DNA from: a virus | Lineage: Duplodnaviria > Heunggongvirae > Uroviricota > Caudoviricetes | Reading direction: 5' to 3' (one strand) | Length of the DNA stretch: 64,000 nt | Virus record (IMG/VR): IMGVR_UViG_2724679539_000005 | Location: 1 to 64,000 of that record | Shown: piece by piece, positions 1-64,000 of the stretch | Layout of the letters: every line of letters begins with the position of its first letter | Numbering within the stretch: position 1 is the stretch's first letter | Notes under the pieces: model-generated | What the model was told of the DNA's origin: nothing | What the model saw: the letters and a program-made list of their open reading frames with translations, nothing else | The model's database searches: none | Made by a program: the position numbers and the translations under genes

Positions 1-1215
1 GTGAAACTCAATGCCCGTCAAATAGACACAGCCAAGCCAAAAGAGAAGGCTTACAAGCTGGCCGATGGTGGCGGTTTGTATCTCTTGGTAAAACCTAATG
101 GAGGTAAATACTGGCGACTTAAATATCGTGTAGCTGGTAAAGAGAAGCTATTGGCACTAGGTGTGTATCCTGAGGTTACTCTAGCCGATGCTCGGGCAAA
201 ACGTGAAGATGCGAAAAGAGGTATCGCTGGTGGTATCGATCCGATGGAAGCGAAACGAGAGGAAAAGATTGCCCGGGAAACGCAGTTAAACAACACCTTC
301 AAAGATATTGCCCTTGAGTGGCACAGCAGCAAATTAAAAAAATGGTCTGCTGGTTATGCTTCAGACATCCTCGAAGCCTTCAACAAAGATGTGTTCCCTT
401 ACATTGGCAAAAAACCAATCGCCGAAATCAAACCACTTGAACTTCTGAATGTGCTGCGGCGCATCGAGGGGCGCGGTGCTACAGAAAAAGCCAAAAAAGT
501 GAGGCAGCGGTGCGGGGAAGTTTTCCGCTATGCAATAGTCACTGGTCGCGCAGAGTATAACCCTGCACCAGACCTTACTAGCGCGATGCAAGGCCATGAA
601 TCTAATCATTACCCTTTCCTTACAGCTAAAGAATTACCTGATTTTTTCAAGGCATTGTCCAGTTACTCAGGAAGCGCATTGGTTGTTATGGCGGCTCGTC
701 TACTGATTATCACCGGCTTGCGGACTGGCGAACTACGTGGCGCATTATGGGATGAAATTGATTTCAACAAGGCTATCTGGGAGATACCCGCTTCACGTAT
801 GAAAATGCGGCGGCCTCATATTGTGCTATTGTCTGATCAGGCTCTTTCGCTTATTGGGAAGATTAGAGAAATAACAGGCAATTACCCTCTTATGTTTCCC
901 GGGCGCAATGATCCAAGGAAAACAATGAGTGAGGCCAGCATAAACCAAGTGTTTAAGCGCATTGGTTACGCTGGACGTGTAACTGGTCATGGGTTCCGGC
1001 ACACTATGAGCACGATTTTGCATGAGCAGGGCTATAACACCGCGTGGATAGAAACGCAGCTCGCTCACGTTGATAAGAACTCAATTCGTGGCACATACAA
1101 CCATGCGCAATATCTGGATGGAAGGCGGGAGATGCTTCAATGGTATGCCGACTATATGGATGCGCTGGAGAAGGAGGAGAACGTTGTTCATGGTTCGTTT
1201 GGGAAACGAGCTTAA
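1..1215 (+). CDS. int: Tyrosine recombinase, P4-family integrase (start at or just beyond window edge)
   Basis: N-terminal KAYKLADGGGLYLLVKPNGGKYWRLKYR arm-type motif; C-terminal HGFRHT and LAH..Y catalytic motifs. Confidence 0.9.
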   Translation: MKLNARQIDTAKPKEKAYKLADGGGLYLLVKPNGGKYWRLKYRVAGKEKLLALGVYPEVTLADARAKREDAKRGIAGGIDPMEAKREEKIARETQLNNTFKDIALEWHSSKLKKWSAGYASDILEAFNKDVFPYIGKKPIAEIKPLELLNVLRRIEGRGATEKAKKVRQRCGEVFRYAIVTGRAEYNPAPDLTSAMQGHESNHYPFLTAKELPDFFKALSSYSGSALVVMAARLLIITGLRTGELRGALWDEIDFNKAIWEIPASRMKMRRPHIVLLSDQALSLIGKIREITGNYPLMFPGRNDPRKTMSEASINQVFKRIGYAGRVTGHGFRHTMSTILHEQGYNTAWIETQLAHVDKNSIRGTYNHAQYLDGRREMLQWYADYMDALEKEENVVHGSFGKRA

Positions 1216-1357
1216 CTGTATGAATAGACCGTGTTAAGCAATGGTAGTAGACTTATGTAGACGAACAAAGAATAGGCTATGTCTAGGCTGATCCCCGAAA
1301 ACCCGTACACCCCTACGGGCTGGCATAGCCGTCAGAATTAGGGGCGCGGGGTGGCGT

Positions 1358-2239
1358 ATGGTGAGAGCCAAAAAACAAGATTTAGCATGGTTTGATATTA
1401 ATAATTATGAATTTTTAAATGATTTAACCTTGCCGGACTTGATTCAAGAATTAGAGTGGCGCGATTTTTTATTGCGTCATGCAAAAGATGACACTGCTAT
1501 ATTCAAAGAAGAGTACGATATAAAATATGAAAGGATTTTTTCGGGCGATCCTAACCTAACCATTCTCAATGAAGAAGAGGAAGAGGTCGAAGAATTTATT
1601 CGCAAAGTAAATGATGAAGCCCCATCATTAAGAAATGAGTACGATGATCTTCCCTCATTATCTTCAGCTATGGGGGTTAGTCCAGTAACATTTTCAGAGC
1701 TGGCCATGTACTCTTTCTCATCGATAGATCAAGGCTTTTTTAAAAGAGACGAAGAGGATTGCTACCTCAAGGCAAACGCTATGCTTGCGAGTGTTACTGG
1801 AAACCTAAGTAATTGTTCCCCTAACATCATACTCGTTTCTATAGATTTAGATGACGCCACTGATGACGAAATTATTACCAGCCTGACTCACCTTCTACCT
1901 CTATGGCGAAAAGAGTTAAAAGTACCAGAGAGAGAGCATGTCGCTCAGAAAAGGATTGGATTAAAGACCCTTCAGAAGTTGATATCTAATAGAGTGATAC
2001 CTATTGTTGATCTGCTGATTTGGGGTGAGAAGTCAGGTAAGGAAGTGAGCAATCCGATGATTTCTGCCTTGGTTTTTAGTGATGATCCGAAAGATACGCA
2101 GGCTATTAAGGAATCAATAAAGCCTTTTGCACTTGAATCTATAAGCGAGAGATACACCCGCTTGCTTCAGCTTTATGTAAACAAAGACAGAGAAATGAGC
2201 TTGATAAAAATATCTGATTTAATGAGTAGAGATTTATAG
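1358..2239 (+). CDS. Hypothetical acidic protein (293 aa), AT-rich, integrase-proximal
   Basis: Long ORF with much lower GC than flanks; no recognisable motif. Confidence 0.5.
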   Translation: MVRAKKQDLAWFDINNYEFLNDLTLPDLIQELEWRDFLLRHAKDDTAIFKEEYDIKYERIFSGDPNLTILNEEEEEVEEFIRKVNDEAPSLRNEYDDLPSLSSAMGVSPVTFSELAMYSFSSIDQGFFKRDEEDCYLKANAMLASVTGNLSNCSPNIILVSIDLDDATDDEIITSLTHLLPLWRKELKVPEREHVAQKRIGLKTLQKLISNRVIPIVDLLIWGEKSGKEVSNPMISALVFSDDPKDTQAIKESIKPFALESISERYTRLLQLYVNKDREMSLIKISDLMSRDL

Positions 2240-2436
2240 CAAGCAAAATCCTACGTAAACGTTTTAAGTAAATTTCGCGATTTCCGCTTTGAATACGCTA
2301 CTGTGTATTTCAAAGCGGATAATCTTCTCAAAAAAATATTTTATTTTTATCCGCTATCACCCATTCACCGGTTTGTTTAATCTCCTTTCTGTCTACTGAT
2401 GTCCATTAAAGAAGATGACAGAATATAGGAGTAAAC

Positions 2437-2634
2437 ATGTCTCAATCATTTATTCGTCTTTCTGAGGTTCAACGCCGTACTGGTTACAGCAAAGCGTGGA
2501 TTTATCGGCTCATCAAAGAACAGCGATTCCCTCAATCTGTAAAGATTGGAAGCCGATCAATTGCGTTTATTGAAAGTGAAATTGAAGAATGGATTAATCA
2601 GCGCATCGCTGAGTCGCGTGGCGAGGTAGCGTAA
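2437..2634 (+). CDS. alpA: AlpA-family DNA-binding regulator
   Basis: 65 aa, motif RLSEVQRRTGYSKAWIYRLIKEQRFP typical of AlpA/Vis; good RBS. Confidence 0.8.
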   Translation: MSQSFIRLSEVQRRTGYSKAWIYRLIKEQRFPQSVKIGSRSIAFIESEIEEWINQRIAESRGEVA

Positions 2635-3065
2635 TGAATAAGAAAAACCGCCCATTACAGGCGGCTAATTCAGATATTCGCGTATCTGATGTTACGCCCC
2701 TGACAAAATCCCTTCAAGCACCAAAGCGCACACCGAAAAAGCATCGTGCCAGAGTCTATATGCTGCGTACTGGTATAGAGGGATGGACAGAAAATGACAT
2801 TCTTCGCTACTGCCGTCTGTCTTCTGGTCGTAACTATGCAACAGAGTTAGAACGCCAGCTTGGAATCACTCTGGAGCGTATCGACGAAAAGAATCCTGAT
2901 GGTATCGGAACACACCTTCGCTACCGTTTCTCCTGCCGTGGTGATGTTCTGAAAGTGATCACTCATATTAACCATCTTGCGAACATAAATGATCACAACG
3001 GACTTTCTCAGCAGGAAATTGCCGACATTCTGAAACTCTACCCGGACGCGTTTAACGCCGCCTAA
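2634..3065 (+). CDS. Hypothetical protein (143 aa)
   Basis: ORF start overlaps alpA stop (coupled). Confidence 0.45.
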   Translation: MNKKNRPLQAANSDIRVSDVTPLTKSLQAPKRTPKKHRARVYMLRTGIEGWTENDILRYCRLSSGRNYATELERQLGITLERIDEKNPDGIGTHLRYRFSCRGDVLKVITHINHLANINDHNGLSQQEIADILKLYPDAFNAA

Positions 3066-3077
3066 CGGAGACTGAAA

Positions 3078-3911
3078 ATGAACATCGAAAAAAGCAGATT
3101 AATTTCTGAGGCCGCCCCTCATCTGAACGCCTCTCTGGGCACAATTAACGGTAATGAATTTGCCGCAATTGTCCCGGTTATTCCTGGTCATATCGGTGGG
3201 CGTGAAACCAATATTGTTAGCGCAAAAGCGTTGCACAAAGCGTTGGGCGTGGGAAAAGACTTCTCTACATGGATCACTGATCGCATCTCTGAATATGACT
3301 TCACCATTGGGCACGATTACTCAGTCCATAAAACAATTTCCCCAAATTTGGGGAAAAGCCCGAATGGCGCGGCTTACAGCAAGATAAAGCACTCTGGCAG
3401 ACCCGGCAAAGACTATCTGTTAAGTGTCGGAATGGCGAAAGAACTGGCAATGATCGAACGCAATGATCAGGGTCGCGCTATCCGCCGTTATTTCATCCAG
3501 TGCGAGGAAGAATTACAGCGTACCGTGCCTGAAATCGCCGCCCGCTATCGTCGCCAGCTAAAAGCCCGTATCAGTGCCGCAAACAACTTTAAGCCAATGT
3601 GCGATGCGCTGAATATGGCCCGTGCCGAGCAGGGGAAAACGACGCAGCAACACCACTACACAAACGAGAGCAATATGATTTCTCGTATCGTTCTTGGTGG
3701 GCTAACTGCCAAGCAGTGGGCGCGGATAAATGGCTATTCTGGCGAACCTCGCGACCATATGAACGCAGAACAGCTTGAGCACCTCTCATATCTCGAAAGC
3801 ACCAATATCACGTTAATTGATATGGGCATGGAATATGAGCAGCGCAAAGGAGAACTCACCCGCCTGTCGCAACGCTGGCTCGCCAAGCGTCTGGAGGTAG
3901 TCAATGTCTAA
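3078..3911 (+). CDS. Phage antirepressor-like protein (KilA-C type)
   Basis: 277 aa; C-terminal region resembles KilA-C antirepressor domain. Confidence 0.6.
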   Translation: MNIEKSRLISEAAPHLNASLGTINGNEFAAIVPVIPGHIGGRETNIVSAKALHKALGVGKDFSTWITDRISEYDFTIGHDYSVHKTISPNLGKSPNGAAYSKIKHSGRPGKDYLLSVGMAKELAMIERNDQGRAIRRYFIQCEEELQRTVPEIAARYRRQLKARISAANNFKPMCDALNMARAEQGKTTQQHHYTNESNMISRIVLGGLTAKQWARINGYSGEPRDHMNAEQLEHLSYLESTNITLIDMGMEYEQRKGELTRLSQRWLAKRLEVVNV

Positions 3912-4086
3912 GCCAACAGGAACACCACAACCACAAAAACGCTACAAAGATGCCCACGGAGCACTCGTTACTGTCGAAAGCGTGTCTCACAACCGAGTGA
4001 CGTTTTATCGCGACGGGTATCAATCGCCATGCGTACAACCGCTGGCACGTTTCATGAAGGAGTTCGCGGAGGTTAACAAATGCTAA
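3904..4086 (+). CDS. Hypothetical small protein
   Basis: 60-aa ORF coupled to the upstream gene. Confidence 0.3.
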   Translation: MSKPTGTPQPQKRYKDAHGALVTVESVSHNRVTFYRDGYQSPCVQPLARFMKEFAEVNKC

Positions 4087-4604
4087 CCGTCCAGAAGAAG
4101 ACATTTTCACTGGCAGGTATGTCGCCAAAATCCAGCAATATGACGGCAAAGTCAGGCATTAATACAGCAGATACAAGCAAAGTTTATCATTTGCTGGTGG
4201 TCGGAACGGATGCCTTAACCATACCAGAAATCTCGGGCGATGATATTAGCATTGAGAAGGTCAGCGGCTATGCCAGAGAATTTCTGGTCGTAGATGGCTT
4301 TCTCTGCTCGTGTAGTGACTCCACAAAAACCTTCGTCCACGCGCGTGACGTTAACGAAATGAGCGCGATGTACTGTGCTTCTGGTTCTTCCAATAGTGAG
4401 TTTTCGGAGTCCATAAAAAAGAGCTTGCCGTTATGCGGCAACACGGTTTATGGTTATAAGGCACCTCATAAAACGGGTGCCGGGATTGGCGTCCTGAAAA
4501 TTCTGAAGGCGACATATGACGCGCCGAGCGTCTTTTTTTATGTCGTAGGTCTGACTCACCCATTTTTTGGGCGTTGGTGTATAATCCAGCGCCTTTGTCA
4601 ATCA

Positions 4605-4690
4605 ATGGTGGCTCAGGCGGGGGCTTCTTCGGAAGCGCCGGTATCCTTCAGAGCCGGTTACGCCAACCCTGTCTGGGCTACCACCAGCGA
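4605..4690 (+). ncRNA. C4/CI-like antisense RNA (P1 C4, P4 CI type), copy A
   Basis: GGGCTTCTTCGGAAGCGCCGG hairpin with UUCG loop and CCGGTTACGCCAACC shared exactly with copy B at 32687; loop CCTTCAGA is complementary to TCTGAAGG in the RBS of the ORF at 4742. Confidence 0.5.
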
Positions 4691-4741
4691 AATTGGCGTT
4701 TCCGGTGGTAGCGTAACCTGCTATCTGAAGGAGGCTGCCAC

Positions 4742-4936
4742 ATGCTGGCTACTACCCCTACCCAAAAACCGCAATTTATCTGGATTATCGCCGCAGTTCG
4801 CCGCGATTGCCCGACAATTACCGCCAAAATTCATCATATTGCTGCCGAGTCTGAACGCGATGCTCGCCGTTCTCTGGTGCGCGATCACGTCTGCTTTTTT
4901 GCTGGTCGTATCCGCATGGAGGTGGCACATGATTAA
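4742..4936 (+). CDS. Hypothetical small protein, first gene after the antisense RNA
   Basis: Strong SD GAAGGAGG before ATG; SD overlaps predicted antisense target. Confidence 0.45.
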   Translation: MLATTPTQKPQFIWIIAAVRRDCPTITAKIHHIAAESERDARRSLVRDHVCFFAGRIRMEVAHD

Positions 4937-5147
4937 AACCTACGATGTGCATATGGATCCCCTCGAACGCACAAGCCAGATCATCACACTGACAGAAGTG
5001 ATTAACGACATTCTGGTGAGCAACTCTCCCTCACGAGACGAAAGACTGAAGGCGTTACTCGCGATATTGGATCTCGCCGTTCGTGACGTTCATTTCCTGC
5101 TGGAAGGTGGCGAAATGCCAGGAAAAACGGGGGCAACCAATGAATAA
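4929..5147 (+). CDS. Hypothetical small protein (72 aa)
   Basis: Internal ATG with GGAGGTGG SD inside a dubious 355-aa ORF. Confidence 0.35.
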   Translation: MIKTYDVHMDPLERTSQIITLTEVINDILVSNSPSRDERLKALLAILDLAVRDVHFLLEGGEMPGKTGATNE

Positions 5148-5334
5148 CTCAATTAATACCCCTCGCCTTACGTCCGCACTTCAATTAATCGAGCAAGCAG
5201 CGGCTGCCCTGGTTGCTGTCAGTCTTTCGGCTGAAGAAATGGACGCTGCTGATGTCGTGGATGCGATTAAAGCGTGCTCATCTTTGGTTAACGATGCCCG
5301 TGCCGAGCTGGTAATTCTTGGGGGTGAAAAATGA
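5140..5334 (+). CDS. Hypothetical small protein
   Basis: ATG MNNSINTPRL overlapping upstream stop. Confidence 0.4.
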   Translation: MNNSINTPRLTSALQLIEQAAAALVAVSLSAEEMDAADVVDAIKACSSLVNDARAELVILGGEK

Positions 5335-5594
5335 ATATCAACTTAATTTATCGTCATCCGTGTGAGCTGGAAATTGAATCATTGCTGGGGCGTGAAGAGC
5401 CATATCCAGACACATTCACTCCCGCAGATTGCGCGACTGAACGGCTTACCAGAGCGCGCACAGGTCTGGTTCATGTGATGAATGAGATTGTTCCCTCGGT
5501 GGGAGGGGAACAGGCGACAGTAATCAATAGCTGGCTACAAAAAGTTACCTCCCTGATAGATATCGGTTTAATCGATGTGGAGAGTGCGAAATGA
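5331..5594 (+). CDS. Hypothetical protein
   Basis: Coupled ORF in the operon leading to primase. Confidence 0.4.
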   Translation: MNINLIYRHPCELEIESLLGREEPYPDTFTPADCATERLTRARTGLVHVMNEIVPSVGGEQATVINSWLQKVTSLIDIGLIDVESAK

Positions 5595-5812
5595 CCAACA
5601 TCCAGCTCATTGAAGCGCAATGTCGCATCGAACAGGTTCAGACTGTTTTAGGGTTCTGGCTTGAAGGGGCCAGCCCCAGCAACAGAGACAAGTTAATGAT
5701 TGGCGCGGTTATGTCACTGCTCAATGGCGTACCAGAAGCTATTCAGGAAGCGGACGAATTGTTGGGCAAATATGAGTTACAGAATCATTCAGGCGAGGCT
5801 AAACATGAATAA
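5591..5812 (+). CDS. Hypothetical protein
   Basis: Coupled ORF. Confidence 0.4.
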   Translation: MTNIQLIEAQCRIEQVQTVLGFWLEGASPSNRDKLMIGAVMSLLNGVPEAIQEADELLGKYELQNHSGEAKHE

Positions 5813-6407
5813 TTTCTTAATCTTCCATGCAGAAGCAACGCCTGACGGCGTAAACATCATGCACCGCAGCAACGATGGCATGACAGAACGCGTTGAAACC
5901 GTCTCATATATTGATGCCGTAAATCGTCTGGATGCCGGGGATTATGACGATAAACCAGATGAAGGCATGTTTATACATCTCGCTATTGCCAGTGGCGGCA
6001 ACCAGGGATATTTCGATTACACATCACAGCATCACGTGATTATGTGGCGCTGGCTGATAGCAACAGCATTCATCAATGAAATGAGAAAGGAAAACGGCAC
6101 CGTCAGCATTATTGATGACAGTGGCAATCATTCCGTGGTTTCTGTTTATTCCAATGGCATCGTCGCCATGCCGCTGTATCCAGTAGCAGAGCGCCTCGCT
6201 ATGGCAAACAACATTGAGGGCGCAATGATCGAGAAATATGGTGTTGATGTCGGAACAAATAATGCCATCATTTTTTACAGCAACATGTTCGATGTCGAAC
6301 AGGGAACACTCACTTCGTTTGGGCGAGAAGTGCTTGCCGATCTTCACAACAGCTTTATTGCCGAACTAAACGAAAACGGCATCCCAGAAGCACCAGTGAC
6401 GCACTAA
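5805..6407 (+). CDS. Hypothetical protein (200 aa)
   Basis: In-frame ATG MNNFLIFH overlapping upstream stop. Confidence 0.5.
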   Translation: MNNFLIFHAEATPDGVNIMHRSNDGMTERVETVSYIDAVNRLDAGDYDDKPDEGMFIHLAIASGGNQGYFDYTSQHHVIMWRWLIATAFINEMRKENGTVSIIDDSGNHSVVSVYSNGIVAMPLYPVAERLAMANNIEGAMIEKYGVDVGTNNAIIFYSNMFDVEQGTLTSFGREVLADLHNSFIAELNENGIPEAPVTH

Positions 6408-6419
6408 ACGGAGGCCAGA

Positions 6420-8771
6420 ATGCGAAACATTGATCTTATCCGTCAGGTTATCAGTGCGTCTGAAAACAACTGGCCTCATGTGCTGGGCTGCCTGAACATA
6501 AATGTCCCTGACTCTCCGCGCCGTCATGCTCCCTGCCCTGCATGTGGGGGCAAAGATCGATTCCGGTTCGACGACAACGGGCGCGGTAGCTTCATCTGTA
6601 ATCAGTGCGGCGCTGGTGATGGGCTGGATTTAATTAAACGCGTAAATAACTGCGACACAACAGAGGCGGCGCTTCTTGCCGCTGATGTTCTGGGTATTGA
6701 TTACCGGACAACGGAAACACCAGAAGCCACCAGCCAGAAACGGGAACAACTGGAAACCGAGCGCCAGCAACGCGAACAGGAGCGCCTGAAAAGGGCAGAG
6801 AAGGACGAACAACAAAGACGGGATACGTTTTCCCGTCAGTTTGATGACATGCGCAGAAAGGCTGTAAACGGCAAATCTGATTATCTGTTTGCGAAAGGGG
6901 TAGGTGATTTTACATTCCCTGTGTTGCCCGATGGATCTCTGTTGCTGGCGCTGGTGGATAAATCCGGCGCAGTCACAGCAGCACAGACTATTACCTCACA
7001 TGGTGAAAAAAGACTCCTGACAGGTTCAGCAAAGCGAGGGGCATATCACGCCATAAACGCACAGAAACGACCTCACAGCATCATAATTGCTGAGGGGGTG
7101 GCTACCGCCCTGTCGTGCCATTTAATTCGCCCTGACGCAATGACAGTGGCAGCAATCGACGCTGGCAACCTGTTGCCAGTAGCGGAAGTCATGCGCAGAA
7201 CATATCCACAGGCACAAATCATCATTGCCGCAGATAACGATCACCAGCAAGGAAACTCCGAAAGTGGAGGGATCAACACGGGGAAAGATGCCGCAGAGAG
7301 GGCCGCTATTTCCGTAGCTGGCTGGGTGTCTCTGCCACCGACTGACTATAAAGCCGACTGGAACGACTATCACCAACAACACGGGCTGGCGGCAGCCACA
7401 GCAGCATTTAAAGATTCGATGTACCAGCCACGGGGGAAAGGGGCGCAGGTGAAAAATCACAAACAGTCAGTCGGGGCGCTGAATGAGATCAGTTCTGGCG
7501 AGGTGTTAAGCGATGATGAAATTGCTGTCCTCGAAGAAATCAACCGGACGTTTACGCATGTCACCATCGGCGGGAAACACAAGGTGGTGTCGCTAAAGCC
7601 TTCTCAAACCGGCGGTGTATCGCACGTTTTCGAGGATTTATCACAATTTCAGCATTATTTTCATCATAAACCGAGAGTCGCCAGAAAGCTGGCGGGATCG
7701 GCGTGGCTGTCATGGAGTGGGAAGAACTACAAGCCAGGAGGCGTAGGATTTTATCCAGTACCAGACAAATGCCCTGACGATGTTTTTAATCTGTATGAGG
7801 GGCTGGCACTGGAACCAATTGAAGGAGATTGCACGGTATACCTTAATCACCTGTTGCAGGTTGTCTGTGCCGGTAATGAAGAGGCATACCAATATCTTAT
7901 CCAGTGGATGGCGCACATTATCCAAAAGCCTGATGAAAAACCGTCCGTGGCAATCGTGATGAAATCTGTCCCGGGCACAGGGAAAGGCACAACGGTTAAA
8001 CCGCTGCTGCAAATACTGGGGCAGTACGCCGCCCACATTAACGGGGCGGGACATATTTCAGGGCGCTTCAATTCAATACTTGCTAACAAGCTACTGGTAT
8101 TTGCTGACGAAGTGACGATCCACAAGCCGTCTGAAGCTGACAGACTTAAAGCGATTATTAGCGAACCGACGTTTAACCTTGAGCGCAAGGGAATTGATGC
8201 TGAACCAATGCCGAATTTTGCCCGGTTGATATTTGCCAGTAACAGCACACAGGTATTACAGGCAGGGATAAGAGAGCGCCGCTATCTCGTGCTTGAGCCA
8301 TCTCCTGAAAAAGCACAGAGCCGGGAGTATTTTGATCGGCTGTACAGTTGGCTTAATGATGGCGGTGCCGCAAAGTTGCTTTGGCATCTTAAAGGGGTGG
8401 ATCTCTCAGGTTTTGACCCTCAACGAGCGCCACAGACCGATGCCTTACGTGAAGAAATCTTGCTGGGGCTGTCTGGCGTTGAATTGTTTCTTTATGGCGA
8501 GCTAATCAATGAACCTCCGTTTAATGGCGAAGTCCGTTTGTTTGCAAAGGATATGGTTAGTCGATTTGTAGCGTGGTCGCTTGAGCGTGGGGAAAAGCTT
8601 AAAGAACCAGCTGCCAGATCACTACTGGGTAAATCACTTGCACAAATGGGGCTGGTGAAGCATGGAAGACCAGACCGAGGGAATGGCGTGTTCTACGAAC
8701 TACCAGAGGTCGGAGTTCTACAGGCTGCGTTTGCCCGTCTGATCGGTATGGGGGGTTATGATGTTTTTTAA
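6420..8771 (+). CDS. P4 alpha-type primase/helicase
   Basis: N-terminal zinc-binding CPACGG..CNQCG, primase region, P-loop VPGTGKGT (D5/P4 alpha helicase type). Confidence 0.85.
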   Translation: MRNIDLIRQVISASENNWPHVLGCLNINVPDSPRRHAPCPACGGKDRFRFDDNGRGSFICNQCGAGDGLDLIKRVNNCDTTEAALLAADVLGIDYRTTETPEATSQKREQLETERQQREQERLKRAEKDEQQRRDTFSRQFDDMRRKAVNGKSDYLFAKGVGDFTFPVLPDGSLLLALVDKSGAVTAAQTITSHGEKRLLTGSAKRGAYHAINAQKRPHSIIIAEGVATALSCHLIRPDAMTVAAIDAGNLLPVAEVMRRTYPQAQIIIAADNDHQQGNSESGGINTGKDAAERAAISVAGWVSLPPTDYKADWNDYHQQHGLAAATAAFKDSMYQPRGKGAQVKNHKQSVGALNEISSGEVLSDDEIAVLEEINRTFTHVTIGGKHKVVSLKPSQTGGVSHVFEDLSQFQHYFHHKPRVARKLAGSAWLSWSGKNYKPGGVGFYPVPDKCPDDVFNLYEGLALEPIEGDCTVYLNHLLQVVCAGNEEAYQYLIQWMAHIIQKPDEKPSVAIVMKSVPGTGKGTTVKPLLQILGQYAAHINGAGHISGRFNSILANKLLVFADEVTIHKPSEADRLKAIISEPTFNLERKGIDAEPMPNFARLIFASNSTQVLQAGIRERRYLVLEPSPEKAQSREYFDRLYSWLNDGGAAKLLWHLKGVDLSGFDPQRAPQTDALREEILLGLSGVELFLYGELINEPPFNGEVRLFAKDMVSRFVAWSLERGEKLKEPAARSLLGKSLAQMGLVKHGRPDRGNGVFYELPEVGVLQAAFARLIGMGGYDVF

Positions 8772-8800
8772 TATAGTCTTTTTACAAGAAGATCGTTTTT

Positions 8801-8906
8801 ACCTGTACCACCTATACCACTTTTCTAATTCAGCATTAAAAACAATGCGTTATAGTGGTACAGGTCAATATCTTACCTATACCAGACCTGTACCACCTAT
8901 ACCATT
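8801..8906. repeat. Iteron cluster 1 (CCTGTACCACCTATACCA / GGTACAGGT units)
   Basis: Three or more direct/inverted copies immediately downstream of the primase gene. Confidence 0.5.
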
Positions 8907-8947
8907 AACAAACGCATTTCTTCTGGCTGGCTGAGAGGGAACAACCA

Positions 8948-9178
8948 ATGATGAGCACACCATTTTACAAAGTGCGCCAGTTAGCTTCTTCCTCTGGCTG
9001 GCAGCTACGGTTTGAGGGGCGTTCAGACTGGCTACCCATTGCGGCATGGGCGAATGTTGAAATGTGTATTGACGGCGATACCGTTGAAATCATTATTCCC
9101 TGCGTGGCAAGTCGGGACGGCTGTATAGAGCCAACAGATATGGCAGCAGAAATCAGAGAGGTAAAACATGAACAATAA
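8948..9178 (+). CDS. Hypothetical protein
   Basis: 76-aa ORF. Confidence 0.4.
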   Translation: MMSTPFYKVRQLASSSGWQLRFEGRSDWLPIAAWANVEMCIDGDTVEIIIPCVASRDGCIEPTDMAAEIREVKHEQ

Positions 9179-9905
9179 CTATTGCATACTGCAGGGAATG
9201 ACCAGAACGGAGCGCGAAGAATTAAAAAGTTTCGCTACACAGTGCGGGAATGCTGGCGACATCCAAAGTCTGGAACGCACTTTAATTATGATTGCGCACT
9301 GGATGCGCCAGGGGCAAAGAGTTTCATTTACTGAATATGCCAGCCAGTGGACAGAGGCACAGCGCGAACGGAGCGACGGTAATCACTCAACACCCGAAAT
9401 GGCGAAGCAATGGCCTTTCAGTGGTAAAAGCTGTATCAGTCCCGGTGGTTCAGATTATTACCCTGCTGGTGTGGGAGATGAGCCATGTTGTGACGAGACT
9501 GAAATCCGCCACGCAGTGACAGTAATTACCGCTGAATACCCACAATTTAACCTTGACGGACTGGCGCTCCACAACCGGAATGCGGACTGGGAAAACCCGC
9601 TTGATAACCCGTCATTTATCGTGTCGGCGAAAAGCTGCCTGAGATGGATCAGAGACAACGGGATGAGTAATGCCCAGATTGAGAGCTTCCCGCAGGATAA
9701 CCCCACATCTGACACGTTGAAGCATGAAGTGGAGCGATATAACCAGATAAACCACCAGCACAGTGATCACCCGCACTATATCCCCAACGGAGCATTTATT
9801 GCGGCGATGGTGGCAAGCGGCTACAAGGTTAAGCCAGCGGGAAGAATGAACGCATTTTTCAATATTTCAAAAAAGGGATTATGTGCTGCTATGGGTAAAA
9901 ATTAA
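9168..9905 (+). CDS. Hypothetical protein (245 aa)
   Basis: ORF flanked by the two iteron clusters. Confidence 0.5.
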   Translation: MNNNYCILQGMTRTEREELKSFATQCGNAGDIQSLERTLIMIAHWMRQGQRVSFTEYASQWTEAQRERSDGNHSTPEMAKQWPFSGKSCISPGGSDYYPAGVGDEPCCDETEIRHAVTVITAEYPQFNLDGLALHNRNADWENPLDNPSFIVSAKSCLRWIRDNGMSNAQIESFPQDNPTSDTLKHEVERYNQINHQHSDHPHYIPNGAFIAAMVASGYKVKPAGRMNAFFNISKKGLCAAMGKN

Positions 9906-9911
9906 ATAAAT

Positions 9912-10014
9912 GGTACAGGTCTGTACAGGTGGGGAGAGGTCATTTTTACCCACCTGTACCACCTGCAGGCCGCGCCACACAAGGGTTTGTGACATGGTGG
10001 TACAGGTGGTACAG
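9912..10014. repeat. Iteron cluster 2 (GGTACAGGT / ACCTGTACC units)
   Basis: Several direct and inverted copies of the same motif as cluster 1. Confidence 0.5.
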
Positions 10015-10381
10015 CAAAAACAGCGATTTTCTTTATAAGGTATGTTTTGCTCATCTGGCAGACGGAGGTATTCGCTGCGGTTTGGCACATAGCCCAGAAC
10101 AGCAAAGAGTTTTACGAGACTTTTGTAAAATCCAGTGTACAAGGGCGTGACGTTTTTGAAGGTGAGCACTACGAAATTTTTGTAGTTCAAAAAATAGCCT
10201 CTGAGATGTTGTTATGCCTGTTCAGCAAACCATCCGCATAGCTGATCGCGAATCAAATTACCAATGGAGCCAGAAGCAAGGGAAGAACTGGAAAGCGCCT
10301 GCCGTGAAGAGTAATGCGACTCCATAAATATAGTTTTTAGAGTCCATAAAAAAACTGTCAAAACCTGACATACAGAACGAT

Positions 10382-10412
10382 GCCACCAGCTACTGAACGG
10401 TGGCATTTTTTT
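10382..10412 (+). terminator. Rho-independent terminator
   Basis: GCCACC..GGTGGC hairpin followed by T7 run. Confidence 0.45.
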
Positions 10413-10507
10413 GTGCTATTTGTTTCATATTTTGCAATCACAATGATGAATGTTGCGTTTTATGAAACTATAATGACTGTTGTTTTATACAGTTCTAAGG
10501 GGGCGTT

Positions 10508-10681
10508 ATGGCTATTTCAGTAAAGCCAGTATTGATAAGTGAGAAGCAAATGGAAGCGATAAAGAAAATTCAGGAGGAGCAGCGTAAAAAATCAGAGGTA
10601 GGAGTTGCGCCAACGATCCACGAAATTGCTCGGGGATTAATGGATAAGGCGCTGGCTTACACTTTAACTGGACGTGGGTAA
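10508..10681 (+). CDS. Small protein (57 aa), possibly YlcI/YnfO-like prophage protein
   Basis: ATG with AAGGGGG SD; product MAISVKPVLISEKQMEAIKKIQEEQRKK; not in supplied ORF track (under 60 aa). Confidence 0.35.
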   Translation: MAISVKPVLISEKQMEAIKKIQEEQRKKSEVGVAPTIHEIARGLMDKALAYTLTGRG

Positions 10682-10685
10682 ATTT

Positions 10686-12029
10686 ATGGCTACGTGGCAA
10701 CAGGGTATTAATTCTGGTGGTTTTCTGGCTGGCATCGGTGCGCAAAATGAGAATGCGCCAAAGGCAAGCGACATTAACGCAACGCTTGGTCTGATCCGCG
10801 AAAACAATGAACTGGCTCGCTCAGGTGCAAATAACGTTGCTCTGACAGGTCTTCGTGGTCTGGCTGGAGTTGCTGACATTTATAAGCAGCAGCAACAGCA
10901 GGAACGTAAAGCGGCATTCCAGAAAGGTTATGCAGATGCTTATGCGTCCGGTGACAGGGAGCAGATGCGTAATCTTATTACAGCATTCCCAGAAGAGTTT
11001 GAGGAAGTCCGTAAAGGGATGAGTTATGTCGATGATGCTCAAAGGGATGATTATGGCAATCTGGCGCTCAAAGCACAGGTAGCCTCATCGCTTGGTCAGG
11101 GCGCATTTGGCAGGTTCATGATGGATAATGAGCAGGAGATGCGTCGTTTAGGTATCCCTCCAGAAACTATTGCTGAAATGCAGGTTAATGACCCGCAGGG
11201 CTTCCAGCATTTCGCAGGTAATCTGGCGCTGTTTTCTCTCGGTCATGAGAAGTATTTCGATATCAAAGATCAAATGGAAGGTCGTCGACTTGAGCAAGGG
11301 CGACTGGATGAAAGTATGCGTCAGGCTGACATGGAGAACGCGAGAGGATGGGCAAATATCCAGAACGCTCAACTAGACAGGGCTCAGCGAGCACAAATTC
11401 ACTCAGATGAGATGGGATTGAAGCTAATGGAGCTGGGGCAAAAAGGTAAGCCGTCAGCAGACTTAATTAAGGGATTAAATTCTGACATTACCAATTTTGG
11501 CAAAAATTATAACTCTGTCAGAGCGGCGGCAAACTCTCTGCAAGCCCTTAGCAAGGTAAATACTGGCGCTGCCCAACTTGGGATTATCTTCAACTACATG
11601 AAATCTCTTGACCCGCAGTCAGTCGTTCGTGAAGGCGAACAGGTTCAGGTAATGCGGTCTGATGGCATATGGGGACAAATCAAAGGATACATAGACCAGC
11701 TTAATGCTGGAAACGGCCTGTCGCAGGAGGCAAAGGATAACATTGTTAACGCCGCAAAAATCAACGCCAATGCTATGGGGCAGCAGTTTAACCAGCAGGT
11801 TGACGAGTATCTCGATACATATGGAGAAACTATTCCTCAGGGGCTAAGAAAAAGCCTTGAAAGAAGGAAAGCGAAGCTATTTGACGATGTTTCCGGGCAG
11901 CCTACATCACAGGCTGGCACTGGACAGGCAAAAGCGGCAACCGGAGGAATATCAGAAGGCGCAACGGCAACCAACCCTAAAACTGGTCAGAAAATCATTT
12001 ACAGGAACGGAAAATGGCAGCAAATGTAA
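10686..12029 (+). CDS. Hypothetical protein (about 450 aa), Gln/Ala/Asn-rich
   Basis: Long ORF; alternative GTG start at 10674. Confidence 0.6.
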   Translation: MATWQQGINSGGFLAGIGAQNENAPKASDINATLGLIRENNELARSGANNVALTGLRGLAGVADIYKQQQQQERKAAFQKGYADAYASGDREQMRNLITAFPEEFEEVRKGMSYVDDAQRDDYGNLALKAQVASSLGQGAFGRFMMDNEQEMRRLGIPPETIAEMQVNDPQGFQHFAGNLALFSLGHEKYFDIKDQMEGRRLEQGRLDESMRQADMENARGWANIQNAQLDRAQRAQIHSDEMGLKLMELGQKGKPSADLIKGLNSDITNFGKNYNSVRAAANSLQALSKVNTGAAQLGIIFNYMKSLDPQSVVREGEQVQVMRSDGIWGQIKGYIDQLNAGNGLSQEAKDNIVNAAKINANAMGQQFNQQVDEYLDTYGETIPQGLRKSLERRKAKLFDDVSGQPTSQAGTGQAKAATGGISEGATATNPKTGQKIIYRNGKWQQM

Positions 12030-14131
12030 TCTTACCGGAAGGTTTTGTGCTCGATGAACAACCTGATAACTCACAGTTTCCTGATAGTTCACAGCTTCCT
12101 GATGGTTTTGTGCTTGATGCCCAACCAGAACAGCAGCAATCACCTTTGGTTTCACCAGAGGAAAATTCCAGACAGGAAAATGTTGTTAATAATGCTAACG
12201 GTTTCGACCGTTTTATGTATGGCGTTCTCAGTGGATTGATGGATGTTGGTAAAGGTGTTGGCCTGTTTCAGGATATGACACCAGAAGAGCAAGCCGCAAT
12301 TCAGTCTCTACAGCAGAAGTTAGCGGCAAAACCATCAACCGCACAAGATGTTGGTGAGTTCGTTGGACAAGCAGCGCCATTTGTTAGTGGTGGTGGGATT
12401 ATTTCTCAGGTTCCCAAAGGGGCGGCAAGACTGGCTGCCGCCGCAGGGCTTGGTGCTGGAGAAGGGGCTATTGTAGCCAATGGAACAAATAGCGATGTTG
12501 CTTCCGGCGCTGCTATTGGCGCTGTGGCTGGCCCTGTAGCCGAACTTGCTGGCCCTGCAATTAATAAAATAGCTGGGAAATTAACCAAGAAGAATGTTTC
12601 TTCGATTCCAGATATTGAGGGGATTACTCCTGCCGAAGAGAAAATTCGTAAGTTATCTGCACAAGGCAACCCAAATCTTGCCTCTTCGCTTGAAGGGCTA
12701 GATCTAAAACCTCAGAAAGAAATTGTTGAGGCTGCAAATAGGCTTCATGTTGATTCAGTTCTTCCTTCTCATTTATCAGGAAATGAGCAATACCAAGCTG
12801 TAGAGCAAGCCCTAAAGTCACGGACAGGATCAGCGTTAAAAGCTCAAGAAGATAAAGCAATAAGCGAATTAGCCTCTAGTGCTGGCAAGATAATCGATGA
12901 TGTTGCTGGTGCGCCAGATGCGTTAGCTATGAGCGAAAAATATATTTATCAGATAAATAGTAGAATGGAAGCACTAAAAAACCGTAGTGATCAGTTATAT
13001 AAACGTGTTGATTCCGCTCTATCACCAAGAACAAAAGTCGAAGCAAATAACACAAGCACTATGCTGGAAAAAATCGCTGATGATTTAGGAGGGTGGGATA
13101 ATCTTGACCCAATAGAAAAGCGAGTTTTTACAGCAATAAACCCCGGACCAGATAGCATCCTAACGTATGCAAATTTAAACAGGCAAAGGCGTTTAGTTGG
13201 TGATGCCCTAAATAAAAAGCAGGGGCCATACAAAGATGCTGATAAAGAAACGCTATCAAGACTATATGGAGCTTTAGCTGAAGACCAAAAATCTGTCTTA
13301 TCCAATACTGGATACTTGCGAGATTTCGAAGTCGCACAACGCCTTGTAGCTATGAGAAAAAACTTAGAAAGGCAAATGGTAAATCTTCGCGGGAAAACAC
13401 TTAATGGGGATATAGCGTATAAAGTAACGAATTCTCTTCAATCTATGGCAAAAGGTGATGCGAGAGGGTTTCGTGAGATTATGCAAAATACTCCATCAAG
13501 AACATTGCGAAGGGAGCTAGTAGGAACAGCATTAAGAGATATGCTTTCCTCTGGGAAGCGTGGGGCCGACTTTAATCCATCTGGCTTTGCAGATTGGTGG
13601 CAAAACTTGCAACACAGTGGACAGCTAAAGACTTTGGCTGAACATTTGCCAAAAGAAACAATGAGCGGACTATATGATGTATACAAAGTTGCCAGAGCAA
13701 TAAAAAATGCTAAAGCGCATGAAATATCTACTGGTAAGCTGAATGAGTTTGTAAACAGATTTAATCGGGTAACAGCTCCATACGAACTAGCAGCAAAACA
13801 CATTCAAAAAATAGGCACGATGGTAGGCGCTCATTTTGGATCGCTTGGAGCCATTGCTGGGGCTGATATTGGAGCAAGATTGGCGAGTAAAGCTCGATTA
13901 GCTGGTGGAGCAGGGGCGGCTGATGCTGCGGATAAATTAATTGCCTCGCCAGCCTTCCAGAGCGCAGTAAAAAATCTACACGGAAAAGCGCCTGGGCACA
14001 TTGTTGATTCACGTATCAGGCGCTCCCCTCAATGGAAGAGTTTTTTTAACTCTCTTCCTGAACAGGAAAAACGGACCATCGCCAGACTGGGCATCATTAC
14101 TTGGCTATCTAATGATCCAGATAATGACTAG
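12014..14131 (+). CDS. Hypothetical protein (705 aa) with Ala/Gly-rich segments
   Basis: Start overlaps end of upstream gene (coupling). Confidence 0.65.
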   Translation: MAANVILPEGFVLDEQPDNSQFPDSSQLPDGFVLDAQPEQQQSPLVSPEENSRQENVVNNANGFDRFMYGVLSGLMDVGKGVGLFQDMTPEEQAAIQSLQQKLAAKPSTAQDVGEFVGQAAPFVSGGGIISQVPKGAARLAAAAGLGAGEGAIVANGTNSDVASGAAIGAVAGPVAELAGPAINKIAGKLTKKNVSSIPDIEGITPAEEKIRKLSAQGNPNLASSLEGLDLKPQKEIVEAANRLHVDSVLPSHLSGNEQYQAVEQALKSRTGSALKAQEDKAISELASSAGKIIDDVAGAPDALAMSEKYIYQINSRMEALKNRSDQLYKRVDSALSPRTKVEANNTSTMLEKIADDLGGWDNLDPIEKRVFTAINPGPDSILTYANLNRQRRLVGDALNKKQGPYKDADKETLSRLYGALAEDQKSVLSNTGYLRDFEVAQRLVAMRKNLERQMVNLRGKTLNGDIAYKVTNSLQSMAKGDARGFREIMQNTPSRTLRRELVGTALRDMLSSGKRGADFNPSGFADWWQNLQHSGQLKTLAEHLPKETMSGLYDVYKVARAIKNAKAHEISTGKLNEFVNRFNRVTAPYELAAKHIQKIGTMVGAHFGSLGAIAGADIGARLASKARLAGGAGAADAADKLIASPAFQSAVKNLHGKAPGHIVDSRIRRSPQWKSFFNSLPEQEKRTIARLGIITWLSNDPDND

Positions 14132-14150
14132 TGAATGGCCACGGATGGCC

Positions 14151-14576
14151 TCAATCTTTATTCTTTGAAATAGAGTCATTGATCTTTTCGAAACACCAAT
14201 GAAATCCACAAAAGAGAGCTACACCAATATAACAATACAAAACTATCAACCACCTTTCAGTGTCCGAAGGGTAAAAAACATCAATTACATAAGCAACACC
14301 AATTGGTATTAATGCTAGTAATAACATCGACACAGGACGTACAAACTTCTGAACTATATCAATTTTATAGAACCACAAGGCGGTATGTTTAATGATATAA
14401 GTAAAGATGGCTGCGCCAATAATGGCAAAAAACACCATCGATAAAGTCGGGTATAACTTTGCGACAATTAAACCCAACAAAATAATTATAACTGCCTGCC
14501 CCCTCACACCAACCCTCCCTTTAGCTTTGTTTAGAATGGCAATCATCATATATCCAAGACATGGCATTTGGTACAT
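14151..14576 (-). CDS. Predicted multi-pass membrane protein (about 141 aa from internal Met; ORF extends to 14765)
   Basis: Three hydrophobic helices; convergent with the 705-aa gene. Confidence 0.4.
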   Translation of the reverse strand: MYQMPCLGYMMIAILNKAKGRVGVRGQAVIIILLGLIVAKLYPTLSMVFFAIIGAAIFTYIIKHTALWFYKIDIVQKFVRPVSMLLLALIPIGVAYVIDVFYPSDTERWLIVLYCYIGVALFCGFHWCFEKINDSISKNKD

Positions 14577-14699
14577 AGCTTGGGTCGGGATTTCAAATCC
14601 GCCCCCGTTGATGGGGTCGTTACAGTACGCGCATATCCGCTTTATGTGAAACAGGAAGATTTTTCTGATATCACTGCCACAGCAAAACACCAATTTCGT

Positions 14700-14715
14700 G
14701 ACCAGTACGCGCGCG
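14700..14715. repeat. 16-bp motif GACMAGTACGCRCRCG, copy 1 (others at 14753, 14984, 17701)
   Basis: Four near-identical copies within 3 kb; copies 1 and 2 flank the palindrome CAGTTGCAAAATTTTTTGCAACTG. Confidence 0.5.
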
Positions 14716-15338
14716 AGGGGTATCAGTTGCAAAATTTTTTGCAACTGCGTCCGACCAGTACGCACACGATGGCGGGGGATACCATGAAACTGTTCTCTAC
14801 ACGAGACAGAGTGGTGGTGATGTGTTGATTATCGGCGTATATGCGCACAGGACGCGCTATGACGATGTTTTATGCGGGTACACCAATCACATGTATCTGG
14901 TGTGATAAATCGCGTTACATGACCTCTCATGTTGTGCTGGTGGTTATCACGACGTTCTGAATCTGGCTTTTGTCTGATATTTTGCGACAAGTACGCGCGC
15001 GTAACATCGAAATTATCGGATGGCGTATGTTGCTGGCAAGATAAAGTCGGCGTAATACAAAGGCGTTACTTGATAGCAGCAAGATTACAACAATGGTTGT
15101 TGAATTTGAGCGATGTAAGGAATTGATTTAGGGAGGCGCTGATGGCTAAAAAGTTCCACTACCAGCGGATGAATGCGCCAGCGATGGCCGTTTGGTAGTA
15201 AAAGAGGAGCCATTCCTCAATCAGTTGAATACATTATGCCAACTAAATGGGTGGGGGCACTGTGTGGGTATTCAGCGGTGACGGTATTTTTTAAGCCAAG
15301 GACTATCCGTAGCAGGGGGACTCATTTTGAAATATTTA

Positions 15339-15776
15339 TCATATGTAACTTATTATTTTAGATAAAGATTTCCAGTTAAAGAAAAAAGTTATCATTGATA
15401 TAATCAAATATGCCCCTGCGAGTAGCAGGGCATAATAATCCAGAGGCAGATTGCTGACAACAGGGGCAAACATCGAGATCATTGCTAATAGGCAGGCTGT
15501 GATCAGCGTAGTTCCTGTATCAAAAAGCCCCTCAATAATGCCTTTTAGTACTCCGTTACTTTTTAGAGCGCCTACAATTCCCTTTGAACTATCAAAGCTA
15601 CTTAGCATGGTGACTGATGCCAAAACAAAACCAAAGAGAACTCCAGAAATAGTTGAAAGAGCACCAGCAGCCGAAATGACAGCATTGTGATCTAGGTCGT
15701 GTAAAAAATGGGCACCAGCAATAGCCATAGCTAGAGCAAACAATGACTTGGCAGCAAACAATTTCCGAGAACTCAT
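15339..15776 (-). CDS. Small membrane protein (145 aa, four predicted TM helices)
   Basis: AGGAA SD 12 nt after upstream stop; hydrophobic segments throughout. Confidence 0.6.
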   Translation of the reverse strand: MSSRKLFAAKSLFALAMAIAGAHFLHDLDHNAVISAAGALSTISGVLFGFVLASVTMLSSFDSSKGIVGALKSNGVLKGIIEGLFDTGTTLITACLLAMISMFAPVVSNLPLDYYALLLAGAYLIISMITFFFNWKSLSKIISYI

Positions 15777-15788
15777 AATGTATTCCTG

Positions 15789-16874
15789 TTACGTTTGACT
15801 AACCAAATAGTACTGGGTTAGATACCTAAGGTTGTCATTCTTTGCTTGTAGCATAGCATTTTTAACGTCAGTATCGGTCGGATACCCATCTGCTTGGATA
15901 GGCACCATCTTCTTTACCGTAAGAACTTCGTCTACAAGACTTTTCTTCTTTTTATCGCCCTGAGCAACAACATTTGCTTTCTCAAAAGTTAAACGACCAT
16001 CACCACCAGGGAACTTTTCTAGCATCTCCTTAAGGCTTTTTTTAACGTCATCCTCAAGCCATCCCTTTGCTTTTCTTTTTAATGGAGAATGTCCGCGTAA
16101 CGAAATAGTCAGGTGGCTTGAACTGGTGCCTCTGATCATCTCAATCATCTGATTCGCGAACATTCCATCGAGTTGATACTGTGCGGCATTGAAGTTTCTT
16201 GGGATGGCCACAGAAATCTCGCAGCTTCTTAGATTGGATCCAGTTTCGAGTAGTTCTTTGATGCTTTCTTCTTTCCAAATGGCTTCAAAAGAAACAGGGA
16301 CTCCGCGATCACTGGAGTTGAAAAGAAGGAAGGCTAAGTCACTATGGCGTGGACCTAAATGATTTAAAGACAATACTAGAATGTCTGTCTGAGGATAATA
16401 AATAAAGTATGTACGTTCTGAAAGAGTCTTTGCCCCGGCTAGAGGGATTTTCTCTTCCACCCACTCTTTATCTGTAATATATGCCAGTGTTGCGCTTTTT
16501 CTTCTTCGAGACATGAATCCGAAGTAGGAGCCATCCTCGGGTGAGATGTCTAGAAAATGAATTTTAAGTTCTCTTTCACCAAAGTCTGCATAGTGGGTCA
16601 TCTTGAAGTCTTTAGAACACCGATCATACAGATTTTTAAAGGCCTCTGCGGTTAACCCCTTGTTACTAGTGCGAATATTCTCAGAGCTTGTGTAAAAGCC
16701 CACCCTTACAGATTTCAAACTTTGATCTTTTGGTGCCACAGTCATTTGAGCTCCATTGTACTCTGCGATAGTTTTTGCACACCTTGAAATCAAAATCTCC
16801 ATGTCAGTCACGAGAAAATAACTATGGATGAAACCCATCAAAGGCATTGAATACAGGTGGCTTTTGAGAATCAT
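15789..16874 (-). CDS. Hypothetical protein (361 aa), first gene of two-gene AT-rich operon
   Basis: Long AT-rich ORF, no recognisable motif. Confidence 0.65.
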   Translation of the reverse strand: MILKSHLYSMPLMGFIHSYFLVTDMEILISRCAKTIAEYNGAQMTVAPKDQSLKSVRVGFYTSSENIRTSNKGLTAEAFKNLYDRCSKDFKMTHYADFGERELKIHFLDISPEDGSYFGFMSRRRKSATLAYITDKEWVEEKIPLAGAKTLSERTYFIYYPQTDILVLSLNHLGPRHSDLAFLLFNSSDRGVPVSFEAIWKEESIKELLETGSNLRSCEISVAIPRNFNAAQYQLDGMFANQMIEMIRGTSSSHLTISLRGHSPLKRKAKGWLEDDVKKSLKEMLEKFPGGDGRLTFEKANVVAQGDKKKKSLVDEVLTVKKMVPIQADGYPTDTDVKNAMLQAKNDNLRYLTQYYLVSQT

Positions 16875-17225
16875 CCTAACCTGGTGACGGTGGTTCGCAT
16901 ATCCTGATGGATGATCAGTGATTAATCAATGCGCCAAGCAGATGTGTCTATGTGTTTGTTAATCATTGCATGACAGTAGATCGACATGGGAGATCACGTT
17001 ATATAGTTGAATTGTTAGGATATCCATGCACCGATCAACTGACTAGGCTGATGTGCTTTTTAGCAGGTGCCATATAGTAGTTAGGCGGTTCTGTGAAATG
17101 ATTACTGTTCCAGCATAACTGCGGCATAAAGCGGTGCTATATAAGCTATTTGCTGGCGGATTTAGTCTTCACCGTTAATATATGTAGTGACTATTTGACA
17201 GAGTGTTAGTTCACGGACACTTTTT

Positions 17226-17335
17226 GTTGGTTCAAAATGAGTTGATGTTGGTTCAATATTTTAGAAAAAACACAATAAAAACAACGCTCTTTACAAATTG
17301 AACCAACTGAACCAACTGAACCAACTGAACCAACA
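17226..17335. repeat. GAACCAAC repeat array: two inverted copies plus four tandem 9-bp copies (GAACCAACT)
   Basis: Tandem array at 17300-17335 and GTTGGTTC copies at 17226 and 17247, upstream of the PerC-like gene. Confidence 0.6.
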
Positions 17336-17370
17336 CCTTTTTGCTTATCTATATAATCTGAGAGGCAGAA

Positions 17371-17652
17371 ATGATAAGGGACAGGAAAGCTGAAGAGCTG
17401 GAGTCAAAAGGGCTATACCGGAGAGCTGCCGCACGATGGATGGAAGTCATGCTGTTATGCACCGAGGACGATGATCGGGAATGGATAAAGCGCCGCCGTG
17501 AAACGTGTCTGGAGAACGTGAAGCGCCCGCCCGTGAAGGTTGAGGAATTTGGCGACCTGCATAAAGCTGTTACCGAAACGCAACACCGCATGGGGATAGC
17601 GCAACCGAACGGTAACGCCTTCCGGTTAAATGGCGGCAAGAGGCAAAGGTAG
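17371..17652 (+). CDS. PerC-family transcriptional activator-like protein
   Basis: 93 aa with LESKGLYRRAAARWMEVM motif resembling PerC/Pch. Confidence 0.55.
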   Translation: MIRDRKAEELESKGLYRRAAARWMEVMLLCTEDDDREWIKRRRETCLENVKRPPVKVEEFGDLHKAVTETQHRMGIAQPNGNAFRLNGGKRQR

Positions 17653-17949
17653 ACCACCAGAGGGAAATCATCCTCTGGCTGGCGGTTTCTGGTATTTCGG
17701 GACAAGTACGCGCACGCGTAGCACCCAATCGGTGAGGAAATAGCGGCGACCTGAATGGTCAAAATCACAACGCAGCTATCCCCGTAAGCATCGCTTAACG
17801 GAATAGCAGTAACCTGAATCCAGTGGGGAGGGGGTAGTCAAATCTCTACAGGCCTGACTATCCGGGACTGCCCGCCCCATCGTTTTTTTATACCCGCGAA
17901 AAATGAAATTTAATCCGGGCGTGTTTCATCCTTCCAGAGGGTATGACGT

Positions 17950-18135
17950 ATGGCACCACGCGAAATAGCCTTATTGACCATCGCCAAACTTGAGCACGGA
18001 GGCCACCAGCTTACACAGGCAGATCAACGGGAGATAGAACGATCAGTTAATGCCGATATAGCCCGGCGCGACAGGTTCCGCGAAATGATGCGAGCACCTG
18101 CCTACCAGTGGAAGAAGCCAGCGCCGCGCAGGTAG
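17950..18135 (+). CDS. Hypothetical small protein
   Basis: 61-aa ORF. Confidence 0.3.
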   Translation: MAPREIALLTIAKLEHGGHQLTQADQREIERSVNADIARRDRFREMMRAPAYQWKKPAPRR

Positions 18136-18255
18136 ATATGGGATTATTCCACATGTAACTTATGCGTATTAAGCAAATTTCCTTTATTCACCTTTACAGA
18201 ATTGTGAGTACGTCAGTATCGTTATCCTTCCGATTCGCATTTATTCAGGATTTGC

Positions 18256-18798
18256 ATGTACCAGCTAAAGATAACCATCCGAGACAGCAAACCACCTATA
18301 TGGCGGCGTGTGCTGGTTCCAGAGCAAATCCCCTTTAGTAAACTTCATGCCGTGATCCAGTTAGCTTTTGGCTGGAATGACGAACACCTGTATATGTTCG
18401 AGAAAGGGCGTAAAGGTGATCCAGGTAGCGAGTATCGCGTATGGGGTGAGGATGAAAGCATGGGTAACGCGGCAATCACGCCACTATGGGCGGCGCTCCA
18501 GAATGAGGGTGACAAGCTGGTTTACACGTATGACTTTGGCGACTGGTGGGATTGCGTCATTGTGCTGGAGAAGCAAACACACGATACGAGTAATCAGCCC
18601 ATTAGCTGCCTGCGTGGGAAAGGCACCACCCCGGCGGAAAACTCAGGCGGCTTGCATGGTTACAATGAATTGCTATTACAGGCCAGAGAGTCTGATAATC
18701 CTGAGCAGGCCGAGATCCACAATTTCCTGATGCTGGATATTGAACGCCGGGTTTACGACCTGAGCCGCATCAACGACAGATTGCAGGCTATTAACTGA
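18256..18798 (+). CDS. pRiA4b ORF-3-like family protein
   Basis: YDFGDWWDCVIVLEK motif and N-terminal pattern recalled for this family. Confidence 0.45.
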   Translation: MYQLKITIRDSKPPIWRRVLVPEQIPFSKLHAVIQLAFGWNDEHLYMFEKGRKGDPGSEYRVWGEDESMGNAAITPLWAALQNEGDKLVYTYDFGDWWDCVIVLEKQTHDTSNQPISCLRGKGTTPAENSGGLHGYNELLLQARESDNPEQAEIHNFLMLDIERRVYDLSRINDRLQAIN

Positions 18799-19150
18799 CC
18801 CGCATGTATTCACCTGATATTGCGTTATCAGCGCCGCCAGTATCGCGCATAACAGCACAATGACCGGGTAAACCGTAACGCACGACCGTTGCGTTAGTCT
18901 CACCGCCGCGCCGTATCTGGCGCGATTCATACACTGTCACCCGCTCAAGCAGTCCACCAGCAACCATGCTTTCCAGTGTGCGCCGGGTTGATTCGAGCTG
19001 GTGACGCTTATCGAACGACACCATGCCATGAAGCAGGTAGGCCACACCCGACACATCGAACGGCGGCGCACCAATCTCACCAGTCACCCATTCGAGGTTA
19101 TCCGGTTCAAAGTAGCTAAGTATCTCTTTTTTGCGGCTGGTCATTCTCAT
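18791..19150 (-). CDS. Hypothetical protein
   Basis: 119-aa ORF. Confidence 0.35.
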   Translation of the reverse strand: MRMTSRKKEILSYFEPDNLEWVTGEIGAPPFDVSGVAYLLHGMVSFDKRHQLESTRRTLESMVAGGLLERVTVYESRQIRRGGETNATVVRYGLPGHCAVMRDTGGADNAISGEYMRVS

Positions 19151-19362
19151 GGCTGGCTGATTCCTTATTGTGGGATAGCACTATCATACAATAAGTGGGT
19201 TAAAGGGAGAGCGTTACCGCCTGATATGCTGTATGAATAACAACCAAATTTCAGGGGCGGAAAAAGATATGGGGGTACTTTTGGGGGTATCTATAAAAAA
19301 TGAACAATAAAAAAGGCAACAAAAACAAAGCTTATCGCCTATGTGTATTGTTCCTATTATCG

Positions 19363-19379
19363 CACCATCTAAATCAATA
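19363..19379 (+). repeat. attL core: 17-bp direct repeat CCTATTATCGCACCATC
   Basis: Identical 17-mer at 61139-61155; an AATCAATAA block follows both copies; 2 bp upstream of int stop. Confidence 0.7.
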
Positions 19380-19381
19380 AG

Positions 19382-20542
19382 TTACCTCGCATTTAAGTAA
19401 ACTACGTTCTCCTCTTGTGCCGTATTTGTGCCATTGCGACTTATAATCGCATCGATTTTGCTCGCGTGCTCGGTGAGATGCCCAGCTGAAAGGTGGGCGT
19501 ATCTTTGAACCATTTCGAGAGTTTCCCATCCTCCCATCTCTTTAAGTGCAAGAAGAGAGACACCGGACTGAACCAGCCAGCTTGCCCAGGTATGCCTCAG
19601 GTCATGGAAGCGGAAGTTGCTAATGCCTGCCCGCTTTAACGCTCCCTTCCATGCCTTGTTGCTGTCGGTTCTCATCTTCCTTACCGCTGCTGTTTTTGTT
19701 CCGTCGCTTCGGTAGGCAGGTTTGGTGTGGACAAATACCCATCTCTTATGGAGCCCCTGCTGTTTTCTTAATATCTGGCATGCGGTTTCGTTAAGAGGAA
19801 CTCCGATCGCATTGCCAGCTTTTGTTTCATCAGGGTGCATCCATGCCATTTTCTTATCCAGATCGACCTGTGACCACTCAAGGTCTGTAACGTTGGAACG
19901 ACGAAGGCCTGTCGTGATTGCAAACATGACCACAGGGAAGAAATGAGGAGCAATTTCTGCAAACAGGCGCTTCGATTCCTCCTCTGTAAGCCATCTGATT
20001 CGTCCATTCTTAACGCGTGGTGTTGATATTTTGGGCGCCCTGTCAAGCCATCCCCATTCAACAGCCATATTGAGAATAGCGCGAAGTATTGCCAGATGCC
20101 GCGTCTTCGTTCCTTTGCTTGCCAGCTTTGGTTTATACTCCGGCACTGGCTTGCCAAGCCGCAAACACCTATCCCGGCTCATCTCCCAGTTCAGGCGATG
20201 GCGGCGGTTTTCCATCCCGTCTACCGCCTCCATTATTTTTTCTGTTGTTATGTCAGAGAGAATGGTTTCTCTGAAGTGCAACATCCAGAACGATATAATG
20301 CTCTTGTCATCATCAATGGACTTCTTATCCGATTTCTCACGCAGCCACCGTATGCAGGCTTCCTTGAATAGCTTTTTCGGTGATTCCCCGAGATTTTTTA
20401 CTCTCCACGCTTCTGCTTTCAGACGATCGTGAAGTTCTTGCGCTTGCCTCTTGTCCGATGTTTCAAGAGAGCGTCTAACTCTTGATCCATCTGGCGCGAC
20501 GAAATCGCAGTGCCATGTGCCACCGCGCAGTTTGATTGACAT
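19382..20542 (-). CDS. int: Phage integrase (tyrosine recombinase, lambda family)
   Basis: 386 aa; catalytic HDLRHTWAS and LEMVQRYAHL motifs. Confidence 0.9.
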   Translation of the reverse strand: MSIKLRGGTWHCDFVAPDGSRVRRSLETSDKRQAQELHDRLKAEAWRVKNLGESPKKLFKEACIRWLREKSDKKSIDDDKSIISFWMLHFRETILSDITTEKIMEAVDGMENRRHRLNWEMSRDRCLRLGKPVPEYKPKLASKGTKTRHLAILRAILNMAVEWGWLDRAPKISTPRVKNGRIRWLTEEESKRLFAEIAPHFFPVVMFAITTGLRRSNVTDLEWSQVDLDKKMAWMHPDETKAGNAIGVPLNETACQILRKQQGLHKRWVFVHTKPAYRSDGTKTAAVRKMRTDSNKAWKGALKRAGISNFRFHDLRHTWASWLVQSGVSLLALKEMGGWETLEMVQRYAHLSAGHLTEHASKIDAIISRNGTNTAQEENVVYLNAR

Positions 20543-20838
20543 GCTTTAACCTCCTGCACATCAACCGCATTCACCGCGCCATTGTGTCTCACAGACTTAA
20601 GCGCCGCAATGCAGTCTGACTTGCAAATGCGATATGGGCTTTTAGGTTTATCTGGATTTATCTTTGCGGCTTGAAGTCGTCCACTTCGTATCCACTGCGT
20701 GATAGTGCCTTTGTCTACCTTCAGATACGACGCAGCCTCTTCACGAGTGAAGATTTCTTCTTCCACTTGGAGTCTCCATTTATTGGATTGACATGATTGC
20801 TGTAGGTCTGGATATCTTGAGAAGCTGGCAGGCCTCAT
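20419..20838 (-). CDS. xis: Excisionase-like DNA-binding protein
   Basis: HTH segment FTREEAASYLKVDKGTITQWIRSGRL; overlaps int start by 124 nt, so exact limits uncertain. Confidence 0.5.
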   Translation of the reverse strand: MRPASFSRYPDLQQSCQSNKWRLQVEEEIFTREEAASYLKVDKGTITQWIRSGRLQAAKINPDKPKSPYRICKSDCIAALKSVRHNGAVNAVDVQEVKACQSNCAVAHGTAISSRQMDQELDALLKHRTRGKRKNFTIV

Positions 20839-21113
20839 CGAGTGTGAGGCTGTATGATTCCATGGTTACCTCTGCTTTTTGAACGCATGTCACGTAACTT
20901 CTTAATGTGTTCTGCCGTTTCGATCTCTTCTGCTATCCGATCTGCATCAGCTTTATTCACAGGTTCAAAGTCATGATTAAATCGGAACATGCTGGCGATA
21001 CATGTTCTGCCTTTTCGGATGTAGTGAACTTTGTTGTGGGTAGAACGCAGGATTTTGCAGGGAGTGCCGTGGTGATCGACGTACCAGGTGTTAGGAAAAA
21101 TGATTCTGAACAT
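20835..21113 (-). CDS. Hypothetical protein
   Basis: 92-aa ORF. Confidence 0.4.
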   Translation of the reverse strand: MFRIIFPNTWYVDHHGTPCKILRSTHNKVHYIRKGRTCIASMFRFNHDFEPVNKADADRIAEEIETAEHIKKLRDMRSKSRGNHGIIQPHTR

Positions 21114-21160
21114 TTTTACACCTCAGTTGGACGATGTTGAAATTTGCTGCTTTGAGGCCA

Positions 21161-21379
21161 TCACAGTCCCCATTGTTTGTTCTTAAGTTCGATCTCCTCC
21201 TGGCAACTTGCACAAGTCCGACAACCCTGAACAGCCAGGCGTCTTCGCTCATCTATCGGATCGCCACACTCACAACAATGAGTTGCGGATACAGTCTGGT
21301 AGTTCAGACGACGCATTTTTATTGCTGTATTGCGCTGTAATTCTTCGATTTCTGATGCTGAATCAATGATGTCTGCCAT
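21161..21379 (-). CDS. TraR/DksA-family zinc-finger protein
   Basis: CCECGDPIDERRRLAVQGCRTCASC four-cysteine motif. Confidence 0.7.
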   Translation of the reverse strand: MADIIDSASEIEELQRNTAIKMRRLNYQTVSATHCCECGDPIDERRRLAVQGCRTCASCQEEIELKNKQWGL

Positions 21380-21477
21380 CTTCCATTAATCCCTGAATTG
21401 TTGGTTAATACGCTTGAGGATGAATGCGAACAATAAAAAAGGAGCCTGTAGCTCCCTGATGATTTTGCTTTTCATGT

Positions 21478-21693
21478 TCACCGTTCCTTAAAGAGGCCGT
21501 TTAACATGCCGATCGCCAGGCTTAAATGAGTCGGTGTGAATCCCATCAGCGTTACCGTTTCGCGGTGCTTCTTCAGTACGCTACGGCAAATGTCATCGAC
21601 GTTTTTATCCGGAAACTGCTGTCTGGCTTTTTTGATTTCAGAATTAGCCTGACGGGCAATACTGCGAAGGGCGTTTTCTTGCTGAGGTGTCAT
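21478..21693 (-). CDS. Hypothetical small protein (71 aa from internal Met)
   Basis: ORF in early-left operon. Confidence 0.3.
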   Translation of the reverse strand: MTPQQENALRSIARQANSEIKKARQQFPDKNVDDICRSVLKKHRETVTLMGFTPTHLSLAIGMLNGLFKER

Positions 21694-21769
21694 TGAACAA
21701 GTCCCATGTCGGCAAGCATAAGCACACAGAATATGAAGCCCGCTGCCAGAAAAATGCATTCTGTGGTTG

Positions 21770-22327
21770 TCATGCAGCCTCCCGACGGGCAAGAATCCTT
21801 GAGCCGAACGCCATCAACTCTCCACGATCAACGGTCGTAAAGTGGCAGTGTGTACGGGGATATGGGTGCCAGATAATGAGCATCGAGCCTTTATTATTTC
21901 CACTGACGGGTTTCCCGGTGAGTGGGTTAATAAATGCCAGTCGTCCTGCCGTGATGAATCTGACCTCACTGGCGGTTTGTATCGCTTCATGAAACCATCC
22001 GACAGACGTGTCAGCAGGCAATAACATTACACATCCCACACTACTGAATTTGTTTTCAGTGGCTGCCTTTTTAACAAAAGGGGAAATATTGCTGTATGGT
22101 GGATTCAGCCAGACATAACCAGAGGCATATCCCATTGCTTCAGGCCATGAAGTGGTTAATGTGTTCTGCTCCTGTGAGATAAAAAGCCGACATAGTCGGT
22201 TTTTTTCACTGGCTGCAGCATCAAGTTGAAAAACGAACTCTGCATTAAGCGCAGCAAAAATCTCTGGTGGTGTGCACCAGCTGTCGCGATGTTCTGCAGG
22301 AGTATTGCTTCCGGTGAAATCAGTCAT
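21770..22327 (-). CDS. Phage N6-adenine DNA methyltransferase (Dam-like)
   Basis: WLNPPYS catalytic motif. Confidence 0.75.
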   Translation of the reverse strand: MTDFTGSNTPAEHRDSWCTPPEIFAALNAEFVFQLDAAASEKNRLCRLFISQEQNTLTTSWPEAMGYASGYVWLNPPYSNISPFVKKAATENKFSSVGCVMLLPADTSVGWFHEAIQTASEVRFITAGRLAFINPLTGKPVSGNNKGSMLIIWHPYPRTHCHFTTVDRGELMAFGSRILARREAA

Positions 22328-22478
22328 ACAGCCCCCCGTTTATTATTTATCTCCTCAGCCAGCCGCTGGGCTTTCAGTGGATTTCGGATAACAGAAAGGC
22401 CGGGAAATACACAGCCTCGCTTTGTAACGGAGTAGACGAAAGTGATCGCGCCTACCCGGATATTATCGTGAGTATGCT

Positions 22479-23159
22479 TCATCGCCATTGCTCCCCAAAT
22501 ACAAAACCAATTTCAGCCAGTGCCTCGTCCATTTTTTCGATGAACTCCGGCACCATCTCGTCAAAACTCGCCATGTACTTTTCATCCCGCTCAACCACGA
22601 CATAATGCAGGCCTTCACGCTTCATTCGCGGGTCATAGTTGGCAAAGTACCAGGCATCTTTTCGCGTCACCCACATGCTGTACTGCACCTGGGCCATGTA
22701 AGCCGACTTTATGGCCTCGAAACCACCGAGCCGGAATTTCATGAAATCCCGGGAGGTAAACGGGCATTTCAGTTCAAGGCCGTTGCCATCACTGCATAAA
22801 CCATCTGGAGAGCAGGCGGTACGCATACTTTCGTCGCGATAGATGATCGGGGATTCAGTAACATTCACGCCGGAAGTAAACTCAAACAGGGCCCTGGCGT
22901 CGTTCTCGTACTGTTTTCCCCAGGCCAGCGCCTTAGCATTAACTTCCGGAGCCACACCGGTGCAAACCTCAGCCAGCAGGGTGTGGAAGTAGGACATTTT
23001 CATGTCAGGCCACTTCTTTCCTGAGCGGGGCTTTGCTATCACATTGTGAACTTCTGAAGCGGTGATGACGCCGAGCCGTAATTTGTGCCATGCATCATCC
23101 CCCTGTTCGACAGCTCTCACGTCGATCCCGGTACGCTGCAGTATAATGTCCGGTGTCAT
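22479..23159 (-). CDS. exo: Lambda exonuclease (Red alpha)
   Basis: 226 aa, near-identical to lambda Exo as I recall it. Confidence 0.95.
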
Positions 23160-23941
23160 GCTGCCACCTTCTGCTCAGTGGCTTTCTGTTTCAGGAATCC
23201 AAGAGCTTTCACTGCTTCGGCCTGTGTCAGTTCTGACGATGCGCGAATGTCGCGGCGAAATATCTGGGAACAGAGCGGCAATAAGTCGTCATCCCATGTT
23301 TTATCCAGGGCAATCAGCAGAGTGTTAATCTCCTGCATGGTTTCATCGTTAACCGGAGTGATGTCGCGTTCCGGCTGACGTTCTGCAGTGTATGCGGTAT
23401 TTTCGACAATGCGCTCGGCTTCATCCTTGTCATAGATACCAGCAAATCCGAAGGCCAGACGGGCACACTGAATCATGGCTTTATGCCGTAACATCCGTTT
23501 GGGATGCGACTGCCACGGCCCCGTAATTTCTCTGCCTTCGCGGGTTTTGAATGGTTCGCGGCGGCATTCATCCATCCACTCGGTAACGCAGATCGGATGA
23601 TTGCGGTCCTTGCGGTAAATCCGGCATGTACAGGATTCGTTGTCCTGCTCAAAGTCCATGCCATCAAACTGCTGGTTTTCATTGATGATGCGGGACCAGC
23701 CATCAACGCCCACCACCGGAACGATGCCATTCTGCTTATCAGGAAAGGCGTAAATTTCTTTCGTCCATGGATTAAGGCCGTACTGGTTGGCAACGATCAG
23801 TAATGCGATGAACTGCGCATCGCTGGCATCACCTTTAAATGCCGTCTGGCGAAGAGTGGTGATCAGTTCCTGTGGGTCGACAGAATCCATGCCGACACGT
23901 TCAGCCAGCTTCCCTGCCAGCGTTGCGAGTGCTGTACTCAT
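23156..23941 (-). CDS. bet: Recombination protein Bet (Red beta)
   Basis: 261 aa, near-identical to lambda Bet. Confidence 0.95.
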
Positions 23942-23946
23942 CCGTT

Positions 23947-24243
23947 TTATACCTCTGAATCAATATCAACCTGGTGGTGAGCAATGGTTTCAACCATGTA
24001 CTGGATGTGTTCTGCCATGCGCTCCTGAAACTCAACATCGTCATCAAACGCACGGGTAATGGCTTTTTTGCTGGCCCCGTGGCGTTGCAAATGATCGATG
24101 CATAGCGATTCAAACAGGTGCTGGGGCAGGCCTTTTTCCATGTCGTCTGCCAGTTCTGCCTCTTTCTCTTCACGGGCGATCTGCTGGTAGTGACGCGCCC
24201 AGCTCTGAGCCTCAAGACGATCCTGAATGTAATAAGCGTTCAT
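23947..24243 (-). CDS. gam: Host-nuclease inhibitor Gam
   Basis: 98 aa [21 protein letters not shown], matches lambda GamS. Confidence 0.9.
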
Positions 24244-24318
24244 GGCTGACCTCCTGAAAATGGCTGTGAAAATATCGCCCGCGAAATGCCAGGCTGATTA
24301 GGAAAACAGGAAAGGGGA

Positions 24319-24729
24319 TTAGTGATTCAGGCCGTTACCGCGTCCGTCGAGAAAAACTTCCACGAGCAAATCACGGGTATAAGTGCGCTCGATGCCGCGA
24401 TGCAGATAAAGCCGTCCGCGTAAATTAGCTGATGCAGTCCAGGTACCATCTTTGTGTTTGACCAGCATTCCTGGCATGACCGCACCTCGATTAACGGTCT
24501 GCGTTCCATAATGTTGATGAACCATAAAAACTCCTGCCCGTAAGCTGGGCTGCTGAACATATAGAGACTTCTGCGCGTATTCAGGCGGTGGATGGCCGCC
24601 GGTTGTCATAACTAAGCCGCCTCGTTGAAGCGACTGAGGTATGAGGTGTTGAGTTGATTTCAGCTGGTCACACCGACGTTCACGCGTCCGTTTCACCCCT
24701 CGCACTCCCCGGAGCCTGCCGAAATTCAA
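24319..24729 (-). CDS. Hypothetical protein with Arg-rich N-terminus (possible N-like antiterminator; uncertain)
   Basis: First leftward ORF downstream of putative OL; N-terminus [16 protein letters not shown]. Confidence 0.3.
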
Positions 24730-24799
24730 GCTGCGGATCTAAGCGGTCATCGCAACGGTGAATCAGGCGGTTGCCGTATCGTTGTGTTGTTGCGACATG

Positions 24800-24860
24800 G
24801 TAATAATAGCTATTGCTATTGGTGGTATCAATACTTATTGCTATTGATTGATGTGTTTTG
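24800..24860. promoter_or_regulatory. Putative OL/PL operator region
   Basis: Three TTGCTATTG copies plus ATCAATA, the same motif as the cI-cro intergenic region. Confidence 0.4.
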
Positions 24861-24964
24861 ATATTAACTGTTTGATAGCAAAAAGAATTAATTTTGTGAC
24901 TTGCATCGCATAGCGATAACTGAAGGGAGGTTGTGGTGGTTTTTCGAACGGTTTGTGTGATGAG

Positions 24965-25001
24965 GGGAGGGGACAAAAGAAAACCCGGCACGGTGGCCGG
25001 G
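24965..25001 (-). terminator. Putative terminator of the cI-kinase (PRM) operon
   Basis: CCCGGCACGGTGGCCGGG hairpin followed on the minus strand by a T-rich run. Confidence 0.4.
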
Positions 25002-25168
25002 CTAGATCTTAAAGTATTTATCTTTTAGAGATGTAGATGCAAAATTTTTTGCCTTTGAAAATTTTTTGTCATCAGAAGAGCTTATGAACTCATCTTTTTT
25101 GTAGGGAACCGCTAATGCTGCATCACGTCTGCGAGGCAGCTTACTTACTTCCTCGCACTTTTTCATGA

Positions 25169-26215
25169 TCAGTTATCCTTTAATAACCTATACAGTTTTG
25201 TAGGGGTACATCCTGAGGATATTGTTAAGTTCGTAGCACGCCTTTTCCGCCCACCATCGTATAAACGAAAACCAGTAGTAGACGAATTTTCTGCGTCAAA
25301 AACTATAGACAGTATAACGTCCCCAGACTTTTTTTGCCATTCATATGTGCCGTTAGTTGGTTTTGTCATCTGTAGACGCCAGTCAAGAACGCCATCACTT
25401 ATAGCTGAGAGATCGTTTAGTACGTCTAGTACGGATTGATATCTTTCATTTGGATCTACATGAATGCATTTGTTTACTATTGTTATCAATTTTTTATGTA
25501 TGTGGGAAGGATACTCTTTTAATGGATAGGAGCCATTAATTATCGACTCTCTGAGTTGTTCAATCGTTCTAAATGCAGATCTTTCTCTTTCAAAATTATC
25601 ATATCCAACACACATTCTATATATGGTTAATCCTGCCTGATATATGTCATATGTGAAATTATAATCATTTGTTGATAAAGAAAAATATTCCGGTGGCACA
25701 TGAAAATGATATCCAAACTCAGGCGCAGCTCTCGATTCCTCATTGACTAACTGAGACAATCCAAAGTCAGATAGCATGGCCTCATTTCTGTTTGATATCA
25801 TGATGTTATTAGGTTTTATATCAAAATGCATAAGACCTTTTGAGTGTATATGATAAAGCCCACTTAAAAATTGAATAGAATACCGTATTATCTCCCTGCT
25901 CGTAAGATTAATCTTTTTTATTAATTGGTTTAGCGAACCATTATGATAAAATGGCATGGCTATATAGATATTGCTCTCACATTGAGCAGCATACTGAACT
26001 TGCACAATATTTGGATGTGCATGTTTATAGAGAAGCCTTGCTTCATTAAAGTAGTCGTCGTGGTTAGTGTTTTCTTTTTTTTCTATTTCTTTAATCACCA
26101 AGTCATGAGCTAGGTGTCTGTCATGAGCCAGATATACTTTTGAAAAACAACCCTGTTCTTCTAGATCACGAATCCATTCGAATGCTACATCAGCTCTTTT
26201 GTATGGAGTCAGCAT
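25169..26215 (-). CDS. Eukaryotic-like (Hanks-type) Ser/Thr/Tyr protein kinase
   Basis: Gly-loop GCFSKVY, VIK lysine, catalytic loop HFDIKPNN, SDFGLS, PPE; AT-rich. Confidence 0.8.
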   Translation of the reverse strand: MLTPYKRADVAFEWIRDLEEQGCFSKVYLAHDRHLAHDLVIKEIEKKENTNHDDYFNEARLLYKHAHPNIVQVQYAAQCESNIYIAMPFYHNGSLNQLIKKINLTSREIIRYSIQFLSGLYHIHSKGLMHFDIKPNNIMISNRNEAMLSDFGLSQLVNEESRAAPEFGYHFHVPPEYFSLSTNDYNFTYDIYQAGLTIYRMCVGYDNFERERSAFRTIEQLRESIINGSYPLKEYPSHIHKKLITIVNKCIHVDPNERYQSVLDVLNDLSAISDGVLDWRLQMTKPTNGTYEWQKKSGDVILSIVFDAENSSTTGFRLYDGGRKRRATNLTISSGCTPTKLYRLLKDN

Positions 26216-26670
26216 CCCCTTACCTCCGCAGATAGTGCAGCCAAAACAGCTTCATTTGTTTCAGTTGTAAAACCAGAATTATCGATTCCATTTATATTAC
26301 GGTGTGACTTCAATATTTCTTTATACTCGATCTCTGTTAGGTTCAATGATGACTTCATACCAGATTTTCTAATGGTGTAATATCTTCTTACATCACTGCT
26401 TGAAAATGCTTCTTGAATAACAGCTTCTATATAAAGGCGGTCAATGCTAAGATTATCAGAGTTTGATTCAGTAACGCGTATAGCAGCTAATTCAACATTA
26501 TATAAATTAAGAATGTCGAGGATGTTATTTCGCACATACTTTAATTTTTCTGGTGTGTCTAAGGTCGAAGGTATTTTAATAACATCAACACATTTGAGTG
26601 CAGACTCATCAGTGCAATATACAACAAAAGATGTAACTTTGGGCGCCGCCCTAACACCTAGTATTCTCAT
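26209..26670 (-). CDS. Hypothetical protein (153 aa) coupled to the kinase gene
   Basis: Stop overlaps kinase start by 7 nt; AT-rich. Confidence 0.5.
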   Translation of the reverse strand: MRILGVRAAPKVTSFVVYCTDESALKCVDVIKIPSTLDTPEKLKYVRNNILDILNLYNVELAAIRVTESNSDNLSIDRLYIEAVIQEAFSSSDVRRYYTIRKSGMKSSLNLTEIEYKEILKSHRNINGIDNSGFTTETNEAVLAALSAEVRGC

Positions 26671-26750
26671 TTTTTATATCCCATTTTAGAATCAGGCTGC
26701 GTTTCTGCAGCCTCTCTCATCACCCAAATGTCTAATCAGGCTATTATTGA

Positions 26751-27443
26751 TTATCCATGTTTCCTGTATGTTTGCGGCATGCTCCCAATAACTTTCCCGA
26801 AGATAAACACCCGGTTCATCTCGTCTTTCTCGATTGGGTCCCACGGTGAGTAGCTCTTGTTATCAGAGATAACCAGCAGTTTATCCTTCATCATTTGCAG
26901 GCGCTTAACATGGGCTGTGTCGTCATACAGAAACGCATAGATACCATCACCGTCGAAAGATTTAACAGTGATATCAACGAACAGAAGATCACCTGGTTCG
27001 ATCGTTCCTGACATGCTGTCACCGCGTACGTTAATGATGCGGATATTTTCTGCCTTCCTGCCATCGAACATGTGACGAGCATCGTCAAACGAGTACTCAA
27101 CCGAGCGTAGAACTTCTACAAACTCACGGTTGATGACTCCCGGCCCGGCACTCACTTCTATATCAAGAACGTCAATCTTGAAGTATTTGGGATGGTTGGC
27201 AGCAGGCTTCCCTGATTGTTGACCGTCATTTCTCATCGGGCCTATGCCTGATGAGAGCCACTCTGTTCGAACACCCAATGCATTAGCTATTTCAACAATT
27301 TTTGTTGAGCCGCGTGCGTTGCCGCTTGTCAGTCTCCAGATTGTGGGTTGAGCTACGCCAGACGCCTTTGCAAGAGCGCCTTGAGACATTCCAGATTGTT
27401 CCATCGCTAGGTTTAAGCGATCAGCAAGAGTTTCTTTTTTCAT
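26751..27443 (-). CDS. cI: CI-like prophage repressor (HTH plus S24 peptidase domain)
   Basis: N-terminal HTH MSQGALAKASGVAQPTIWRL, C-terminal LexA-like domain; ATG at 27443 preferred over track TTG at 27479. Confidence 0.85.
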   Translation of the reverse strand: MKKETLADRLNLAMEQSGMSQGALAKASGVAQPTIWRLTSGNARGSTKIVEIANALGVRTEWLSSGIGPMRNDGQQSGKPAANHPKYFKIDVLDIEVSAGPGVINREFVEVLRSVEYSFDDARHMFDGRKAENIRIINVRGDSMSGTIEPGDLLFVDITVKSFDGDGIYAFLYDDTAHVKRLQMMKDKLLVISDNKSYSPWDPIEKDEMNRVFIFGKVIGSMPQTYRKHG

Positions 27444-27547
27444 AAGTTTTAATTTATACGCTTGCGTATTGATGGTCAAAACACGTTTTGCTATTGATTG
27501 GGTTAATACGCATTGCTATTATCCATTCATTGTAATACCAATAGGAA
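27444..27547. promoter_or_regulatory. Putative OR/PRM/PR operator-promoter region
   Basis: Divergent cI/cro intergenic with repeated TTGCTATTGAT / TACGCATTGCTATT motifs. Confidence 0.5.
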
Positions 27548-27781
27548 TTGATAATGACAAATCAAACCATTCAACTCGCAATCAGTATTACAGGTAGTCA
27601 AAAACGACTGGCAGATCTATGCGGTGTAGCCCAGCCCACTGTTTGGCGTTGGCTACACGGTGGCGGAATTGATGCCCGCTATGTAATGAAAATTGTCTCA
27701 GCCACTGGTGGAAAGATTAAACCAGCAGATATTCGTCCCGACCTTGCACCATTGTTTAACGCGAGTAATTCTGCCGCCTAA
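27548..27781 (+). CDS. cro: Cro-like HTH regulator
   Basis: 77 aa HTH LADLCGVAQPTVWRWL, divergent from cI. Confidence 0.7.
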   Translation: MIMTNQTIQLAISITGSQKRLADLCGVAQPTVWRWLHGGGIDARYVMKIVSATGGKIKPADIRPDLAPLFNASNSAA

Positions 27782-27805
27782 ACTGCGGCGTTAACTGATA
27801 AGGCA

Positions 27806-28351
27806 ATGATTATGCAACCACTTACATACCAACAGACTAGCGGATTTAGCCCGACTGCGGTGATAAATCGTTCTCAAATAAAACAGGTGCCAGGCCACGA
27901 AAAAATCCGTGATGCCGTTCGCGCCTGGTCGGCTGCAGATAATCAGGATGTTGTTGCCGCACTCATTGTGAATGAGTATCGGGAGCAGGGCGGCGGCACC
28001 ATCGATTTCCCTGATGATGTCAGCCGTGCACGCCAGAAGCTGTTCCGCTTCCTCGATAACAAATTCGATTCTGAAAAATACCGAAATAACGTGCGTGAAC
28101 TGACCCCGGCAATTCTGGCGGTACTACCGCTGGAATATCGCGGCCACCTGGTTGAGCAGGATAGCTTCATGGCTCGGCTGGCTGAAATGGAAAAGGAACT
28201 CTGTGAGGCAAAGCAGGCGGTCATTCTCAACGCACCACGCCACCAGAAACTGAAGGAGATGAGTGAAGGTATTGTGTCGATGTTTCGTGTGGACCCGGAT
28301 CTGGCTGGTCCATTGATGGCGATGGTCACCACCATGCTGGGGGCAATATGA
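27806..28351 (+). CDS. CII-like regulator (YdaT-type)
   Basis: 181 aa, position and size match the cro-proximal regulator of Rac-type prophages. Confidence 0.5.
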   Translation: MIMQPLTYQQTSGFSPTAVINRSQIKQVPGHEKIRDAVRAWSAADNQDVVAALIVNEYREQGGGTIDFPDDVSRARQKLFRFLDNKFDSEKYRNNVRELTPAILAVLPLEYRGHLVEQDSFMARLAEMEKELCEAKQAVILNAPRHQKLKEMSEGIVSMFRVDPDLAGPLMAMVTTMLGAI

Positions 28352-29367
28352 CAGGTTCAGAAATGGCGAAAGCCGGTCTGCGGGAACAGAGCCGACTTTC
28401 AGGTGCAAATCGTAACGCACTCATTGCGGGAGGAATTATGGCAAACACTGCTGAGATATTCAATTTTCCAGTGCCGGATGTGGCACAAAAGGAGCCGCGC
28501 GTGGCAGATCTTGATGATGGTTATACGCGCATTGCTAATGAGTTGCTGGAAGCTGTGATGCTGGCGGGATTAACACAGCACCAGCTTCTGGTCTTCCTGG
28601 CTGTCATGCGCAAAACATATGGCTTTAATAAAAAACTGGATTGGGTGAGCAACGAGCAACTTTCCGAATTGACCGGGATATTGCCGCACAAGTGTTCTGC
28701 TGCAAAAAGTGTTCTGGTAAAGCGTGGGATTTTAATTCAGAGCGGGCGGAATATCGGCATTAATAATGTGGTCAGTGAATGGTCAACATTACCCGAATCA
28801 GGTAAGAAAAATAAAGTTTACCTGAAAGAGGTAAATTTACCTGAATCAGGTAAGAAAAGTTTACCCAAATCAGGTAAAGGCGTTTACCCGAATCAGGTAA
28901 ACACAAAAGACAAACTAACAAAAGAAAATATAAAACCTTTTTCGTCCGAGAATTCTGGCGAATCCTCTGACCAGCCAGAAAACGACTTTCCTTTGGAGAA
29001 ACTGGATGCTGCAATTCAGAGCGGCAGCAAGTGGGGGACAGCAGAAGACCTGACCGCCGCAGAGTGGATGTTTGACATGGTGAAGACCATCGCGCCCTCA
29101 GCCAGAAAACCGAATTTTGCAGGGTGGGCTAACGATATCCGCCTGATGCGTGAACGTGACGGACGTAACCACCGCGACATGTGCGTGCTGTTCCGCTGGG
29201 CATGCCAGGACAACTTCTGGTCCGGTAACGTGCTGAGTCCGGCCAAACTCCGCGACAAGTGGACCCAACTCGAAATCAACCGTAACAAGCAACAGGCTGG
29301 CGTGACAACCGGAAAATCAAAACTCGACCTGACAAACACTGACTGGATTTACGGGGTGGATTTATGA
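28348..29367 (+). CDS. O: Replication initiator O-like protein
   Basis: Iterons embedded mid-gene; position before P. Confidence 0.8.
   Translation: MTGSEMAKAGLREQSRLSGANRNALIAGGIMANTAEIFNFPVPDVAQKEPRVADLDDGYTRIANELLEAVMLAGLTQHQLLVFLAVMRKTYGFNKKLDWVSNEQLSELTGILPHKCSAAKSVLVKRGILIQSGRNIGINNVVSEWSTLPESGKKNKVYLKEVNLPESGKKSLPKSGKGVYPNQVNTKDKLTKENIKPFSSENSGESSDQPENDFPLEKLDAAIQSGSKWGTAEDLTAAEWMFDMVKTIAPSARKPNFAGWANDIRLMRERDGRNHRDMCVLFRWACQDNFWSGNVLSPAKLRDKWTQLEINRNKQQAGVTTGKSKLDLTNTDWIYGVDL
28790..28902. repeat. Origin iterons inside O (five copies of about 19 bp, TTTACCYGAATCAGGTAA)
   Basis: Five palindromic repeats in tandem within the O coding sequence. Confidence 0.65.
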
Positions 29368-30065
29368 AAAACATCGCCGCACAGATGGTTAACTTTGACC
29401 GTGAGCAGATGCGCCGGATCGCCAACAACATGCCGGAACAGTACGACGAAAAGCCGCAGGTACAGCAGGTAGCGCAGATCATCAACGGTGTGTTCAGCCA
29501 GTTACTGGCAACTTTCCCGGCGAGCCTGGCTAATCGTGACCAGAACGAACTGAACGAAATCCGCCGCCAGTGGGTTCTGGCTTTCCGGGAAAACGGGATC
29601 ACCACGATGGAACAGGTTAACGCAGGAATGCGCGTAGCCCGTCGGCAGAATCGACCATTCCTGCCATCACCCGGGCAGTTTGTTGCCTGGTGCCGGGAAG
29701 AAGCATCCGTTACCGCCGGGCTGCCAAACGCCAGCGAGCTGGTTGATATGGTTTACGAGTATTGCCGGAAACGTGGCCTGTATCCAGATGCAGAGTCTTA
29801 TCCGTGGAAATCAAACGCGCACTACTGGCTGGTTACCAACCTGTATCAGAACATGCGGGCCAATGCGCTGACTGATGCGGAATTACGGCGCAAGGCTGCC
29901 GATGAACTGGCCTGTATGACAGCGCGAATTAACCGTGGTGAGGCGATACCTGAACCAGTAAAACAACTTCCTGTCATGGGCGGGAGACCGCTTAATCGTG
30001 TTCAGGCTCTGGCGAAGATCGCAGAAATCAAAGCGAAGTTTGGGCTGAAAGGAGCAAGTGTATGA
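29364..30065 (+). CDS. P: Replication protein P (helicase loader)
   Basis: 233 aa, near-identical to lambda P. Confidence 0.95.
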   Translation: MKNIAAQMVNFDREQMRRIANNMPEQYDEKPQVQQVAQIINGVFSQLLATFPASLANRDQNELNEIRRQWVLAFRENGITTMEQVNAGMRVARRQNRPFLPSPGQFVAWCREEASVTAGLPNASELVDMVYEYCRKRGLYPDAESYPWKSNAHYWLVTNLYQNMRANALTDAELRRKAADELACMTARINRGEAIPEPVKQLPVMGGRPLNRVQALAKIAEIKAKFGLKGASV

Positions 30066-30349
30066 CGGGCAAAGAGGCAATTATTCATTACCTGGGGACT
30101 CATAAGAACTTCTGTGCGCAGGACGTTGCCGCGGTAACAGGCGCAACCGTAACCAGCATAAATCAGGCTGCGGCTAAAATGGCGCGGTCAGGAATCCTGG
30201 TCGTTGATGGTAAGGTCTGGCGAACGGTGTATTACCGGTTCGCTACCAGAGAAGAACGGGAAGGAAAGGTGAGCACGAATCTGATTTTTAAGGAGTGTCG
30301 TCAAAGTGCCGCGATGAAGCGGGTGTTGGCTTTATATGGAAGAGAGTAG
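30062..30349 (+). CDS. ren: Ren protein
   Basis: Near-identical to lambda Ren. Confidence 0.9.
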   Translation: MTGKEAIIHYLGTHKNFCAQDVAAVTGATVTSINQAAAKMARSGILVVDGKVWRTVYYRFATREEREGKVSTNLIFKECRQSAAMKRVLALYGRE

Positions 30350-30413
30350 GTATGAGCAATTATTGTTACTAATTTTAGTTTTACGACATTCGTGATAACT
30401 AAATAATTGATGT

Positions 30414-30668
30414 GTGGAACTGAATTATAAAGGGGATGATGTTTTGGGAAATAAAGAAAATATCGATTGTAAGCACACAAGAAGCTCATGCTATAAAAAC
30501 AAGCAGATGAAAGATGTTATTTATATTACATTGCCTAAACTCACTGAAGAAGAAGTAGAAATTTTTAAGGGACCAATGCATAAAGCATTGCTTGCAGGGA
30601 TAAATGTTACAAAAAAGGCAGTTTCTGATGCCCTGCTAAACAAAGGGATAAAAGTTGAATTTAAATAG
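30414..30668 (+). CDS. Hypothetical small protein, AT-rich
   Basis: 84-aa ORF in the AT-rich insert. Confidence 0.3.
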   Translation: MELNYKGDDVLGNKENIDCKHTRSSCYKNKQMKDVIYITLPKLTEEEVEIFKGPMHKALLAGINVTKKAVSDALLNKGIKVEFK

Positions 30669-30719
30669 AGTAATTCAGTGGCAACAATAGCACTCATTTG
30701 TGAGTGCTATTGAAATTTA

Positions 30720-32138
30720 TTAGAAAATAATGTTTGCTATATCCGAGATAGCATTTAAAGAACCTCTGTGGTCACTTCCTGTTTTAGGTAAAATATAGGA
30801 ATATCGAGGGTCTTCATTATATGTTAACTTCCAGTGTTTTCCATCGCTTGACGCACTGAAACCTAAGTCCTTTAAATTTCTTTGTGTTGCGCTATCCATG
30901 CTTCTGTAACCTGTTAAAGTCCTTTTAAGTAATTGGCGGCGACTCTCGGTTTCTTTATTGTATTCATTATTGGCAATTAGGGATGATAAGATATGGTAGC
31001 TTCTACCAAATTCATTTTTATTTTTTATGGCAGTTTTTAGCGCGTCAATAATTATATTTTTGATTTCTCCATCAAAAAAATCAGTCTCTTCACCAGCATT
31101 AAGCACAATGCTTCCTTGGGCTGAAGCTTGTGATTGAAGAGTGCGTACTCTGTGCTCTAAAGAGGAGATCTTATGCTTAAGATCTTCTATTTGGTCATCT
31201 TTCGCAACATTATCGGCTTCGTAAAGCGCCATCAGTTCGCGTGTGTATTCTCCTCTTTCTTTGAGTGAGTTAATAGAGTCTTTCGTTTTTCTGGTTTGTA
31301 TCTCACTCCATCCACTATCTGAGACAGGAGCCATTGTAGTCGTAGCTCTTACAACATCATCAAATAACTCATCTTCAAATTCTTTTGCGGTTTTCTCACC
31401 ACGGCGATAAAAACTGATATTTTGACCCCGTGGCCAATAGATACCAACAGCACCAGCATAGGCATTTTTAGCATTTGTCTCATTTTTTAGCTTAATAGAA
31501 AATAGTCTATTGCTAGGCTCAATTAATACATGTGCTAATCCGCATACCTTTCTTGCAAGGCGTTCTGGGATGATATTGTGAGCATGTTCATTAAAAAAAT
31601 ACTTGGAGCTAACGTATATTATTGGTAGTCTGTTGTCAGTTTCACCATTTATAACTTTAGCTGCTATATTTAAATGTTCATCAGTATCATCTAAGGAATG
31701 AGGTTCGACTGACACCTTGAAAATATCATCAAGACCACCAGAAAATTTATCAATCAATCTCATAACAACTAATGGTTTCTTAGGTTGCGGGGCTAGATAA
31801 GCTGCATCTTGGCTTACAACGCTAGATTCCACCTGAATCCACATGGTATCAGTTTTGAGATTTTTATTAATTGAAATATCTGTTACCCATTTGTGTGGCT
31901 CAGATATTTTCGAATACCTAAAACAGCCTAAACTAGTATCTTTGTTTTTATAAGTTATTATATCAATTCTTTCATTTTTAGACTCTATGAAGTACTCCTC
32001 GCTTTTATAATCACATACTAATTGTGCTGGAATAAAAGTTGTATGTGGTGAGTCGTTTACCCAAGAAAAACATTCATTAAAGATCTCAGCTAGAGATGTG
32101 GAGTTTGAAACATAAAAACCAGTTGAGAAATATTTCAT
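30720..32138 (-). CDS. Hypothetical protein (472 aa), AT-rich moron
   Basis: Long ORF with coiled-coil-like C-terminal half; no recognisable motif. Confidence 0.65.
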   Translation of the reverse strand: MKYFSTGFYVSNSTSLAEIFNECFSWVNDSPHTTFIPAQLVCDYKSEEYFIESKNERIDIITYKNKDTSLGCFRYSKISEPHKWVTDISINKNLKTDTMWIQVESSVVSQDAAYLAPQPKKPLVVMRLIDKFSGGLDDIFKVSVEPHSLDDTDEHLNIAAKVINGETDNRLPIIYVSSKYFFNEHAHNIIPERLARKVCGLAHVLIEPSNRLFSIKLKNETNAKNAYAGAVGIYWPRGQNISFYRRGEKTAKEFEDELFDDVVRATTTMAPVSDSGWSEIQTRKTKDSINSLKERGEYTRELMALYEADNVAKDDQIEDLKHKISSLEHRVRTLQSQASAQGSIVLNAGEETDFFDGEIKNIIIDALKTAIKNKNEFGRSYHILSSLIANNEYNKETESRRQLLKRTLTGYRSMDSATQRNLKDLGFSASSDGKHWKLTYNEDPRYSYILPKTGSDHRGSLNAISDIANIIF

Positions 32139-32242
32139 GAAATTTCCTTATTAAAAATGAGATTAATCTCATTGGCTATGATAATTGTTACCCTCCTTTG
32201 GATCTAGTGTTCATTTGACATAAGAACCTATTGATTCATCAT

Positions 32243-32386
32243 AATCAACTCGCCATAATCATGTCATCGGAGCCTAAAAAACTCCGGTGACTTCTGCGCT
32301 AAACGGGGACGTTTATGCGCACACACAATCCAAACTCTCATCTCCATTCACAGATGCAGAAATGCACCTACGATTTTTTACATTCG
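32243..32386 (+). repeat. Direct repeat copy 1 (about 140 bp, about 90 percent identical to copy at 34177-34317)
   Basis: Alignable by eye: AATCAAC..GCCATAATCATG..AACTCCGGTGACTTCTGCGCTAAACGGGGACGTTTATGCGCACA..CGATTTTTT. Confidence 0.75.
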
Positions 32387-32669
32387 GTGTTTTACTTCGA
32401 CAGCCAGAATTGGGAGTCTCTATTCGTCTGGCGGCTAAAGGTGATATGGAAATCGTTATGTTTTGGCCTGAGGTAGTTGTAACTGTTGTAGCAGCTATGG
32501 CTGTGATCATCATGGTGTCCATTTACTGGGGTTGACGACATGATTTATCCGGCGCTATATTCTGTGCGTTGCCGCAAAATCGGCACACGGGATTGGCGTC
32601 CCGGGATACTACTCAACGCATACCGCGTTAAGCGGTTTTTTTGTGCGCTAAGCACGGCTATGCCCAAAT

Positions 32670-32755
32670 TATGGTGGGCTGTGTGAGGGCTTCTTCGGAA
32701 GCGCCGGGTTTGAGTAGCCGGTTACGCCAACCTTACACAGTTCACCACCAGTCGA
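32670..32755 (+). ncRNA. C4/CI-like antisense RNA, copy B
   Basis: Same conserved scaffold as copy A; loop TTGAGTAG is complementary to CTACTCAA at codons 2-4 of the ant gene. Confidence 0.5.
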
Positions 32756-32798
32756 TTGGCGTCGTTGGTGGTGATGGTTAACCTGATGAGGTGATACT

Positions 32799-33407
32799 AT
32801 GACTACTCAATTAGCATTCCACAAAACGACGTTTACCCCGATTTGCCACAATAACAGAATTTGGCTTACTGCCACTGAAGTTGGTTTAGCACTGGAATAT
32901 GCGGACGATAAAGCAGTTCAGCGCATTTACTCTCGGCACTCAGATGAATTCACAGATATGATGACAAGGGTGGTCAAAGTGACCACCCCTCGTGGAATGC
33001 AGGAGTCTCGAGTATTTAGCCTTCGCGGAGCCCATTTGATCGCCATGTTTGCTCGTACTCCTGTGGCCAAAGAATTCCGCCGCTGGGTTCTGGATATTCT
33101 CGATCGAGAAGTTCAACAATCCCCAATCACAAAACAATTCACTGATAACGAACTTTGCACACTCGCCTGGTTATGGCGAGCAAGTGATACGATGTTAACC
33201 GCCTGCCAGAACGTTACGCCCCTTCTTCAGGTCGCAGAGCATCGCGAAGCAGGTAGATTCACTTCAATCGAACAAGAATATCCTCGGATACTCAACAGGG
33301 CGCGAGAAATCCTTGCCAGAGAAACGGCGCATGTAAAATTCCAACCGTGGCAGGATGATAAGTGGAGTCGTGTGTTACCATATTTCCGTCAGAATCTGTT
33401 GCAATAA
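32799..33407 (+). CDS. ant: Phage antirepressor (Bro-N/Ant family)
   Basis: N-terminal NRIWLTATEVGLALEY region typical of Bro-N; directly downstream of C4-like RNA as in P1 immI. Confidence 0.65.
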   Translation: MTTQLAFHKTTFTPICHNNRIWLTATEVGLALEYADDKAVQRIYSRHSDEFTDMMTRVVKVTTPRGMQESRVFSLRGAHLIAMFARTPVAKEFRRWVLDILDREVQQSPITKQFTDNELCTLAWLWRASDTMLTACQNVTPLLQVAEHREAGRFTSIEQEYPRILNRAREILARETAHVKFQPWQDDKWSRVLPYFRQNLLQ

Positions 33408-33426
33408 AGTCACTAGTTAGAAATAC

Positions 33427-33467
33427 TGCCAGCATTCTGCGATGACGGAAGTGCTGGCATTTTTTTT
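33427..33467 (+). terminator. Rho-independent terminator
   Basis: TGCCAGCA..TGCTGGCA stem followed by T8. Confidence 0.5.
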
Positions 33468-33642
33468 GGTAATGTGCGAGTCCATTTCATAAAATACGGG
33501 TACTGGAACTGGACGATATAATCTAAAAGATACCATTATCAGTAGCATTAAAATCGCTATGTGCCGATACGGATATAAATTATATTGATTGTTCACATAC
33601 CTTATTGGATATTACTGAGGGGTGTTTATATAAGGTGTAACG

Positions 33643-34152
33643 ATGATGTGGAACTTTGACAGTGCCGACTTAAGTGCAATAGCAGCAGGCATTTCTGCGT
33701 TTGGCACATTAGCCGCAGCGGGGTCGGCGCTTGCAAGTTGGTACACGTCAAAAAAAGCGCTGCAGCTACAAAATAGAGTTTACCTTTATGAGTCTTTAAA
33801 GGCTTGCGCTGAGAGAGCCAATTCATCAGCTAAAGATAAGCGCGGATCTGAATGGAGCGTTAATGATGCAGCGGATATCATCAGGTGCCTAGTACGGGCG
33901 ATGGAGATCATCAAGCAGGATAGCCAGCAGAAAGAAGGTAATCAGGCATTAATGTTGAAACAGTACTTTGTTAATCTGCTAATAATGGAACTGTACGAGG
34001 AAGTTCATAACGGTGATGCGGCTGATTCTGTTTTTAAAAGTACGGAACCTACACAAGTACTTGATAACTTATGGAGCAAATGGCAGGAGGCTATAGCTTT
34101 TTTTGATATTTGGAATTACCCAGTTGCGACTGAGGAAGACTTGGCAGACTAA
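33643..34152 (+). CDS. Hypothetical protein (169 aa), AT-rich
   Basis: ORF inside repeat-flanked cassette. Confidence 0.45.
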   Translation: MMWNFDSADLSAIAAGISAFGTLAAAGSALASWYTSKKALQLQNRVYLYESLKACAERANSSAKDKRGSEWSVNDAADIIRCLVRAMEIIKQDSQQKEGNQALMLKQYFVNLLIMELYEEVHNGDAADSVFKSTEPTQVLDNLWSKWQEAIAFFDIWNYPVATEEDLAD

Positions 34153-34176
34153 TTTTCAGCACATTTGATTTCCAAT

Positions 34177-34317
34177 AATCAACCAGCCATAATCATGCCA
34201 TTGGAGCTTGAACAACTCCGGTGACTTCTGCGCTAAACGGGGACGTTTATGCGCACATACAATCCAAACTCTCTTCTCCCTTCACAGATGCAGAGATGCA
34301 CCTGCGATTTTTTGCAT
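34177..34317 (+). repeat. Direct repeat copy 2, immediately upstream of ninB
   Basis: See copy 1. Confidence 0.75.
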
Positions 34318-34346
34318 CCAGCGTTTGACCTCTGCGGAGGTGAAGC

Positions 34347-34802
34347 GTGAACCTCCCACAAGACGGCATCAAATTGCATCGTGGTAACTTCACTGCTATC
34401 GGTCAGCAGATCCAGCCTTATCTGGAGGAAGGCAAATGCTTTCGCATGGTGCTTAAACCGTGGCGTGAGAAACGCAGTCTTTCCCAGAATGCACTCAGCC
34501 ACATGTGGTACAGCGAAATCAGTGAATACCTCATCAGCAGGGGTAAAACGTTCGCCACTCCAGCTTGGGTAAAAGATGCTCTCAAACACACATATCTCGG
34601 TTATGAAACCAAAGACCTGGTTGATGTCGTAACCGGTGAGATCACCACTATCCAGTCGTTACGCCATACCTCCGATCTTGATACCGGAGAGATGTATATC
34701 TTCCTGTGTAAGGTTGAAGCCTGGGCGGTGAATATTGGCTGCCACCTGACTATTCCGCAGAGCTGCGAGTTCCAGCTGCTCCGCGACAAGCAGGAGGCGT
34801 AA
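34347..34802 (+). CDS. ninB: NinB-like recombination protein
   Basis: [13 protein letters not shown] motif resembles NinB; first nin-region gene. Confidence 0.6.
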
Positions 34803-34925
34803 TGGCTACACCGCTTATTCGTGTCATGAACGGACACATCTACAGAGTATCAAATCGTCGTAAGCGTAAACCTGAGCTGAAGCCATCCGAAATACCAACT
34901 CTGCTCGGATATACCGCCAGCCTGG

Positions 34926-35255
34926 TTGATAAAAAATGGTTGCGACTGGCAGCAAGGAGGAATCATGGCTGATTTGAGAAAAGCAGCGCGTGGTCGGGAA
35001 TGCCAGGTAAGAATCCCTGGCGTATGTAATGGCAATTCTGAAACGTCTGTACTGGCACATATCCGGCTGGCTGGATTGTGCGGTACCGGTATCAAACCGC
35101 CAGACCTGATTGCCACCATCGCATGTTCTGCCTGTCACGACGAAATCGACCGCCGCACACATTTTGTCGATGCTGAGTATGCAAAAGAATGCGCGCTGGA
35201 AGGTATGGCGAGAACACAGGTTATCTGGCTGAAAGAGGGGGTTATTAAGGCGTGA
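34926..35255 (+). CDS. Nin-region Cys-rich protein (DUF1364-like)
   Basis: Cys-rich segment [16 protein letters not shown]; coupled to rusA. Confidence 0.45.
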
Positions 35256-35614
35256 ATACCTACAGCATCACATTACCCTGGCCTCCGAGCAATAATCGCT
35301 ATTACCGCCATAATCGCGGGCGCACGCACGTCAGCGCAGAGGGGCAGGCATACCGCGATAACGTCGCCCGAATCATTAAAAACGCAATGCTGGATATCGG
35401 CCTGGCTATGCCTGTGAAAATCCGTATTGAGTGCCACATGCCGGATCGCCGTCGCCGTGACCTGGATAATCTGCAAAAAGCCGCTTTTGACGCACTCACC
35501 AAAGCAGGTTTCTGGCTGGATGATGTTCAGGTCGTTGATTACCGTGTTGTGAAGATGCCCGTTACCAAAGGTGGGAAGCTGGAGCTGACCATCACTGAAC
35601 TGGGGAATGAATGA
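35252..35614 (+). CDS. rusA: Holliday-junction resolvase RusA
   Basis: 120 aa with RRRRDLDNL motif. Confidence 0.85.
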
Positions 35615-35821
35615 TGTTTGAGTCTTATATGGCAGAACGTCTTCGCCACCGCTGGATGCGCCTGCGCTTATATCGTTTCCCCGGTTCTGTTTTGACCGAT
35701 TACCGGATACTGAAGAATTATGCCAAAACCCTGACAGGAGCAGGAGTATGAAGTCAGAGATAACAATCAACTAATACTGTTTTGTTGATTTTTGCTTGTA
35801 ATTGGCGTTCTGGTCTGATTT

Positions 35822-36214
35822 TTGTGGAGTAAGTTGATGCGTGATATTCAGATGGTTCTTGAGCGTTGGGGAGCGTGGGCGGCTAATAATCATGAAGATG
35901 TGACCTGGTCGTCCATTGCCGCCGGTTTTAAGGGATTAATTACTTCAAAAGTAAAATCTCGCCCGCAATGTTGTGACGATGACGCGATGATCATTTGCGG
36001 GTGCATGGCCCGTCTGAAAAAGAACAACAGCGATTTGCATGATTTATTGGTGGACTATTATGTCGGCGGCATGACTTTTATGGCGCTTGCACGTAAGCAT
36101 GGGCGATCTGATTGTTGGGTTGGCAGGATGCTCCAGAAAGCTGAGGGCGTAGTGGAGGGTATGCTGATGGTGTTGGATCTCCGATTGGAGATGGATGCTG
36201 ATTGTTCGAAATAA
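35822..36214 (+). CDS. Q: Antitermination protein Q (non-lambda Q family)
   Basis: Position after rusA, Cys/His-rich; alternative start 35837. Confidence 0.55.
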
Positions 36215-36312
36215 TTAAAGGAAAAGTTGCTGTCTGATTGTCATTAGTCTAATATTTTAAATGTTGGAATCGCAACGTAGTTATTATCATATAACAGCTT
36301 GTTTCCTGATTT

Positions 36313-36340
36313 AGCCAGCCTCCCCAAAGGCTGGTTTTTT
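36313..36340 (+). terminator. Putative tR-prime-like terminator after Q
   Basis: AGCCAGCC..GGCTGG hairpin followed by T6. Confidence 0.5.
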
Positions 36341-36368
36341 CTAATAAGTATTATTTCGAGTAGGGATT

Positions 36369-36893
36369 TTATTGTTTAACCCATAATAATTCATTGACAT
36401 TGAATCCCAACTTTTGAGCGGTTCGCACATAGTCTGCTTTTACTTTATCTGGAATAGTTGGGGTCCTTGCCAGAATCCATAGGTATTCTCTGTTCGGACC
36501 ACTGACAAGAGCATACTTATACTTATCATCCAGTTTGATTACATTATAGCCACCATAGAAGGGGCCAAAAAACGAAACCTTCAACGCTGCAGTTTTAGTA
36601 TCTCCAGTAAAGTATGCTTTACCTTCGCTCTCGCTCCATTTATTTTTCGTTGGATCGTATCCACGGTTAAGTACACGAATCCCTCCGTCGTTCCGTTTTC
36701 CATAAGTAGCGCTGACCTGTTCCAGACCACGTTCGAACCGGTTCTCGAGGCGAGCTATTTCATACCATTTTCCGAGGTAGCGGTTGGCGTCAAAATTTGT
36801 AATCGGCTGCACACCTTTAGGTGGTGTCGGGGCCTTACATGCTATAAGAGTGAAAGAGAGTGCAATGCCAGTCAACACAGGCCATAACTTCAT
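36369..36893 (-). CDS. blc: Outer-membrane lipocalin Blc-like lipoprotein
   Basis: Lipobox LIAC, motifs YLGKWYEIARLENRFERG and FFGPFYGGYNVI. Confidence 0.85.
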   Translation of the reverse strand: MKLWPVLTGIALSFTLIACKAPTPPKGVQPITNFDANRYLGKWYEIARLENRFERGLEQVSATYGKRNDGGIRVLNRGYDPTKNKWSESEGKAYFTGDTKTAALKVSFFGPFYGGYNVIKLDDKYKYALVSGPNREYLWILARTPTIPDKVKADYVRTAQKLGFNVNELLWVKQ

Positions 36894-37085
36894 AATAAAT
36901 CCTGTACTTTTGATAGTTGAGAGTAAGTATGAAAGATAGATGATTACGACCGATCACTTAAAGAACTTTCATACTATATTAGGAATAGTCCATAACAGGA
37001 AAATTGTCAGTGATGACGCCAGAAAGGCAATTTATTCCATGCACTACACAGTTTATGTGTTAATGAATTAGTCAAGGGGGAGAAT

Positions 37086-38045
37086 ATGATAAAAAAACCT
37101 GTGATTGGAATCAGCGGTTGTTTGGCCGGTTCTGCTGTTCGTTTTGATGGTGGTCACAAAAGAGCTGACTTTTTAATGGACAAATTAGTGGAATGGGTAA
37201 CATTCAGACCAGTATGTCCAGAAATGGCTATAGGGCTGCCAGTTCCGCGTCCTGCTCTACGTCTTGTGCGCTCGACGCAAGGGAATATACGGATGTGTTT
37301 CAGCCACGACCAGAATGAGGATGTGACAGAGAGAATGACAGAGTTTAGTCGTTCTTATATGGACAAATTAAAGGATGTATCGGGATTTGTGGTTTGTGCT
37401 AAATCTCCCAGCTGTGGCATGGAGCGCGTGCGTGTCTATGATGAAAATGGTAATCGAGGTCGTAAAGATGGAGTGGGACTATTTACGAGCACTTTGATGG
37501 AAAAGTTTTCCTGGCTACCGGTTGAAGAGGATGGGCGATTACATGATCCAGTGCTTCGTGAGAATTTTGTTGAAAGAGTTTTTGCTTTGCATGAGCTCAA
37601 TCACCTTTACAAGGAGAAATTATCAAGAAGAGAGTTATTAGCTTTTCATAGTCGTTATAAGCTTCAGTTGTTGGCGCATAGTCAGGCAGGCTATAAAGAT
37701 ATGGGACCATTTGTGGCTGCAATACACGAGTGGGCGGACCTTGAATCATACTTTGAGGTGTATCGTGATAAGCTGATGGCGATTCTCAGAAAACCTGCAT
37801 CACGTAAAAATCACACGAATGTGCTGATGCATATACAGGGGTATTTTAGTAACTACTTAAGTACACGCCAGCGTAAAGAGTTGAGCGAGGTTATACTTAA
37901 CTATCGTTCTGGCACATTACCTCTTCTTGCGCCGTTGACTCTGCTGAAGCATTATCTGGGTGAGTATCCTAATGATTACTTGCTTACACAGAATTACTTC
38001 GATCCCTATCCGGACGAACTGGCTCTAAGACTGATGGTAAATTAA
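37086..38045 (+). CDS. DUF523/DUF1722 (YbgA-like) protein
   Basis: 319 aa resembling YbgA-type proteins. Confidence 0.5.
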   Translation: MIKKPVIGISGCLAGSAVRFDGGHKRADFLMDKLVEWVTFRPVCPEMAIGLPVPRPALRLVRSTQGNIRMCFSHDQNEDVTERMTEFSRSYMDKLKDVSGFVVCAKSPSCGMERVRVYDENGNRGRKDGVGLFTSTLMEKFSWLPVEEDGRLHDPVLRENFVERVFALHELNHLYKEKLSRRELLAFHSRYKLQLLAHSQAGYKDMGPFVAAIHEWADLESYFEVYRDKLMAILRKPASRKNHTNVLMHIQGYFSNYLSTRQRKELSEVILNYRSGTLPLLAPLTLLKHYLGEYPNDYLLTQNYFDPYPDELALRLMVN

Positions 38046-38385
38046 TTGTATGCGATATCATCCAAAAGGATGAGTTCCTGCATGCAGGATATTTACAATC
38101 GTAAAAACTACACTATGATACCCAGAGTGTCAGTTTGTATAAAAACTCTGTTTACGCTGAAGAAACCATTGAGATGCAACTTAAAGTTGGTAAACATGCC
38201 AGTCAAAATATAATATTATGATTCCACGCAGCTATATATAATATAACAGATTGGTTTAATAATTTGTCTTTGTGAGTTAAATACATAATTTTATACTTGT
38301 GATGCAATGAGATTTTCCTTATTGTTGAACTGGCGAATATTGATTTTCCACCTATACTTACCTGGTGTAACCTCAATGATATCAG

Positions 38386-39126
38386 GTGGATAATATGCCA
38401 TACATATGTTCTATCATTTTGGTGTTGAACTCGTTTGATGCCCGAATTGGTAAAGAAGATATTTTGTTTAAAAAGGGAAGTGCTGTTCTCATTGATTACA
38501 ATTTAAAAGATTTTTTTTCATCAAATATAGATCATGTAATGATCGTAGATGTTGAAGAGAAAACAGTTAATGATTTCTTTAAAAGCAACACACTCTCACC
38601 TTTTTCTGTAAGAAGGTTTTATCCGGCATACTTGATGGTGGAATGTGAAGATTTTTCATTGTTAAAGAACTTGATTGCATGCTTGAATTGTGATGGCAGA
38701 ACTGTAGATTTTGTTAGAAATCAAATATCACTTGCATGTCTTGCTATCTTATCTTCAGAGAAAATAGTGCAAAGTTTTTTATTTGGATGTCTTAATAGTT
38801 TAGGAAGTAAAGTTAAGGCTATTATTCACACGGATATATCTGCAGCATGGAGACTTTGTGATATATCTTCAAGACTGTATCTGAGTGAAAGTCTGTTAAA
38901 AAGAAAATTAAAGCACGAAGGCTTATCATTTAGTAAGTTAATTCTTGAAGAGCGAATGGTGATGGCGGAAAGGTTATTAAGCTACAATTTATATTCTGTT
39001 GGAAAAGTTGCTGAGATATGCGGTTATGGAAACACGTCATATTTTGTAAGTGTTTTCAGAAGATATTTTGGTGTTCCTCCCCATCAATATTCATCAAGAT
39101 TTTTTTTAGAAAAAGACATGATGTAA
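38386..39126 (+). CDS. AraC-family transcriptional regulator, AT-rich
   Basis: C-terminal AraC HTH KVAEICGYGNTSYFVSVFRRYFGVPPHQY. Confidence 0.75.
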   Translation: MDNMPYICSIILVLNSFDARIGKEDILFKKGSAVLIDYNLKDFFSSNIDHVMIVDVEEKTVNDFFKSNTLSPFSVRRFYPAYLMVECEDFSLLKNLIACLNCDGRTVDFVRNQISLACLAILSSEKIVQSFLFGCLNSLGSKVKAIIHTDISAAWRLCDISSRLYLSESLLKRKLKHEGLSFSKLILEERMVMAERLLSYNLYSVGKVAEICGYGNTSYFVSVFRRYFGVPPHQYSSRFFLEKDMM

Positions 39127-39314
39127 CGTGATGCGTTTTAATGATTTTGTAATTTTCGTATTTGATAATTGTATGATGCTTTCAGCTACGCCAGAATAAT
39201 CGCTGGCGTTTTTCTTTTTGAATAGATGTTCAAGCCTTACGCTAATGTAACTTCTATACCTTTCCTCTTCGTTCCGAACCGTGTACACCATCCGTTATTT
39301 GCGGAGGTGAGGCT

Positions 39315-39530
39315 ATGAAATCCATGGATAAGTTAACAACGGGCATTGCCTACGGCACCTCCGCAGGCAGTGCTGGCTACTGGTTTTTACAGCTGCTCGA
39401 TAAAGTCACGCCCTCACAGTGGGCAGCAATAGGTGTGCTGGGTAGCTTGGTATTTGGCCTGCTGACGTACCTGACAAACCTTTATTTCAAGATTAAAGAA
39501 GATAAGCGCAAGGCTGCGAGAGGTGAATAA
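39315..39530 (+). CDS. S: Holin (phage 21 S-type)
   Basis: 71 aa with two TM segments, closely resembles S21. Confidence 0.85.
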
Positions 39531-40027
39531 TGCCTCCATCATTACGAAAAGCTGTTGCTGCTGCTATTGGTGGCGGGGCTATTGCTATAGCATCTGTGTT
39601 AATCACTGGCCCAAGTGGTAACGATGGTCTGGAAGGTGTGAGACATAATCCTTACAAAGACATAGTTGGTGTATGGACTGTATGTTACGGACACACCGGA
39701 AAAGACATTATGCTCGGTAAAACGTATACCGAAGCAGAATGCAAAGCCCTCCTGAATAAAGACCTTGCCACTGTCGCCAGACAAATTAACCCGTACATCA
39801 AAGTCGATATACCGGAAACAACGCGCGGCGCTCTTTACTCGTTCGTCTACAACGTGGGTGCTGGCAATTTCAGAACATCGACGCTTCTTCGCAAAATAAA
39901 CCAGGGTGATATCAAAGGCGCATGTGATCAGCTACGGCGCTGGACATACGCTGGCGGTAAGCAATGGAAAGGTCTCATGACTCGTCGTGAGATTGAGCGT
40001 GAAATCTGTTTGTGGGGTCAGCAATGA
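39530..40027 (+). CDS. R: SAR endolysin (lysozyme)
   Basis: N-terminal Gly/Ala-rich SAR segment; lysozyme-like motifs. Confidence 0.85.
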
Positions 40028-40485
40028 ACAGAGTAACCGCGATTATCTCCGCTCTGGTTATCTGCATCATCGTCTGCCTGTCATGGGCTGTTAATCATTA
40101 CCGTGATAACGCAATCGCCTACAAAGAGCAGCGCGATAACAAGGCCAGTGAACTGAAGCTGGCGAACTCGACAATTACTGATATGCAGCTTCGCCAGCGT
40201 GATGTTGCTGCGCTCGATGCAAAATACACGAAGGAGTTAGATGATGCGAAATCTGAAAATGATGCTCTGCGTGATGATGTTGCCGCTGGTCGTCGTCGGT
40301 TGCGCATCAAAGCAGTCTGTCCGTCCGTGCGTGAATCCACCACCGCCTCCGGCGTGGATAATGCAGCCTCCCCCCGACTGGCAGACACCGCTGAACGGAA
40401 TTATTTCACCCTCAGAGATAGACTGATAATAATGCAGAAACAACTGGAAGGGACTCAGCAGTATATTAAGGAACAGTGCAGATAA
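40024..40485 (+). CDS. Rz: i-spanin Rz
   Basis: N-terminal TM, coiled-coil; start overlaps endolysin stop. Confidence 0.8.
40241..40426 (+). CDS. Rz1: o-spanin Rz1 (embedded in Rz, +1 frame)
   Basis: Lipobox VVGCAS, Pro-rich mature region. Confidence 0.7.
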
Positions 40486-40516
40486 AGTTGCCCATATTGA
40501 TGGGCAACTCATGCAA

Positions 40517-40810
40517 TTATTGTGAGCAATATACCCGTGCTTCCAGCGGAGTATAAATGCCAAAAGTGATGAAACCGAGCAATCCATTTACGAATGTTTG
40601 CTGGGTTTCTGTTTTAACAACATTTTCTGCGCCGCCACAAATTTTGGCTGCATCAACAGTTTTCTCCTGTCCAATTCCCGAAACGAAGAAGTGATGGGTG
40701 ATGGTTTCCTTTGGTGTTACTGCTGTCGGTTTGTTTCCAACAGTAAACGTCTGTTGAGCACATCCTGTAATAAGCATTGCCAGAGCGGCAGAAAACAACA
40801 TTTTTTTCAT
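40517..40810 (-). CDS. bor: Bor lipoprotein
   Basis: 97 aa from MKKMLFSAALAMLITGC lipobox start. Confidence 0.8.
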   Translation of the reverse strand: MKKMLFSAALAMLITGCAQQTFTVGNKPTAVTPKETITHHFFVSGIGQEKTVDAAKICGGAENVVKTETQQTFVNGLLGFITFGIYTPLEARVYCSQ

Positions 40811-41390
40811 CTTATTATCCTGCATTGTTAAAAACGGCAGAATCCTATGTGACAACAATTAAACGATAGTTAAATGAATTGATGAAAATTAAAACTACAC
40901 AGGTGGACGCTCAGACTATTGGAGGGAGTTGGGGACATTCAGAATCCTGTGGAATGAAATAAACCGCTCTATCTGTCCTTTACCCTTTTAGCTGCGCTGT
41001 ATCGTCGCCGTATTCCCGCATTAACAATGACCGTAGCCCGACGGGGAACTCCTCTGCGCGAGTGTGCGGAAATAATCAAAAACGATGCACACCGGGTTTT
41101 TACCGCGCTAATTATTCGCGGGTTTGTCCCTCATGCTCGCAAGTTCTGTGTGGGGGGGAAGAAACAGGACATGTATTCTAGTCTGTGCGACCGTGGTCGT
41201 TCAGATTTTCATTCGTTTTGCGGAGTAAACCAGAGCGGTTGGCGGGTCCTCCTGGCGATTTGAAACACCGGGGGGCTGCGGACACGCGGAAAACGGCTGG
41301 TTTTTTGCATTTTATCGGCATCATCATCTTTTATCTAACCTGTTGATATTTCAGTTGTGAAGTTATTCATGATGTCGATTCGCTTAAATA

Positions 41391-41909
41391 TTGTTCACCA
41401 TCATGGATAACGAACTGAAAAATCTTCGCCTCAATATTAACCAGCTGGCGGCGCTGACTAATCTGCATCGTCAGACCGTCGCAAGTAGACTGAACAATGT
41501 TGAGCCTGCCCCCGGAAGTAACTCCCGCCTCAAGCTGTATTCGGTTCTGGATATTCTCAGGGAATTACTGGGCAGGACTACGACGCCGGAGCTGGTTGCT
41601 GTTGACAAAATGACACCGCCGGATCGAAAGGCGTGGTTTCAGTCTGAGCGGGAGCGCCTCAAGTTTCAGCAGGAGACCGGAGAGCTTATCCCGGCCTCAG
41701 AAGTCAGCCGGGAGTTTGCCTCAATGGCAAAAGCTGTCGTTCAGGTACTGGAAACGCTACCGGATATTCTCGAGCGTGACTGTGCAATGACACCGTCAGC
41801 CGTCGTCAGGGTGCAAAAAGTCATAGATGACCTGCGGGATCAGATTGCCATGAAGGTTGAGCTGGCAGAGTCGCCGGAACAGGAGGACAGTTTGTCACAA
41901 GAGGAGTAA
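41391..41909 (+). CDS. Putative terminase small subunit
   Basis: HTH-like N-terminus; immediately upstream of terminase large subunit. Confidence 0.5.
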   Translation: MFTIMDNELKNLRLNINQLAALTNLHRQTVASRLNNVEPAPGSNSRLKLYSVLDILRELLGRTTTPELVAVDKMTPPDRKAWFQSERERLKFQQETGELIPASEVSREFASMAKAVVQVLETLPDILERDCAMTPSAVVRVQKVIDDLRDQIAMKVELAESPEQEDSLSQEE

Positions 41910-41912
41910 GCC

Positions 41913-44030
41913 ATGCGACAGGCCACGGCGGCGGAAGTCAGAAAGAATACCGCCGGGATCATAAAGGCACCGCGTCGGATGCCTGTTGCCGAGGCCGTTC
42001 ATAAGTACATGCGGGTTCCCGTGGGCGTCGGAAACTCCGTCGAATGGGATCCGCAACTCGCCCCCTATGTCGTGGAGCCGATGAACTGCCTGGCATCACG
42101 TGAGTATGATGCTGTTATTTTTGTTGGTCCGGCCCGAACAGGTAAAACAATTGGGCTGATTGACGGCTGGGTGGTGTACAACGTGGTGTGTGACCCGTCG
42201 GATATGCTTATCGTCCAGATGACGGAAGAAAAAGCGCGTGAACACTCCAAAAAACGTCTGGCCAGAACATTTCGCGTCAGCCCGGAAGTGGCATGCAGGC
42301 TGAGTCCGTCGCGTAACGATAACAACGTTCATGACCGCACGTTTCTTGCCGGAAACTACCTCAAGATTGGCTGGCCCTCCGTCAACATCATGTCATCCTC
42401 GGATTTTAAATGCGTTGCACTGACGGATTACGACCGTTTTCCGGAGGATATCGACGGGGAAGGCGATGGTTTTTCGCTGGCCTCAAAACGAACCACCACA
42501 TTTATGTCGGCGGGCATGACCCTGGTGGAGAGCTCGCCAGGGCGGGAAATCACCAATACCAAATGGCGACGAAAATCACCCCATGAAGCGCCACCCACTA
42601 CCGGTATTCTGGCTTTATATAATCGCGGTGATCGCCGTCGCTGGTACTGGCCCTGTCCGCACTGTGGTGGGTACTTTCAGCCTGCTATGGAGGCGATGAC
42701 CGGTTACCGCGATATTGCCGATCCGGTAAAAGCCAGTGAAGCGGCACATATCGTCTGCCCGCACTGTAACGGGGTGATCACAGCTGATAAAAAGCGGGAG
42801 CTTAACGGACGTGGCGTCTGGCTCAGAGAAGGTCAGAGCATTGATAAAGCCGGGAATATATCGGGTGATGCCCGTCGTTCCCGCATCGCGTCCTTCTGGA
42901 TGGAAGGTCCCGCCGCGGCTTACCAGACCTGGGCACAGCTGGTTTACAAATTACTGACGGCAGAGCAGGACTATGAAACCACAGGCAGTGAAGAAACACT
43001 GAAAACGGTGATCAACACTGACTGGGGCTTACCTTATCTGCCACGCGCGGCGACCGAACAGCGCAGGGCTGATGTACTGATGCAGCGGGCGGAGGACTAC
43101 GGTAAACGTCTGGTACCACCGAAGGTGCGTTTTCTGCTGGCATCGGTGGATGTACAGGGCGGGAAGAAACGTCGTTTTGTGGTGCAGATTATCGGTTACG
43201 GTGAGAACGGCGAACGCTGGCTGGTGGATCGCTATAACATTCGTCAGTCCCTGCGCTGTGATGAAAACGGCGAGGCACTGACGATTCATCCGGGCTCTTA
43301 CCCTGAGGATTGGCAGTTGCTGATCACGGATGTGCTGGAGAAAACATACCCTCTCCAGTCAAATCCTTCCCGCCGTATGCCCGTGCTGGCTATGGCTGTG
43401 GACAGTGGGGGTGAGGATGGTGTGACGGATAATGCGTATAAGTTCTGGCGCACATGCCGCCGTGATGGTCTGGGAAAACGGGTATACCTGATAAAAGGTG
43501 ACAGTACCCGTCGCCAGAAAGTGATCACCCGAACACACCCTGATAATACCGGACGAAGCGATCGCCGGGCTGATGCCCGCGGCGAAGTACCGGTATATCT
43601 GTTGCAGACCGATCTGCTCAAAGATCAACTCAGCAATAATCTGGAGCGTGAAACCCCGGGGGCCGGGTATATCCATTTTCCCGACTGGCTCGGTGAGTGG
43701 TTTTACGAGGAGCTGACTTATGAGGAGCGGGGCAGCGACGGAAAATGGCGCAAGCCAGGTAAAGGGAACAACGAAGCATTCGACCTGTTCTGCTATGCCC
43801 ATGCCGTCGCTATTCTGCGTGGTTACGAAAAAATCCGAGACTGGGAGCAGCCGCCTGCCTGGGCGGCATCTCAGGACACAAATCCGGACATTATTGACGG
43901 GGAACGCCCCGGGGAGAGGGGAGTGAAAAAAGCGATATCCGCTCGTTCATCTCCGGTTGCCGTCACCGAACAGGCCAGCCCACTGTCTGGCGGCTGGCTG
44001 GGGGTCAGTGGTAACGGAGGCTGGCTATGA
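41913..44030 (+). CDS. Terminase large subunit (lambda gpA family)
   Basis: 705 aa; Walker A GPARTGKT; gpA-like organisation. Confidence 0.9.
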   Translation: MRQATAAEVRKNTAGIIKAPRRMPVAEAVHKYMRVPVGVGNSVEWDPQLAPYVVEPMNCLASREYDAVIFVGPARTGKTIGLIDGWVVYNVVCDPSDMLIVQMTEEKAREHSKKRLARTFRVSPEVACRLSPSRNDNNVHDRTFLAGNYLKIGWPSVNIMSSSDFKCVALTDYDRFPEDIDGEGDGFSLASKRTTTFMSAGMTLVESSPGREITNTKWRRKSPHEAPPTTGILALYNRGDRRRWYWPCPHCGGYFQPAMEAMTGYRDIADPVKASEAAHIVCPHCNGVITADKKRELNGRGVWLREGQSIDKAGNISGDARRSRIASFWMEGPAAAYQTWAQLVYKLLTAEQDYETTGSEETLKTVINTDWGLPYLPRAATEQRRADVLMQRAEDYGKRLVPPKVRFLLASVDVQGGKKRRFVVQIIGYGENGERWLVDRYNIRQSLRCDENGEALTIHPGSYPEDWQLLITDVLEKTYPLQSNPSRRMPVLAMAVDSGGEDGVTDNAYKFWRTCRRDGLGKRVYLIKGDSTRRQKVITRTHPDNTGRSDRRADARGEVPVYLLQTDLLKDQLSNNLERETPGAGYIHFPDWLGEWFYEELTYEERGSDGKWRKPGKGNNEAFDLFCYAHAVAILRGYEKIRDWEQPPAWAASQDTNPDIIDGERPGERGVKKAISARSSPVAVTEQASPLSGGWLGVSGNGGWL

Positions 44031-44242
44031 CGAAATCTGAAATCCAGCAGATGCTGGTCACGGTACGCCAGGCGTATCGTGATTCTCTGGACGGGAAAAG
44101 CGTGTCTTTTACTGGCGTGAATGGGCGCGCCATTACCAACCATGATCCCGTCGCACTTCGTAAAGAGCTTGAATACTGGGAAAAACGCTGGCAGGCCGTC
44201 AACGGTCGCGGCACCAACTTCAAACTCGCTAACTTTCTGTAA
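44027..44242 (+). CDS. Head-tail joining protein gpW-like
   Basis: 71 aa between terminase and portal. Confidence 0.55.
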   Translation: MTKSEIQQMLVTVRQAYRDSLDGKSVSFTGVNGRAITNHDPVALRKELEYWEKRWQAVNGRGTNFKLANFL

Positions 44243-44250
44243 GGTCATTC

Positions 44251-45762
44251 ATGGGCATTTTTGACAGGGCACTTGGCGCGATTGCGCCAGGGTGGGCTGT
44301 TTCGCGCGCCAGAAACAGAATGCTTCTTCGCGCCTACGAGGCGGCGCACCCCTCCAGAGTGAACAAAACAAAACGTGAGAGTCGGGCGGCAGATACTGCG
44401 GTGGGTGTGGCTGGCGTATCTCTGCGTGAGCAGGCACGGGCACTGGATGAAGACCATGACATAGTGATTGGTCTGCTGGATAAGCTGGAAGAACGTGTTA
44501 TTGGTGCGCAGGGGATCCAGGTGGAGCCGCAACCGCTCAGTCTGGACGGTAAGCTGCATGAAGAATTTGCAGCACAGATATCTGCACTCTGGTCGGAATG
44601 GTCGGTGCGTCCGGAGGTGACGGGGGTGTTTACCCGTCCGGAAGCCGAGCGACTGGCGCTGCGTTCAGCACTGCGTGATGGTGAGATGTTCACGCAGCTG
44701 GTGCGGGGCCCGGTTGCCGGACTGACGCACGCTACCCGAGTGCCGTTTTCACTGGAACTGCTGGAAGCTGATTTTGTCCCGTTCAGTCTGAACAGCACAT
44801 CGGGGCAGCAGATCCGCCAGGGCATTATCGTTAACGACTGGGGGCGTCCTGTTGGTTACCGGGTTTACAAATATCACCCGGCCAGTATGACGCGCTTCAG
44901 CGCTGAACTGAAAACCATTGCGGCAGAGAACATGCTGCACCTTGCCCAGCGTAAACGCCTTCACCAGTTACGTGGCATAAGTCTGCTTCATGGGGTGATC
45001 CGCCGTCTGGGTGACATTAAGGACTACGAAGAGAGCGAACGTGTGGCTGCCCGCATTGCTGCCGCGCTGGGCTTCTACATCAAGCGTGGTGATGCCGCCA
45101 GCTTTCCGGCGGATGAAGACTGGAAACCCTCAGGACAAAAGTACCGCCACTTTGATATTGCGCCAGGCATGATTTTCGACGACCTGGCGCCGGGGGAAGA
45201 TCTGGGCATGGTTGAGTCAAACCGTCCGAACGTCCACCTCCATGAGTTTCGTAACGGGCAACTGCGGGCGGTTGCCGCCGGGAGTCGCGGTAGCTATTCC
45301 AGTATTGCCCGTGACTATAACGGCACCTACAGCGCACAACGTCAGGAACTGGTGGAAAGTTACGAAGGTTATAACGTCCTGCAGCAATGGTTTGTGGGGC
45401 AGTTCAGCCGTCCGGTGTACCGCGCCTGGCTGGCAATGGCGCTGCTTGACATGGATATCCCGCCTGATATCGACAAAACCACGCTCTTTAACGCGACCTA
45501 TCTTGGTCCGGTGATGCCGTGGATTGATCCCGTCAAAGAGGCTGCAGCATGGCGGGCCATTCTTCGTGGTGGAGCAGGAACGGAAGCCGAGTGGATCCGT
45601 GCCAGAGGGCAGTCACCGCAGGAGGTCAAACGCCAGCGAATGCGTGAAACCGAATTTAACCGACAAAACGGGCTGGTGTTCGATTCTGACGCCGCCAACG
45701 ATAAAGGAGTGCTCCCTGATGCAGCAAATGATAAGCCCGCCCTGTCGCGGGATGACGATTAA
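44251..45762 (+). CDS. Portal protein (lambda B family)
   Basis: 503 aa after gpW. Confidence 0.85.
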   Translation: MGIFDRALGAIAPGWAVSRARNRMLLRAYEAAHPSRVNKTKRESRAADTAVGVAGVSLREQARALDEDHDIVIGLLDKLEERVIGAQGIQVEPQPLSLDGKLHEEFAAQISALWSEWSVRPEVTGVFTRPEAERLALRSALRDGEMFTQLVRGPVAGLTHATRVPFSLELLEADFVPFSLNSTSGQQIRQGIIVNDWGRPVGYRVYKYHPASMTRFSAELKTIAAENMLHLAQRKRLHQLRGISLLHGVIRRLGDIKDYEESERVAARIAAALGFYIKRGDAASFPADEDWKPSGQKYRHFDIAPGMIFDDLAPGEDLGMVESNRPNVHLHEFRNGQLRAVAAGSRGSYSSIARDYNGTYSAQRQELVESYEGYNVLQQWFVGQFSRPVYRAWLAMALLDMDIPPDIDKTTLFNATYLGPVMPWIDPVKEAAAWRAILRGGAGTEAEWIRARGQSPQEVKRQRMRETEFNRQNGLVFDSDAANDKGVLPDAANDKPALSRDDD

Positions 45763-47797
45763 CCCCCGCGCCAGCCTTGCGGGTGTCGATGCCGCAAACG
45801 GTCAGTGCTGGTACGAAATCCGTGCACAGGCAACCGGACGGGTGGAAATTTTCCTCTATGACGTGATTGGTGGATGGGGCATCACCGCGCAGCAGTTTAT
45901 CACTGACTGTAAAGATGCGGGGGTGTTTGAGGCCAGCGCCATTGATCTGCATATCCACAGCCCGGGCGGTGATGTGATGCAGGGCTTTGCCATCTTTAAC
46001 ACGCTGTCACGCCTGAAAGCGAAGGTGGATATCTGGGTGGATGGTGTCGCTGCCAGTATGGCATCGATGATCGTCTGCCTTCCCGGAGCCACAGTACATA
46101 TGCCTGAAAACGCCTGGATTATGGTGCATAAGCCCTGGGGCGGGATCGCCGGTGATTCCGATGATATGCGTGATTATGCCGACTGGCTGGATCGCAACGA
46201 GGCGCTGATGCTGTCTGCCTACATGAATAAAACCGGACTGGGGCAGGAGGAGCTGGAGGCCATGCTGAAAGCGGAAACCTGGCTCAGCGGCGCTGAAGCT
46301 GTGGAAAAGGGCTTTGCAGACTCCCTCGAACCCGAATTACAGGCTGCGGCCTGTGTGAACCAAAATAAACTGAAGGATTATCAGAATATGCCAGAACAGG
46401 TTAATGCTCTTTTTGCTCCGCGTGCAGAAACTCAGGTTACCCCACCGCAGGCCAGCCAGCCTCCGGCACCACAGGTATCTCAGGACACGCAGCAGCCAGG
46501 CGCCGTAGATATTGCCGCGCTGGCCACTCAGCTTCAGCAGCAGATGCAGGCTGCCAATGCGGAACGTGTGAACGCTGTCTCTGCCGTGTTCGACGCATTT
46601 CCGGCATTTGCCTCGCTGAAAGCGGAATGCCTGAGCGATTTCACCTGCTCGGCTGAAAAAGCCCGTGAACGACTGCTGCAGGCGCTGGCGGCGGGTACCA
46701 CGCCCTGTGCCGGGCCGGGAGCAGCACACATTTACGCAGGCAACGGCAATCTGGTGGGTGATTCCATCCGTGCAGCAGTGATGGCTCGCGCAGGGTACAG
46801 CGAAGCCGAAAAAGACAATGCCTATAACGGCTTTACGTTACGCGAACTGGCGCGTGCCTCACTGGTGGATCGCGGCATAGGGATTTCAGGACATGCCGCA
46901 CCGATGGCAATGGTGGGGCTGGCATTCACCCACAGTGGCAGTGACTTTGGCAATATCCTGATGGATGTTGCTCACAAAGCGGCACTGCAGGGCTGGGACA
47001 GCGCCAGTGAAACGTTTGATCAGTGGACCCGCAAGGGCACACTGTCAGATTTTAAAACTGCCCACCGTGTGGGGCTGGAGGCTTTCCCGACCCTGCGACA
47101 GGTTCAGCCGGGCGCTGAATATAAGTATGTAACCCTTAAAGATCGTGGTGAGCCCATTGCGCTGGCTACGTATGGCGAACTCTTCAGCATTGATCGCCAG
47201 ACCATCATTAACGATGACCTGGATATGCTGACCCGTATTCCGATGGCAATGGGAGCAGCAGCGCGTACCACAGTGGGCGATCTTGTCTGGGCCGTACTGA
47301 CCAGCAACCCGAAAATGTCTGATGGTAAACCGTTGTTCCATGCCGATCACGGCAACCTGGTGACTGCGGATCTGTCCATTGAAGGACTGGATGCAGGGCG
47401 TAAAGCCATGTTGCTGCAAAAGTCCGGTAGCCGCCGCCTGAATATTCGTCCGGCCTTTATGCTGACACCTGTTGCCATTGAATCCCGGGCAAGTCAGTTA
47501 ATTAAATCTTCCAGTGTACCGGGGGCAGATGCCAACAGCGGCATTGTTAACCCGATCCAGAACTTTGCCACCGTTCTGTCAGAAGCCCGTCTGGATGACA
47601 GCAGCCCGACCGATTATTACCTGGTGGCGGCACAGGGGCGTGACACGATTGAAGTGGCTTATCTTGACGGTATCGATACTCCGTATCTGGAACAGCAGCA
47701 GGGCTTTACCGTTGACGGGGCCGCATTCAAAGTGCGCATTGATGCCGGGGTCGCACCGCTTGACTGGCGTGGCATGGTTAAAGTCAAAAAACAGTAA
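45719..47797 (+). CDS. Head maturation protease (ClpP-like) / scaffold / major capsid fusion protein
   Basis: ClpP-like N-terminal domain, Gln/Ala-rich linker, capsid-like C-terminus; AAAGGAG SD before ATG at 45719. Confidence 0.8.
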   Translation: MQQMISPPCRGMTINPRASLAGVDAANGQCWYEIRAQATGRVEIFLYDVIGGWGITAQQFITDCKDAGVFEASAIDLHIHSPGGDVMQGFAIFNTLSRLKAKVDIWVDGVAASMASMIVCLPGATVHMPENAWIMVHKPWGGIAGDSDDMRDYADWLDRNEALMLSAYMNKTGLGQEELEAMLKAETWLSGAEAVEKGFADSLEPELQAAACVNQNKLKDYQNMPEQVNALFAPRAETQVTPPQASQPPAPQVSQDTQQPGAVDIAALATQLQQQMQAANAERVNAVSAVFDAFPAFASLKAECLSDFTCSAEKARERLLQALAAGTTPCAGPGAAHIYAGNGNLVGDSIRAAVMARAGYSEAEKDNAYNGFTLRELARASLVDRGIGISGHAAPMAMVGLAFTHSGSDFGNILMDVAHKAALQGWDSASETFDQWTRKGTLSDFKTAHRVGLEAFPTLRQVQPGAEYKYVTLKDRGEPIALATYGELFSIDRQTIINDDLDMLTRIPMAMGAAARTTVGDLVWAVLTSNPKMSDGKPLFHADHGNLVTADLSIEGLDAGRKAMLLQKSGSRRLNIRPAFMLTPVAIESRASQLIKSSSVPGADANSGIVNPIQNFATVLSEARLDDSSPTDYYLVAAQGRDTIEVAYLDGIDTPYLEQQQGFTVDGAAFKVRIDAGVAPLDWRGMVKVKKQ

Positions 47798-47800
47798 TTC

Positions 47801-47826
47801 ACCGCCGCGTCAGGCGGTTTTTTTTA
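47801..47826 (+). terminator. Rho-independent terminator after capsid gene
   Basis: ACCGCC..GGCGGT hairpin followed by T9. Confidence 0.55.
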
Positions 47827-47868
47827 CTCAGGCGGCACCGTCGGGAGCCGCTTATACCGGAGGTAAAA

Positions 47869-48198
47869 ATGTCAAAAAATTATGTTCAGGACGGTACGAC
47901 CGTTGAATGGGTGAACGATAGCGGTAAAACAGTCTTATCCGGGGAACTGGTCGTTAAAGACAATCTGATCGGGGTGGCGCATGCGGATATTCTGCAGGAT
48001 GGCTCAGGTGTTTTGCATACCACGGGGATTTTTGCATTACCCAAAGAAGCTGAAGAACTGACACAGGGAAAACGGGTATATCTCAGGTCTGATACTGCCA
48101 CGCTGACAGCAACAGAATCGGGCAATGCGCTGGTGGGAACCGTATGGGCAGCGGCAGAAACCAGCGATGCTACCGTGTGTGTGCGTCTCGGTTACTGA
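47869..48198 (+). CDS. Phage head-associated protein (hypothetical)
   Basis: 109-aa ORF after capsid gene. Confidence 0.45.
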   Translation: MSKNYVQDGTTVEWVNDSGKTVLSGELVVKDNLIGVAHADILQDGSGVLHTTGIFALPKEAEELTQGKRVYLRSDTATLTATESGNALVGTVWAAAETSDATVCVRLGY

Positions 48199-48554
48199 TG
48201 GGCAATTTCCATGAACGGCTGATGCGGGCAGAGGCCCGCATAACGCGACTTTTTGCGCAGCCATACCCCGCAGTGTTGTACATCGGTAATGAATGTCGTC
48301 AGGTGAATGTGATTTTTGAAACGCCGGATGCTCCGGTCAGTGTTCCGGGTGGCGGAGAAATCAGCAATCACGCCCCGGCATTCAGTGCGATGACGACGGA
48401 TATTGTCGGACTGTCCAGGCATGATGAGGTGGTGGTGAACAATATTCGCTACCGGGTAACGCATGTCGGTGCGAACGAAGCCGGGCGCACCCGTGTCACA
48501 CTGGCGTATGGCGCACCGGGAAACGTTCAGCCACCGATTGAACAATGGAGCTGA
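48198..48554 (+). CDS. Putative head-tail connector protein
   Basis: ATG overlapping upstream stop. Confidence 0.4.
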   Translation: MGNFHERLMRAEARITRLFAQPYPAVLYIGNECRQVNVIFETPDAPVSVPGGGEISNHAPAFSAMTTDIVGLSRHDEVVVNNIRYRVTHVGANEAGRTRVTLAYGAPGNVQPPIEQWS

Positions 48555-48555
48555 T

Positions 48556-49212
48556 ATGGCGCGAGGATTCAGACTGCGACGGGATTTACCGATCGATATT
48601 GATGTGGATGCTATCTGGCAGATTGCGGACAGTATCGGTGCCACACAAAAACAGTTTCGGGCAGCCTACTCCCGGGCGCTCAGACGAACTGCTGCCACCC
48701 TGCGCAAAAAAGCGCTGGCTGATCTGAAAGACGGGCTGGCGCCGCGCAGTATCGGGCTGGTACGCCGCCGTCTGCTCTCTTTTCGCCTCGACAGAGGCTC
48801 CCGGCTGGATAATTTCAGGATCTGGTTTGGTCTCAACGCCATTAAGGTTAAAGACCTGAAAGGGCGAATTAACGGGCGGCTACGCCCGCGCCATACCCTG
48901 CGGGATAAATCCACGGGGCGTTTTATCAAAGCTCGTCGACAGGTAAAAAATGCCGGGTTTACGCCTAAAGGCAGTCTGCTTTCGACACTGACCTTCGAAA
49001 ATGGCGAAGTCGCCCGCTCAAAACGAGAGAATCGGCGAACGGTGGTTATTCGTGATCCGCAAACCCGGCGTACCCGGGAAGCTGAGGTGGATATTTATGA
49101 ACCGATGCTCAATTACATTGAAGATAACGCCTTTGCCGAAGCAATGGACATTTTCATGCACCATTTTGAAACAGATATCCGTGGGCGGGTGAAAGCCAGG
49201 ATATCTGTATGA
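48556..49212 (+). CDS. Putative head-tail/tail completion protein
   Basis: ORF from internal ATG MARGFRLR. Confidence 0.4.
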   Translation: MARGFRLRRDLPIDIDVDAIWQIADSIGATQKQFRAAYSRALRRTAATLRKKALADLKDGLAPRSIGLVRRRLLSFRLDRGSRLDNFRIWFGLNAIKVKDLKGRINGRLRPRHTLRDKSTGRFIKARRQVKNAGFTPKGSLLSTLTFENGEVARSKRENRRTVVIRDPQTRRTREAEVDIYEPMLNYIEDNAFAEAMDIFMHHFETDIRGRVKARISV

Positions 49213-49222
49213 GGTCATCACA

Positions 49223-49774
49223 ATGGCTGAACCTTTATCTCTGGCCCGATACCACGATGCGGTTATCAGTGCGCTGAAGCAGATAACGTGGGTAAGTGAT
49301 GCCGGAGCTTATCCTGAAAAAAATATTCCCCGTTTCACCGGGCTGGTGACGCCTGCCGTGTATTTCACCATTAACAGCTGGGAGCAGAACGGCGGCAATG
49401 AGGGGCAACTCAATGTTGAACTCTCGTGCGATCTTTATGTGGTGGTTGATGCCGCGTCTGGTCTCAGTTGTCCGGAAATCTTCCTGCGAACAGCGGCAGC
49501 AGATATTACGCAGTGGATTGACGGGCAACAGTTTGGTCTGACTCACATTTCACCCGCCGTATTCACTGCTGCAGAGCGTGACGAATTTGATCCTCGCATG
49601 GATGACTACCTGGTGTGGCGGGTGTCGTTTACCCAGGAGGCAGCTTTTGGCGTGGATCCGTTCGCCCGCACCGCTATGCCACTGAGTCAGGTCTGGCTGG
49701 GAGTAGCACCGGATACGGGGCGGCAGCATGTGGACGACTATTACCTTATCCTGGAGGCAGGAGCTGATGAGTGA
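49223..49774 (+). CDS. Phage structural protein (hypothetical)
   Basis: 183-aa ORF. Confidence 0.4.
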   Translation: MAEPLSLARYHDAVISALKQITWVSDAGAYPEKNIPRFTGLVTPAVYFTINSWEQNGGNEGQLNVELSCDLYVVVDAASGLSCPEIFLRTAAADITQWIDGQQFGLTHISPAVFTAAERDEFDPRMDDYLVWRVSFTQEAAFGVDPFARTAMPLSQVWLGVAPDTGRQHVDDYYLILEAGADE

Positions 49775-50384
49775 CATTACAGGGGATTTGCAACGCAGAC
49801 TGGCAAATCTGGTACGACGCGGTGTGATTCATTCTGTCCGGCATGATGGTATCCCCAAATGCCGGGTTGATCTGGGCGATATCATCACGACCTGGCTGCC
49901 GCTGTGTCAGGGTTTTTCTGGCGCAAACCGGGCTGATTCGAATCCTTATGCCGTCGGTGATGCGGTGACAGTGTTGTCGGAGGCCGGAGAGTTAAACAAC
50001 GGGCGGGTGTTTCCTGGCTGGAACACCGGGAAATTACCCGTGCCGGAGGGCAGCGACAGCGAACATATTACCCGTTACAGCGACGGCACAGAGATCCGGT
50101 ATGACCGGGCAGCTCATGCCCTGACGATCACCCTGACCGAAGGAGGCACTTACAAAATCACCGGTAAGGGTACGCTTGATGGTCCGGTTGAAATCACCGA
50201 TACCCTGACTGTACAGGGGAAAACGCAGATTAACGCCGATACGACGGTGAAGGGTAATATTGGTGCCTCTGCAGAAATTACCGACAAAACCGGCAGTATG
50301 AGCGGGATCCGCAACATCTTTAACGAGCACAACCACCCCGGCGACAGTGGCGGGAGTACGGATAAACCTAATCAGAAAATGTGA
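49767..50384 (+). CDS. Baseplate spike protein gpV (P2 V family)
   Basis: C-terminal HNHPGDSGGST and N-terminal VRRGVI..CRV..WLP resemble P2 gpV. Confidence 0.75.
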   Translation: MSDITGDLQRRLANLVRRGVIHSVRHDGIPKCRVDLGDIITTWLPLCQGFSGANRADSNPYAVGDAVTVLSEAGELNNGRVFPGWNTGKLPVPEGSDSEHITRYSDGTEIRYDRAAHALTITLTEGGTYKITGKGTLDGPVEITDTLTVQGKTQINADTTVKGNIGASAEITDKTGSMSGIRNIFNEHNHPGDSGGSTDKPNQKM

Positions 50385-50406
50385 CCTGCTGCGGCAGGTT
50401 TTTTTA
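50384..50406 (+). terminator. Rho-independent terminator
   Basis: CCTGCTGCGGCAGG hairpin followed by T7. Confidence 0.5.
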
Positions 50407-50421
50407 TGGCTGGAGAAAGAC

Positions 50422-51891
50422 ATGTCTCAGTTACATGGTGTTGAAACAATTGAACTGACCTCGGGAACTGTGGCGGTGACCACTATCCAGACGGCTATTA
50501 TCGGTCTGGTGGGCACGGCACCGGAGTCGTCTGCCGGGAGTGCGGCAGCGGTCACCACCGGGACGCCGATTCTGGATAACGTTCTGAACTTCACAGCAAA
50601 GGAGAGGGGCCGGGCTGGCAATGTTATCCAGGTGGACGCGGTGGCGGCGGTACCAGATACGGAAAGCCCGCAGGCTGTTAACACATCGGCATCCTGGGAT
50701 GACGTTACGCACAAACTGACGGTGACACTGGGCTGTGATGAGCAGGGGGTGATCACGGCGCGACCTGCTGATGTGGTCAGTGTGGTCAATGCGCTGGATG
50801 GCGTCAAAGTTCAGGCCGAAGGCAGTGGCGAGGGGCTGTTGGTAACGTTCAGTGTAAAGCTGGAAGGGGGCGAAGATGAGCCTTTTCCGTTAAATACGCC
50901 TGTGGCTGTGGCGGGCACCGCGCTCATTAATCGTCTGGGAGACAAGGGGACTCTCAAACAGGCGCTGACAGAGATTAATGATCAGCGTAATGCGCTGACA
51001 GTGGTGGTGCGGGTGGCTGATGAAACTGACGGGGCAAAAAAACGGGCAGCCATACTGAAAGGGATTGGACTTCTGTCATCAGCAAAATCCATTACCACGT
51101 ATCAGCCACGTATTGTGATTGCGCCGGGATTCAGTGAGGACGATGCGGTCGGGAAAGCCCTGGAAACGGTGGCCGGGAAATTACGCGCGGTGGCTTATGT
51201 TGACTGTGCTTCCGGAGCAACGTTGCAGGAGGTGGTACAGCGCCGTCAGTCCTATGGTGCCCGTACTGAACTGTTGCGACCGCGTGTTCAGGCTGCCGAT
51301 GCGGATGGCCAGTTAGTGTATCGCCCTTACTCTGCTTTTGCCGCCGGATTACGTGCCCGTATCGACTACGAAAAGGGCTGGTGGTGGAGCAAATCGAACC
51401 AGGACATCAACAATATCCTCGGAGTGGAGCAGATCGACGAATTTATTCTCGGGGATGAAAACTGCGATGCGAACCTGCTCAACATGCAGAACGTATCCAC
51501 CATTATCCGTCGTGCGGGCTTTAAACACTGGGGAAACCGTCTGTGCGCAACCGATCCGCAGTGGCGTTTTGAATCCGTACGACGTACAGCAGATGTTATC
51601 GAGGACAGCATTCAGGAAACCATGCTGGAGTATGTTGACCGTCCGCTGGATCGCGAAAATGCCGATGACATTATCGGCACCATTAATGCCTATATGCGAC
51701 AACTGGTCGGACTGGGCGCCATCTTCGGTGGTCGGGCCTGGCTGGATGAAGAACTTAATACCGCAGAGAGCATGGCGGCAGGTGTTCTGTATATCAACTA
51801 TGACTTTGGACCGAAATCGCCGACTGAACTTATCAGTCTGCGCGTCCGGGTGAATAATAACTATGCGCTTGAGGAGATGCTGGCAGCATGA
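50422..51891 (+). CDS. Tail sheath protein (FI-like)
   Basis: About 490 aa preceding tube gene. Confidence 0.8.
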   Translation: MSQLHGVETIELTSGTVAVTTIQTAIIGLVGTAPESSAGSAAAVTTGTPILDNVLNFTAKERGRAGNVIQVDAVAAVPDTESPQAVNTSASWDDVTHKLTVTLGCDEQGVITARPADVVSVVNALDGVKVQAEGSGEGLLVTFSVKLEGGEDEPFPLNTPVAVAGTALINRLGDKGTLKQALTEINDQRNALTVVVRVADETDGAKKRAAILKGIGLLSSAKSITTYQPRIVIAPGFSEDDAVGKALETVAGKLRAVAYVDCASGATLQEVVQRRQSYGARTELLRPRVQAADADGQLVYRPYSAFAAGLRARIDYEKGWWWSKSNQDINNILGVEQIDEFILGDENCDANLLNMQNVSTIIRRAGFKHWGNRLCATDPQWRFESVRRTADVIEDSIQETMLEYVDRPLDRENADDIIGTINAYMRQLVGLGAIFGGRAWLDEELNTAESMAAGVLYINYDFGPKSPTELISLRVRVNNNYALEEMLAA

Positions 51892-52394
51892 GCGATAAAA
51901 ATACACTACGTGCCTGGACTTTCTTCCGGCAGGGGATCCGTATTCAGGGGGCGCATGAGTTTACGCCGCCATCGCTGACAATCGTGAAAACTGACCTGCG
52001 AACTGGTGCCCAGGATGCGCCCACGCCCGTGGATGACGGGATGGAAGCACTGACCTGTCAGGTGAAATTTTACGGTCTGGACACGGATATGCTGGCCAGC
52101 TTTGGATTTGTCAGTGGCAGTCGTTCCCGCTTTACGGCCTACCAGGGGTATCTCGGCAACGGTACTGCTCGCGGTACTGTTGAGGAAATTGAAGGGTTTA
52201 TTCAGGCTGTCACGCCAGATGCGCGGGGTAAGGATAATCTTTCTGAAAATGCCATCACGGTCGATATTGCGGTCAGTTATTACCGACAGACGCTGGATGG
52301 TCGTGAACTGTTTGCCATTGATACCGAGCGCTTTTCCCGTCGGGTAAATGGTGTCGATATGTTGTCGGGTCTGGCGGCAAAAGTTCGTCTCTGA
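51888..52394 (+). CDS. Tail tube protein (FII-like)
   Basis: 168 aa coupled to sheath gene. Confidence 0.75.
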   Translation: MSDKNTLRAWTFFRQGIRIQGAHEFTPPSLTIVKTDLRTGAQDAPTPVDDGMEALTCQVKFYGLDTDMLASFGFVSGSRSRFTAYQGYLGNGTARGTVEEIEGFIQAVTPDARGKDNLSENAITVDIAVSYYRQTLDGRELFAIDTERFSRRVNGVDMLSGLAAKVRL

Positions 52395-52418
52395 TTATTC
52401 CCGTTCTTTAACTACCTG

Positions 52419-52439
52419 ACGGCCTGCGGGCCGTTTTTT
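52419..52439 (+). terminator. Rho-independent terminator
   Basis: CGGCCTGCGGGCCG hairpin followed by T6. Confidence 0.5.
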
Positions 52440-52440
52440 A

Positions 52441-52752
52441 ATGGAGGTGATTATGCCTTTTCCCGGTGAAACCCGCGTTATCCGATTGTTTTCCCCTGTC
52501 ACTCTGGAGGGTGGCGTGATCCTTGAGGAAGTGACGATGCGTGAACCGCTGGTGCGCGATCGTATTGCTCATGCCAAAGATCGTGGCAATGAAGAAGAAA
52601 AAGAAGCCCGGATGATTGCGCTGTTGTGCAACCTCAGTGAAAAGGACATCTGGCAACTGACGGCTGCAGACTATGCGCAACTGCTGGATGCCTTCAATGT
52701 TTTTATGCTGCCGCCCGCGAAGCGTCCGAAAGACACCTCCTCCGGGCGATAA
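52441..52752 (+). CDS. Tail assembly chaperone
   Basis: Small ORF between tube and tape measure. Confidence 0.5.
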   Translation: MEVIMPFPGETRVIRLFSPVTLEGGVILEEVTMREPLVRDRIAHAKDRGNEEEKEARMIALLCNLSEKDIWQLTAADYAQLLDAFNVFMLPPAKRPKDTSSGR

Positions 52753-52854
52753 AACTCCTTGGACGGCGACTGCATTTTCCTATGTCGGACTATCTGGATA
52801 TGCCGTTCAGCACTTTCTCTGATTTTCTTACTGATGAACTGGAGACGATGAACC

Positions 52855-54765
52855 GTGGGCGGAATAAGCCAGAATCTTAAAGCCGTTATCACGTTTGGCG
52901 GTAACCTGGACAGTTCATGGAAGCGCTCGGCTGACGGTTTACAAAAGAGCCTGAATGATGTCGGGAAACGTTCAGAACGTCTGACAAAGGAGCAGGCAAA
53001 ACTGGCTGCTGAAATTAAACGCGCGAAACTGGCAGGTGAAAGTCTGGGGAATTTGAAACGCCGTTATAGCGAAGTTTCCAGAGAGATCCGCAAGGCAGAG
53101 GCAGAGCAGCAGAAACTGAATGTCCAGATGCAAAAAGCACAGCGGATTGAGGCATTCAAAGGTGCCGGGAAGGGATTGTTCCGGCGTGGTCTGGGGATTG
53201 CCGGTCAGGTCGGAGGTATGTTCGGTACCGGACTGGCATTTGGTGGCGGTGGTGTGGTGGCCTCAGCGCTCGGCACGCTTATCGCCCCGGCGGCAACGAA
53301 TGCTGAAACTGCCACCCGCGCCAGTGTGGCGAAAAGCTACGGTGTGGATGTCGCCACCTTCAGTGCGTGGGACTCCCTGGCCCGTCAGTACGATATGAAT
53401 GCCGAAAATATTGGTGACCTTTTTGAGGAGTATCTGCACAAAGCGGGTGAGTATAAGCAAAATGGGAAACAGGGCTCTCTGCAGGATGCCTTTGAAACGC
53501 TGGGGTTTAAAGAGGGCGATTTTGCCGGGCTCAGTGATATGGCGCAGTTCGATAAAATTGTTGAGCGGGCGCTCAGTCTCCAGGATGAGGCAAAAGCATC
53601 TTTTGCGCTGGACTCTCTTTTTGGCGGGGAGGCCAGTAAGCTGCTGATGCTGATCAAACAGTCGGGCAGAAGCTACCGGGAGCTGATGGACGAGCAGCGT
53701 CGTTATAACCTGGTGACCCGGGAGGGGGCAGAAGGTGCGATTGCCGGTAATCAGGCTATCAGTAATCTGCGCACGGTGTTCTCTTCGGCGGTGGCGGAGA
53801 TTTCCGGGCAACTGGGTAATGAGCTGGCACCTGATATCCGGCGATTAACGGACGATTTGGCAGACTGGTTTAAAGGGGGCGGCGTCAGGCGTATTGTCAC
53901 TTTCCTGCGTAACGATCTTTATCCCGGGGTGTTGAGCTTTGGTCAGGGCGTGGTTTTTGTTGGCAAAATTGTCTATGCGCTGGCTAAAAAACTGGCCTGG
54001 CTGTTACCGGATGAGCGTGAAGATCAGCGTGATGTGCTGAAGGCGCTCGCCAGAAGTGGTTCCGTTGACCTTGCCAGACTGACCGCGCAGCGAAGTGGAC
54101 AGGGGGAATGGTTTGAACAGCAGTTAACAGCGCATCCGGACTTACCGGAAAAGGTGAAACGGTCCTGGACATCGACACGTGGTTATTTTGGTTTTGATTC
54201 GGATGATGAGGCATTTAACCAGTCTGTTGATCACTATCTGACCCCGGAAAGCCACGAATCCTTATTAAACTGGAATACCGCTTTACAGCGTAACCAGCGG
54301 GAGTCTGCATCGTTTCCCCCGGTAACAACGGAAAATAACACAGTTATTCATACCGCTCCGATGACGACAGAAAACAACACATTTATGCATTACGTTCCGG
54401 CAATGACGGAGAACAATACCGAAGCCTGGAATAAAGATGTGTTACCTCCCGTCTTTCCTGCTGTTCTACCGGAATTCACATTTTCTTCACGACAACAACA
54501 AGCCGCGGATCCGCGTTCTGCCAGAGAGCAGGAGGACAAAACAGGGGGCTACTGGGAAAATCTGCTGCAGAAAATGGACGCACTGGATAAACAGCCGCCG
54601 TCCAGGCAGGTTATCGATAACCGGAAGTTTGATTATCACTTCGAAATTAATGCAGCTCCCGGGCAGGATGAAAAAGCCATTGCCGATGAACTGACCACGG
54701 TCACCCGAAATAATCCGGCTTTTAACGGGGACAACCGTCTGACGGATGGAGGACTGGTCTGGTGA
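52855..54765 (+). CDS. Tail tape measure protein
   Basis: 636 aa, coiled-coil N-terminus, Gly/Ala-rich hydrophobic segment. Confidence 0.75.
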   Translation: MGGISQNLKAVITFGGNLDSSWKRSADGLQKSLNDVGKRSERLTKEQAKLAAEIKRAKLAGESLGNLKRRYSEVSREIRKAEAEQQKLNVQMQKAQRIEAFKGAGKGLFRRGLGIAGQVGGMFGTGLAFGGGGVVASALGTLIAPAATNAETATRASVAKSYGVDVATFSAWDSLARQYDMNAENIGDLFEEYLHKAGEYKQNGKQGSLQDAFETLGFKEGDFAGLSDMAQFDKIVERALSLQDEAKASFALDSLFGGEASKLLMLIKQSGRSYRELMDEQRRYNLVTREGAEGAIAGNQAISNLRTVFSSAVAEISGQLGNELAPDIRRLTDDLADWFKGGGVRRIVTFLRNDLYPGVLSFGQGVVFVGKIVYALAKKLAWLLPDEREDQRDVLKALARSGSVDLARLTAQRSGQGEWFEQQLTAHPDLPEKVKRSWTSTRGYFGFDSDDEAFNQSVDHYLTPESHESLLNWNTALQRNQRESASFPPVTTENNTVIHTAPMTTENNTFMHYVPAMTENNTEAWNKDVLPPVFPAVLPEFTFSSRQQQAADPRSAREQEDKTGGYWENLLQKMDALDKQPPSRQVIDNRKFDYHFEINAAPGQDEKAIADELTTVTRNNPAFNGDNRLTDGGLVW

Positions 54766-55232
54766 GTAATTTCATGTCTTTTATTGATGAATTTGGTCAG
54801 CAACAGGCTGAAAACCTGCGTTCGGCAGGAGCCGCCCGCGTGATGATGATGCTGGGAGATTTTGCTTTTTCGATTGATACGACAGCCTATAACCAGCTGA
54901 CCCGCGAAGCAACCTGGCGCTGGAGCGAACAGGAGCGCATTGGTAAGCAGGATCTTCTCCAGTACACCGGAAAGCCGGGGCGTACCGTCAGACTTGAAGG
55001 CGAATCCCATGCCTTTTTTCGAAAAGGTGTTGGCCCCGTCAATGACCTGTTTGCTCTTGCCGACCAGGCGAAGCCACTGCAGCTGGTCAGTGGAGAAGGG
55101 GATGTTCTGGGATGGTGGGTGGTAACTGACTTTACTGACACCACTAACCGGTTCCTGCCGGGAGGTGGTCACCGTAATAAAAACTGGACAATGACACTGA
55201 AACACTATGCCGACGATATATCAAACCCGTGA
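54762..55232 (+). CDS. Tail protein (P2 gpU-like)
   Basis: 156 aa following tape measure. Confidence 0.5.
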   Translation: MSNFMSFIDEFGQQQAENLRSAGAARVMMMLGDFAFSIDTTAYNQLTREATWRWSEQERIGKQDLLQYTGKPGRTVRLEGESHAFFRKGVGPVNDLFALADQAKPLQLVSGEGDVLGWWVVTDFTDTTNRFLPGGGHRNKNWTMTLKHYADDISNP

Positions 55233-55422
55233 CGGTGATGTGCTGGATGCGATTTGCGCCGCGCACTATGGCAGCGAAAATCTCGCTGACACGATAATCC
55301 AGGTTCTGGAGGCAAATCCCGGGCTGGCTGATCGTGGCGCGGTATATCCCTCCGGTCTGTCTGTTATTCTGCCGGAACGGGTGATCCCGGTTGTGGAGTC
55401 TGCTTTCAGCTTATGGGATTAA
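55207..55422 (+). CDS. Tail protein X (P2 gpX-like)
   Basis: DVLDAICAAHYG..ANPGLA..LWD resembles P2 gpX. Confidence 0.7.
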   Translation: MPTIYQTRDGDVLDAICAAHYGSENLADTIIQVLEANPGLADRGAVYPSGLSVILPERVIPVVESAFSLWD

Positions 55423-55423
55423 T

Positions 55424-56542
55424 ATGGTTTCTCAGACGATGACTCCTGAATATGCGCCAGCATTCCGCATAAAGGCAGAAGGGAAAGATATTACCCGCAT
55501 ACTTGAGCAATGCCTTTCTGAACTGACGCTGACAGATTACGGTGGCGCGACCGCCAGAGCCGATGAACTGAAAATTACCCTGCTTTCTGAAACGCTGACA
55601 CTTCCGCCCAGAGGGGCGCGACTACAGGTTGCGCTGGGATTTAATGAGCAGCTTGTCGATAAAGGCTGGTTTGTTGTCAGCGGAGTTGCCAGCAGTGGGC
55701 CACCGAGGCGCATTGAAATTTATGCCACCGCAGCGCCCATGAATGCACGGAAGCAACCCGGTGACGTCACCAGTCAGAAAACACGAAGCTGGGATAACAT
55801 TCGTCTGGAGGATGTGGTGAAAACCGTGGCCACCGATAATGGCCTGATCCCCAGAGTCGCTGCCGTGCTGAAAGATATTCACATTAACCACATCGACCAG
55901 GTGGCTGAATCTGATGCTAACCTGCTGTCCCGGCTTGCCCGCATCTACAACGCGGTGAGTAAACCTTCCGGTGGTTACTGGCTTTTTCTGCCGCAGGGGG
56001 CGACAGCGACCGTTTCCGGTAAACAGATTGACAGTATCACCATTACGCCTGCAGACGTGACAACGTGGTCATACAGTGAAGGTGAGCGGGGGAGTTCCAC
56101 GGGTAAGGTCACGGAAAGTGGGGGTAAAGCAAAAGAGAAAATCGGGGTTCGCTATTACGATGAAGTGGATGGCAGGACAAAAACCGCAGCGGTCGAACAT
56201 GACGGACCGGCAATGACCAACCCGTATACCCAGTCAGAAAAGGATACGGCAGAGAAGCAGGCGAAAGCACGAAAAACACAGGTAAGACGGAATGAGCAGA
56301 AAATGACGCTCACCGGCCCCTGCCGACCACAGCATATTCCCCTGACGGCAGAAGCAGGGGTGGCAACCTCAGGATTTGGTACCCGGGAAGACAGAGCCTG
56401 GGTGGTTGAGTCGCTGGTCTTTTCACTGACCGCTGCCGGATTCAGTTATACCTGCAATCTGGTGGTGGATATTCACAAACCACAAAAATCCGCAAAAAAA
56501 TCGAAGCAACAGGATAAAACTGGTCCGGCTTACTTCGGTTAA
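55424..56542 (+). CDS. Tail protein D (P2 gpD-like)
   Basis: About 370 aa in gpD position. Confidence 0.65.
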   Translation: MVSQTMTPEYAPAFRIKAEGKDITRILEQCLSELTLTDYGGATARADELKITLLSETLTLPPRGARLQVALGFNEQLVDKGWFVVSGVASSGPPRRIEIYATAAPMNARKQPGDVTSQKTRSWDNIRLEDVVKTVATDNGLIPRVAAVLKDIHINHIDQVAESDANLLSRLARIYNAVSKPSGGYWLFLPQGATATVSGKQIDSITITPADVTTWSYSEGERGSSTGKVTESGGKAKEKIGVRYYDEVDGRTKTAAVEHDGPAMTNPYTQSEKDTAEKQAKARKTQVRRNEQKMTLTGPCRPQHIPLTAEAGVATSGFGTREDRAWVVESLVFSLTAAGFSYTCNLVVDIHKPQKSAKKSKQQDKTGPAYFG

Positions 56543-56582
56543 TCCATCGCGCCATCCGGCGCTTTTGTAACGGAAAATCATC

Positions 56583-56936
56583 ATGAACGGTGTAAACAGC
56601 CGGACAGGCAAACGTCTGTCTGGCGTGGCGCATTTGCGCCAGTCTGTCCGGGACATTCTGACCACGCCCGTCGGGAGTCGTGTGCTGATCCGTGACTATG
56701 GCAGTGAACTGTTTTCGTTGCTGGATAACCCACGGGATGACCTGACGCGCCTGCGGATAATCGCCGCCTCAGCGACTGCACTGGCTCGCTGGGAGCCGCG
56801 TTTAAAGGTGACGCGGGTGATGGTCTCCTTCCCGGCGGGCGAATCCGGTTGTGTTCTGGATATCGAAGGGATCAACAAAGAAGACGGCTTACCCGTCAGA
56901 ACAGGAGAAATAACGCTAAATGCCCAACAGTTATGA
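56583..56936 (+). CDS. Baseplate protein gpW (gp25-like)
   Basis: 117 aa with GPW/gp25-type motifs. Confidence 0.7.
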   Translation: MNGVNSRTGKRLSGVAHLRQSVRDILTTPVGSRVLIRDYGSELFSLLDNPRDDLTRLRIIAASATALARWEPRLKVTRVMVSFPAGESGCVLDIEGINKEDGLPVRTGEITLNAQQL

Positions 56937-57840
56937 TGTGATCAATCTGTCTGAACTCGCTGTTCCTGATGCGCTTGTAGTGCCGGATGCCACAGAGATT
57001 TTCTCCCGATGGCTGGCACGTCTGCAGGAGCTGGATCCGCAGTTTGATGCGCTGGTAGAGTCCGATCCGGCGTTTAAACAGGGAGAGGTGAATGCATATC
57101 AGCTGACGCTGGCCTTTCAGCGTGTCAATGATGCAGTGCGGGCAGTATTTCTTGCCAGCGCCAGAGGCGCAGACCTTGATCAGATTGGCGCTGCCTTCAA
57201 TGTTAAACGCCAGGTTATCAGACCGGGTGATCCGGATGCCGTTCCCCCCGTCGAAGTGGAACTGGAAGATGACGGCGCATTTCGTGAACGTATTCAGTTG
57301 TCCTGGGCACAGTTAAATACGGCGGGTGCCCGCAACGCTTACCGCTTCCATGCGAAATCGGCGGATACCGATGTGCTGGATGCTGAAGCTTATGGCCCCG
57401 AAACACACAGCCGCCCGGGGTGTGTTGATGTGTATGTGCTTTCCCGTACGGGAGACGGAACAGCAGCTGCACCACTGCTGGATAAAGTTAACAGCACACT
57501 GAATGCCGATGAAATCCGTCCATTGACAGACTACGTGACGGTGAAGAGCGCCACTATCAAAAATTATGCCATCACGGCTGAACTGGAGATCCCGGACGGC
57601 CCGGACGCCACGACAGTTCTGAACAATGCCATTGAAGCCTTGCAGTCCTACACCATGCTGTCTCACCGGATTAACACCGTGGTGCCGTTATCTGCCATCT
57701 ATGCCGCTTTACAGCAATCCGGTGTGGTTCGCGTCAGACTGATCTCCCCCGTGGCTGATCTGGAAGCCGAAGCCGGAAAAGCACCGTGGTGTACTGCCAT
57801 CAACGTCACCCGCAGGGAGGTAAGCAGCCATGACGGATAA
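56920..57840 (+). CDS. Baseplate protein J
   Basis: 306 aa in gpJ position. Confidence 0.75.
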   Translation: MPNSYDVINLSELAVPDALVVPDATEIFSRWLARLQELDPQFDALVESDPAFKQGEVNAYQLTLAFQRVNDAVRAVFLASARGADLDQIGAAFNVKRQVIRPGDPDAVPPVEVELEDDGAFRERIQLSWAQLNTAGARNAYRFHAKSADTDVLDAEAYGPETHSRPGCVDVYVLSRTGDGTAAAPLLDKVNSTLNADEIRPLTDYVTVKSATIKNYAITAELEIPDGPDATTVLNNAIEALQSYTMLSHRINTVVPLSAIYAALQQSGVVRVRLISPVADLEAEAGKAPWCTAINVTRREVSSHDG

Positions 57841-58393
57841 ATTTCGCTCCCTGCTGCCGCCGGGCGCATTTCATGAAGAACGGGTGCAGGAGCAGGCGAC
57901 GACAGAACACATCATCGCACTGGATACCAACATGGTGCGTAAGGTGAAAGATGCGGCCAGCTGCCCGGCACATCTTTTACCGTGGCTTGCGTGGGAACAT
58001 GCCGTCGATTTCTGGGATGACAGCTGGACAGAGACACAAAAGCGCCAGGTGATTAAGGACGCCGCTTACGTGCATCAGCACCGGGGAACGGCGGGTGCGG
58101 TCAGGCGTTCTCTGGGGGCGGTAAACCTGCCGACCACTGTCGTGGAGTGGTGGCAGGATTCACCGCAGGCTGCACCCTACACATTCCGGATTGAAGTTCA
58201 CAGCAGTCAGGGCGTCAGCGATGCACTGTATCACCAGATTCGTCAGCTTACTGACCGGGCTAAAAACCTGCGCAGTCATCTGAGCAAAATAGATGTTCTG
58301 GCGAATATCGGGATGGATGGCGCTTTTTATATTTCAGGTGCGACGACAGCACATATCGATGTGGATATTTTTGCCGGGGAGTCTCATGGCTGA
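57830..58393 (+). CDS. Tail protein I (P2 gpI-like)
   Basis: 187 aa coupled between J and fibre gene. Confidence 0.6.
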
Positions 58394-60083
58394 ATATTAT
58401 TCAATTATTACTAACCGGGGAAAAGAACTGGAGGCGGAAGCGCTTGCCAGTGGTAGCCAGATTATTCTGACACAGTTTGTGGTTGGCGACAGTAATGGCA
58501 AACCGCTGAAACCCGATCCGGCACAAACGCAGCTTGTTAATGAAACCTACCGTGGAGATATTGCAGAGCTGGTGGTATCACCGGAACAGCCGACACAGCT
58601 CATGGCCAGAATTGTGCTGCCAACGGGAACGGGGGGGTTTACAGTCCGCGAAGTGGGACTGATGACTGATGGGGGGGAATTGTATGCCGTGGCGAACTGC
58701 CCGGCGATTGACAAACCGGTTGGCGGTGTCAGCGTCAATATGCAGTTCCGGCTTGCTGTATCTGACACCTCAAACATCACGTTAAATGTGGCAACGGGAG
58801 ACGGACTTTTTCTGCGCATTGACCAGAACCTGAAGGAAATCAAAGCGCGCGGAGCTGGCGCGCAAAAAGAATCCCGCGAGTCTCTTGGTGTTCTGGATGC
58901 CACGACTAAGCAAAAAGGTCTGGTGCAACTGAACAGTGCGGTGAACAGCACCAGTGAGACACAGGCAGCGACATCAAAGGCGGTTAAGACAGCATATGAC
59001 CTTGCTGATGGCAAATACACTGCACAGGACGCCACCACGGCACGAAAAGGGATTGTTCAGTTAAGCAGCGCCACTAACAGTGATTCTGAAACGCTTGCCG
59101 CGACTCCGAAAGCGGTGAAAGCTGCCAATGACAATGCAAACGGGCGTGTGCCCTCAGGACGTAAGGTTAATGGCAAACCACTGAACAATGATGTCAATGT
59201 TACATCGCAGGATATTTTTAACGGTCAGAGTATTGAGATTGGTGCAAACCAGAATCTGGATAATTACAAAACGCCGGGGCTGTACCATCAGCCACTGAAT
59301 GCCAATACAAGCGCAGTGCTGAAATACCCTGAGAATCTTTCAGGTACTCTGGTTGTGCTTAAAAATGCCGGAATAACACAAATTTACTATGTGTATAACA
59401 CATCCAGAAGCTATACCCGCAGCCAGTACTCAACGGGTGGCTGGACACCATGGACGCCGCAGGATTCATTTCCGGTAGGTGCGGCGATTCCGTGGCCTTC
59501 TGATTCAGTACCTACAGGCTATGCCATTATGCAGGGGCAGACTTTTGACAAGGCAGCCTATCCCCTGCTTGCAGGAGCTTATCCGTCAGGAGTGATTCCC
59601 GATATGCGGGGCTGGACAATCAAGGGCAAACCCGCCAGTGGCCGCGCTGTATTGTCTCAGGAACAGGACGGTATTAAATCGCATACTCACAGCGCCAGTG
59701 CGTCAAATACGGATTTAGGAACGAAAACGACAAGTTCATTTGATTACGGCACGAAGACAGTCAGCACGTTTAACCATGGTACCAAAACCACCAATACAAC
59801 AGGTAATCATACCCATACAATTTACAGGGGTAATGCCAGAACCAACAGTGAAACCGGTTATACGGGTTTTGATAATCCATCATTTAATGGAACATCAAGT
59901 GCAGCAGGGAACCATGCTCATACTGTTGACATTGGTCAACATAACCACACCGTAGGTATTGGTGCCCATGCACACACTGTGGCATTGGGGGCGCACGGAC
60001 ACACCATCACGGTCAATGCTACGGGGAATGCAGAGAACACCGTAAAAAACGTTGCATATAACTATATTGTGAGGCTGGCATAA
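58386..60083 (+). CDS. Tail fibre protein
   Basis: Conserved N-terminus [12 protein letters not shown]; His-rich C-terminal repeats. Confidence 0.8.
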
Positions 60084-60667
60084 TGACTTTCAGAATGAGT
60101 GCAGAGGCACAAACTATTCGTGTATTTAATTTACTGGATGGAAGCAATGAATTTATTGGCGAAAGCGATGCATATATTCCACCGTATACAGGTCTGCCTG
60201 CAAACAGTACAGATATTGCACCTCCAGATATTCCAGCTGGCTATGCTGCCGTTTTCAATGCAGACGAAATGAAATGGCATTTGACAGAGGACCATCGTGG
60301 GAAAACTGTCTATGAAACAAAAACAGGAGCAGCCATTTATATTTCTGAACTTGGTGCATTACCTCCTGACGTGACAACAATTTCCCCGACTGGCAATTAT
60401 CAGAAATGGAACGGGAATGCGTGGGTCGATGATGTAGATGCGGAGCGTGTGGCACTTATCAACGAAGCCGAATCGCAGAAGAAAGAGCTGCTCAGACATG
60501 CAAGTGAAATCATCGCCACCTTACAGGACGCTGTTGATTTAGATATGGCGACCGATGAGGAAAAATTACGTCTGAATGAATGGAAAAAATATCGAGTTTT
60601 ATTGAATCGTATCCGACCGGAGAATGCTCCGGATATCGAGTGGCCGGTAATCCCTGTCATGGAATAA
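60083..60667 (+). CDS. tfa: Tail fibre assembly protein
   Basis: 194 aa; C-terminal motif [13 protein letters not shown]. Confidence 0.8.
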
Positions 60668-61108
60668 TCGTTTTGTGATATGCCGCAGACACGTAGCATG
60701 CAATAACGTGCTGCGGCTGGCTGGTGAACTTCCGATAGTGCGAGTATTGAATGATTTCCAGCCGTTACCGATTTTACGTGTTAATACTTCCACATCATTT
60801 AAACGGTTTGTAAGTTCCTGGTAGGTAATTCTCCCGTTAACATGCCTATGGCGCCGTTTGGTTTCAGGCTTATCTTTTTTTGCGTAATAAAAGGTGAGAC
60901 AAAAATGAGACACACAAAGCTTTGTACTGGATTGCAAGGCTTTGCGCTCTTCTGTGGATGTGTGGCTACATGTTTGAAGATCGTTGTGCCGTATTTGTGA
61001 CATACACATGACAACATCATGCATCAACTTTCTGTTTGTGCCATCAACTATAGCTTAGTGAATGCGGTTAATGCTTGCTAAAACAGATAGTTATGATTGG
61101 TGCTACAG

Positions 61109-61153
61109 ATTCGTAATGCGAAGGTCGTAGGTTCGACTCCTATTATCGCACCA
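61109..61153 (+). pseudogene. 3-prime half of a tRNA-Thr(CGU)-like gene (thrW-like), no matching 5-prime half
   Basis: ATTCGTAATGCGAAGGTCGTAGGTTCGACTCCTATTATCG..CACCA matches anticodon loop, T-arm and acceptor of tRNA-Thr as I recall it; upstream bases cannot pair as acceptor/D-arm. Confidence 0.6.
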
Positions 61154-61155
61154 TC
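61139..61155 (+). repeat. attR core: 17-bp direct repeat CCTATTATCGCACCATC
   Basis: Identical to 19363-19379. Confidence 0.7.
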
Positions 61156-61758
61156 AAGAAAATCAATAACTTAGCTTAACTTCTCTAAGAAATTGTATCT
61201 TCTGTTATCACTTACAAACGCCTATACGTTGTTATGGGCTTTGGTAGTGTAACACGTATGGGCGAGTAGTTCCCAGGCTCAACCTCGTAACAAGTTCCTT
61301 TGAAGCTGGAAGACGTGCCACCGTCTCTAAACCTTCTACCAAAACTCTTAGCAAGATGTTCCACACCTGGCGCGGTGTCCAATGATGCTACACGTCGTGA
61401 GACGTTGCAGAGGATAAACAGGCTAAATGATGGGAAGAGTTTTAAGTGCAATAGTGGATTAAAGCCCACCTCTTCAAAACCTAACTTGATCGGGAAAGAA
61501 TCAAGCTCTAGCACGGTTTCGTCCACCGGAGTACAACGGGTGCCTGATAAGAGAAGAACTGCTAAGACTTCATAGCTTTTGTGAAAAAGCCCTTTTTAGT
61601 GGATACGCCTACGGCGCTTATTTTTTGGTATAACCATCAAAGGCGCTTTATGGCTCCTATTGTCTTGAAAATGTATCTTTACTTGTATTGTGTTTTATGC
61701 GTAGTCTCCCTGTGTAGTATGTAACTTGTTAATTTTCATATGAATACAGAGGCACACG

Positions 61759-61911
61759 ATGAAAAACATTGCAGCTATCAAACGTAATAACCGCAAGATT
61801 CACGCTCGTAAGTTCCTGTCTACGCCAGAGGGAAAAGCCTGGCTAGAACGTAAACAGCGAGAGAACGAAGAAAGAAAACTCCTTAGTGAGTTGAAATGGC
61901 TTAAGGATTGA
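61759..61911 (+). CDS. Hypothetical small basic protein (50 aa)
   Basis: AGAGG SD before ATG; not in ORF track (under 60 aa). Confidence 0.3.
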   Translation: MKNIAAIKRNNRKIHARKFLSTPEGKAWLERKQRENEERKLLSELKWLKD

Positions 61912-62530
61912 ATCACCAGTAGGCGCATAACACATCCAGCGATCAAAGATGTGTTTATGCACCTGATAGTGAAATTATTAAAGTCGTTTAGTTAACATCG
62001 CCATTGCTTGAGCAATAATTGCAACAGCGTCCATCTCTTCACTGGAAGCGATGCAAATGCGGTAACTAATAGCCACAACGAATACATCAATAACGAGAAA
62101 GTGAATAGTGTGAAGATGTTTTGAAAGTAAATGCATAACTTCCTCCGGTTTGTAGATAGGAGGATTAGAACACGCATTAAATGATGTTGCAACAATGGCA
62201 ATTTACCCTAATAGTCTACTATTCACCTCAATCTACGTCAACCAATATTTGATGTGGATTTAATTTTCTTTTAAAAACAATATGTTGCTATTTGTTGGGT
62301 TTTGGAGTTAGGTTGTTTTTTGGACGTTTCCATCAAGTGTAAAGATACGTCTAGCCTTCATAGTGAGTTCAGTTACTGTCTTTTTCTCTGAAATCGGCGC
62401 AAACGTGATCATCGCTTGAGGTTGCTGCTCTTACTTCTCAAATTGTGATGGAGAACGATAAAGGTTAGAGGGCACTTTTATTTTTTTAAGCAAGTGTATA
62501 GCATAAGAATAATCTAAAAAGGGAGGTTAT

Positions 62531-63082
62531 ATGCGCAGGTCTGCATTTGTGAGGATGATGATTTTTACAACGTTGTTTGTAGGGGGAGCTTCTACCGCAG
62601 TTGCTAAAAACTGCAAAAAAGGAATACCTTGTGGTAACTCGTGTATAGCTGTTGGTAAGACGTGCCGGATTGGCTCTTATGCCCCTTCATCTTATAAAAA
62701 TCATTCATACTCTTATCCTTCATCCTCTATTCGAAGCTCGCAATCAAATAATTCACGAAAAACTGAAGGAGTGAAAACGACTCCTGCTGCCAAAAATTAT
62801 CTTTGCCAATACTCTATTGCATCAATCGAAAACGGACGTTTAGGGGCATTACGTGTTCAGGGATACGCACAAGTAACTTTATATGCAGATAGCTTCAAGG
62901 CTAACAGATTAAATGGAACATATTTGATATCGCCAAAACTGTATGCTAACGGCAAGTTTATGATGGCAGATGATAAAAGCAAGGTTTATGCTTATGATTC
63001 TTGGCTATTAAATTTTGCAATAAGCGATCGTATCACAAGAACGACAGAACAATGGGATCGATGTAAGCTCAATCAAAAATAA
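62531..63082 (+). CDS. Hypothetical secreted protein (signal peptide, Cys-rich N-terminal region)
   Basis: N-terminal hydrophobic signal-like segment; GGAGG SD. Confidence 0.4.
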   Translation: MRRSAFVRMMIFTTLFVGGASTAVAKNCKKGIPCGNSCIAVGKTCRIGSYAPSSYKNHSYSYPSSSIRSSQSNNSRKTEGVKTTPAAKNYLCQYSIASIENGRLGALRVQGYAQVTLYADSFKANRLNGTYLISPKLYANGKFMMADDKSKVYAYDSWLLNFAISDRITRTTEQWDRCKLNQK

Positions 63083-64000
63083 CAGTTAGAGAAGCTCTTG
63101 TAGAGGCATTATTGAGTTATTGGTTTTAATATTTTTGTGCCTCTATGGGCTTTTTTTGCCTTTTTGCAATGTAGGAGAGAGCACAGGAATCGTTAAAATT
63201 AATTATTGGGGTATTTAAGGTTATTTTCAGGTGATTTAAGGGTATTAAACTTGATTTAATTGGTTAAAATATAAACAGATAGTTCTGTATCTTATTGATT
63301 TATAAGGTTATTTTTAAATAAAGGTAAATAAAAAATAAATAGCTATAAATACATCTTAATACCTATATCCCTTCCCTTATGGCTAGATTGCGAGAGGTGC
63401 TTAACGCGATTTTCAGCGCCCCCCGATCTGGAAAATCCAGAATCCCCAAATATCAGCAAGGAATTTCTTGCACAATCAACATCGTTTTTACCTATTAAAT
63501 CATTACACAGAAAGCCTTTCTGTAATGCCTCTCACTAAACTTTCACTAAACACGAGAATGATCGGTTTTATGTCGGATCTGATGCTAGAAACAGCACCAC
63601 GTCTCACAAGGGCTGTAAGCGATGAAACCAGTGTTTATGCGGGTGCGGGTCAAAATATAGGCCAAAATCCATTTAACATAATAATCGTAATATGCACTAA
63701 GGAACACATAGAACGCCTTGAATTGATGTATCAGGGGAAAAGTGATGGATTTTTTACGTAGGAGCACGAGAGGGCTTCTGTTGACTTTTGTATGTTATGA
63801 AATATAATTAAAGGTTTTTTTGTTTTTATCGTGTGATGTAGTGGATTACACAGGGGAATAGATTAAATGGTGTTCTGTTTATACAGGTTTATTTGTTAGA
63901 TCAACAATTTGGCATTTCTAAACAGATGTTTGAACGTTGCCAAATGTTTTGACAACACAAGAAAAGGGCTTGCTATGCCACGCATTACACGAAATAAGGC

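Follow-up and report, generated by a model that had tools for sequence, protein, structure and literature searches.

A P4-type seqA-CI-seqC cassette with a C4/CI-family RNA, very probably an immunity module, lies within an "ash family protein" reading frame of an E. coli satellite prophage

Cassettes built around a C4/CI antisense RNA are already known from P4, from P1/P7 as C4 and from Gifsy-1 as IsrK/STnc1160. In P1 and P7, the a′ and b′ segments of C4 reportedly recognise repeated a and b targets located before and after c4, the target is said to overlap the ribosome-binding site (RBS) of icd, and C4 itself is said to be processed from the transcript that it controls. Excision of the C4 and CI RNAs in P1 and P4 is carried out by RNase P. 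For P4-like prophages, IsrK is equivalent to seqA and C4 to CI (PMC3632133). A passage on eta/kil that summarises Forti 1999 (PMC10111431) describes P4 eta as translated and as containing the CI RNA. In Gifsy-1, an isrK sRNA that has a terminator of its own is followed by the processed C4-like RNA STnc1160 and an antirepressor operon (isrK-orf45-anrP-isrJ), wherein translation of the first ORF is governed by alternative structures (PMC4825925).

Here we describe a cassette of this kind at positions 4461 to 4741 of the window, by which we mean the whole 64,000-nt stretch of DNA that was analysed. Its arrangement follows the seqA-CI-seqC layout, and it very probably serves a P4-like (PICI-type) satellite prophage, located at tRNA-Thr by proBA in E. 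coli, as its immunity module, working as its homologues do. In RefSeq, the same stretch appears only as the coding sequence of an "ash family protein", which is a pseudogene in some relatives, and the RNA features are absent. The components of the cassette, and those of a second cassette in the same window, are listed in Table 1.

Table 1. Positions of the features discussed, numbered from the first nucleotide of the window.
Feature	Position	Strand	Basis or remark
355-aa ORF, RefSeq "ash family protein"	4080-5147	+	eta-like translate-through ORF
isrK/seqA-like leader RNA	4461-4538	+	Rfam RF01394, 67.8 bits, gathering score 50
Target block a1 (UUGGCGU)	4486-4492	+	in loop of isrK hairpin 2
Target block b1 UCUGAAGG	4502-4509	+	inside isrK
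Intrinsic terminator t1	stem 4518-4532, then T-run	+	terminator scan
C4/CI-like antisense RNA	4601-4688	+	Rfam RF01695, fold and covariation
C4 closing stem, 17 bp	4606-4622 with 4667-4683	+	
C4 hairpin 1, GCUUC-UUCG-GAAGC	4623-4636	+	
C4 hairpin 2, GCCGG/CCGGU	4637-4658	+	12-nt specificity loop b′ UAUCCUUCAGAG at 4642-4653
C4 junction block a′ (ACGCCAA)	4660-4666	+	single-stranded
Third hairpin GCUACCACC/GGUGGUAGC	4677-4685 with 4704-4712	+	shows a2
Target block a2 (UUGGCGU)	4693-4699	+	loop of third hairpin
Target block b2 UCUGAAGGA	4724-4732	+	exact 9-nt complement of loop 4644-4652
Shine-Dalgarno GGAGG of icd/kil-like gene	4730-4734	+	first three bases overlapped by b2
Icd/Kil-like host cell-division inhibitor gene, 64 aa	4742-4936	+	NCBIfam NF033153 phage_ICD_like, E=3.7e-20
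Separate 72-aa gene	4929-5147	+	own Shine-Dalgarno GGAGGTGG; ATG overlaps icd stop codon (ATGA)
Primase, end of replication operon	6420-8771		
Second cassette	32570-32810	+	lambdoid prophage; different immunity specificity
Second-cassette promoter TTGACG-18-TATATT	32532-32561	+	promoter scan
Second-cassette isrK	32570-32642	+	Rfam, 58.7 bits; a1 32593-32599, b1 32609-32616
Second-cassette C4	32667-32752	+	RF01695, 74.8 bits; loop GUUUGAGUAG 32708-32717; a′ 32724-32730
Second-cassette hairpin 3 with a2	a2 32756-32762	+	
Second-cassette b2 CUACUCAA	32803-32810	+	over codons 2-4 of antirepressor gene
Antirepressor gene	32799-33407	+	Pfam Bro-N and P22_AR_C

A covariance-model scan identified a full-length match to the Rfam C4 family (model positions 1-87 of 87) with a score of 79.9 bits (E=4.8e-14; gathering score 45). 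The 88-nt RNA has a minimum free energy (MFE) of -46.4 kcal/mol (z = -4.8 relative to shuffles), and its MFE structure is the same as the Rfam structure, wherein a long closing stem surrounds two adjacent hairpins and a single-stranded junction. Among 40 distinct cassettes, 99.9% of the cells in this fold are paired, as against 33-49% in slid controls, and compensatory changes are found in 14 of the 27 pairs, although the GCCGG/CCGGT core, which the pattern scans demanded, and the Shine-Dalgarno GGAGGCTGCC, which one scan also demanded, are positions that cannot vary. All covariation counts given here are derived from related sequences, for which slid controls are fairer than shuffle controls because the latter overstate significance when sequences are related. 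The first pattern used for viral contigs was loose; approximately 64 of 120 loci passed the hairpin-1 filter as true C4 RNAs, and the others were discarded.

A sequence-only reading of this region had proposed a C4/CI-family antisense RNA spanning nucleotides 4605 to 4745, with a GC hairpin carrying a UUCG tetraloop, a second stem whose loop is complementary to the Shine-Dalgarno region of the ORF at 4742, and a third hairpin. The family assignment is borne out by the Rfam matches and by covariation, both within the fold and between each target and the loop or junction that it matches; thus, both the Rfam scan and the folding and covariation analysis that it had suggested as checks support it. 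The first two hairpins are present as proposed, with nucleotides 4644 to 4652 forming the exact complement of 4724 to 4732. The RNA itself, however, ends near nucleotide 4688. The third hairpin exists as a conserved stem (92.8% of cells paired; compensatory change in five pairs and 48 cells), but it belongs to the downstream element and not to C4. Its 5′ arm and the 3′ arm of the C4 closing stem use common nucleotides, so that the two helices are mutually exclusive on one molecule. The third hairpin is a target-presenting element of seqC rather than a part of the small RNA. The 17-bp closing stem was absent from the earlier description.

An isrK/seqA-like RNA precedes both C4 matches in the window. 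The upstream copy had been overlooked in the earlier reading. A promoter scan revealed no consensus sigma-70 promoter upstream of the first isrK. A GCTTGCC motif resembling a -35 element was aligned by eye with the matching region of P4, which we take to be PLE; the spacing differs. Between t1 and C4, a perfect TATAAT at nucleotides 4580 to 4585 was weighed as a dedicated C4 promoter, and the promoter scan found no -35 partner for it. The spacer that holds this TATAAT is not conserved across cassettes.

Both recognition segments of C4 have one target on either side of the RNA. The loop bases at 4644 to 4652 (UCCUUCAGA) are complementary to b2 over the Shine-Dalgarno sequence and pair with a second target copy, b1, within isrK, and the junction block a′ pairs with the blocks a1 and a2. 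The sequence TCTGAAGG occurs five times in the window, where 1.6 occurrences are expected, and three of the five fall within nucleotides 4502 to 4731; for the second cassette, CTACTCAA occurs three times in the 64 kb, each time within that cassette. Covariation over some 40 distinct cassettes is seen for all four pairings as well as for the C4 fold and for the third hairpin. The pairing of a′ with a2 is maintained in 97.9% of cells (79 compensatory cells), and that of b′ with b2 in 79.5% (96 compensatory cells). A complement of at least 7 nt to a cassette's own loop is present downstream in 88% of cassettes, versus 5% with foreign loops, and upstream in 63% of distinct cassettes, versus 9% with foreign loops. 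For the junction, the complement is found upstream in 95% and downstream in 98% of cassettes, versus 4-6% with foreign junctions. The upstream complements to a and b sit at fixed offsets (95% and 63% of distinct cassettes, respectively).

The first gene that would be under the control of the C4 RNA is the icd/kil-like gene, whose counterpart in a 98.5%-identical relative is annotated as Icd-like by PGAP. Homology with P4, P1/P7 and Gifsy-1 suggests how the module may work. A leader transcript would carry isrK/seqA, C4 and seqC, from which a C4 RNA of roughly 80 nt would be excised. By means of a′ and b′, this RNA is predicted to bind the matching blocks upstream, in isrK beside t1, and downstream, in the loop of the next hairpin and over the icd Shine-Dalgarno sequence. 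Such pairing would stop icd translation and favour early termination at t1 and, via Rho, farther downstream, and therefore the replication operon, which extends to the primase gene, is proposed to be off in the lysogen. We infer from the homologous systems that C4 would thus confer prophage immunity through repression of the downstream genes, with the specificity of immunity fixed by the b′ loop.

A different reading would confine C4 to action in cis, as a leader that sequesters the icd RBS and yields neither a stable trans-acting sRNA nor superinfection immunity. Indeed, when nucleotides 4601 to 4745 are folded as a single molecule, the b′ loop pairs with the Shine-Dalgarno region, and the long isrK-orf45 transcript of Gifsy-1 is translationally inactive (Hershko-Shalev 2016). 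However, a leader acting only in cis would have no need of the duplicate a and b targets upstream in isrK, yet these are conserved and covary. The tRNA-like closing stem is also retained, with a conserved CCA-containing 3′ end (...CACCACC(A) or ...ACCACCA), and stable processed RNAs are reportedly known from experiments in P4 (CI), P1 (C4) and Gifsy-1 (STnc1160). We consider exclusive cis action unlikely; cis and trans action of C4 are compatible with each other.

A further reading would have the cassette as a non-functional remnant in a prophage undergoing decay, conserved only through recent acquisition. Many P4-like prophages of E. coli are indeed cryptic, and the P4 late genes sid, psu and delta are not recognisable in the part of the element examined. 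This reading is very improbable given that both RNAs, t1, the four complementarity blocks, icd and the open eta-like frame are all intact, that the layout is retained with compensatory changes over many genera, and that nucleotides 4332 to 5005 are identical in a relative that diverges on both flanks. Strain Ec1120, which is 100% identical over nucleotides 4000 to 5200, carries neither the lambdoid prophage nor the DUF6387 gene.

The second cassette lies in this lambdoid prophage, upstream of an antirepressor gene. The claim that the C4 scaffold recurs near nucleotide 32687 proved correct. No reading frame is open across this second cassette, which carries stop codons in all three frames.

The first cassette is embedded in the 355-aa ORF. 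The ATG of this ORF overlaps the TAA stop codon of an upstream DUF4222 gene, and the frame then extends over isrK, C4 and seqC, passes through icd in the +1 frame and continues in frame into the 72-aa gene, which forms its C terminus. M284 does not vary among the homologues, and after it comes one of two alternative C-terminal modules. Amino acids 124 to 232, corresponding to nucleotides 4449 to 4775, match Pfam PF10554 (Ash) with 117.5 bits (cutoff 26), and this profile maps onto isrK, C4 and seqC both here and in P4 eta. PF10554 has served as an "epsilon" marker for P4-like satellites. It is distinct from P4 epsilon, which is PF25738.

Stop codons are almost absent from the reading frame. 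Frame 0 carries a single stop in 34 cassettes that represent many genera, whereas frames 1 and 2 carry 130 and 162, with the counts taken per segment and the unconserved leader and spacer included. A plain three-frame comparison of openness was dropped in favour of these counts as being unfair, since an ancestral stop in either of the other frames may persist in a conserved RNA segment. Of the cassettes whose ORF and icd are in different frames, 7 of 7 have an open icd +1 frame, versus 0 of 6 same-clade relatives wherein the ORF is in frame with icd. The length of the spacer modulo 3 gives a marginal result, with 9 of 16 distinct lengths in frame. The fact that an open frame is missing in about 4 of 13 icd-type cassettes of the viral set indicates that the translate-through ORF is not universal.

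Although the ORF matches the full PF10554 profile, codon-position diversity reveals no codon-level protein constraint on it, icd excepted. Over isrK, the spacer, C4 and seqC, the diversity is flat (0.24-0.47), and the ratios of position 3 to positions 1 and 2 range from 0.82 to 1.10. By comparison, a Rha-like control gene gives 0.36/0.26/0.54 and the adjacent icd gene 0.41/0.41/0.57, the latter a third-position excess with a ratio of 1.40. Being nearly stop-free without codon-level constraint, the 355-aa ORF behaves like P4 eta; it appears to be the counterpart of that frame, held open for ribosome run-through. Transcripts entering from the upstream alpA operon would be translated without a gap, through overlapping genes, into the eta-like ORF, and ribosomes crossing isrK, C4 and seqC would melt their structures and prevent termination. 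It is because of this melting that expression of the alpA operon is proposed to be insensitive to immunity.

The sequence-only reading had held that the 355-aa ORF is probably not one real gene. This stands insofar as the ORF is no conventional single protein gene, since it lacks a third-codon-position signature, is out of frame over icd and runs into the 72-aa gene, and since its Ash segment is what isrK, C4 and seqC yield on translation; what that reading did not anticipate is that the frame is kept stop-free. It had also set conservation of the ORF against the existence of the RNA, which is a false choice because both are true here: the RNA is real, and the frame is also kept open across genera.

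That the region is simply protein-coding, with a real Ash domain and incidental RNA-like structure, is scarcely credible, for against the PF10554 score, the RefSeq name, the nearly stop-free frame and the 413 homologous ORFs (in some, coverage is 98% and identity 49%) stand the flat diversity of the Ash region next to the codon signature of icd, peptide motifs that shift radically in step with RNA complementarity (from GIGVL/GYANP to GRENP/GILTP in P4), an RNA scaffold retained in the second cassette despite its stop codons, and Rfam scores for C4 and isrK that both lie far over their gathering thresholds. With respect to the run-through frame, we somewhat favour the possibility that the Ash family is no protein domain at all, and that it represents the forced translation of isrK-C4-seqC, open only so that running ribosomes neutralise the immunity RNAs. 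If so, the Ash ORF would be a sequence-independent, eta-like anti-immunity switch kept across Enterobacterales, with the +1 frame of icd held open even in variants in which the loss of 1 nt has moved the ORF. The experimental precedent is P4 eta, from 1999; new would be the generality of the arrangement, the missing amino-acid constraint and what follows for annotation.

The main value of these findings concerns annotation, in that an "ash family protein" coding sequence is really two Rfam-recognisable RNAs and their targets. Recognition of the cassette explains why phage annotations show "Ash domains" joined to Rha, antirepressor and Icd genes. It also yields the immunity specificity of the satellite from the b′ loop and the junction ACGCCAA, by which the satellite is expected to be heteroimmune both to P4 and to the lambdoid prophage of the same window. 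An open frame that lacks amino-acid constraint widens the P4 eta observation to a whole family and would provide a clean example of selection for being translated rather than for the product.

Among the known systems, Gifsy-1 has in its isrK-orf45-anrP-isrJ region the layout of the second cassette. Its published model has IsrK activating translation of the long transcript in trans, and leaves the role of STnc1160 open (PMC4825925). The C4 RNA of P1/P7 belongs to the same Rfam family as the RNA described here. In P1, a plasmid prophage, the controlled operon ends in the antirepressor gene ant, whereas the operon here is for satellite replication; the second cassette, upstream of a Bro-N/P22_AR_C antirepressor, is functionally nearer to P1.

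The closest likeness is to P4, which gives both Rfam matches, isrK and C4, in the same order and orientation. Shared with P4 are the isrK/seqA RNA with its terminator, the spacer, C4/CI, the hairpin with the a block, the b block over the Shine-Dalgarno sequence and an Icd/Kil-like gene of 64-65 aa. In both elements, the RNAs lie within a long ORF that is coupled to its upstream neighbour (P4 eta is 199 aa), and the module lies upstream of an operon that ends in an alpha-type primase. From t1 to C4, the spacer measures 62 nt here as against 107 nt in P4, and the upstream neighbours here are AntA and DUF4222 genes, whereas eta in P4 directly follows an alpA homologue. The spacing between the Shine-Dalgarno sequence and the ATG is 1 nt shorter than in P4, so that the eta-like ORF and icd are read in different frames, and because of this shift the 355-aa ORF runs on into the next gene. 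At the same positions, P4 has the a blocks UUCUCAC/GUGAGAA in place of the a′ sequence found here, and a b′ loop UAUCCUGUGAAG, pairing with UUCACAGG, in place of UAUCCUUCAGAG. Because both recognition blocks differ, P4 and the present element should not repress one another. The RNA described here is thus a real and well-supported instance of a kind already published, in the seqA-CI-seqC design of P4.

In phage P4-type immunity regions an isrK (seqA) element precedes a C4 (CI) RNA, and the sequence-only reading had proposed such an antisense RNA upstream of the ORF at 4742, here icd, a 64-aa Icd/Kil-like gene at 4742-4936(+). A window-wide Rfam scan at gathering thresholds, which returned five matches in total, bears this out. 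The cassette at ~4461-4741(+) (copy 1) matches both models, and the scaffold recurrence noticed near 32687 corresponds to a second C4 match within another cassette, at 32570-32810(+) (copy 2). The three hairpins described earlier are all present on reading 4300-5100, and the 88-nt C4 RNA folded alone (MFE -46.4 kcal/mol, z = -4.8) adopts a structure identical to that of Rfam, including an 8-nt junction. A perfect TATAAT hexamer (4580-4585) lies within the unconserved spacer separating the isrK terminator from C4; a promoter scan gave no -35 partner for it.

Coordinates of RNA features and recognition blocks (gathering scores in parentheses).
Feature	Position	Strand	Rfam score or sequence
int-alpA RNA (RF02996), between integrase gene and next ORF	1276-1343		46.7 bits
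isrK (RF01394), copy 1	4461-4538	+	67.8 bits (50)
C4 antisense RNA (RF01695), copy 1	4601-4688	+	79.9 bits (45)
C4 closing stem, 17 bp	4606-4622 with 4667-4683		
C4 hairpin 1	4623-4636		UUCG loop
C4 hairpin 2, 12-nt loop at 4642-4653	4637-4658		
isrK (RF01394), copy 2	32570-32642	+	58.7 bits (50)
C4 antisense RNA (RF01695), copy 2	32667-32752	+	74.8 bits (45)
Block b, C4 loop, copy 1	4642-4653		UAUCCUUCAGAG
Block b, target b1 in isrK tail, copy 1	4502-4509		UCUGAAGG
Block b, target b2 over Shine-Dalgarno, copy 1	4724-4732		UCUGAAGGA
Block b, copy 2	loop 32708-32717; b1 32609-32616; b2 32803-32810		loop GUUUGAGUAG with CUACUCAA
Block b, P4			loop UAUCCUGUGAAG with UUCACAGG(A)
Block a, C4 junction a', both copies	4660-4666; 32724-32730		ACGCCAA
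Block a, target a1 (loop of isrK hairpin 2), both copies	4486-4492; 32593-32599		UUGGCGU
Block a, target a2 (third-hairpin loop), both copies	4693-4699; 32756-32762		UUGGCGU
Block a, P4			junction UUCUCAC with targets GUGAGAA

Aligning copy 1, copy 2, and P4 side by side revealed a two-block recognition system, wherein the junction (a') and loop (b') of C4 each have a complement upstream in isrK and another downstream. The claimed complementarity between the C4 loop and the icd Shine-Dalgarno region is exact: nucleotides 4644-4652 are the complement of b2, which overlaps the GGAGG of the ORF starting at 4742. The 64-kb window contains five copies of the 8-mer TCTGAAGG (1.6 expected), three of them inside 4502-4731; its copy-2 equivalent, CTACTCAA, is found three times, always within its own cassette. 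The a block is common to both copies, and the b loop of copy 2 is distinct. Because the third hairpin carries target a2, it is not a domain of the small RNA, as had been considered, and instead displays the first half of seqC.

Complementarity between these blocks is largely cassette-specific. A pattern scan of viral contigs with a hairpin-1 filter yielded 41 distinct loop/junction combinations, for which complements of at least 7 nt were sought in own and foreign cassettes. A loop complement was present downstream, at a fixed offset, in 88% of own and 5% of foreign comparisons, and upstream in 63% and 9%; the corresponding values for the junction block were 98% and 4% downstream, and 95% and 6% upstream. 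The covariation anticipated among homologues is evident in a 40-cassette alignment, where slid-partner controls provide the fairer comparison because the sequences share ancestry, and where the GCCGG/CCGGT core is invariant by design of the search pattern. The Rfam C4 fold is paired in 99.9% of cells, with 14 compensatory pairs in 162 cells (slid controls 33-49%), and the third hairpin in 92.8%, with five compensatory pairs in 48 cells (controls mostly 32-58%). The a' x a2 interaction is paired in 97.9% of cells (79 compensatory; controls 36-47%) and b' x b2 in 79.5% (96 compensatory; controls 34-56%).

Nucleotides 4677-4685 (columns 78-86 of cassette alignment A1) serve both the C4 closing stem, as its 3' arm, and the third hairpin, as its 5' arm, and both pairings covary; indeed, columns 78-84 pair with the C4 5' arm and also with the third-hairpin 3' arm. 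The two structures are therefore alternatives on the unprocessed transcript, and the shared arm may act as a switch between C4 release and a2 presentation. This arm might be the counterpart of the P4 't4' site. The C4 RNA of P1/P7 is processed by RNase P. When 4601-4745 is folded as a single molecule, the C4 loop pairs with the Shine-Dalgarno in cis.

Copy 2 resides in a lambdoid prophage, 5' of a Bro-N/P22_AR_C antirepressor gene (32799-33407), with a good promoter match immediately 5' of its isrK. Its b2 target covers antirepressor codons 2-4 rather than the Shine-Dalgarno, and no open frame crosses the cassette, all three frames being closed.

Copy 1, by contrast with such closed frames, is traversed by a 355-aa ORF (4080-5147) that RefSeq labels 'ash family protein', whose ATG overlaps the TAA of a DUF4222 gene and follows a GGAGG by 8 nt. 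Its match to Pfam PF10554 (Phage_ASH; aa 124-232, nt 4449-4775) spans exactly isrK, spacer, C4, third hairpin, and seqC. In a 98.5%-identical relative, PGAP names the 64-aa ORF 'host cell division inhibitor Icd-like protein', an assignment that NCBIfam also gives to 4742-4936, and marks ash as a pseudogene despite an equally open ORF. A protein search recovered 413 ORFs of the 'ash family', many of them 320-375 aa long, from Escherichia, Klebsiella, Salmonella, and others. Their alignment has a weakly conserved N-terminus with many indels, a middle encoded by the RNA cassette, a conserved stretch corresponding to the icd +1 frame, and an invariant Met. This Met corresponds to the ATG at 4929, which overlaps the icd stop codon (ATGA), has a Shine-Dalgarno of its own, and is followed by either of two alternative modules; the C-terminal part is thus a distinct 72-aa gene joined on in frame.

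PF10554 appears in the literature on Stx phages as a domain of unknown function carried by Rha/Ash proteins (PMC8951638), and it has been used as an 'epsilon' marker for P4-like satellites (PMC8628076); P4 epsilon itself belongs to PF25738, not PF10554. In many lambdoid cassettes on viral contigs (L005, L012, L017, L034, L035, L045, L083, L111), the Ash frame continues in frame into a Rha/antirepressor gene (...EAAIMAT...), and the N-terminal part of annotated 'Rha/Ash' fusions is translated RNA cassette.

We examined frame openness with a species-level DNA-pattern scan (one genome per species, 83 loci, ~30 Enterobacterales genera), since called ORFs would bias such a test.

Stop codons by frame (34 distinct P4-type cassettes of identical geometry) and nucleotide diversity by codon position (26 cassettes).
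Segment	Stops, frame 0	Stops, frame 1	Stops, frame 2	Diversity, positions 1/2/3
Leader	1	33	55	0.60/0.55/0.58
isrK	0	19	33	0.24/0.23/0.25
Spacer	0	42	20	0.41/0.45/0.47
C4	0	26	21	0.30/0.30/0.25
Third hairpin + seqC	0	10	33	0.31/0.31/0.31
icd				0.41/0.41/0.57

Among the six segments only icd carries a coding signature, comparable in kind to a Rha-like control gene (0.36/0.26/0.54), and no codon-level protein constraint was found on the PF10554 segment in these 26 cassettes. The suspicion that the 355-aa ORF is not one real gene holds insofar as flat codon-position diversity speaks against a conventional protein gene, but its frame is strongly kept open, with a single frame-0 stop. Judged from these patterns, the Ash 'domain' is evidently the shadow of an RNA, and the frame is under strong selection for openness, as expected of a translate-through ORF like P4 eta.

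The reading frame relative to icd depends on spacing. In the window the Shine-Dalgarno-to-ATG distance is 1 nt shorter (CCACATG versus CCATCATG), which places the 355-aa ORF in the icd +1 frame; this variant (CCACATGCTG versus CCATCATGGC) occurs at 4735-4745 and in cassettes L135, L142, L164, L196, and L100. The +1 frame is open throughout icd in 7/7 short-spacing cassettes, usually continuing into the next gene, versus 0/6 in-frame relatives of the same FIWIIAAVRRD clade and 15/34 cassettes overall. The frame is closed in about 4 of 13 icd-type viral cassettes, so a translate-through ORF is not found in every cassette.

The window comes from E. coli. Three complete genomes match 4000-5200 at 100% identity, and ~480 genomes contain this stretch at a coverage of at least 80%. 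In Ec1120, which matches 4000-5200 at 100% identity, the element lies at tRNA-Thr, adjoining proBA, with the order integrase, AlpA-type regulator, hypothetical, AntA/AntB antirepressor, DUF4222, 'ash family protein', several small ORFs, and Toprim/DUF5906 primase. The element is a P4-like or PICI-type satellite. From alpA through the primase all neighboring genes overlap or abut, and without the 355-aa ORF this chain would leave ~660 nt untranslated. The window also holds a 293-aa DUF6387 ORF (1358-2239) between integrase and alpA, which may be variable cargo or a hotspot gene; it is missing from the Ec1120 element, where int directly precedes the alpA-type gene. A 451-aa ORF (10674-12029), ~2 kb downstream of the satellite primase, matches Pfam Inj_translocase (P22 injectosome DNA/protein translocase; E=2.5e-73), unexpected in a P4-like element.

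The mechanism we propose is drawn largely from homology to known systems. In the lysogen, the leader transcript would yield a stable C4/CI RNA whose a' and b' would pair with a1/b1 beside terminator t1 and with a2/b2 at the icd ribosome-binding site. Such pairing would increase termination and block icd translation, leaving the replication operon silent, with immunity specificity determined by the b' loop. Upon induction via the upstream operon, coupled translation of the eta-like ORF would melt isrK, C4, and seqC and suppress termination.

P4 (NC_001609, here L003) offers the closest comparison, as both Rfam models match it in the same order. Its eta frame, 199 aa long, begins at an ATG that overlaps the stop codon of orf88 (L003:1380) and stays open until the stop codon of kil, and PF10554 covers aa 22-146 (L003 1443-1817), likewise from isrK to seqC; the Icd-like domain follows in frame, whereas the window ORF runs in the +1 frame of icd. 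A summary of Forti 1999 (PMC10111431) describes kil nested with eta, eta coupled to an alpA homologue, and eta translation preventing termination. CI, seqA, and seqC of P4 and the equivalence of IsrK with seqA and C4 with CI in P4-like prophages (PMC3632133), as well as the Gifsy-1 IsrK/STnc1160 locus (PMC4825925), have been published. Because the C4 family, the pairing of isrK with C4 in P4-like prophages, and the RNA-in-ORF arrangement are on record, the cassette counts as already known. What is modestly new is that evidence from across the family points to selection on the eta/Ash ORF for openness, with its amino-acid sequence unconstrained, and that PF10554 can in consequence be seen as an essentially RNA-derived profile. 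At the level of sequence, copy 1 shows the features that mark the Rfam C4 family and a P4-type immunity region, apart from a consensus promoter upstream of isrK, for which the promoter scan gave no match, and because its b loop is unlike that of P4 or copy 2 and its a block unlike that of P4, it is predicted to represent a new immunity specificity rather than a new kind of system.

Follow-up and report, generated by a model that had tools for sequence, protein, structure and literature searches.

Downstream of a primase-helicase gene, the 64,000-nucleotide stretch of viral DNA analysed here (IMG/VR record IMGVR_UViG_2724679539_000005, positions 1 to 64,000; referred to as the window) carries two clusters of short repeats. 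Are these clusters the place at which the element would start its replication, which protein would recognize them, and what would each of the two contribute?

Repeat content and anatomy of the two clusters

Allowing for at most one mismatch, the 9-mer GGTACAGGT was found 18 times in the 64-kb window, versus 7.5 +/- 2.5 times in shuffled sequence, and no shuffle reached 18. Ten of the 18 matches, and all six exact copies, fall within the two clusters, which together span 206 bp and in which ~0.024 such repeats are expected (Poisson P ~2e-23). The initial annotation, which had described the same repeat unit in direct and inverted arrangement in both clusters, is thus borne out by this enrichment. 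Across the window, the 8-mer core CTGTACCA reaches a density of at least four copies within 130 bp at clusters 1 and 2 only, and the repeat type of this element is CTGTACCA / ACCTGTACC. In cluster 1, the 9-mers are located at 8801-8809, 8810-8818, 8875-8883, 8886-8894 and 8895-8903 on the minus strand and at 8857-8865 on the plus strand. Cluster 2 has 9-mers at 9912-9920, 9922-9930 and 9999-10007 on the plus strand and at 9952-9960 on the minus strand, with an additional 7-nt copy at 10008-10014.

When the 8-mers are followed, each cluster resolves into a unit of defined layout. Cluster 1 corresponds to unit 1 (8803-8904, 102 bp), in which CTGTACCA-type 8-mers are found at 8803-8810, 8812-8819, 8877-8884, 8888-8895 and 8897-8904 and a single inverted 8-mer, TGGTACAG, at 8856-8863. 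The layout is therefore 2 / 36 / 1 inverted / 13 / 3, where the tandem pair is 1 nt apart and the copies of the three-copy end are separated by 3 and 1 nt; with arrowheads for the repeats and numerals for the nucleotides between them, unit 1 reads < 1 < 36 > 13 < 3 < 1 < over its 102 bp. Cluster 2 corresponds to unit 2 (9911-10014, 104 bp) and is the mirror image of unit 1, as its reverse complement aligns colinearly with the latter. It carries TGGTACAG 8-mers at 9911-9918, 9998-10005 and 10007-10014, a weaker copy at 9922-9930, and an inverted copy at 9954-9961. Unit 2 has four intact 8-mers versus six in unit 1, its third tandem copy being degenerate, and in the window both of its terminal tandem copies match perfectly. 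The long spacers of the two units are both 36 nt in length. That of unit 1 (8820-8855), the proposed site of DNA melting, has a GC content of 28% and lies inside a local GC minimum of 0.32-0.33, whereas that of unit 2 (9962-9997) has a GC content of 64% and contains GCCGCGCCA at 9969-9977.

Cluster 1 begins 30 bp past the stop codon of the primase gene (8769-8771), and the two units are separated by a gap of 1006 bp, so that both the distance of about 1 kb and the position just 3' of the primase gene had been correctly described. The clusters had also been said to flank one gene, which needs correction, since two ORFs are found between them, orf76 (8948-9178) and orf245 (9168-9905). No DnaA boxes were detected within 8700-10100, and scans for promoters and terminators predicted neither a sigma-70-like promoter nor a terminator in either cluster. 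The sole match to a known RNA family in 8000-11000 was a sub-threshold hit to a miRNA model; it was rejected as a chance match arising from the inverted repeats.

The element is a PICI-like island

The first ~19.4 kb of the window constitute an integrative E. coli island of the PICI-like satellite type, with all genes on the plus strand. These include the genes for an integrase (1-1215), AlpA (2437-2634), an AntA antirepressor (3078-3911), an Ash-domain protein (4080-5147), homologues of the P22-type ejection proteins (10674-14131) and PerC (17371-17652). The island has the backbone of Gram-negative PICIs (int, alpA and primase, all on the plus strand) and is a mosaic relative of EcCIMP1, the PICI of E. 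coli MP1 that is induced and transferred by the P22-like phage Kapi1 (PMC11773190). Integrase, AlpA, antirepressor, Ash, small ORFs and the PerC end are shared with EcCIMP1 at 87-98% DNA identity, and in the relatives examined both occupy the same chromosomal neighbourhood, proA/thrW-yagU. Among the island ORFs scanned, no capsid or terminase genes were found and no match to the Psu, Sid and Ogr/Delta families was obtained; from the core set of P4-like satellites, the island has only the integrase, AlpA, the Ash-domain protein and a primase that is partly alpha-like. By its gene content, the island is thus classified as PICI-like and EcCIMP1-related, and not as a P4-like satellite. A match of the window beyond the island to strain Ec1120 was also considered and discarded, as it ends at position 19436, where a prophage is found instead.

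Of 5426 complete E. coli genomes, 140 carry the segment 8700-10100, 116 of them at an identity of at least 99%. An assignment of the two clusters would locate the origin from which this widespread E. coli satellite island replicates. The origin had not been described previously for its family, which includes the experimentally mobilised EcCIMP1; the EcCIMP1 paper makes no mention of an origin (PMC11773190).

The presumed initiator and the covariation of its C-terminal half with the iterons

The presumed initiator is encoded at 6420-8771 on the plus strand and has 783 aa. Pfam models assign a Zn ribbon (aa 34-69), a Toprim domain (221-322) and an SF3 P-loop domain of the DUF5906 type (515-614), which are followed by a predicted C-terminal winged-helix domain. 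The initial annotation had called this an alpha-type primase, a description that is adequate for the N-terminal Zn-ribbon/Toprim half, where the first 337 aa share 33% identity with P4 alpha (E 1e-40), but not for the C-terminal half. The helicase core resembles that of the NrS-1 primase-helicase (6k9c, E 1e-10). Pox_D5 (PDB 1ka8), with which P4 alpha binds its origin, could not be detected in the protein. The C-terminal 144 aa (8337-8768, plus strand) are predicted to form a winged helix and are the candidate iteron-binding domain; the origin-binding domain of P4 alpha belongs to the winged-helix fold class as well (PMC2777425).

Iterons directly follow the gene in almost all relatives of the primase, and the sequence of these repeats tracks the C-terminal half of the protein. 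Two relatives illustrate this. In L005, the N-terminal 320 aa are 89% identical and the C-terminal 130 aa only 23%, and the iterons are GAACCAAC; in L039, the identity is 48% in the N-terminal and 86% in the C-terminal part, and the iterons are CTGTACCA. A distant E. coli relative, 48% identical, uses the 8-mer CTAACCCA and has retained the mirrored two-unit layout. Across these comparisons, the iteron sequence follows the helicase/winged-helix half and not the P4-alpha-like N-terminal half.

At the DNA level, when the island was compared by blastn with EcCIMP1 (L027), homology was found for the N-terminal primase domain at 6420-7441 (87%), was absent for 7442-10105, and resumed for 10106-10656 (93%). 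This gap indicates that the helicase/C-terminal half, both clusters and both ORFs were exchanged as one block, and we consider 7442-10105 (helicase/winged-helix half, cluster 1, orf76, orf245 and cluster 2) to be a replication-specificity module. EcCIMP1 itself has a different helicase/C-terminal half, of the DUF927 type in a protein of 918 aa, as well as different iterons with a unit layout of 3 / 43 / 3, and unlike this island it lacks orf76 and orf245. Nevertheless, it is also a two-site element: one TGAACCAAC cluster follows the primase gene on its 3' side, and a second, inverted one lies at a distance of 8.4 kb, just upstream of perC. The half of the primase-helicase that would carry the origin specificity is hereby identified, and this half and its DNA sites appear to be swapped between satellites as a single cassette.

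A different iteron cluster is located 37 bp upstream of perC, in EcCIMP1 and in the window. The orphan TGAACCAAC unit at 17205-17334 of the island is one that was left behind by the module swap.

Conservation of the two units across relatives

Scans of metagenomes and viral contigs with a single protein query returned nearly exclusively identical copies; diverged relatives were found by searching at the protein level and then inspecting the contigs. A cluster is present immediately 3' of the primase gene in almost all of the 30+ relatives that were examined. The layout of cluster 1 is kept in 10 relatives, right after the primase stop codon, where the C-terminal half is 59-90% identical. Conservation across related elements, which had been named as a check on the initial proposal, is therefore observed, as the layout is retained in eight other genera (Raoultella, Salmonella, Buttiauxella, Enterobacter, Pantoea, Xenorhabdus, Sodalis and Citrobacter). 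When 18 units were aligned, 29 columns proved invariant or nearly so, and 27 of them fall inside the six 8-mers, which represent 38% of the length (P 2e-12), while the spacers diverge. The spacer of unit 1 is AT-rich in most relatives, though not in L042, despite this divergence in sequence.

Salmonella, Buttiauxella, Xenorhabdus, Sodalis and Citrobacter have retained the mirrored second unit, which in Raoultella is partly decayed. The distance of this second unit from the first is variable. In Salmonella, Buttiauxella and Raoultella it is found ~1 kb away with homologues of orf76 and orf245 in between; in Xenorhabdus, the units are 290 bp apart with only a small ORF between them, and in Sodalis (117 bp) and in a P4-like element of Citrobacter (14 bp) nothing separates them. 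In Arsenophonus, a unit with the polarity of cluster 1 is located 5.5 kb upstream beside alpA, and the unit found after the primase gene is degenerate, an arrangement that matches the one of P4. No unit 2 was identified in Enterobacter L040 and L042 and in Pantoea L004, in regions that for some relatives extended +/-4-6 kb, such that distal units could be missed. From these three cases, unit 2 may be dispensable or functionless. The motif GCCGCGCCA recurs in two other unit-2 spacers, namely those of the Citrobacter relative (L045:6666) and EcCICFT073 (L051:7189). The AT/GC asymmetry seen in the window is not universal, as Xenorhabdus and Sodalis have two AT-rich spacers. The Citrobacter relative, L045, additionally carries an Ogr_Delta gene and a P2-capsid-like gene.

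Comparison with the origins of P4, EcCICFT073 and SaPIs

For P4, the comparison draws on the GenBank annotation and on secondary citations. The annotated type-1 repeats of P4 ori read > 2 > 3 > 14 < 35 > 2 > over 104 bp, which corresponds to 3 / 14 / 1 inverted / 35 / 2, the layout of each of the clusters described here. P4 alpha and the present protein also have the same order of activities, that is, a Zn-ribbon/Toprim primase, an SF3 helicase and a C-terminal winged-helix region, and in both elements one site directly follows the primase gene and there is a distant second iteron region of opposite polarity. There are, however, several differences. The P4 iteron is TGTTCACC and not the repeat type found here, and the P4 initiator has Pox_D5, whereas full-length homology to P4 alpha including this domain is not seen in the island. 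In P4, it is crr that adjoins alpha, with ori 4.7 kb away upstream of the operon, while here the ori-like unit adjoins the primase gene. Moreover, P4 crr, which immediately follows alpha, is built from a pair of direct 120-bp repeats (< 1 < 35 > 10 > 6 <, with a polarity opposite to that of ori), the internal layout of which is unlike that of the units in the island.

The closest parallel with functional data is EcCICFT073. For this element, colonies were obtained at the restrictive temperature with a cloned pri-ori construct and not with rep-mutant plasmids (Fillol-Salom et al. 2018, PMC6092414), and a pri-delta-ori construct is listed there as well. We located the corresponding region through the coordinates given in the supplement of PMC6092414. 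The sequence 3' of pri-rep reads < 1 < 40 > 12 < 3 < 1 <, then > 3 > ... > 1 >, and so, as in the island, there are two mirrored units of the same internal layout with GCCGCGCCA in the spacer of unit 2. The backbone is also alike (int, alpA, a DUF4222 gene and primase, then SSB/PerC in relatives). In EcCICFT073, however, the units are 25 bp apart within a single 288-bp intergenic region, as compared with 1006 bp and two ORFs here, and its 8-mer is TGTCTACC instead of CTGTACCA. The initiators differ as well, since that of EcCICFT073 consists of D5_N, SF3 and Pox_D5, the P4-alpha helicase type, and lacks Toprim, while the one of the island combines a Zn ribbon, Toprim, SF3 and an unclassified winged helix. 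As the PICI-type origin is defined in PMC6092414, unit 1 has its composition, with two 8-mers, a 36-nt spacer of 28% GC and four 8-mers, and cluster 1 has its position immediately 3' of the initiator gene. SaPI origins, compared by their published description, use a Rep helicase and iterons that are unrelated to those of this island.

A probable vegetative origin in two mirror-image halves

Taking into account the conserved layout, the covariation with the C-terminal half and the parallels above, both clusters are very likely to be origin DNA bound by an initiator. It is also probable that they represent the two mirror-image halves of the vegetative origin of the PICI-like island, with the upstream primase-helicase as initiator. 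The two halves need not contribute equally. With its AT-rich spacer (28% GC), cluster 1 is the likely site of melting, and we have good reason to consider it the melting unit. The GC-rich spacer (64%) of cluster 2 points to an auxiliary, crr-like site, although the evidence for and against a positive auxiliary role is about evenly balanced. The initial proposal of an origin with an auxiliary site stands in part: the iterons are of the origin type and are tied to the primase-helicase by the C-terminal covariation, the module exchange and the layout shared with P4 ori and EcCICFT073, and the AT-rich and GC-rich spacers fit the division into the two roles. The notion of a separate crr fits less well. 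In relatives, the units are found side by side and are called a single ori, and hence two halves of one bipartite origin are a better description than an ori plus a separate crr; cluster 2, which three relatives lack, may be dispensable.

In the mechanism we propose, several protomers would bind the 8-mers of unit 1 through their C-terminal winged helix. An SF3 helicase ring would then assemble at the AT-rich spacer (8820-8855) and melt it, after which the N-terminal Toprim primase would lay the first primer. Unit 2 would bind the same primase-helicase, most likely as a cis-acting auxiliary site, and could act through a loop with unit 1, like the one between P4 crr and ori, or assist the loading of a second, oppositely oriented helicase. 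The ancestral origin would have had adjacent units, an arrangement that EcCICFT073 and the relatives from Citrobacter and Sodalis still have, and in this lineage orf76 and orf245 would now be found at the dyad centre.

Two alternatives concern only cluster 2. It is known from P1 incA and F incC that iterons outside the minimal origin can serve copy control, and cluster 2 could likewise be a negative site, acting by handcuffing with cluster 1 or by soaking up the initiator. Having the binding motifs of the origin around a GC-rich centre that should not melt, and being dispensable in some relatives, it has features expected of such a site. We nonetheless regard this as unlikely, given that the P1 and F iterons flank the initiator gene while the clusters here flank the unrelated orf76 and orf245, and that cluster 2 mirrors the origin unit precisely and is not a simple iteron array. 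Satellites also replicate in a burst after induction, for which a limit on copy number would presumably bring no obvious benefit, and in EcCICFT073 both units are within the region that the authors treat as a positive-acting ori (PMC6092414). The other alternative is that cluster 1 alone is the origin and that cluster 2 is a decaying relic without function, derived from a palindromic origin that was split by the insertion of orf76/orf245. The lower number of intact 8-mers in cluster 2 (four versus six), its degenerate third tandem copy, its loss in L040, L042 and L004 and its erosion in Raoultella would all be compatible with decay. A relic is, however, not expected to keep the mirrored layout and a spacer length of 35-36 nt in Salmonella, Buttiauxella, Xenorhabdus, Sodalis and Citrobacter despite diverged spacers, nor to share the GCCGCGCCA spacer motif with the Citrobacter relative and EcCICFT073, nor to have both terminal tandem copies perfect in the window, so we give this explanation rather little credence.

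The remaining alternatives would remove both clusters from replication, and they fit poorly with the comparative data. The repeats could be operators of a transcription factor, e.g., the product of orf245 or AlpA, which would control orf76-orf245 or the downstream packaging genes. In line with this, the clusters bracket the two ORFs, the C-terminus of orf245 is predicted to be weakly winged-helix-like, and a different iteron cluster precedes perC by 37 bp in EcCIMP1 and in the window. Yet the same iterons and layout occur in L042, L044, L045 and L050, all of which lack orf245 and orf76, while L040 has orf245 but no cluster 2, and the only constant partner of the iterons is the C-terminal half of the primase; with neither cluster containing a predicted sigma-70-like promoter or terminator, a role as operators is very improbable. 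It is hardly credible, in our view, that the clusters form the terminal inverted repeats bounding a small mobile or invertible cassette with orf76 and orf245. Arms of 24 nt with 88% complementarity can indeed be drawn at 8797-8820 and 9997-10020, and the distance between clusters varies among relatives, but no transposase or invertase is encoded between the arms, no copies are found elsewhere in the window, several relatives have the repeats with nothing in between, and the position of cluster 1 is invariably tied to the stop codon of the primase gene.

For the reading as a bipartite origin, part of the framework was already known, namely the iteron origins 3' of satellite primase-helicases and the two-site arrangement in P4. 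From the comparisons presented here, three features are new: an origin split by two genes; one unit design common to P4, EcCICFT073 and this lineage; and the exchange of the specificity module as a unit, with an orphan iteron unit remaining elsewhere in the island. The split layout also offers a way to ask what a distant second initiator-binding site does, as for P4 crr.

Since P4 alpha, EcCICFT073 and the present initiator lineage share the layout, three different initiator lineages use one origin design. It is tempting, if rather doubtful, to extend this to a mirrored pair of ~103-bp units as the origin design common to P4 alpha, the EcCICFT073-type Pri-Rep and the present type of Toprim + DUF5906 with an unclassified winged helix, and thus to three or more initiator lineages. 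In the origins of SV40 and papillomaviruses, two helicase rings face each other; under a shared design, each unit would similarly load one SF3 ring, with the two rings facing each other. The dyad centre would tolerate gene insertions and the halves would cooperate by looping over distances from 14 bp to several kb, of which P4 ori/crr would be one extreme. The conserved GCCGCGCCA of the unit-2 spacer would serve as a signal, e.g., for priming, as a host-factor site or for directionality. If this were the case, orphan units such as the one at 17205-17334 would allow cross-talk between co-resident satellites.

The ORFs between the units

Both ORFs at the dyad centre are on the plus strand. The small conserved orf76 (8948-9178) is annotated as hypothetical, has no Pfam or PHROG match, and has syntenic counterparts of 72-76 aa in Raoultella, Salmonella, Enterobacter, Buttiauxella, Pantoea and Xenorhabdus. 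The longer orf245 (9168-9905) encodes a conserved hypothetical protein restricted to Enterobacterales; its C-terminus is predicted to be winged-helix-like, and its structure search gave only weak winged-helix matches. For the function of the two ORFs, Pfam and PHROGs gave nothing useful. The product of orf245 was considered as a possible iteron binder and rejected, because iterons are present in relatives without orf245; conversely, cluster 2 is absent from L040, which has orf245. In relatives, an SSB gene follows these ORFs, and from this gene order alone orf76 and orf245 may be replication accessories.

Iteron units and spacer motifs in related elements

Outside the pair of iteron clusters at the primase gene, the island carries an orphan origin-type iteron unit (17205-17334), which holds seven copies of TGAACCAAC, six of them exact, on the flanks of an AT-rich centre, and which ends shortly before perC (17371-17652, beginning 37 bp downstream). 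TGAACCAAC is the iteron of the DUF927 primase type found in the PICI EcCIMP1, and a primase of that type is no longer encoded by the island in the window. EcCIMP1 itself has two TGAACCAAC-type units, 8.4 kb apart, one located 3' of its primase gene (L027 18393-18513) and the other, the inverted one, upstream of perC (L027 9853-9973). The orphan unit may be read in several ways. It may be a remnant of the module swap, in which the block 7442-10105 was exchanged relative to EcCIMP1; it may be a cross-talk site with a co-resident satellite; or it may act as a regulator of perC.

In the Arsenophonus relative (L046), iteron units were located at 741-842 and 6354-6448. The unit adjoining alpA has the polarity of cluster 1, and the primase stop codon lies 5.5 kb downstream of it; a degenerate unit of opposite polarity lies 3' of the primase gene. 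This placement is the same as in phage P4, where ori is next to vis/ORF88 and crr is 3' of alpha. Genes for capsid, protease and portal are present in the Arsenophonus element as well.

The 9-mer GCCGCGCCA was found at the equivalent position of the spacer in the second iteron unit of the window island (9969-9977), the Citrobacter P4-like relative (L045:6666) and EcCICFT073 (L051:7189), three carriers whose initiators and iterons are different or diverged. The corresponding Salmonella and Buttiauxella spacers are related and GC-rich, each having a short local palindrome at the GCCGCGCCA position. Within the AT-rich spacer of the first unit, TAATTCAG is present in both the window island (8826-8833) and EcCICFT073 (L051:7048); with five copies of this 8-mer in the window, its sharing may be due to chance.

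Accessory genes and the adjacent prophage

Between the integrase gene and alpA, the island encodes a DUF6387 protein (1358-2239). For the segment 1192-2445, EcCIMP1 shows no match at the DNA level, and the ORF found between int and alpA in ETEC H10407 is a different one on the minus strand. This segment of the window looks like variable cargo. The island also encodes homologues of P22-type ejection/DNA-transfer proteins (10674-14131), with matches to Inj_translocase (E 2.5e-73), phrog_917 and phrog_770, which fits with P22-like helper phages. In ETEC H10407, the first gene of this set is a pseudogene.

The region that directly follows the island (19382-64000) starts with another integrase gene, on the minus strand (19382-20542), and continues with a prophage that has lambda-type O/P replication genes (28348-30065), a gpA-type terminase (41913-44030), a portal, a protease-capsid fusion, a tail sheath (50347-51891) and a tail fibre (58293-60083). 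Strain Ec1120 is 99.6% identical to the window over 14001-19436, and at the position of the prophage it has the chromosomal pao genes and no prophage. This prophage could be a neighbour in tandem with the island or a candidate helper.

Follow-up and report, generated by a model that had tools for sequence, protein, structure and literature searches.

A gp20/gp16 ejection-protein pair of P22-like type within an EcCIMP1-family satellite island

Two long, coupled open reading frames in the DNA that we analysed (a window of 64,000 nucleotides from IMG/VR record IMGVR_UViG_2724679539_000005) encode a gp20-type and a gp16-type ejection protein of P22-like phages. They are enclosed in an island of about 19.4 kb (int, AlpA, AntA, Ash, primase, PerC), and we are highly confident of both the identity of these genes and their island context. 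Judged from its sequence, the island is an apparently intact member of the EcCIMP1 PICI family, not a decayed prophage and not a toxin pair. For the function of the block, we give about an even chance to a virion DNA-delivery module of the satellite: a matched gp20/gp16 pair of its own that would be loaded into helper-built particles, paired with an entry-exclusion gene.

Results

The island and its closest known relative

The features of the island are listed in Table 1. Its right end carries the att core published for EcCIMP1, and the left copy and the tRNA are beyond the edge of the window. The layout adjoins tRNA-Thr/proA in Ec1120 and MP1, and the thrW locus in matching genomes. The initial annotation stated that no structural genes accompany the block, which is true of the island itself; a complete tandem myovirus prophage, unrelated to the block, extends from position 19362 onward. 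Within the window we found neither a P22-like helper nor another homologue of gp7, gp14, gp20, gp16, or SieA.

EcCIMP1, a PICI carried by E. coli MP1, owes its mobilisation to Kapi1, a P22-like phage (Pick, Stadel & Raivio, ISME J 2025, PMC11773190). It excises only with Kapi1 and is transduced by it, alpA being required; transduction is inefficient, and a Kapi1-like prophage occurs in 2 of 21 EcCIMP1 strains (PMC11773190). In matching genomes, the two islands are inserted at one site, the tRNA-Thr that lies between proA and yagU/pao. They also share the att core and the gene order: int, AlpA, a hypothetical gene, AntA, DUF4222, Ash, primase, leader with small ORF, ejection genes, PerC, and PRiA4_ORF3. 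Both lack capsid, tail, and lysis genes. They differ in the primase (DUF5906 here, TOPRIM-DUF927 in EcCIMP1), in the iterons, and in the DUF6387 cargo gene that the window island has between int and alpA. They also differ in the ejection genes: EcCIMP1 has the full gp14-gp7-gp20 set with a 906-aa transglycosylase-type third protein and then a co-directional lipoprotein gene, whereas the window island has only gp20 and a 705-aa Kapi1-type third protein, then a convergent membrane-protein gene. Islands with the other primase type carry different repeats (GTTGGTTCA) in the place of the iteron-like repeats of the window island, which are a probable replication origin matched to its primase type.

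Table 1. Features of the island and of the ejection-protein block (window coordinates).
Feature	Position	Strand	Basis or remark
EcCIMP1-like PICI enclosing the block	1..19361	+	Pfam, Rfam, published EcCIMP1 att core
Integrase	1-1215		Pfam
int-alpA RNA	1276-1343		Rfam
DUF6387 cargo gene	1358-2239		Pfam; between int and alpA
AlpA	2437-2634		Pfam
AntA	3078-3911		Pfam
Ash	4080-5147		Pfam
isrK and C4 RNAs	4461-4688		Rfam; inside the Ash region
Primase, DUF5906 type	6420-8771		Pfam; the block comes next
Iteron-like repeats GTACAGGTGG, both orientations	9911..10014	.	Read in the sequence
Conserved non-coding leader of the module	10107..10371	+	Variant comparison
Intrinsic-terminator-like hairpin, then U7	10372-10415	+	-19.1 kcal/mol, z = -4.6
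Candidate activator-dependent promoter and ribosome-binding site: TATAAT (10469-10474), Shine-Dalgarno AAGGGGG (10497-10503)	10469..10503	+	Sequence reading, conserved in variants
Leader ORF, 57 aa	10508-10681	+	Heads the module in the EcCIMP1-type PICI family
gp20-type ejection protein, 447 aa	10686..12029	+	PF16928, phrog_917
gp16-slot ejection protein, 705 aa	12014..14131	+	phrog_6704, phrog_770
Four-helix membrane protein in sieA position, 131 aa	14151..14546	-	Hydropathy, homologue positions
PerC	17371-17652		Pfam
PRiA4_ORF3	18256-18798		Pfam
Right att core TCCTATTATC	19352-19361		Identical to the att core published for EcCIMP1

The two long genes encode ejection proteins

The initial annotation described two long coupled ORFs, rich in Gln, Ala, and Asn, with Ala/Gly stretches in the second, and guessed at phage ejection or internal proteins. 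The description holds and the guess was right. The longest form of the first ORF has 451 codons from a GTG (10674-12029). Translation almost certainly begins with the ATG at 10686, because RefSeq annotates the same start in an identical genome and because gp20 of P22 and of Kapi1 also begin MATWQQGINSGG. The protein (11.4% A, 10.7% G, 9.8% Q, 7.2% N) matches Pfam PF16928 Inj_translocase (E=2.5e-73) and phrog_917 (4e-132). It is 75% identical to Kapi1 gp20 in a mosaic pattern, near-identical at residues 1-70 and 200-447 and diverged at 70-200. Against P22 gp20, identity is 54% over residues 1-212.

The second gene overlaps the first by 16 nt, an overlap that is identical in Kapi1. Its 705-aa product, A+G-rich at residues ~121-200 and ~601-640, matches phrog_6704 (1e-175) and phrog_770 "DNA transfer protein" (4e-50), of which the best member is P22 gp16. 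Identity to the Kapi1 homologue is 41% (about 95% in the first ~180 aa), and residues 204-701 share 62% identity with Sf101/APC_JM3.2. We consider it a remote homologue of gp16. Neither protein has a signal peptide or a strongly hydrophobic segment. In the phages, gp20 makes the periplasmic portion of the injection conduit and the gp16-type protein its membrane portion.

A conserved leader and a small ORF head the module

Among island variants with different sequence on each side of the leader, the leader itself is 95-100% identical. A candidate ORF of 37 codons within it has a stop codon in two variants. The leader matches no Rfam family, shows no similarity to P22-like late-promoter regions, and among sequences has only weak similarity, over 40-100 nt, to antirepressor genes. 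The hairpin/T-run terminator that had been noted at 10382 is real; its stem is invariant among the variants, and one loop base is A, G, or T. Downstream, the TATAAT is preceded by a poor -35 element and was not called by a simple promoter scan.

The small upstream ORF of the initial annotation also exists. Homologues of its 57-aa product (57-87% identity) occur in E. coli, Salmonella, Serratia, Klebsiella, Raoultella, and Erwinia, and the differences between variants are chiefly synonymous or conservative. An AlphaFold2 model (pLDDT 74.6) has an extended N-terminus and two helices; neither Pfam nor Foldseek gave support. The protein is possibly a ribbon-helix-helix-like regulator; it is not a fragment of gene 7.

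A membrane gene occupies the sieA position

The convergent AT-rich ORF that had been reported downstream is genuine (35.6% GC), with corrections: it encodes four hydrophobic segments instead of three, its stop lies 19 nt, not 20 bp, from that of the 705-aa gene, and it most likely starts at 14546, not 14576, because homologues of the protein begin there (the longest ORF as listed is 14151-14765). In PICIs as well as in true P22-like prophages, relatives of the protein (42-47% identity) are encoded convergently about 20 bp past gene 16; there was no match in sequenced phages. The SieA of P22 resembles the window protein in gene position and orientation, in being small, and in lying in the membrane. 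It has a long loop, whereas the window protein has a compact four-helix topology without one. The window protein was rejected as a SieA itself: pairwise and profile comparisons showed no similarity, and the FxRYPxEAxxFNK motif is absent. One island variant (L006) has a genuine sieA homologue in the slot, and modules of the EcCIMP1 family always adjoin genes for envelope proteins. SieA types A-C have been described (Leavitt et al., mBio 2024, PMC10883804), and EcCIMP1 adds superinfection immunity against Kapi1 through a gene that is unmapped (PMC11773190). The membrane protein is a candidate entry-exclusion moron.

The module recurs across islands and genera

Related elements do carry the same block: an ejection module stands behind one conserved leader in ~475 of 5426 complete E. 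coli genomes, as 20-16 only (the window layout) in 217 and as 14-7-20-16 in 258. The gp16 proteins of the islands belong to at least three mutually unalignable types. The 83 genomes of the window lineage, which are at least 99% identical, amount to a single clone-like variant, and one module copy is interrupted by IS1. Comparison of a PICI with a true P22-like prophage gives 99.56% identity for the gp16 gene with the slot gene, against just ~46% for the adjoining 14-7-20. Sequence comparison indicates that the exchange of module genes between islands and phages is recent and ongoing.

We sampled other lineages through homologues of the leader ORF (Serratia, Klebsiella, Raoultella, Erwinia, and two unassigned lineages). 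In every one of them virion DNA-delivery proteins occupy the slot, be they E-proteins, T7-type internal virion proteins, or tape-measure proteins. Serratia islands likewise show the 20-16-only layout. Erwinia and lineage L020 have a tape measure, Klebsiella an SLT-bearing tape measure and a tail protein, Raoultella a tape-measure/injection-transglycosylase-like protein, and L021 T7-type internal virion proteins. We regard the module as a recurrent, conserved part of the satellite family, not an accident.

Discussion

Comparison with phages and with satellite piracy modules

The P22-like phages P22, Kapi1, and Sf101 (14-7-20-16, then sieA) have homologous gp20 and gp16-slot proteins, a mosaic and highly variable gp20-gp16 pair, and a convergent gene for a small membrane protein about 20 bp past gene 16 (22 bp in P22). 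The island differs from them in carrying no virion genes besides this pair, not even 14 and 7. What precedes its pair is a satellite primase gene, followed by a leader and a small ORF that are specific to the satellite and missing from these phages.

Satellite piracy modules include CpmAB/Ccm/TerS of SaPIs, Sid/Psu of P4, capsid-forming PICIs, and TcaP of PLE. Like the window module, they are homologues or modifiers of helper virion proteins encoded 3' of satellite replication genes, but they target capsid size, packaging specificity, or whole capsids. To our knowledge, no known satellite piracy module has been described as supplying the DNA-injection conduit (ejection, internal virion, or tape-measure proteins). 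Our literature search found no paper describing a satellite-supplied conduit (satellite modules are reviewed in PMC6893505), and the authors of the EcCIMP1 study merely suggested a packaging role for its ejection-protein genes (PMC11773190). The PICI-encoded Tai (tail assembly inhibition) proteins are small inhibitors that stop assembly by targeting either gp26, the tail needle, or the central tail fibre (PMC11364771). Like the window module, they are PICI-borne, and they act on parts of the virion in phages of P22-like and other types; unlike it, they are not virion-protein homologues.

A proposed satellite-supplied injection conduit and its alternatives

The gp20/gp16 pair was acquired from P22-like phages (Lederbergvirus), with which exchange continues. 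Under the scenario to which we give even chances, a P22-like helper in lytic growth would induce the island, and the module would then be expressed from its own conserved leader, with the 57-aa protein at its head. Island gp20 and gp16 would be co-assembled with the helper's gp7 into helper procapsids, gp14 assisting, and particles with island DNA would inject it through a conduit picked by the satellite. This choice could alter sensitivity to SieA-type entry exclusion in recipients. The variable sieA-slot membrane gene, which travels with gene 16, is probably on while the island is quiescent and would then exclude incoming P22-like phages at DNA entry. We infer that the island proteins are incorporated, that the island benefits, and that expression is coupled to the helper, as well as the role given to the membrane gene.

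Experiments with P22 bear on this scenario. P22 virions take up divergent sets of ejection proteins and remain functional; genes 20 and 16 have to match each other, and gene 7 is interchangeable (PMC10883804), requirements that fit an island keeping exactly 20 and 16. Sensitivity to SieA depends on the gp16 type, and two SieA types excluded most of the ejection-protein sets tested (PMC10883804), so evasion by swapping proteins would not be guaranteed. The third ejection protein of EcCIMP1 differs in type from the helper's, so mixed particles might work poorly.

Such a mismatch could also be the purpose. Island ejection proteins or tape measures might be poison subunits that enter phage progeny and mis-pair, so that normal-looking particles fail to inject, which would protect the population or favour the satellite. 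P22 with gene 16 alone or gene 20 alone from Sf6 gave no plaque-forming phage, though Sf6 gp16 assembled into particles (PMC10883804). PICIs encode assembly-interference systems, e.g., Tai (PMC11364771), and defence cargo such as Abi_2 and RnlAB adjoins the module in these islands. Yet the Kapi1 titre after induction was no lower with EcCIMP1 present (PMC11773190), the satellite must ride in the same particles, and one mismatched gene would suffice where islands keep a matched 20-16 or the full 14-7-20-16. We consider poisoning possible but rather unlikely.

The proteins might also act in the resident cell, if gp20 and gp16 made by the quiescent island blocked or misdirected the incoming P22-like conduit from the envelope, with or without the membrane protein. 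The immunity that EcCIMP1 gives lysogens against Kapi1 and the envelope-protein genes beside the module are compatible with such mimicry. Expression has been reported for most genes on the horizontally acquired elements of MP1, and Kapi1 lysogens show raised expression of some EcCIMP1 genes (PMC12922286). We nevertheless find it improbable: the phage versions reach the envelope by ejection from the virion, and the island proteins lack the signals noted above; the strong terminator and weak -35 upstream speak against constitutive expression; and full-length tape measures in the slot in other genera suit a virion role better.

We hold it quite improbable that the block is a P22-like prophage fragment captured by recombination and carried passively. 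The initial annotation proposed that clear virion-protein homology would betray a decayed prophage fragment. The homology is indeed clear, the window variant lacks genes 14 and 7, and mosaicism, recent phage exchange, and the IS1-disrupted copy agree with neutrality. The context, however, is an apparently intact satellite in which the module recurs, with intact ORFs behind a conserved leader in two layouts. Serratia has the same architecture, other genera fill the slot with functionally analogous proteins of other phage types, and the pair retained is exactly the one shown experimentally to need matching (PMC10883804).

The other early suggestion was a large toxin paired with a convergent membrane immunity-like gene. 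A secreted toxin of this kind has in its favour only size, low-complexity composition, and the adjacent small membrane protein, and is extremely improbable, because homology places both proteins strongly in ejection families, Pfam and defence-library searches gave no toxin, secretion, or defence-family matches, the gene arrangement is that of P22-like phages, and the membrane ORF is better explained as their variable sieA-slot gene.

For satellite biology, the injection proteins of other phages found at the same spot in relatives of the island hint that satellites may re-equip stolen virus particles in a way that has been unstudied.

An island of the EcCIMP1 family of phage satellites

The island at positions 1-19361 opens with an integrase gene and ends on the right at a copy of the att core TCCTATTATC; the left copy lies beyond the window. 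It carries, besides the integrase, an int-alpA RNA, a DUF6387 cargo gene, AlpA (downstream of the integrase; Pfam, E=9.8e-20), AntA, Ash with isrK and C4 RNAs, and a primase with Zn-ribbon, Toprim, and DUF5906 domains. The primase is followed by the block studied here (a 57-aa leader ORF, two long genes, and a convergent membrane gene), two genes without known function, PerC, and a PRiA4_ORF3 protein. The window is E. coli DNA: its block matches that of strain Ec1120 at 100% identity and recurs, at 99% identity or more, in 83-85 of the 5426 complete Escherichia coli genomes. In the genomes identical over the block, the island adjoins tRNA-Thr and proA. Searches with Pfam and PHROG revealed no capsid, tail, or lysis genes in the island, in agreement with the initial annotation, which saw no structural genes accompanying the block, and the two ejection-protein genes described below are the only virion-related ones.

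A P4-like satellite would have psu, delta, and sid next to the alpha primase, alpA, and int. Among those island proteins that were scanned with Pfam and PHROG, not every small ORF being one of them, there were an integrase, AlpA, and a primase but nothing like Psu, Sid, or Delta, which speaks against this class. The architecture, the integration site, and the att core are shared with EcCIMP1, a 19,963-bp satellite island of the PICI type from E. coli MP1 (PMC11773190), and the island of the window is a further member of this published family. EcCIMP1 excises and circularises only with the P22-like helper phage Kapi1 and is transduced by it; the island depends on alpA (PMC11773190). It also adds superinfection immunity against Kapi1 (PMC11773190). 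The pair of EcCIMP1 and Kapi1 is the one for which helper-dependent excision, replication, and transfer have been shown. [quoted passage not shown]

Some regions of the island vary between its relatives. The DUF6387 gene that lies between integrase and alpA is missing from the Ec1120 island, which is otherwise near-identical. One Serratia island has a DUF6387 gene at the same place, and another has a different gene there. The gene of the window has no PADLOC match and looks like the occupant of a variable cargo slot. Downstream of the block, two co-directional genes encode a 145-aa membrane protein (phrog_8552) and a 361-aa ORF (phrog_7651) at a position that carries Abi_2 or RnlA/RnlB in other island variants. 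This pair, also without a PADLOC match, is a candidate two-gene defence cargo. Finally, direct and inverted GTACAGGTGG repeats lie just after the replication genes, where variants with another type of primase have GTTGGTTCA repeats, and both are probably primase-specific origins.

Coordinates of features in the window and in related islands
Element	Feature	Position	Strand	Remarks
Island	Integrase	1-1215		Start of island
Island	DUF6387 gene	1358-2239		293 aa
Island	isrK sRNA and C4 antisense RNA	4461-4688		Ash region; Rfam
Island	GTACAGGTGG repeats	9911-10014		Direct and inverted
Island	Non-coding leader	10107-10371		~265 nt
Island	Leader ORF	10508-10681		57 aa
Island	gp20-type gene	10686-12029		447 aa
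Island	gp16-type gene	12014-14131		705 aa
Island	Convergent membrane gene	14151-14546	-	131 aa
Island	Candidate defence pair	15339-16874	-	145 aa, 361 aa
Island	att core TCCTATTATC	19352		Right end of island
Prophage	Complete prophage	19362-61147		In tandem with island
Prophage	Integrase	19382-20542	-
Prophage	Early genes			Lambdoid: bet, replication protein
Prophage	Eukaryote-type Ser/Thr protein kinase	25169-26215	-	Pkinase, E=1.2e-46; early region
Prophage	isrK sRNA and C4 antisense RNA	32570-32752		Rfam
Prophage	GpA terminase	41913-44030
Prophage	Portal	44251-45762		Lambda family
Prophage	ClpP-capsid fusion	45524-47797
Prophage	Tail sheath	50347-51891
Prophage	Baseplate hub	55391-56542
Prophage	Tail fibre	58293-60083
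Prophage	att core TCCTATTATC	61138
L006 (E. coli 2014C-3057 PICI)	sieA homologue	19255-19869		204 aa
Serratia	After leader ORF			gp20, 943-aa SLT/gp16 protein, then convergent small gene
Erwinia (L013)	After leader ORF	10001-13662		108-aa protein, then full-length tape-measure protein (phrog_1107, E=0)
L020 (unassigned lineage)	After leader ORF	7001-11011		As in L013
Klebsiella (L019)	After leader ORF	7001-9602		SLT-bearing tape measure and tail protein
Raoultella (L011, L012)	After leader ORF			Tape-measure/injection-transglycosylase-like protein, then TerS-like gene
L021 (metagenomic lineage)	After leader ORF	7001-14183		T7 gp14-like and other internal virion proteins

Two ejection proteins of the P22 type

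The product of the first long gene matches PF16928 (Inj_translocase) with E=2.5e-73 and 246.8 bits (cutoff 29.7), its residues 16-223 aligning with positions 1-208 of the 218 of the model. It also matches phrog_917 (4e-132) and is 54% identical to P22 gp20 over residues 1-212. On these profile matches and this alignment, it belongs to the P22 gp20 ejection-protein family. The second protein matches phrog_6704 over its full length (1e-175) and, in residues 113-654, phrog_770 ("DNA transfer protein", E=4e-50), a profile anchored by P22 gp16, which scores 2e-266 on it. Because it shares phrog_770 with P22 gp16, we regard it as a gp16 homologue, and as a remote one, since pairwise BLASTP against P22 gp16 returned nothing. 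The Pfam family of P22 gp16, PF26808, comes up for its relatives in precomputed annotations alone; local Pfam scans reported it neither for the 705-aa protein nor even for the annotated relatives. Sequence searches revealed no PDB relatives of either large protein. The initial annotation had first proposed phage ejection or internal proteins on the basis of composition; its compositional remarks hold, and the matches to PF16928, phrog_917, phrog_6704, and phrog_770 bear out the proposal.

The phage closest to the block is Kapi1, in which the order is gp14-gp7-gp20-gp16. The gp20-type protein is 75% identical to Kapi1 gp20 in a mosaic manner, residues 1-70 and 200-447 being near-identical and residues 70-200 diverged. 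The 705-aa protein is 41% identical to its Kapi1 homologue, with ~95% identity in the first ~180 residues and ~30% in the remainder. The window contains no gp7, gp14, second gp20, second gp16, or SieA.

Organisation and signals of the block

The gp20-type gene lies directly upstream of the gp16-type gene and overlaps it by 16 nt, exactly as in Kapi1, and a 19-nt gap separates the latter from the convergent gene. The initial annotation had placed the 57-aa, 705-aa, and convergent ORFs correctly. Its 451-aa ORF (10674-12029) exists as the maximal reading from a GTG, but the gene almost certainly starts at the ATG at 10686, as indicated by the RefSeq annotation of an identical genome and by the alignment with P22 and Kapi1 gp20. 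The convergent ORF, whose start Met we chose where the homologues begin, is an AT-rich membrane gene as described (35.6% GC), with four hydrophobic segments instead of three. The hairpin and T-run reported at ~10382 make a strong terminator (-19.1 kcal/mol, z = -4.6, U7 directly after).

A segment of ~550 nt, comprising a non-coding leader, this hairpin, a TATAAT, a strong Shine-Dalgarno sequence, and the small ORF, is 95-100% identical between island variants that differ on both flanks. The non-coding leader, which has the terminator at its end, is itself 95-100% conserved among variants with different flanks, and a 37-codon ORF within it is interrupted by a stop codon in two of them. It matches no Rfam family, and sensitive blastn gave it only short, weak matches to antirepressor genes of Klebsiella and Stx phages. 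We rejected the idea that leader and terminator mimic a late promoter or Q-antitermination site of the helper, given that sensitive blastn found no similarity to P22-like phages and Rfam no family. This stretch may serve as a packaging signal or a regulatory leader, or give rise to a small RNA. Of its promoter elements, the -10 is good and the -35 poor, with the terminator upstream.

We rejected a derivation of the 57-aa ORF from gene 7 or gene 14, neither of which it resembles; gp7 and gp14 gave no signal at any point of the window. Its product has no Pfam match even at E<=10 (14 homologues), no PDB sequence match, and no Foldseek match. The AlphaFold2 monomer (pLDDT 74.6) has an extended N-terminus followed by helices at residues 12-28 and 37-53, a predicted topology that would fit a ribbon-helix-helix regulator.

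The slot after gene 16 holds interchangeable envelope genes

In P22, sieA is convergent and lies 22 bp after gene 16. The membrane protein of the window, which has four hydrophobic segments, resembles SieA in being a small membrane protein encoded convergently just after gene 16. We rejected a cryptic SieA on sequence comparison with SieA types A-C (BLASTP E=2.9, hhalign probability 0.06%) and because its translation lacks FxRYPxEAxxFNK, the conserved, cytoplasmic motif of SieA (PMC10883804). Its relatives, none of which matches phrog_7745, are 42-47% identical to it and sit at the same position after gene 16 in P22-like prophages and PICIs. One of these prophages carries coat, gp4, gp10, gp26, gp14, gp7, gp20, and gp16; another is followed by the Arc/Mnt/Ant region.

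Other island variants have at this position a sieA homologue, a signal-peptide protein, or a lipoprotein. The presence of different envelope genes at one position across variants indicates that the slot holds interchangeable envelope proteins, and we infer that, for the unmapped immunity that EcCIMP1 adds against Kapi1, the slot genes are natural candidates.

The sieA homologue of L006, the PICI of E. coli 2014C-3057, matches P22 SieA with E=8e-8 as well as phrog_7745, and has the motif in the form NRYPGEA. It lies in a PICI, whereas all the sieA genes examined in detail in a 2024 study of SieA were located in P22-like prophages (PMC10883804).

The module recurs and is exchanged with phages

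The initial annotation had proposed checking whether related elements carry the same block, and it is recurrent. Junction-specific searches of the 5426 complete E. coli genomes identified the junction from the leader directly to gp20 in 217 and that from the leader to gp14 in 258; a 20-16 arrangement is also present in Serratia. With roughly 9% of complete E. coli genomes carrying it, the module is not rare. In EcCIMP1 and L006 the leader is followed by DUF2824 (the P22 gp14 family), P22_gp7 (PF25688, 6.6e-73), gp20, and a third large protein. In the window and in variant L005, gp20 comes directly after the leader, the window variant being without gp14. The third protein is of at least three mutually unalignable types, every one of which matches the gp16 profile. 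That of EcCIMP1 (906 aa, with a transglycosylase domain) differs in type from that of Kapi1, which is of the same type as the window's.

Over 2517 nt, the gp16 gene and the slot gene of a true P22-like prophage and of a PICI are 99.56% identical, compared with ~46% in the neighbouring 14-7-20 segment of the same pair; identity picks up again ~60 nt before gene 20 ends. The mosaic alignment of the window proteins with those of Kapi1 says the same, pointing to exchange with phages. Within the lineage of the window, all 83 copies are at least 99% identical, too alike for an analysis of selection.

Homologues of the leader ORF are found in Salmonella, Serratia, Klebsiella, Raoultella, and Erwinia. 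In all contexts examined, a small sample of few lineages chosen through these homologues, the ORF comes after a satellite-type primase and before virion DNA-delivery genes, with no exception (see the table).

A prophage in tandem with the island

Between the two att core copies of the window lies a complete prophage that resembles an SfV-type myovirus. We rejected it as the helper because its lambda-type head and contractile tail are not P22-like. Pairs of isrK sRNA and C4 antisense RNA occur twice, once in the island and once in the prophage. They suggest a shared antirepressor-control circuit, through which island and prophage may cross-talk.

A possible role in DNA delivery

The ejection-protein module is real and widespread. 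For its role, the comparative pattern leads us to put forward tentatively, as one possibility, that the PICI family, recognisable by the conserved leader and small ORF after the primase, systematically encodes conduit proteins matched to the type of helper (P22-type ejection, T7-type internal virion, or siphovirus tape-measure proteins). The satellite would load them into helper particles and so govern the manner and site of injection of its DNA, in many cases with an entry-exclusion gene alongside. As the most likely mechanism for the window, the gp20/gp16 pair of the island would be co-assembled into helper-built particles and would set how island DNA is delivered, and the slot gene would protect the carrier cell at the same DNA-entry step. 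Very divergent sets of ejection proteins assemble into P22 virions and work (PMC10883804). Genes 20 and 16 are needed as a matched pair, a mismatched gp16 being assembled but non-functional, and gene 7 is swappable (PMC10883804). Given this requirement, an island with only 20 and 16 makes sense as the supplier of a complete and self-compatible conduit that uses the helper's gp7. The type of gp16 also influences sensitivity to SieA (PMC10883804).

The main rival explanation is that the island proteins poison phage progeny. It is weakened by two observations: EcCIMP1 does not lower the titre of Kapi1 (PMC11773190), and the islands keep the pair or the full set, not a single gene. It is unlikely that the module is a passive remnant. 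The homology to virion proteins is clear, which the initial annotation would have read as a decayed prophage fragment, yet the number of genomes, the conserved leader, and the cross-genus pattern argue against it. The same annotation's toxin with a membrane immunity gene, or a defence system, has no support, the block having no PADLOC or NCBIfam match.

In the open-access literature we found no paper describing satellites that encode injection proteins. If the proposed loading of conduit proteins is true, it would add a further, third form of piracy by satellites to capsid remodelling and packaging redirection, and would provide candidates for the unmapped immunity conferred by EcCIMP1. Kapi1 or P22 amber mutants combined with the island would make a simple genetic system for the assembly of the little-understood gp20-gp16 conduit. 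The proposed loading would also account for the ejection-protein genes being some of the most variable that P22-like phages have: satellites, too, would exchange them and place them under selection. Which cells can take up mobile DNA is decided at the DNA-entry step, the point of action of SieA and other superinfection-exclusion proteins. Satellites whose gp20/gp16 or tape measures are built into stolen particles would tune this step, which would draw them into the arms race of injection against exclusion.

Follow-up and report, generated by a model that had tools for sequence, protein, structure and literature searches.

A two-gene cassette in a variable cargo slot of an Escherichia coli island is probably a RexAB-type phage-exclusion system

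What is encoded by two tightly spaced genes, neither of which could be placed in a family by eye, in the cargo region of an integrated island? The question arises from a stretch of 64,000 nucleotides (the window), taken from a viral sequence record, in which an earlier note had described two minus-strand ORFs (15339–15776 and 15789–16874) and proposed a Rex-like abortive-infection module. Both ORFs were recovered at these coordinates, as was the 12 nt spacer with a Shine–Dalgarno sequence between them, which reads caggaatacatt and places AGGA 7 nt before the ATG of gene B. The 361 aa attributed to the product of gene A proved to be the length of the maximal ORF, 15789–16874(−), whilst the gene itself begins further in. 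The RefSeq gene measures 957 nt (WP_001528727.1), the PHROG 7651 match to the 361 aa ORF begins at residue 46, all homologues start at the equivalent of M44 (the ATG at 16745) and this ATG is preceded, at a distance of 5 nt, by GGAG; gene A was therefore annotated as 15789–16745, with M44 almost certainly the true start of a 318 aa protein. The features of the cassette are collected in Table 1. A scan of 16746–17224 for consensus sigma-70 sequences found no promoter site for gene A, and terminator-like hairpins 3′ of gene B were no more numerous than in shuffled sequences. Both genes are kept by strong purifying selection, with dN/dS values of 0.055 and 0.065 for the two genes in comparison with one relative (91 % and 88 % identical).

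Table 1. Features of the two-gene cassette, in coordinates of the window
Feature	Position	Strand	Description
Gene A	15789..16745	−	318 aa predicted soluble RexA-fold protein, putative divergent DUF6731 superfamily member; presumed sensor/activator
Gene B	15339..15776	−	145 aa predicted four-helix membrane protein; presumed RexB-like pore/channel effector
Intergenic spacer	15777..15788	−	12 nt with AGGA Shine–Dalgarno (translational coupling); read off the sequence
5′ non-coding part of cassette	16746..17224	−	Presumed own promoter/regulatory region; inside the variable segment
3′ non-coding part of cassette	15047..15338	−	Two terminator-like hairpins, 15218-15204 and 15169-15155
Whole variable cassette	15047..17224	.	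2178 bp, fills the island cargo slot; bounds by comparison with strain EC931

The island that carries the cassette opens in the window with a P4-type integrase gene (1–1215), followed by genes for DUF6387, AlpA, AntA, Ash and a TOPRIM/DUF5906 primase. Beyond the primase lie P22-type injectosome (ejection) genes, the cargo slot, perC and a pRiA4b-ORF3 gene, and the island ends near 19437; the pair thus sits, as had been noted, between the primase and ejection-protein genes and the att-distal end. None of psu, delta and sid is annotated in identical islands, where P22-type ejection genes are present instead, so the host element is P4-like only loosely. A near-identical island was found in strain Ec1120 at tRNA-Thr, beside proA, with an integrase end that differs from that of the window.

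Comparison with strain EC931, whose flanks are 98.8 % identical, set the cassette bounds at 15046/15047 and 17224/17225. In the window the conserved flanks span 14151–15046 and 17225–17652. The slot in EC931 is occupied instead by 1902 bp comprising AbiD (PADLOC E 7e-58, Pfam Abi_2 E 2e-52) and a 146 aa ORF. A survey of slot occupancy, as the earlier note had suggested, located the flanks in 636 of 5426 complete E. coli genomes (about 12 %) and the pair in only 42 of the 5426, every copy being at least 99 % identical; further occupants, besides AbiD, were ImmA/IrrE-type and HTH genes. With AbiD in this position in other strains, the slot, bordered by perC and a conserved gene for a membrane protein, is a genuine and variable hotspot of defence genes, in keeping with the variable cargo position for defence genes that had been envisaged. 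Carriers of the pair include uropathogenic, asymptomatic bacteriuria (ABU) and enterotoxigenic (ETEC) isolates, amongst them ABU 83972 and ETEC H10407. The AT-richness remarked on previously is real yet modest rather than marked, the cassette having 41.4 % GC against 43.4 % in the left flank and 49.1 % in the right.

The two genes behave as a unit well beyond this island. Each of the 83 related loci, comprising 80 IMG/VR contigs and three GTDB genomes from a scan of GTDB species representatives, has a gene for a homologous hydrophobic partner immediately after gene A. These partners were 143–157 aa long, apart from one truncated to 113 aa, and 34–100 % identical, with spacers of −20 to +28 nt and a single outlier of 88 nt. 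Three of four distant DUF6731 loci likewise encoded an overlapping multi-TM partner of 138–148 aa, and the distant partners had an LFGF/LLGF motif in TM2 in common. Genes A and B are always adjacent in the 83 related loci, with A first, and they co-evolve under purifying selection.

The genomic surroundings of the family vary widely. More divergent pairs (about 27–47 % identical) converge on the Q antiterminator gene of lambdoid prophages in 16 of the 24 representative loci (one genome locus and 23 viral clusters), and the pair is also convergent to Q in phage cdtI (orf54/orf53). Another lies beside the integrase of a Vibrio cyclitrophicus (Vinavirales) element, and family members were also found in V. 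natriegens and E. cloacae. The Salmonella orthologue occurs on at least 1000 contigs, and a Salmonella pair is situated in a prophage remnant adjoining pepN. Cluster look-ups of 26 family representatives yielded no V. cholerae member, and a plasmid search yielded no Vibrio copy. The pair is found as one unit in different kinds of mobile element, and with its occurrence in an island slot, the Q region, a Vibrio element and a Salmonella remnant it behaves as a self-contained accessory cassette for defence does.

Family searches gave few leads to function. The PADLOC check put forward in the earlier note came back empty: neither protein matched any PADLOC v2, NCBIfam or Pfam HMM above threshold, and a sequence search of the PDB with both proteins also returned nothing. 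The only HMM hits to the pair, TubZ-like_C and DUF2649, fell far below threshold and were set aside as noise. PHROG 7651 and PHROG 8552, both of 'unknown function', were the only family matches. The PADLOC and Pfam RexA models did not match protein A at E≤1, nor did the RexB models match protein B, under conditions in which lambda RexA matched the RexA HMMs at E 1e-97 and 9e-110 and lambda RexB likewise strongly matched its Pfam and PADLOC models. Protein A itself does not match Pfam DUF6731 (PF20505) at the gathering threshold of 27 bits; its homologues of 43–49 % identity score 31–45 bits, over that threshold. With a profile, 133 relatives, most of them 280–320 aa long, were retrieved from 1.84 billion representative proteins, and 55 of 63 sampled remote relatives passed the DUF6731 threshold. 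By transitive homology we infer that protein A is a divergent member of the DUF6731 superfamily. Named relatives come from Yersinia, Aeromonas, Pseudoalteromonas, Shewanella, Vibrio, Providencia, Salmonella and others and are annotated merely as DUF6731 or hypothetical, and 'DUF6731' went unmentioned in the literature searched. A Salmonella orthologue 61 % identical to protein A carries the UniRef label 'DUF4747 family protein'; RexA and Sbash gp30 are reported to contain DUF4747 (PMC6426596).

Structural comparison, the other check that had been proposed for the larger protein, pointed to RexA. The AlphaFold2 model of protein A is of moderate confidence (pLDDT 74, pTM 0.62), and a Foldseek search of the PDB with it independently returned RexA as the top match (E 1.9e-7, prob 1.00), with RdgC second. 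The fold match is specific, a wide gap separating RexA from the next hit. Identity to RexA in the structural alignments was 13–14 %. Protein A is accordingly modelled as a soluble protein with a RexA/RdgC-type fold, made up of a globular domain that is split and a dimerisation domain, RdgC being the structural relative reported for RexA itself (PMC11077077). At the profile level, hhalign aligned the DUF6731 superfamily with a 26-sequence RexA family alignment over 217 collinear columns (E 0.003, prob 10 %), scoring 28.6 against a maximum of 20.1 among one reversed and ten column-shuffled controls, and the motifs GFY and GPxxSDLxxxL are common to the protein A family and RexA. This profile match offers weak but consistent evidence of homology. 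Alignments of each family with the single sequences of lambda RexA, lambda RexB, Sbash gp30 and Sbash gp31 were not significant.

The same results bear on two readings in which the resemblance to RexA does not signify defence. A pair that changes the physiology or virulence of the host, say as a membrane transporter or through a stress function, and resembles RexA by analogy would suit carriers that include uropathogenic, ABU and ETEC isolates; this seems highly improbable given the specific RexA fold match with its wide gap to the next hit, the collinear profile similarity to the RexA family and the defence hotspot context. Alternatively, a RexA/RdgC-like DNA-binding protein and its membrane partner might regulate the life cycle or DNA transactions of the element, tuning induction, the lysis–lysogeny decision or recombination. 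DNA binding by RexA is non-specific, and RexA tips the lambda switch to lysis without need of RexB (PMC11077077); RdgC is the second-best structural match of protein A. RdgC itself (PDB 2OWL) is the product of a chromosomal housekeeping gene that lacks a membrane partner, and it matches far more weakly than RexA does. The cassette is, however, found in unrelated elements with different regulatory circuits (the island, the lambdoid Q region and the Vibrio element), it alternates with AbiD, and its presence in 42 genomes as against the roughly 636 that bear the flanks is the behaviour of accessory cargo rather than a core regulator; we regard a regulatory role as quite unlikely.

Protein B, RefSeq WP_000098670.1, has four hydrophobic blocks, and its AlphaFold2 model, also of moderate confidence (pLDDT 69), is a bundle of four long helices (residues 3–24, 30–63, 76–103 and 112–144), in agreement with the four hydrophobic helices ascribed to the 145 aa product at the outset. 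The N- and C-termini are basic and the loops 25–31 and 104–113 acidic, a charge pattern compatible with an N-in/C-in topology, as proposed for RexB and Sbash gp31 (PMC6426596). A Foldseek comparison of the model with BFVD ranked a 165 aa Sbash protein second (prob 1.0, E 0.04, TM about 0.5). The sole 165 aa CDS of mycobacteriophage Sbash is gp31, hence the match is to gp31, an experimentally validated RexB-like effector. Lambda RexB was absent from the best 50 BFVD matches of protein B. Helical bundles match promiscuously in fold comparison. An hhalign comparison of the protein B family with 14 RexB sequences gave E 0.015 and a score of 20.6, and shuffled controls reached 19.8; the underlying alignment (His–TM2–loop) was dropped as evidence, being on a par with these controls.

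A small membrane protein next to a soluble one might also be a toxin–antitoxin or addiction module, with B as the toxin neutralized by A and the element thereby stabilized, or a superinfection-exclusion device that keeps DNA from entering at the envelope. Mobile elements commonly carry small membrane toxins that have soluble partners, and anti-proteolysis and toxin–antitoxin-related effects have been reported for RexB. The pair matched no toxin–antitoxin family in Pfam, NCBIfam or PADLOC, however, the larger, soluble protein is encoded first, just as it is in rexA–rexB, and the RexA fold predicted for protein A points to a specific link with Rex systems, which leaves this explanation very unlikely. 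Kiwa, in which a small multi-TM protein (KwaA, 4-TM) is paired with a soluble protein of about 310 aa (KwaB, DUF4868), was considered and rejected: there was no KwaA or KwaB match in PADLOC or Pfam and none among the structural matches listed, and the gene order is reversed.

Set beside lambda RexA/RexB (PF15969/PF15968; PDB 8TWQ), the pair would likewise consist of a soluble RexA-fold protein followed by a four-helix membrane protein of about 145 aa. The gene order is the same, the spacer is 12 nt as against 15 nt between rexA and rexB, and the sizes correspond closely for the membrane proteins (144 aa for RexB, 145 aa for protein B) and less so for the soluble ones (279 aa for RexA, 318 aa for protein A). 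Both proteins have a basic pI similar to that of their lambda counterparts, and both systems are carried on temperate mobile elements. The RexA/RexB-like layout described in the earlier note appears sound on these sequence features, since order, spacing, partner size and terminal charge match those of lambda. The settings differ: lambda Rex adjoins cI and is under PRM, whereas the pair occupies an island cargo slot or lies beside Q. Several observations count against a Rex reading, namely that the pair, unlike lambda rexAB, has no neighbouring cI repressor, that direct RexA or RexB model hits and a sigma-70 site are lacking, and that both AlphaFold2 models are moderate.

Other Rex-like systems extend the comparison. 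Sucellos (SclA/SclB) is a cassette of the V. cholerae superintegron, as opposed to island hotspot cargo; its predicted structure is RexAB-like whilst the Pfam RexA and RexB models miss it, both genes are needed for its abortive infection, it has its own promoter, SclB is modelled as a transmembrane pore, and its homologues lie mainly in prophages, 'often in Salmonella' (bioRxiv 10.1101/2024.07.02.601686). DefenseFinder now includes Sucellos, and calls have been made in S. Enteritidis and in an E. cloacae satellite that is P4-like. Circumstantially, our pair resembles it in having two genes, in being RexAB-like by structure and not by Pfam, and in belonging to a family found in Vibrio, a Salmonella prophage remnant and E. 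cloacae. PADLOC v2.0.0 (2023) is older than Sucellos; going by the published description and distribution, we think it fairly likely that the pair belongs to the Sucellos family, and if it does, it would represent a divergent enterobacterial branch on another type of carrier. RexABpp of P. putida (PP_5643/PP_5644) is larger, with a His-tagged RexApp of 37.5 kDa and a RexBpp of at least 181 residues, and lies downstream of a CI-like repressor, unlike the pair (PMC12894663). For PP_5643, HHpred gives RexA a probability above 95 %. The actinobacteriophage systems Sbash gp30/gp31 and CarolAnn gp44/gp43 also combine a soluble protein with a 4-TM partner, and the Sbash proteins, like ours, match no Pfam or PADLOC model. 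The pair has no sequence similarity to Sbash gp30/gp31; gp30 is 372 aa long and the hosts of actinobacteriophages are Gram-positive.

Taken together, the pair is probably a RexAB-type two-component phage-exclusion (abortive infection) cassette, carried as hotspot cargo and also in lambdoid prophages, so that the Rex-like abortive-infection idea gains support from computation. Most likely it is distantly related to RexAB, a candidate defence module and not a new kind of system. Its novelty is modest, and it is probably not novel as such, as Sucellos (bioRxiv 10.1101/2024.07.02.601686) and RexABpp (PMC12894663), both functional defences missed by the Pfam RexA and RexB models, have already shown that Rex-like systems can be invisible to sequence searches. 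The analogy with lambda RexAB, Sucellos SclAB, P. putida RexABpp and Sbash gp30/31 allows a mechanism to be sketched, in which the two proteins would be made constitutively from a promoter of the cassette. Upon infection, protein A would sense a phage product or a phage DNA–protein intermediate and would then switch on oligomers of protein B, which may open a pore or channel in the inner membrane and so collapse membrane potential and ATP. Phage development would halt, with the cell growth-arrested or dying.

The roles of the two proteins might conceivably be inverted, with the soluble RexA-fold protein as the toxic or antiviral effector and the membrane protein sequestering or silencing it until infection. 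Gp30/gp31 of mycobacteriophage Butters is such an inverted variant, its effector being the soluble protein, and works in this manner according to the summary given in PMC12894663; its architecture, a soluble protein with a 4-TM partner, is identical, and the data here cannot tell inversion from Rex logic. In four of the five Rex-like systems covered by that summary (PMC12894663), however, the membrane protein is the effector, and SclB of Sucellos is also modelled as a transmembrane pore. A strictly co-conserved, pore-like four-helix protein with LFGF/LLGF in TM2 suits an effector no less than a tether, and we consider the inverted arrangement unlikely.

A RexAB-type cassette would suggest a function for PHROG 7651, PHROG 8552 and Pfam DUF6731, and would mean that Rex-type modules move as self-contained cassettes through island hotspots, the lambdoid Q region and marine Vibrio elements. 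Its presence in clinically used or studied strains, such as ABU 83972 and ETEC H10407, could affect their phage susceptibility, and the hotspot slot can be mined for more cargo. The way in which RexA senses infection, like the gating of RexB, has gone unsolved for the 70 or so years since the rII experiments of Benzer (PMC12894663, PMC11077077). It is possible, if doubtful, that DUF6731 and its 4-TM partner form a separate and ancient Rex-type branch, distinct from Sucellos and missed by current defence finders. Such a branch would be spread over Enterobacterales, Aeromonas, Vibrio, Shewanella and Pseudoalteromonas, and its trigger or specificity might differ from that of lambda Rex. Because the island has P22-type ejection genes of its own, one possibility is that ejection proteins injected by a phage, or the ends of incoming DNA, are sensed. 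If the separate branch is real, an entire Pfam DUF would be given a function, and with it would come a tractable E. coli model for Rex activation.

The variable cargo slot that holds the candidate RexAB-type pair, comprising a large DUF6731-superfamily protein and its membrane partner, is bordered on the left by a conserved gene for a multi-pass membrane protein. This product, WP_001363070.1, resembled Bax inhibitor-1 only weakly, scoring below threshold at 22 bits (cut-off 34; E 1.6e-4). On the other side, the 9-mer TGAACCAAC occurs six times at window positions 17226-17337, with four of the copies in tandem and two inverted, just 5' of perC and inside the conserved flank of the slot. Two related islands (L001 and L096) carry an inverted second copy of the region corresponding to window 17218-17325, with approximately 76 % identity, between the primase gene and its downstream genes. 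The repeats resemble iterons or regulator-binding sites.

Elsewhere in the island, annotation identified P22-type DNA-ejection (injectosome) genes, namely an Inj_translocase match at 10674-12029 (E 2.5e-73) and an 'injection protein' of 705 aa encoded at 12014-14131. The island annotation contained no capsid or packaging genes, and ejection genes in this setting are unusual cargo for a satellite-like element. Similarity to the near-identical island of E. coli strain Ec1120 stops at around 19437, where a second integrase gene begins a different mobile element, indicating that two elements abut at this position. What the earlier note described as the att-distal end of the island is therefore also the junction of two elements.

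Features of the island, the neighbouring prophage and the Salmonella locus
Feature	Coordinates	Strand	Basis or remark
P22-type DNA-ejection (injectosome) genes	window 9168-14131	+	annotation, Inj_translocase match
Conserved membrane-protein gene, WP_001363070.1, 131 aa	window 14151-14546	-	left border of slot
Second tyrosine integrase	window 19382-20542	-	Phage_integrase, E 9e-35
Ser/Thr protein kinase and overlapping ORF, with the adjoining CI-like repressor gene	window 25169-26670, with 26751-27479	-	Pfam/PADLOC matches
Orthologous pair, Salmonella enterica	L140:6663-8406		Salmonella enterica contig

The prophage neighbouring the island carries a strongly AT-rich pair (34-37 % GC), comprising a 348-aa kinase (Pfam Pkinase, E 1e-46; PADLOC PD-T4-6, E 1.5e-36, and mad6, E 8e-49) and, overlapping it, a 153-aa ORF that matched no family. 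A CI-like repressor gene (Peptidase_S24 and HTH_3) lies immediately upstream, so that the pair occupies the position of rexAB in lambda. This pair is probably a second defence module within the window.

A membrane-protein ORF was present downstream of the large gene in all 83 closer loci and in three of the four distant DUF6731 loci, but absent from the fourth (L097:3932-4885, an IMG/VR contig). This locus may have degenerated, its partner may have been missed in gene calling, or the large gene may occur here as a solo variant. On one side of the orthologous pair in Salmonella enterica lay a DinI-family gene adjacent to pepN, on the other an AlpA/HTH_17/invertase/tail-fibre remnant. The Salmonella large-protein cluster was present on at least 1000 contigs, indicating that the protein is near-fixed in some lineages. 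Such near-fixation would fit calls of 'Sucellos', a RexAB-like defence system, reported as near-universal in S. Enteritidis.
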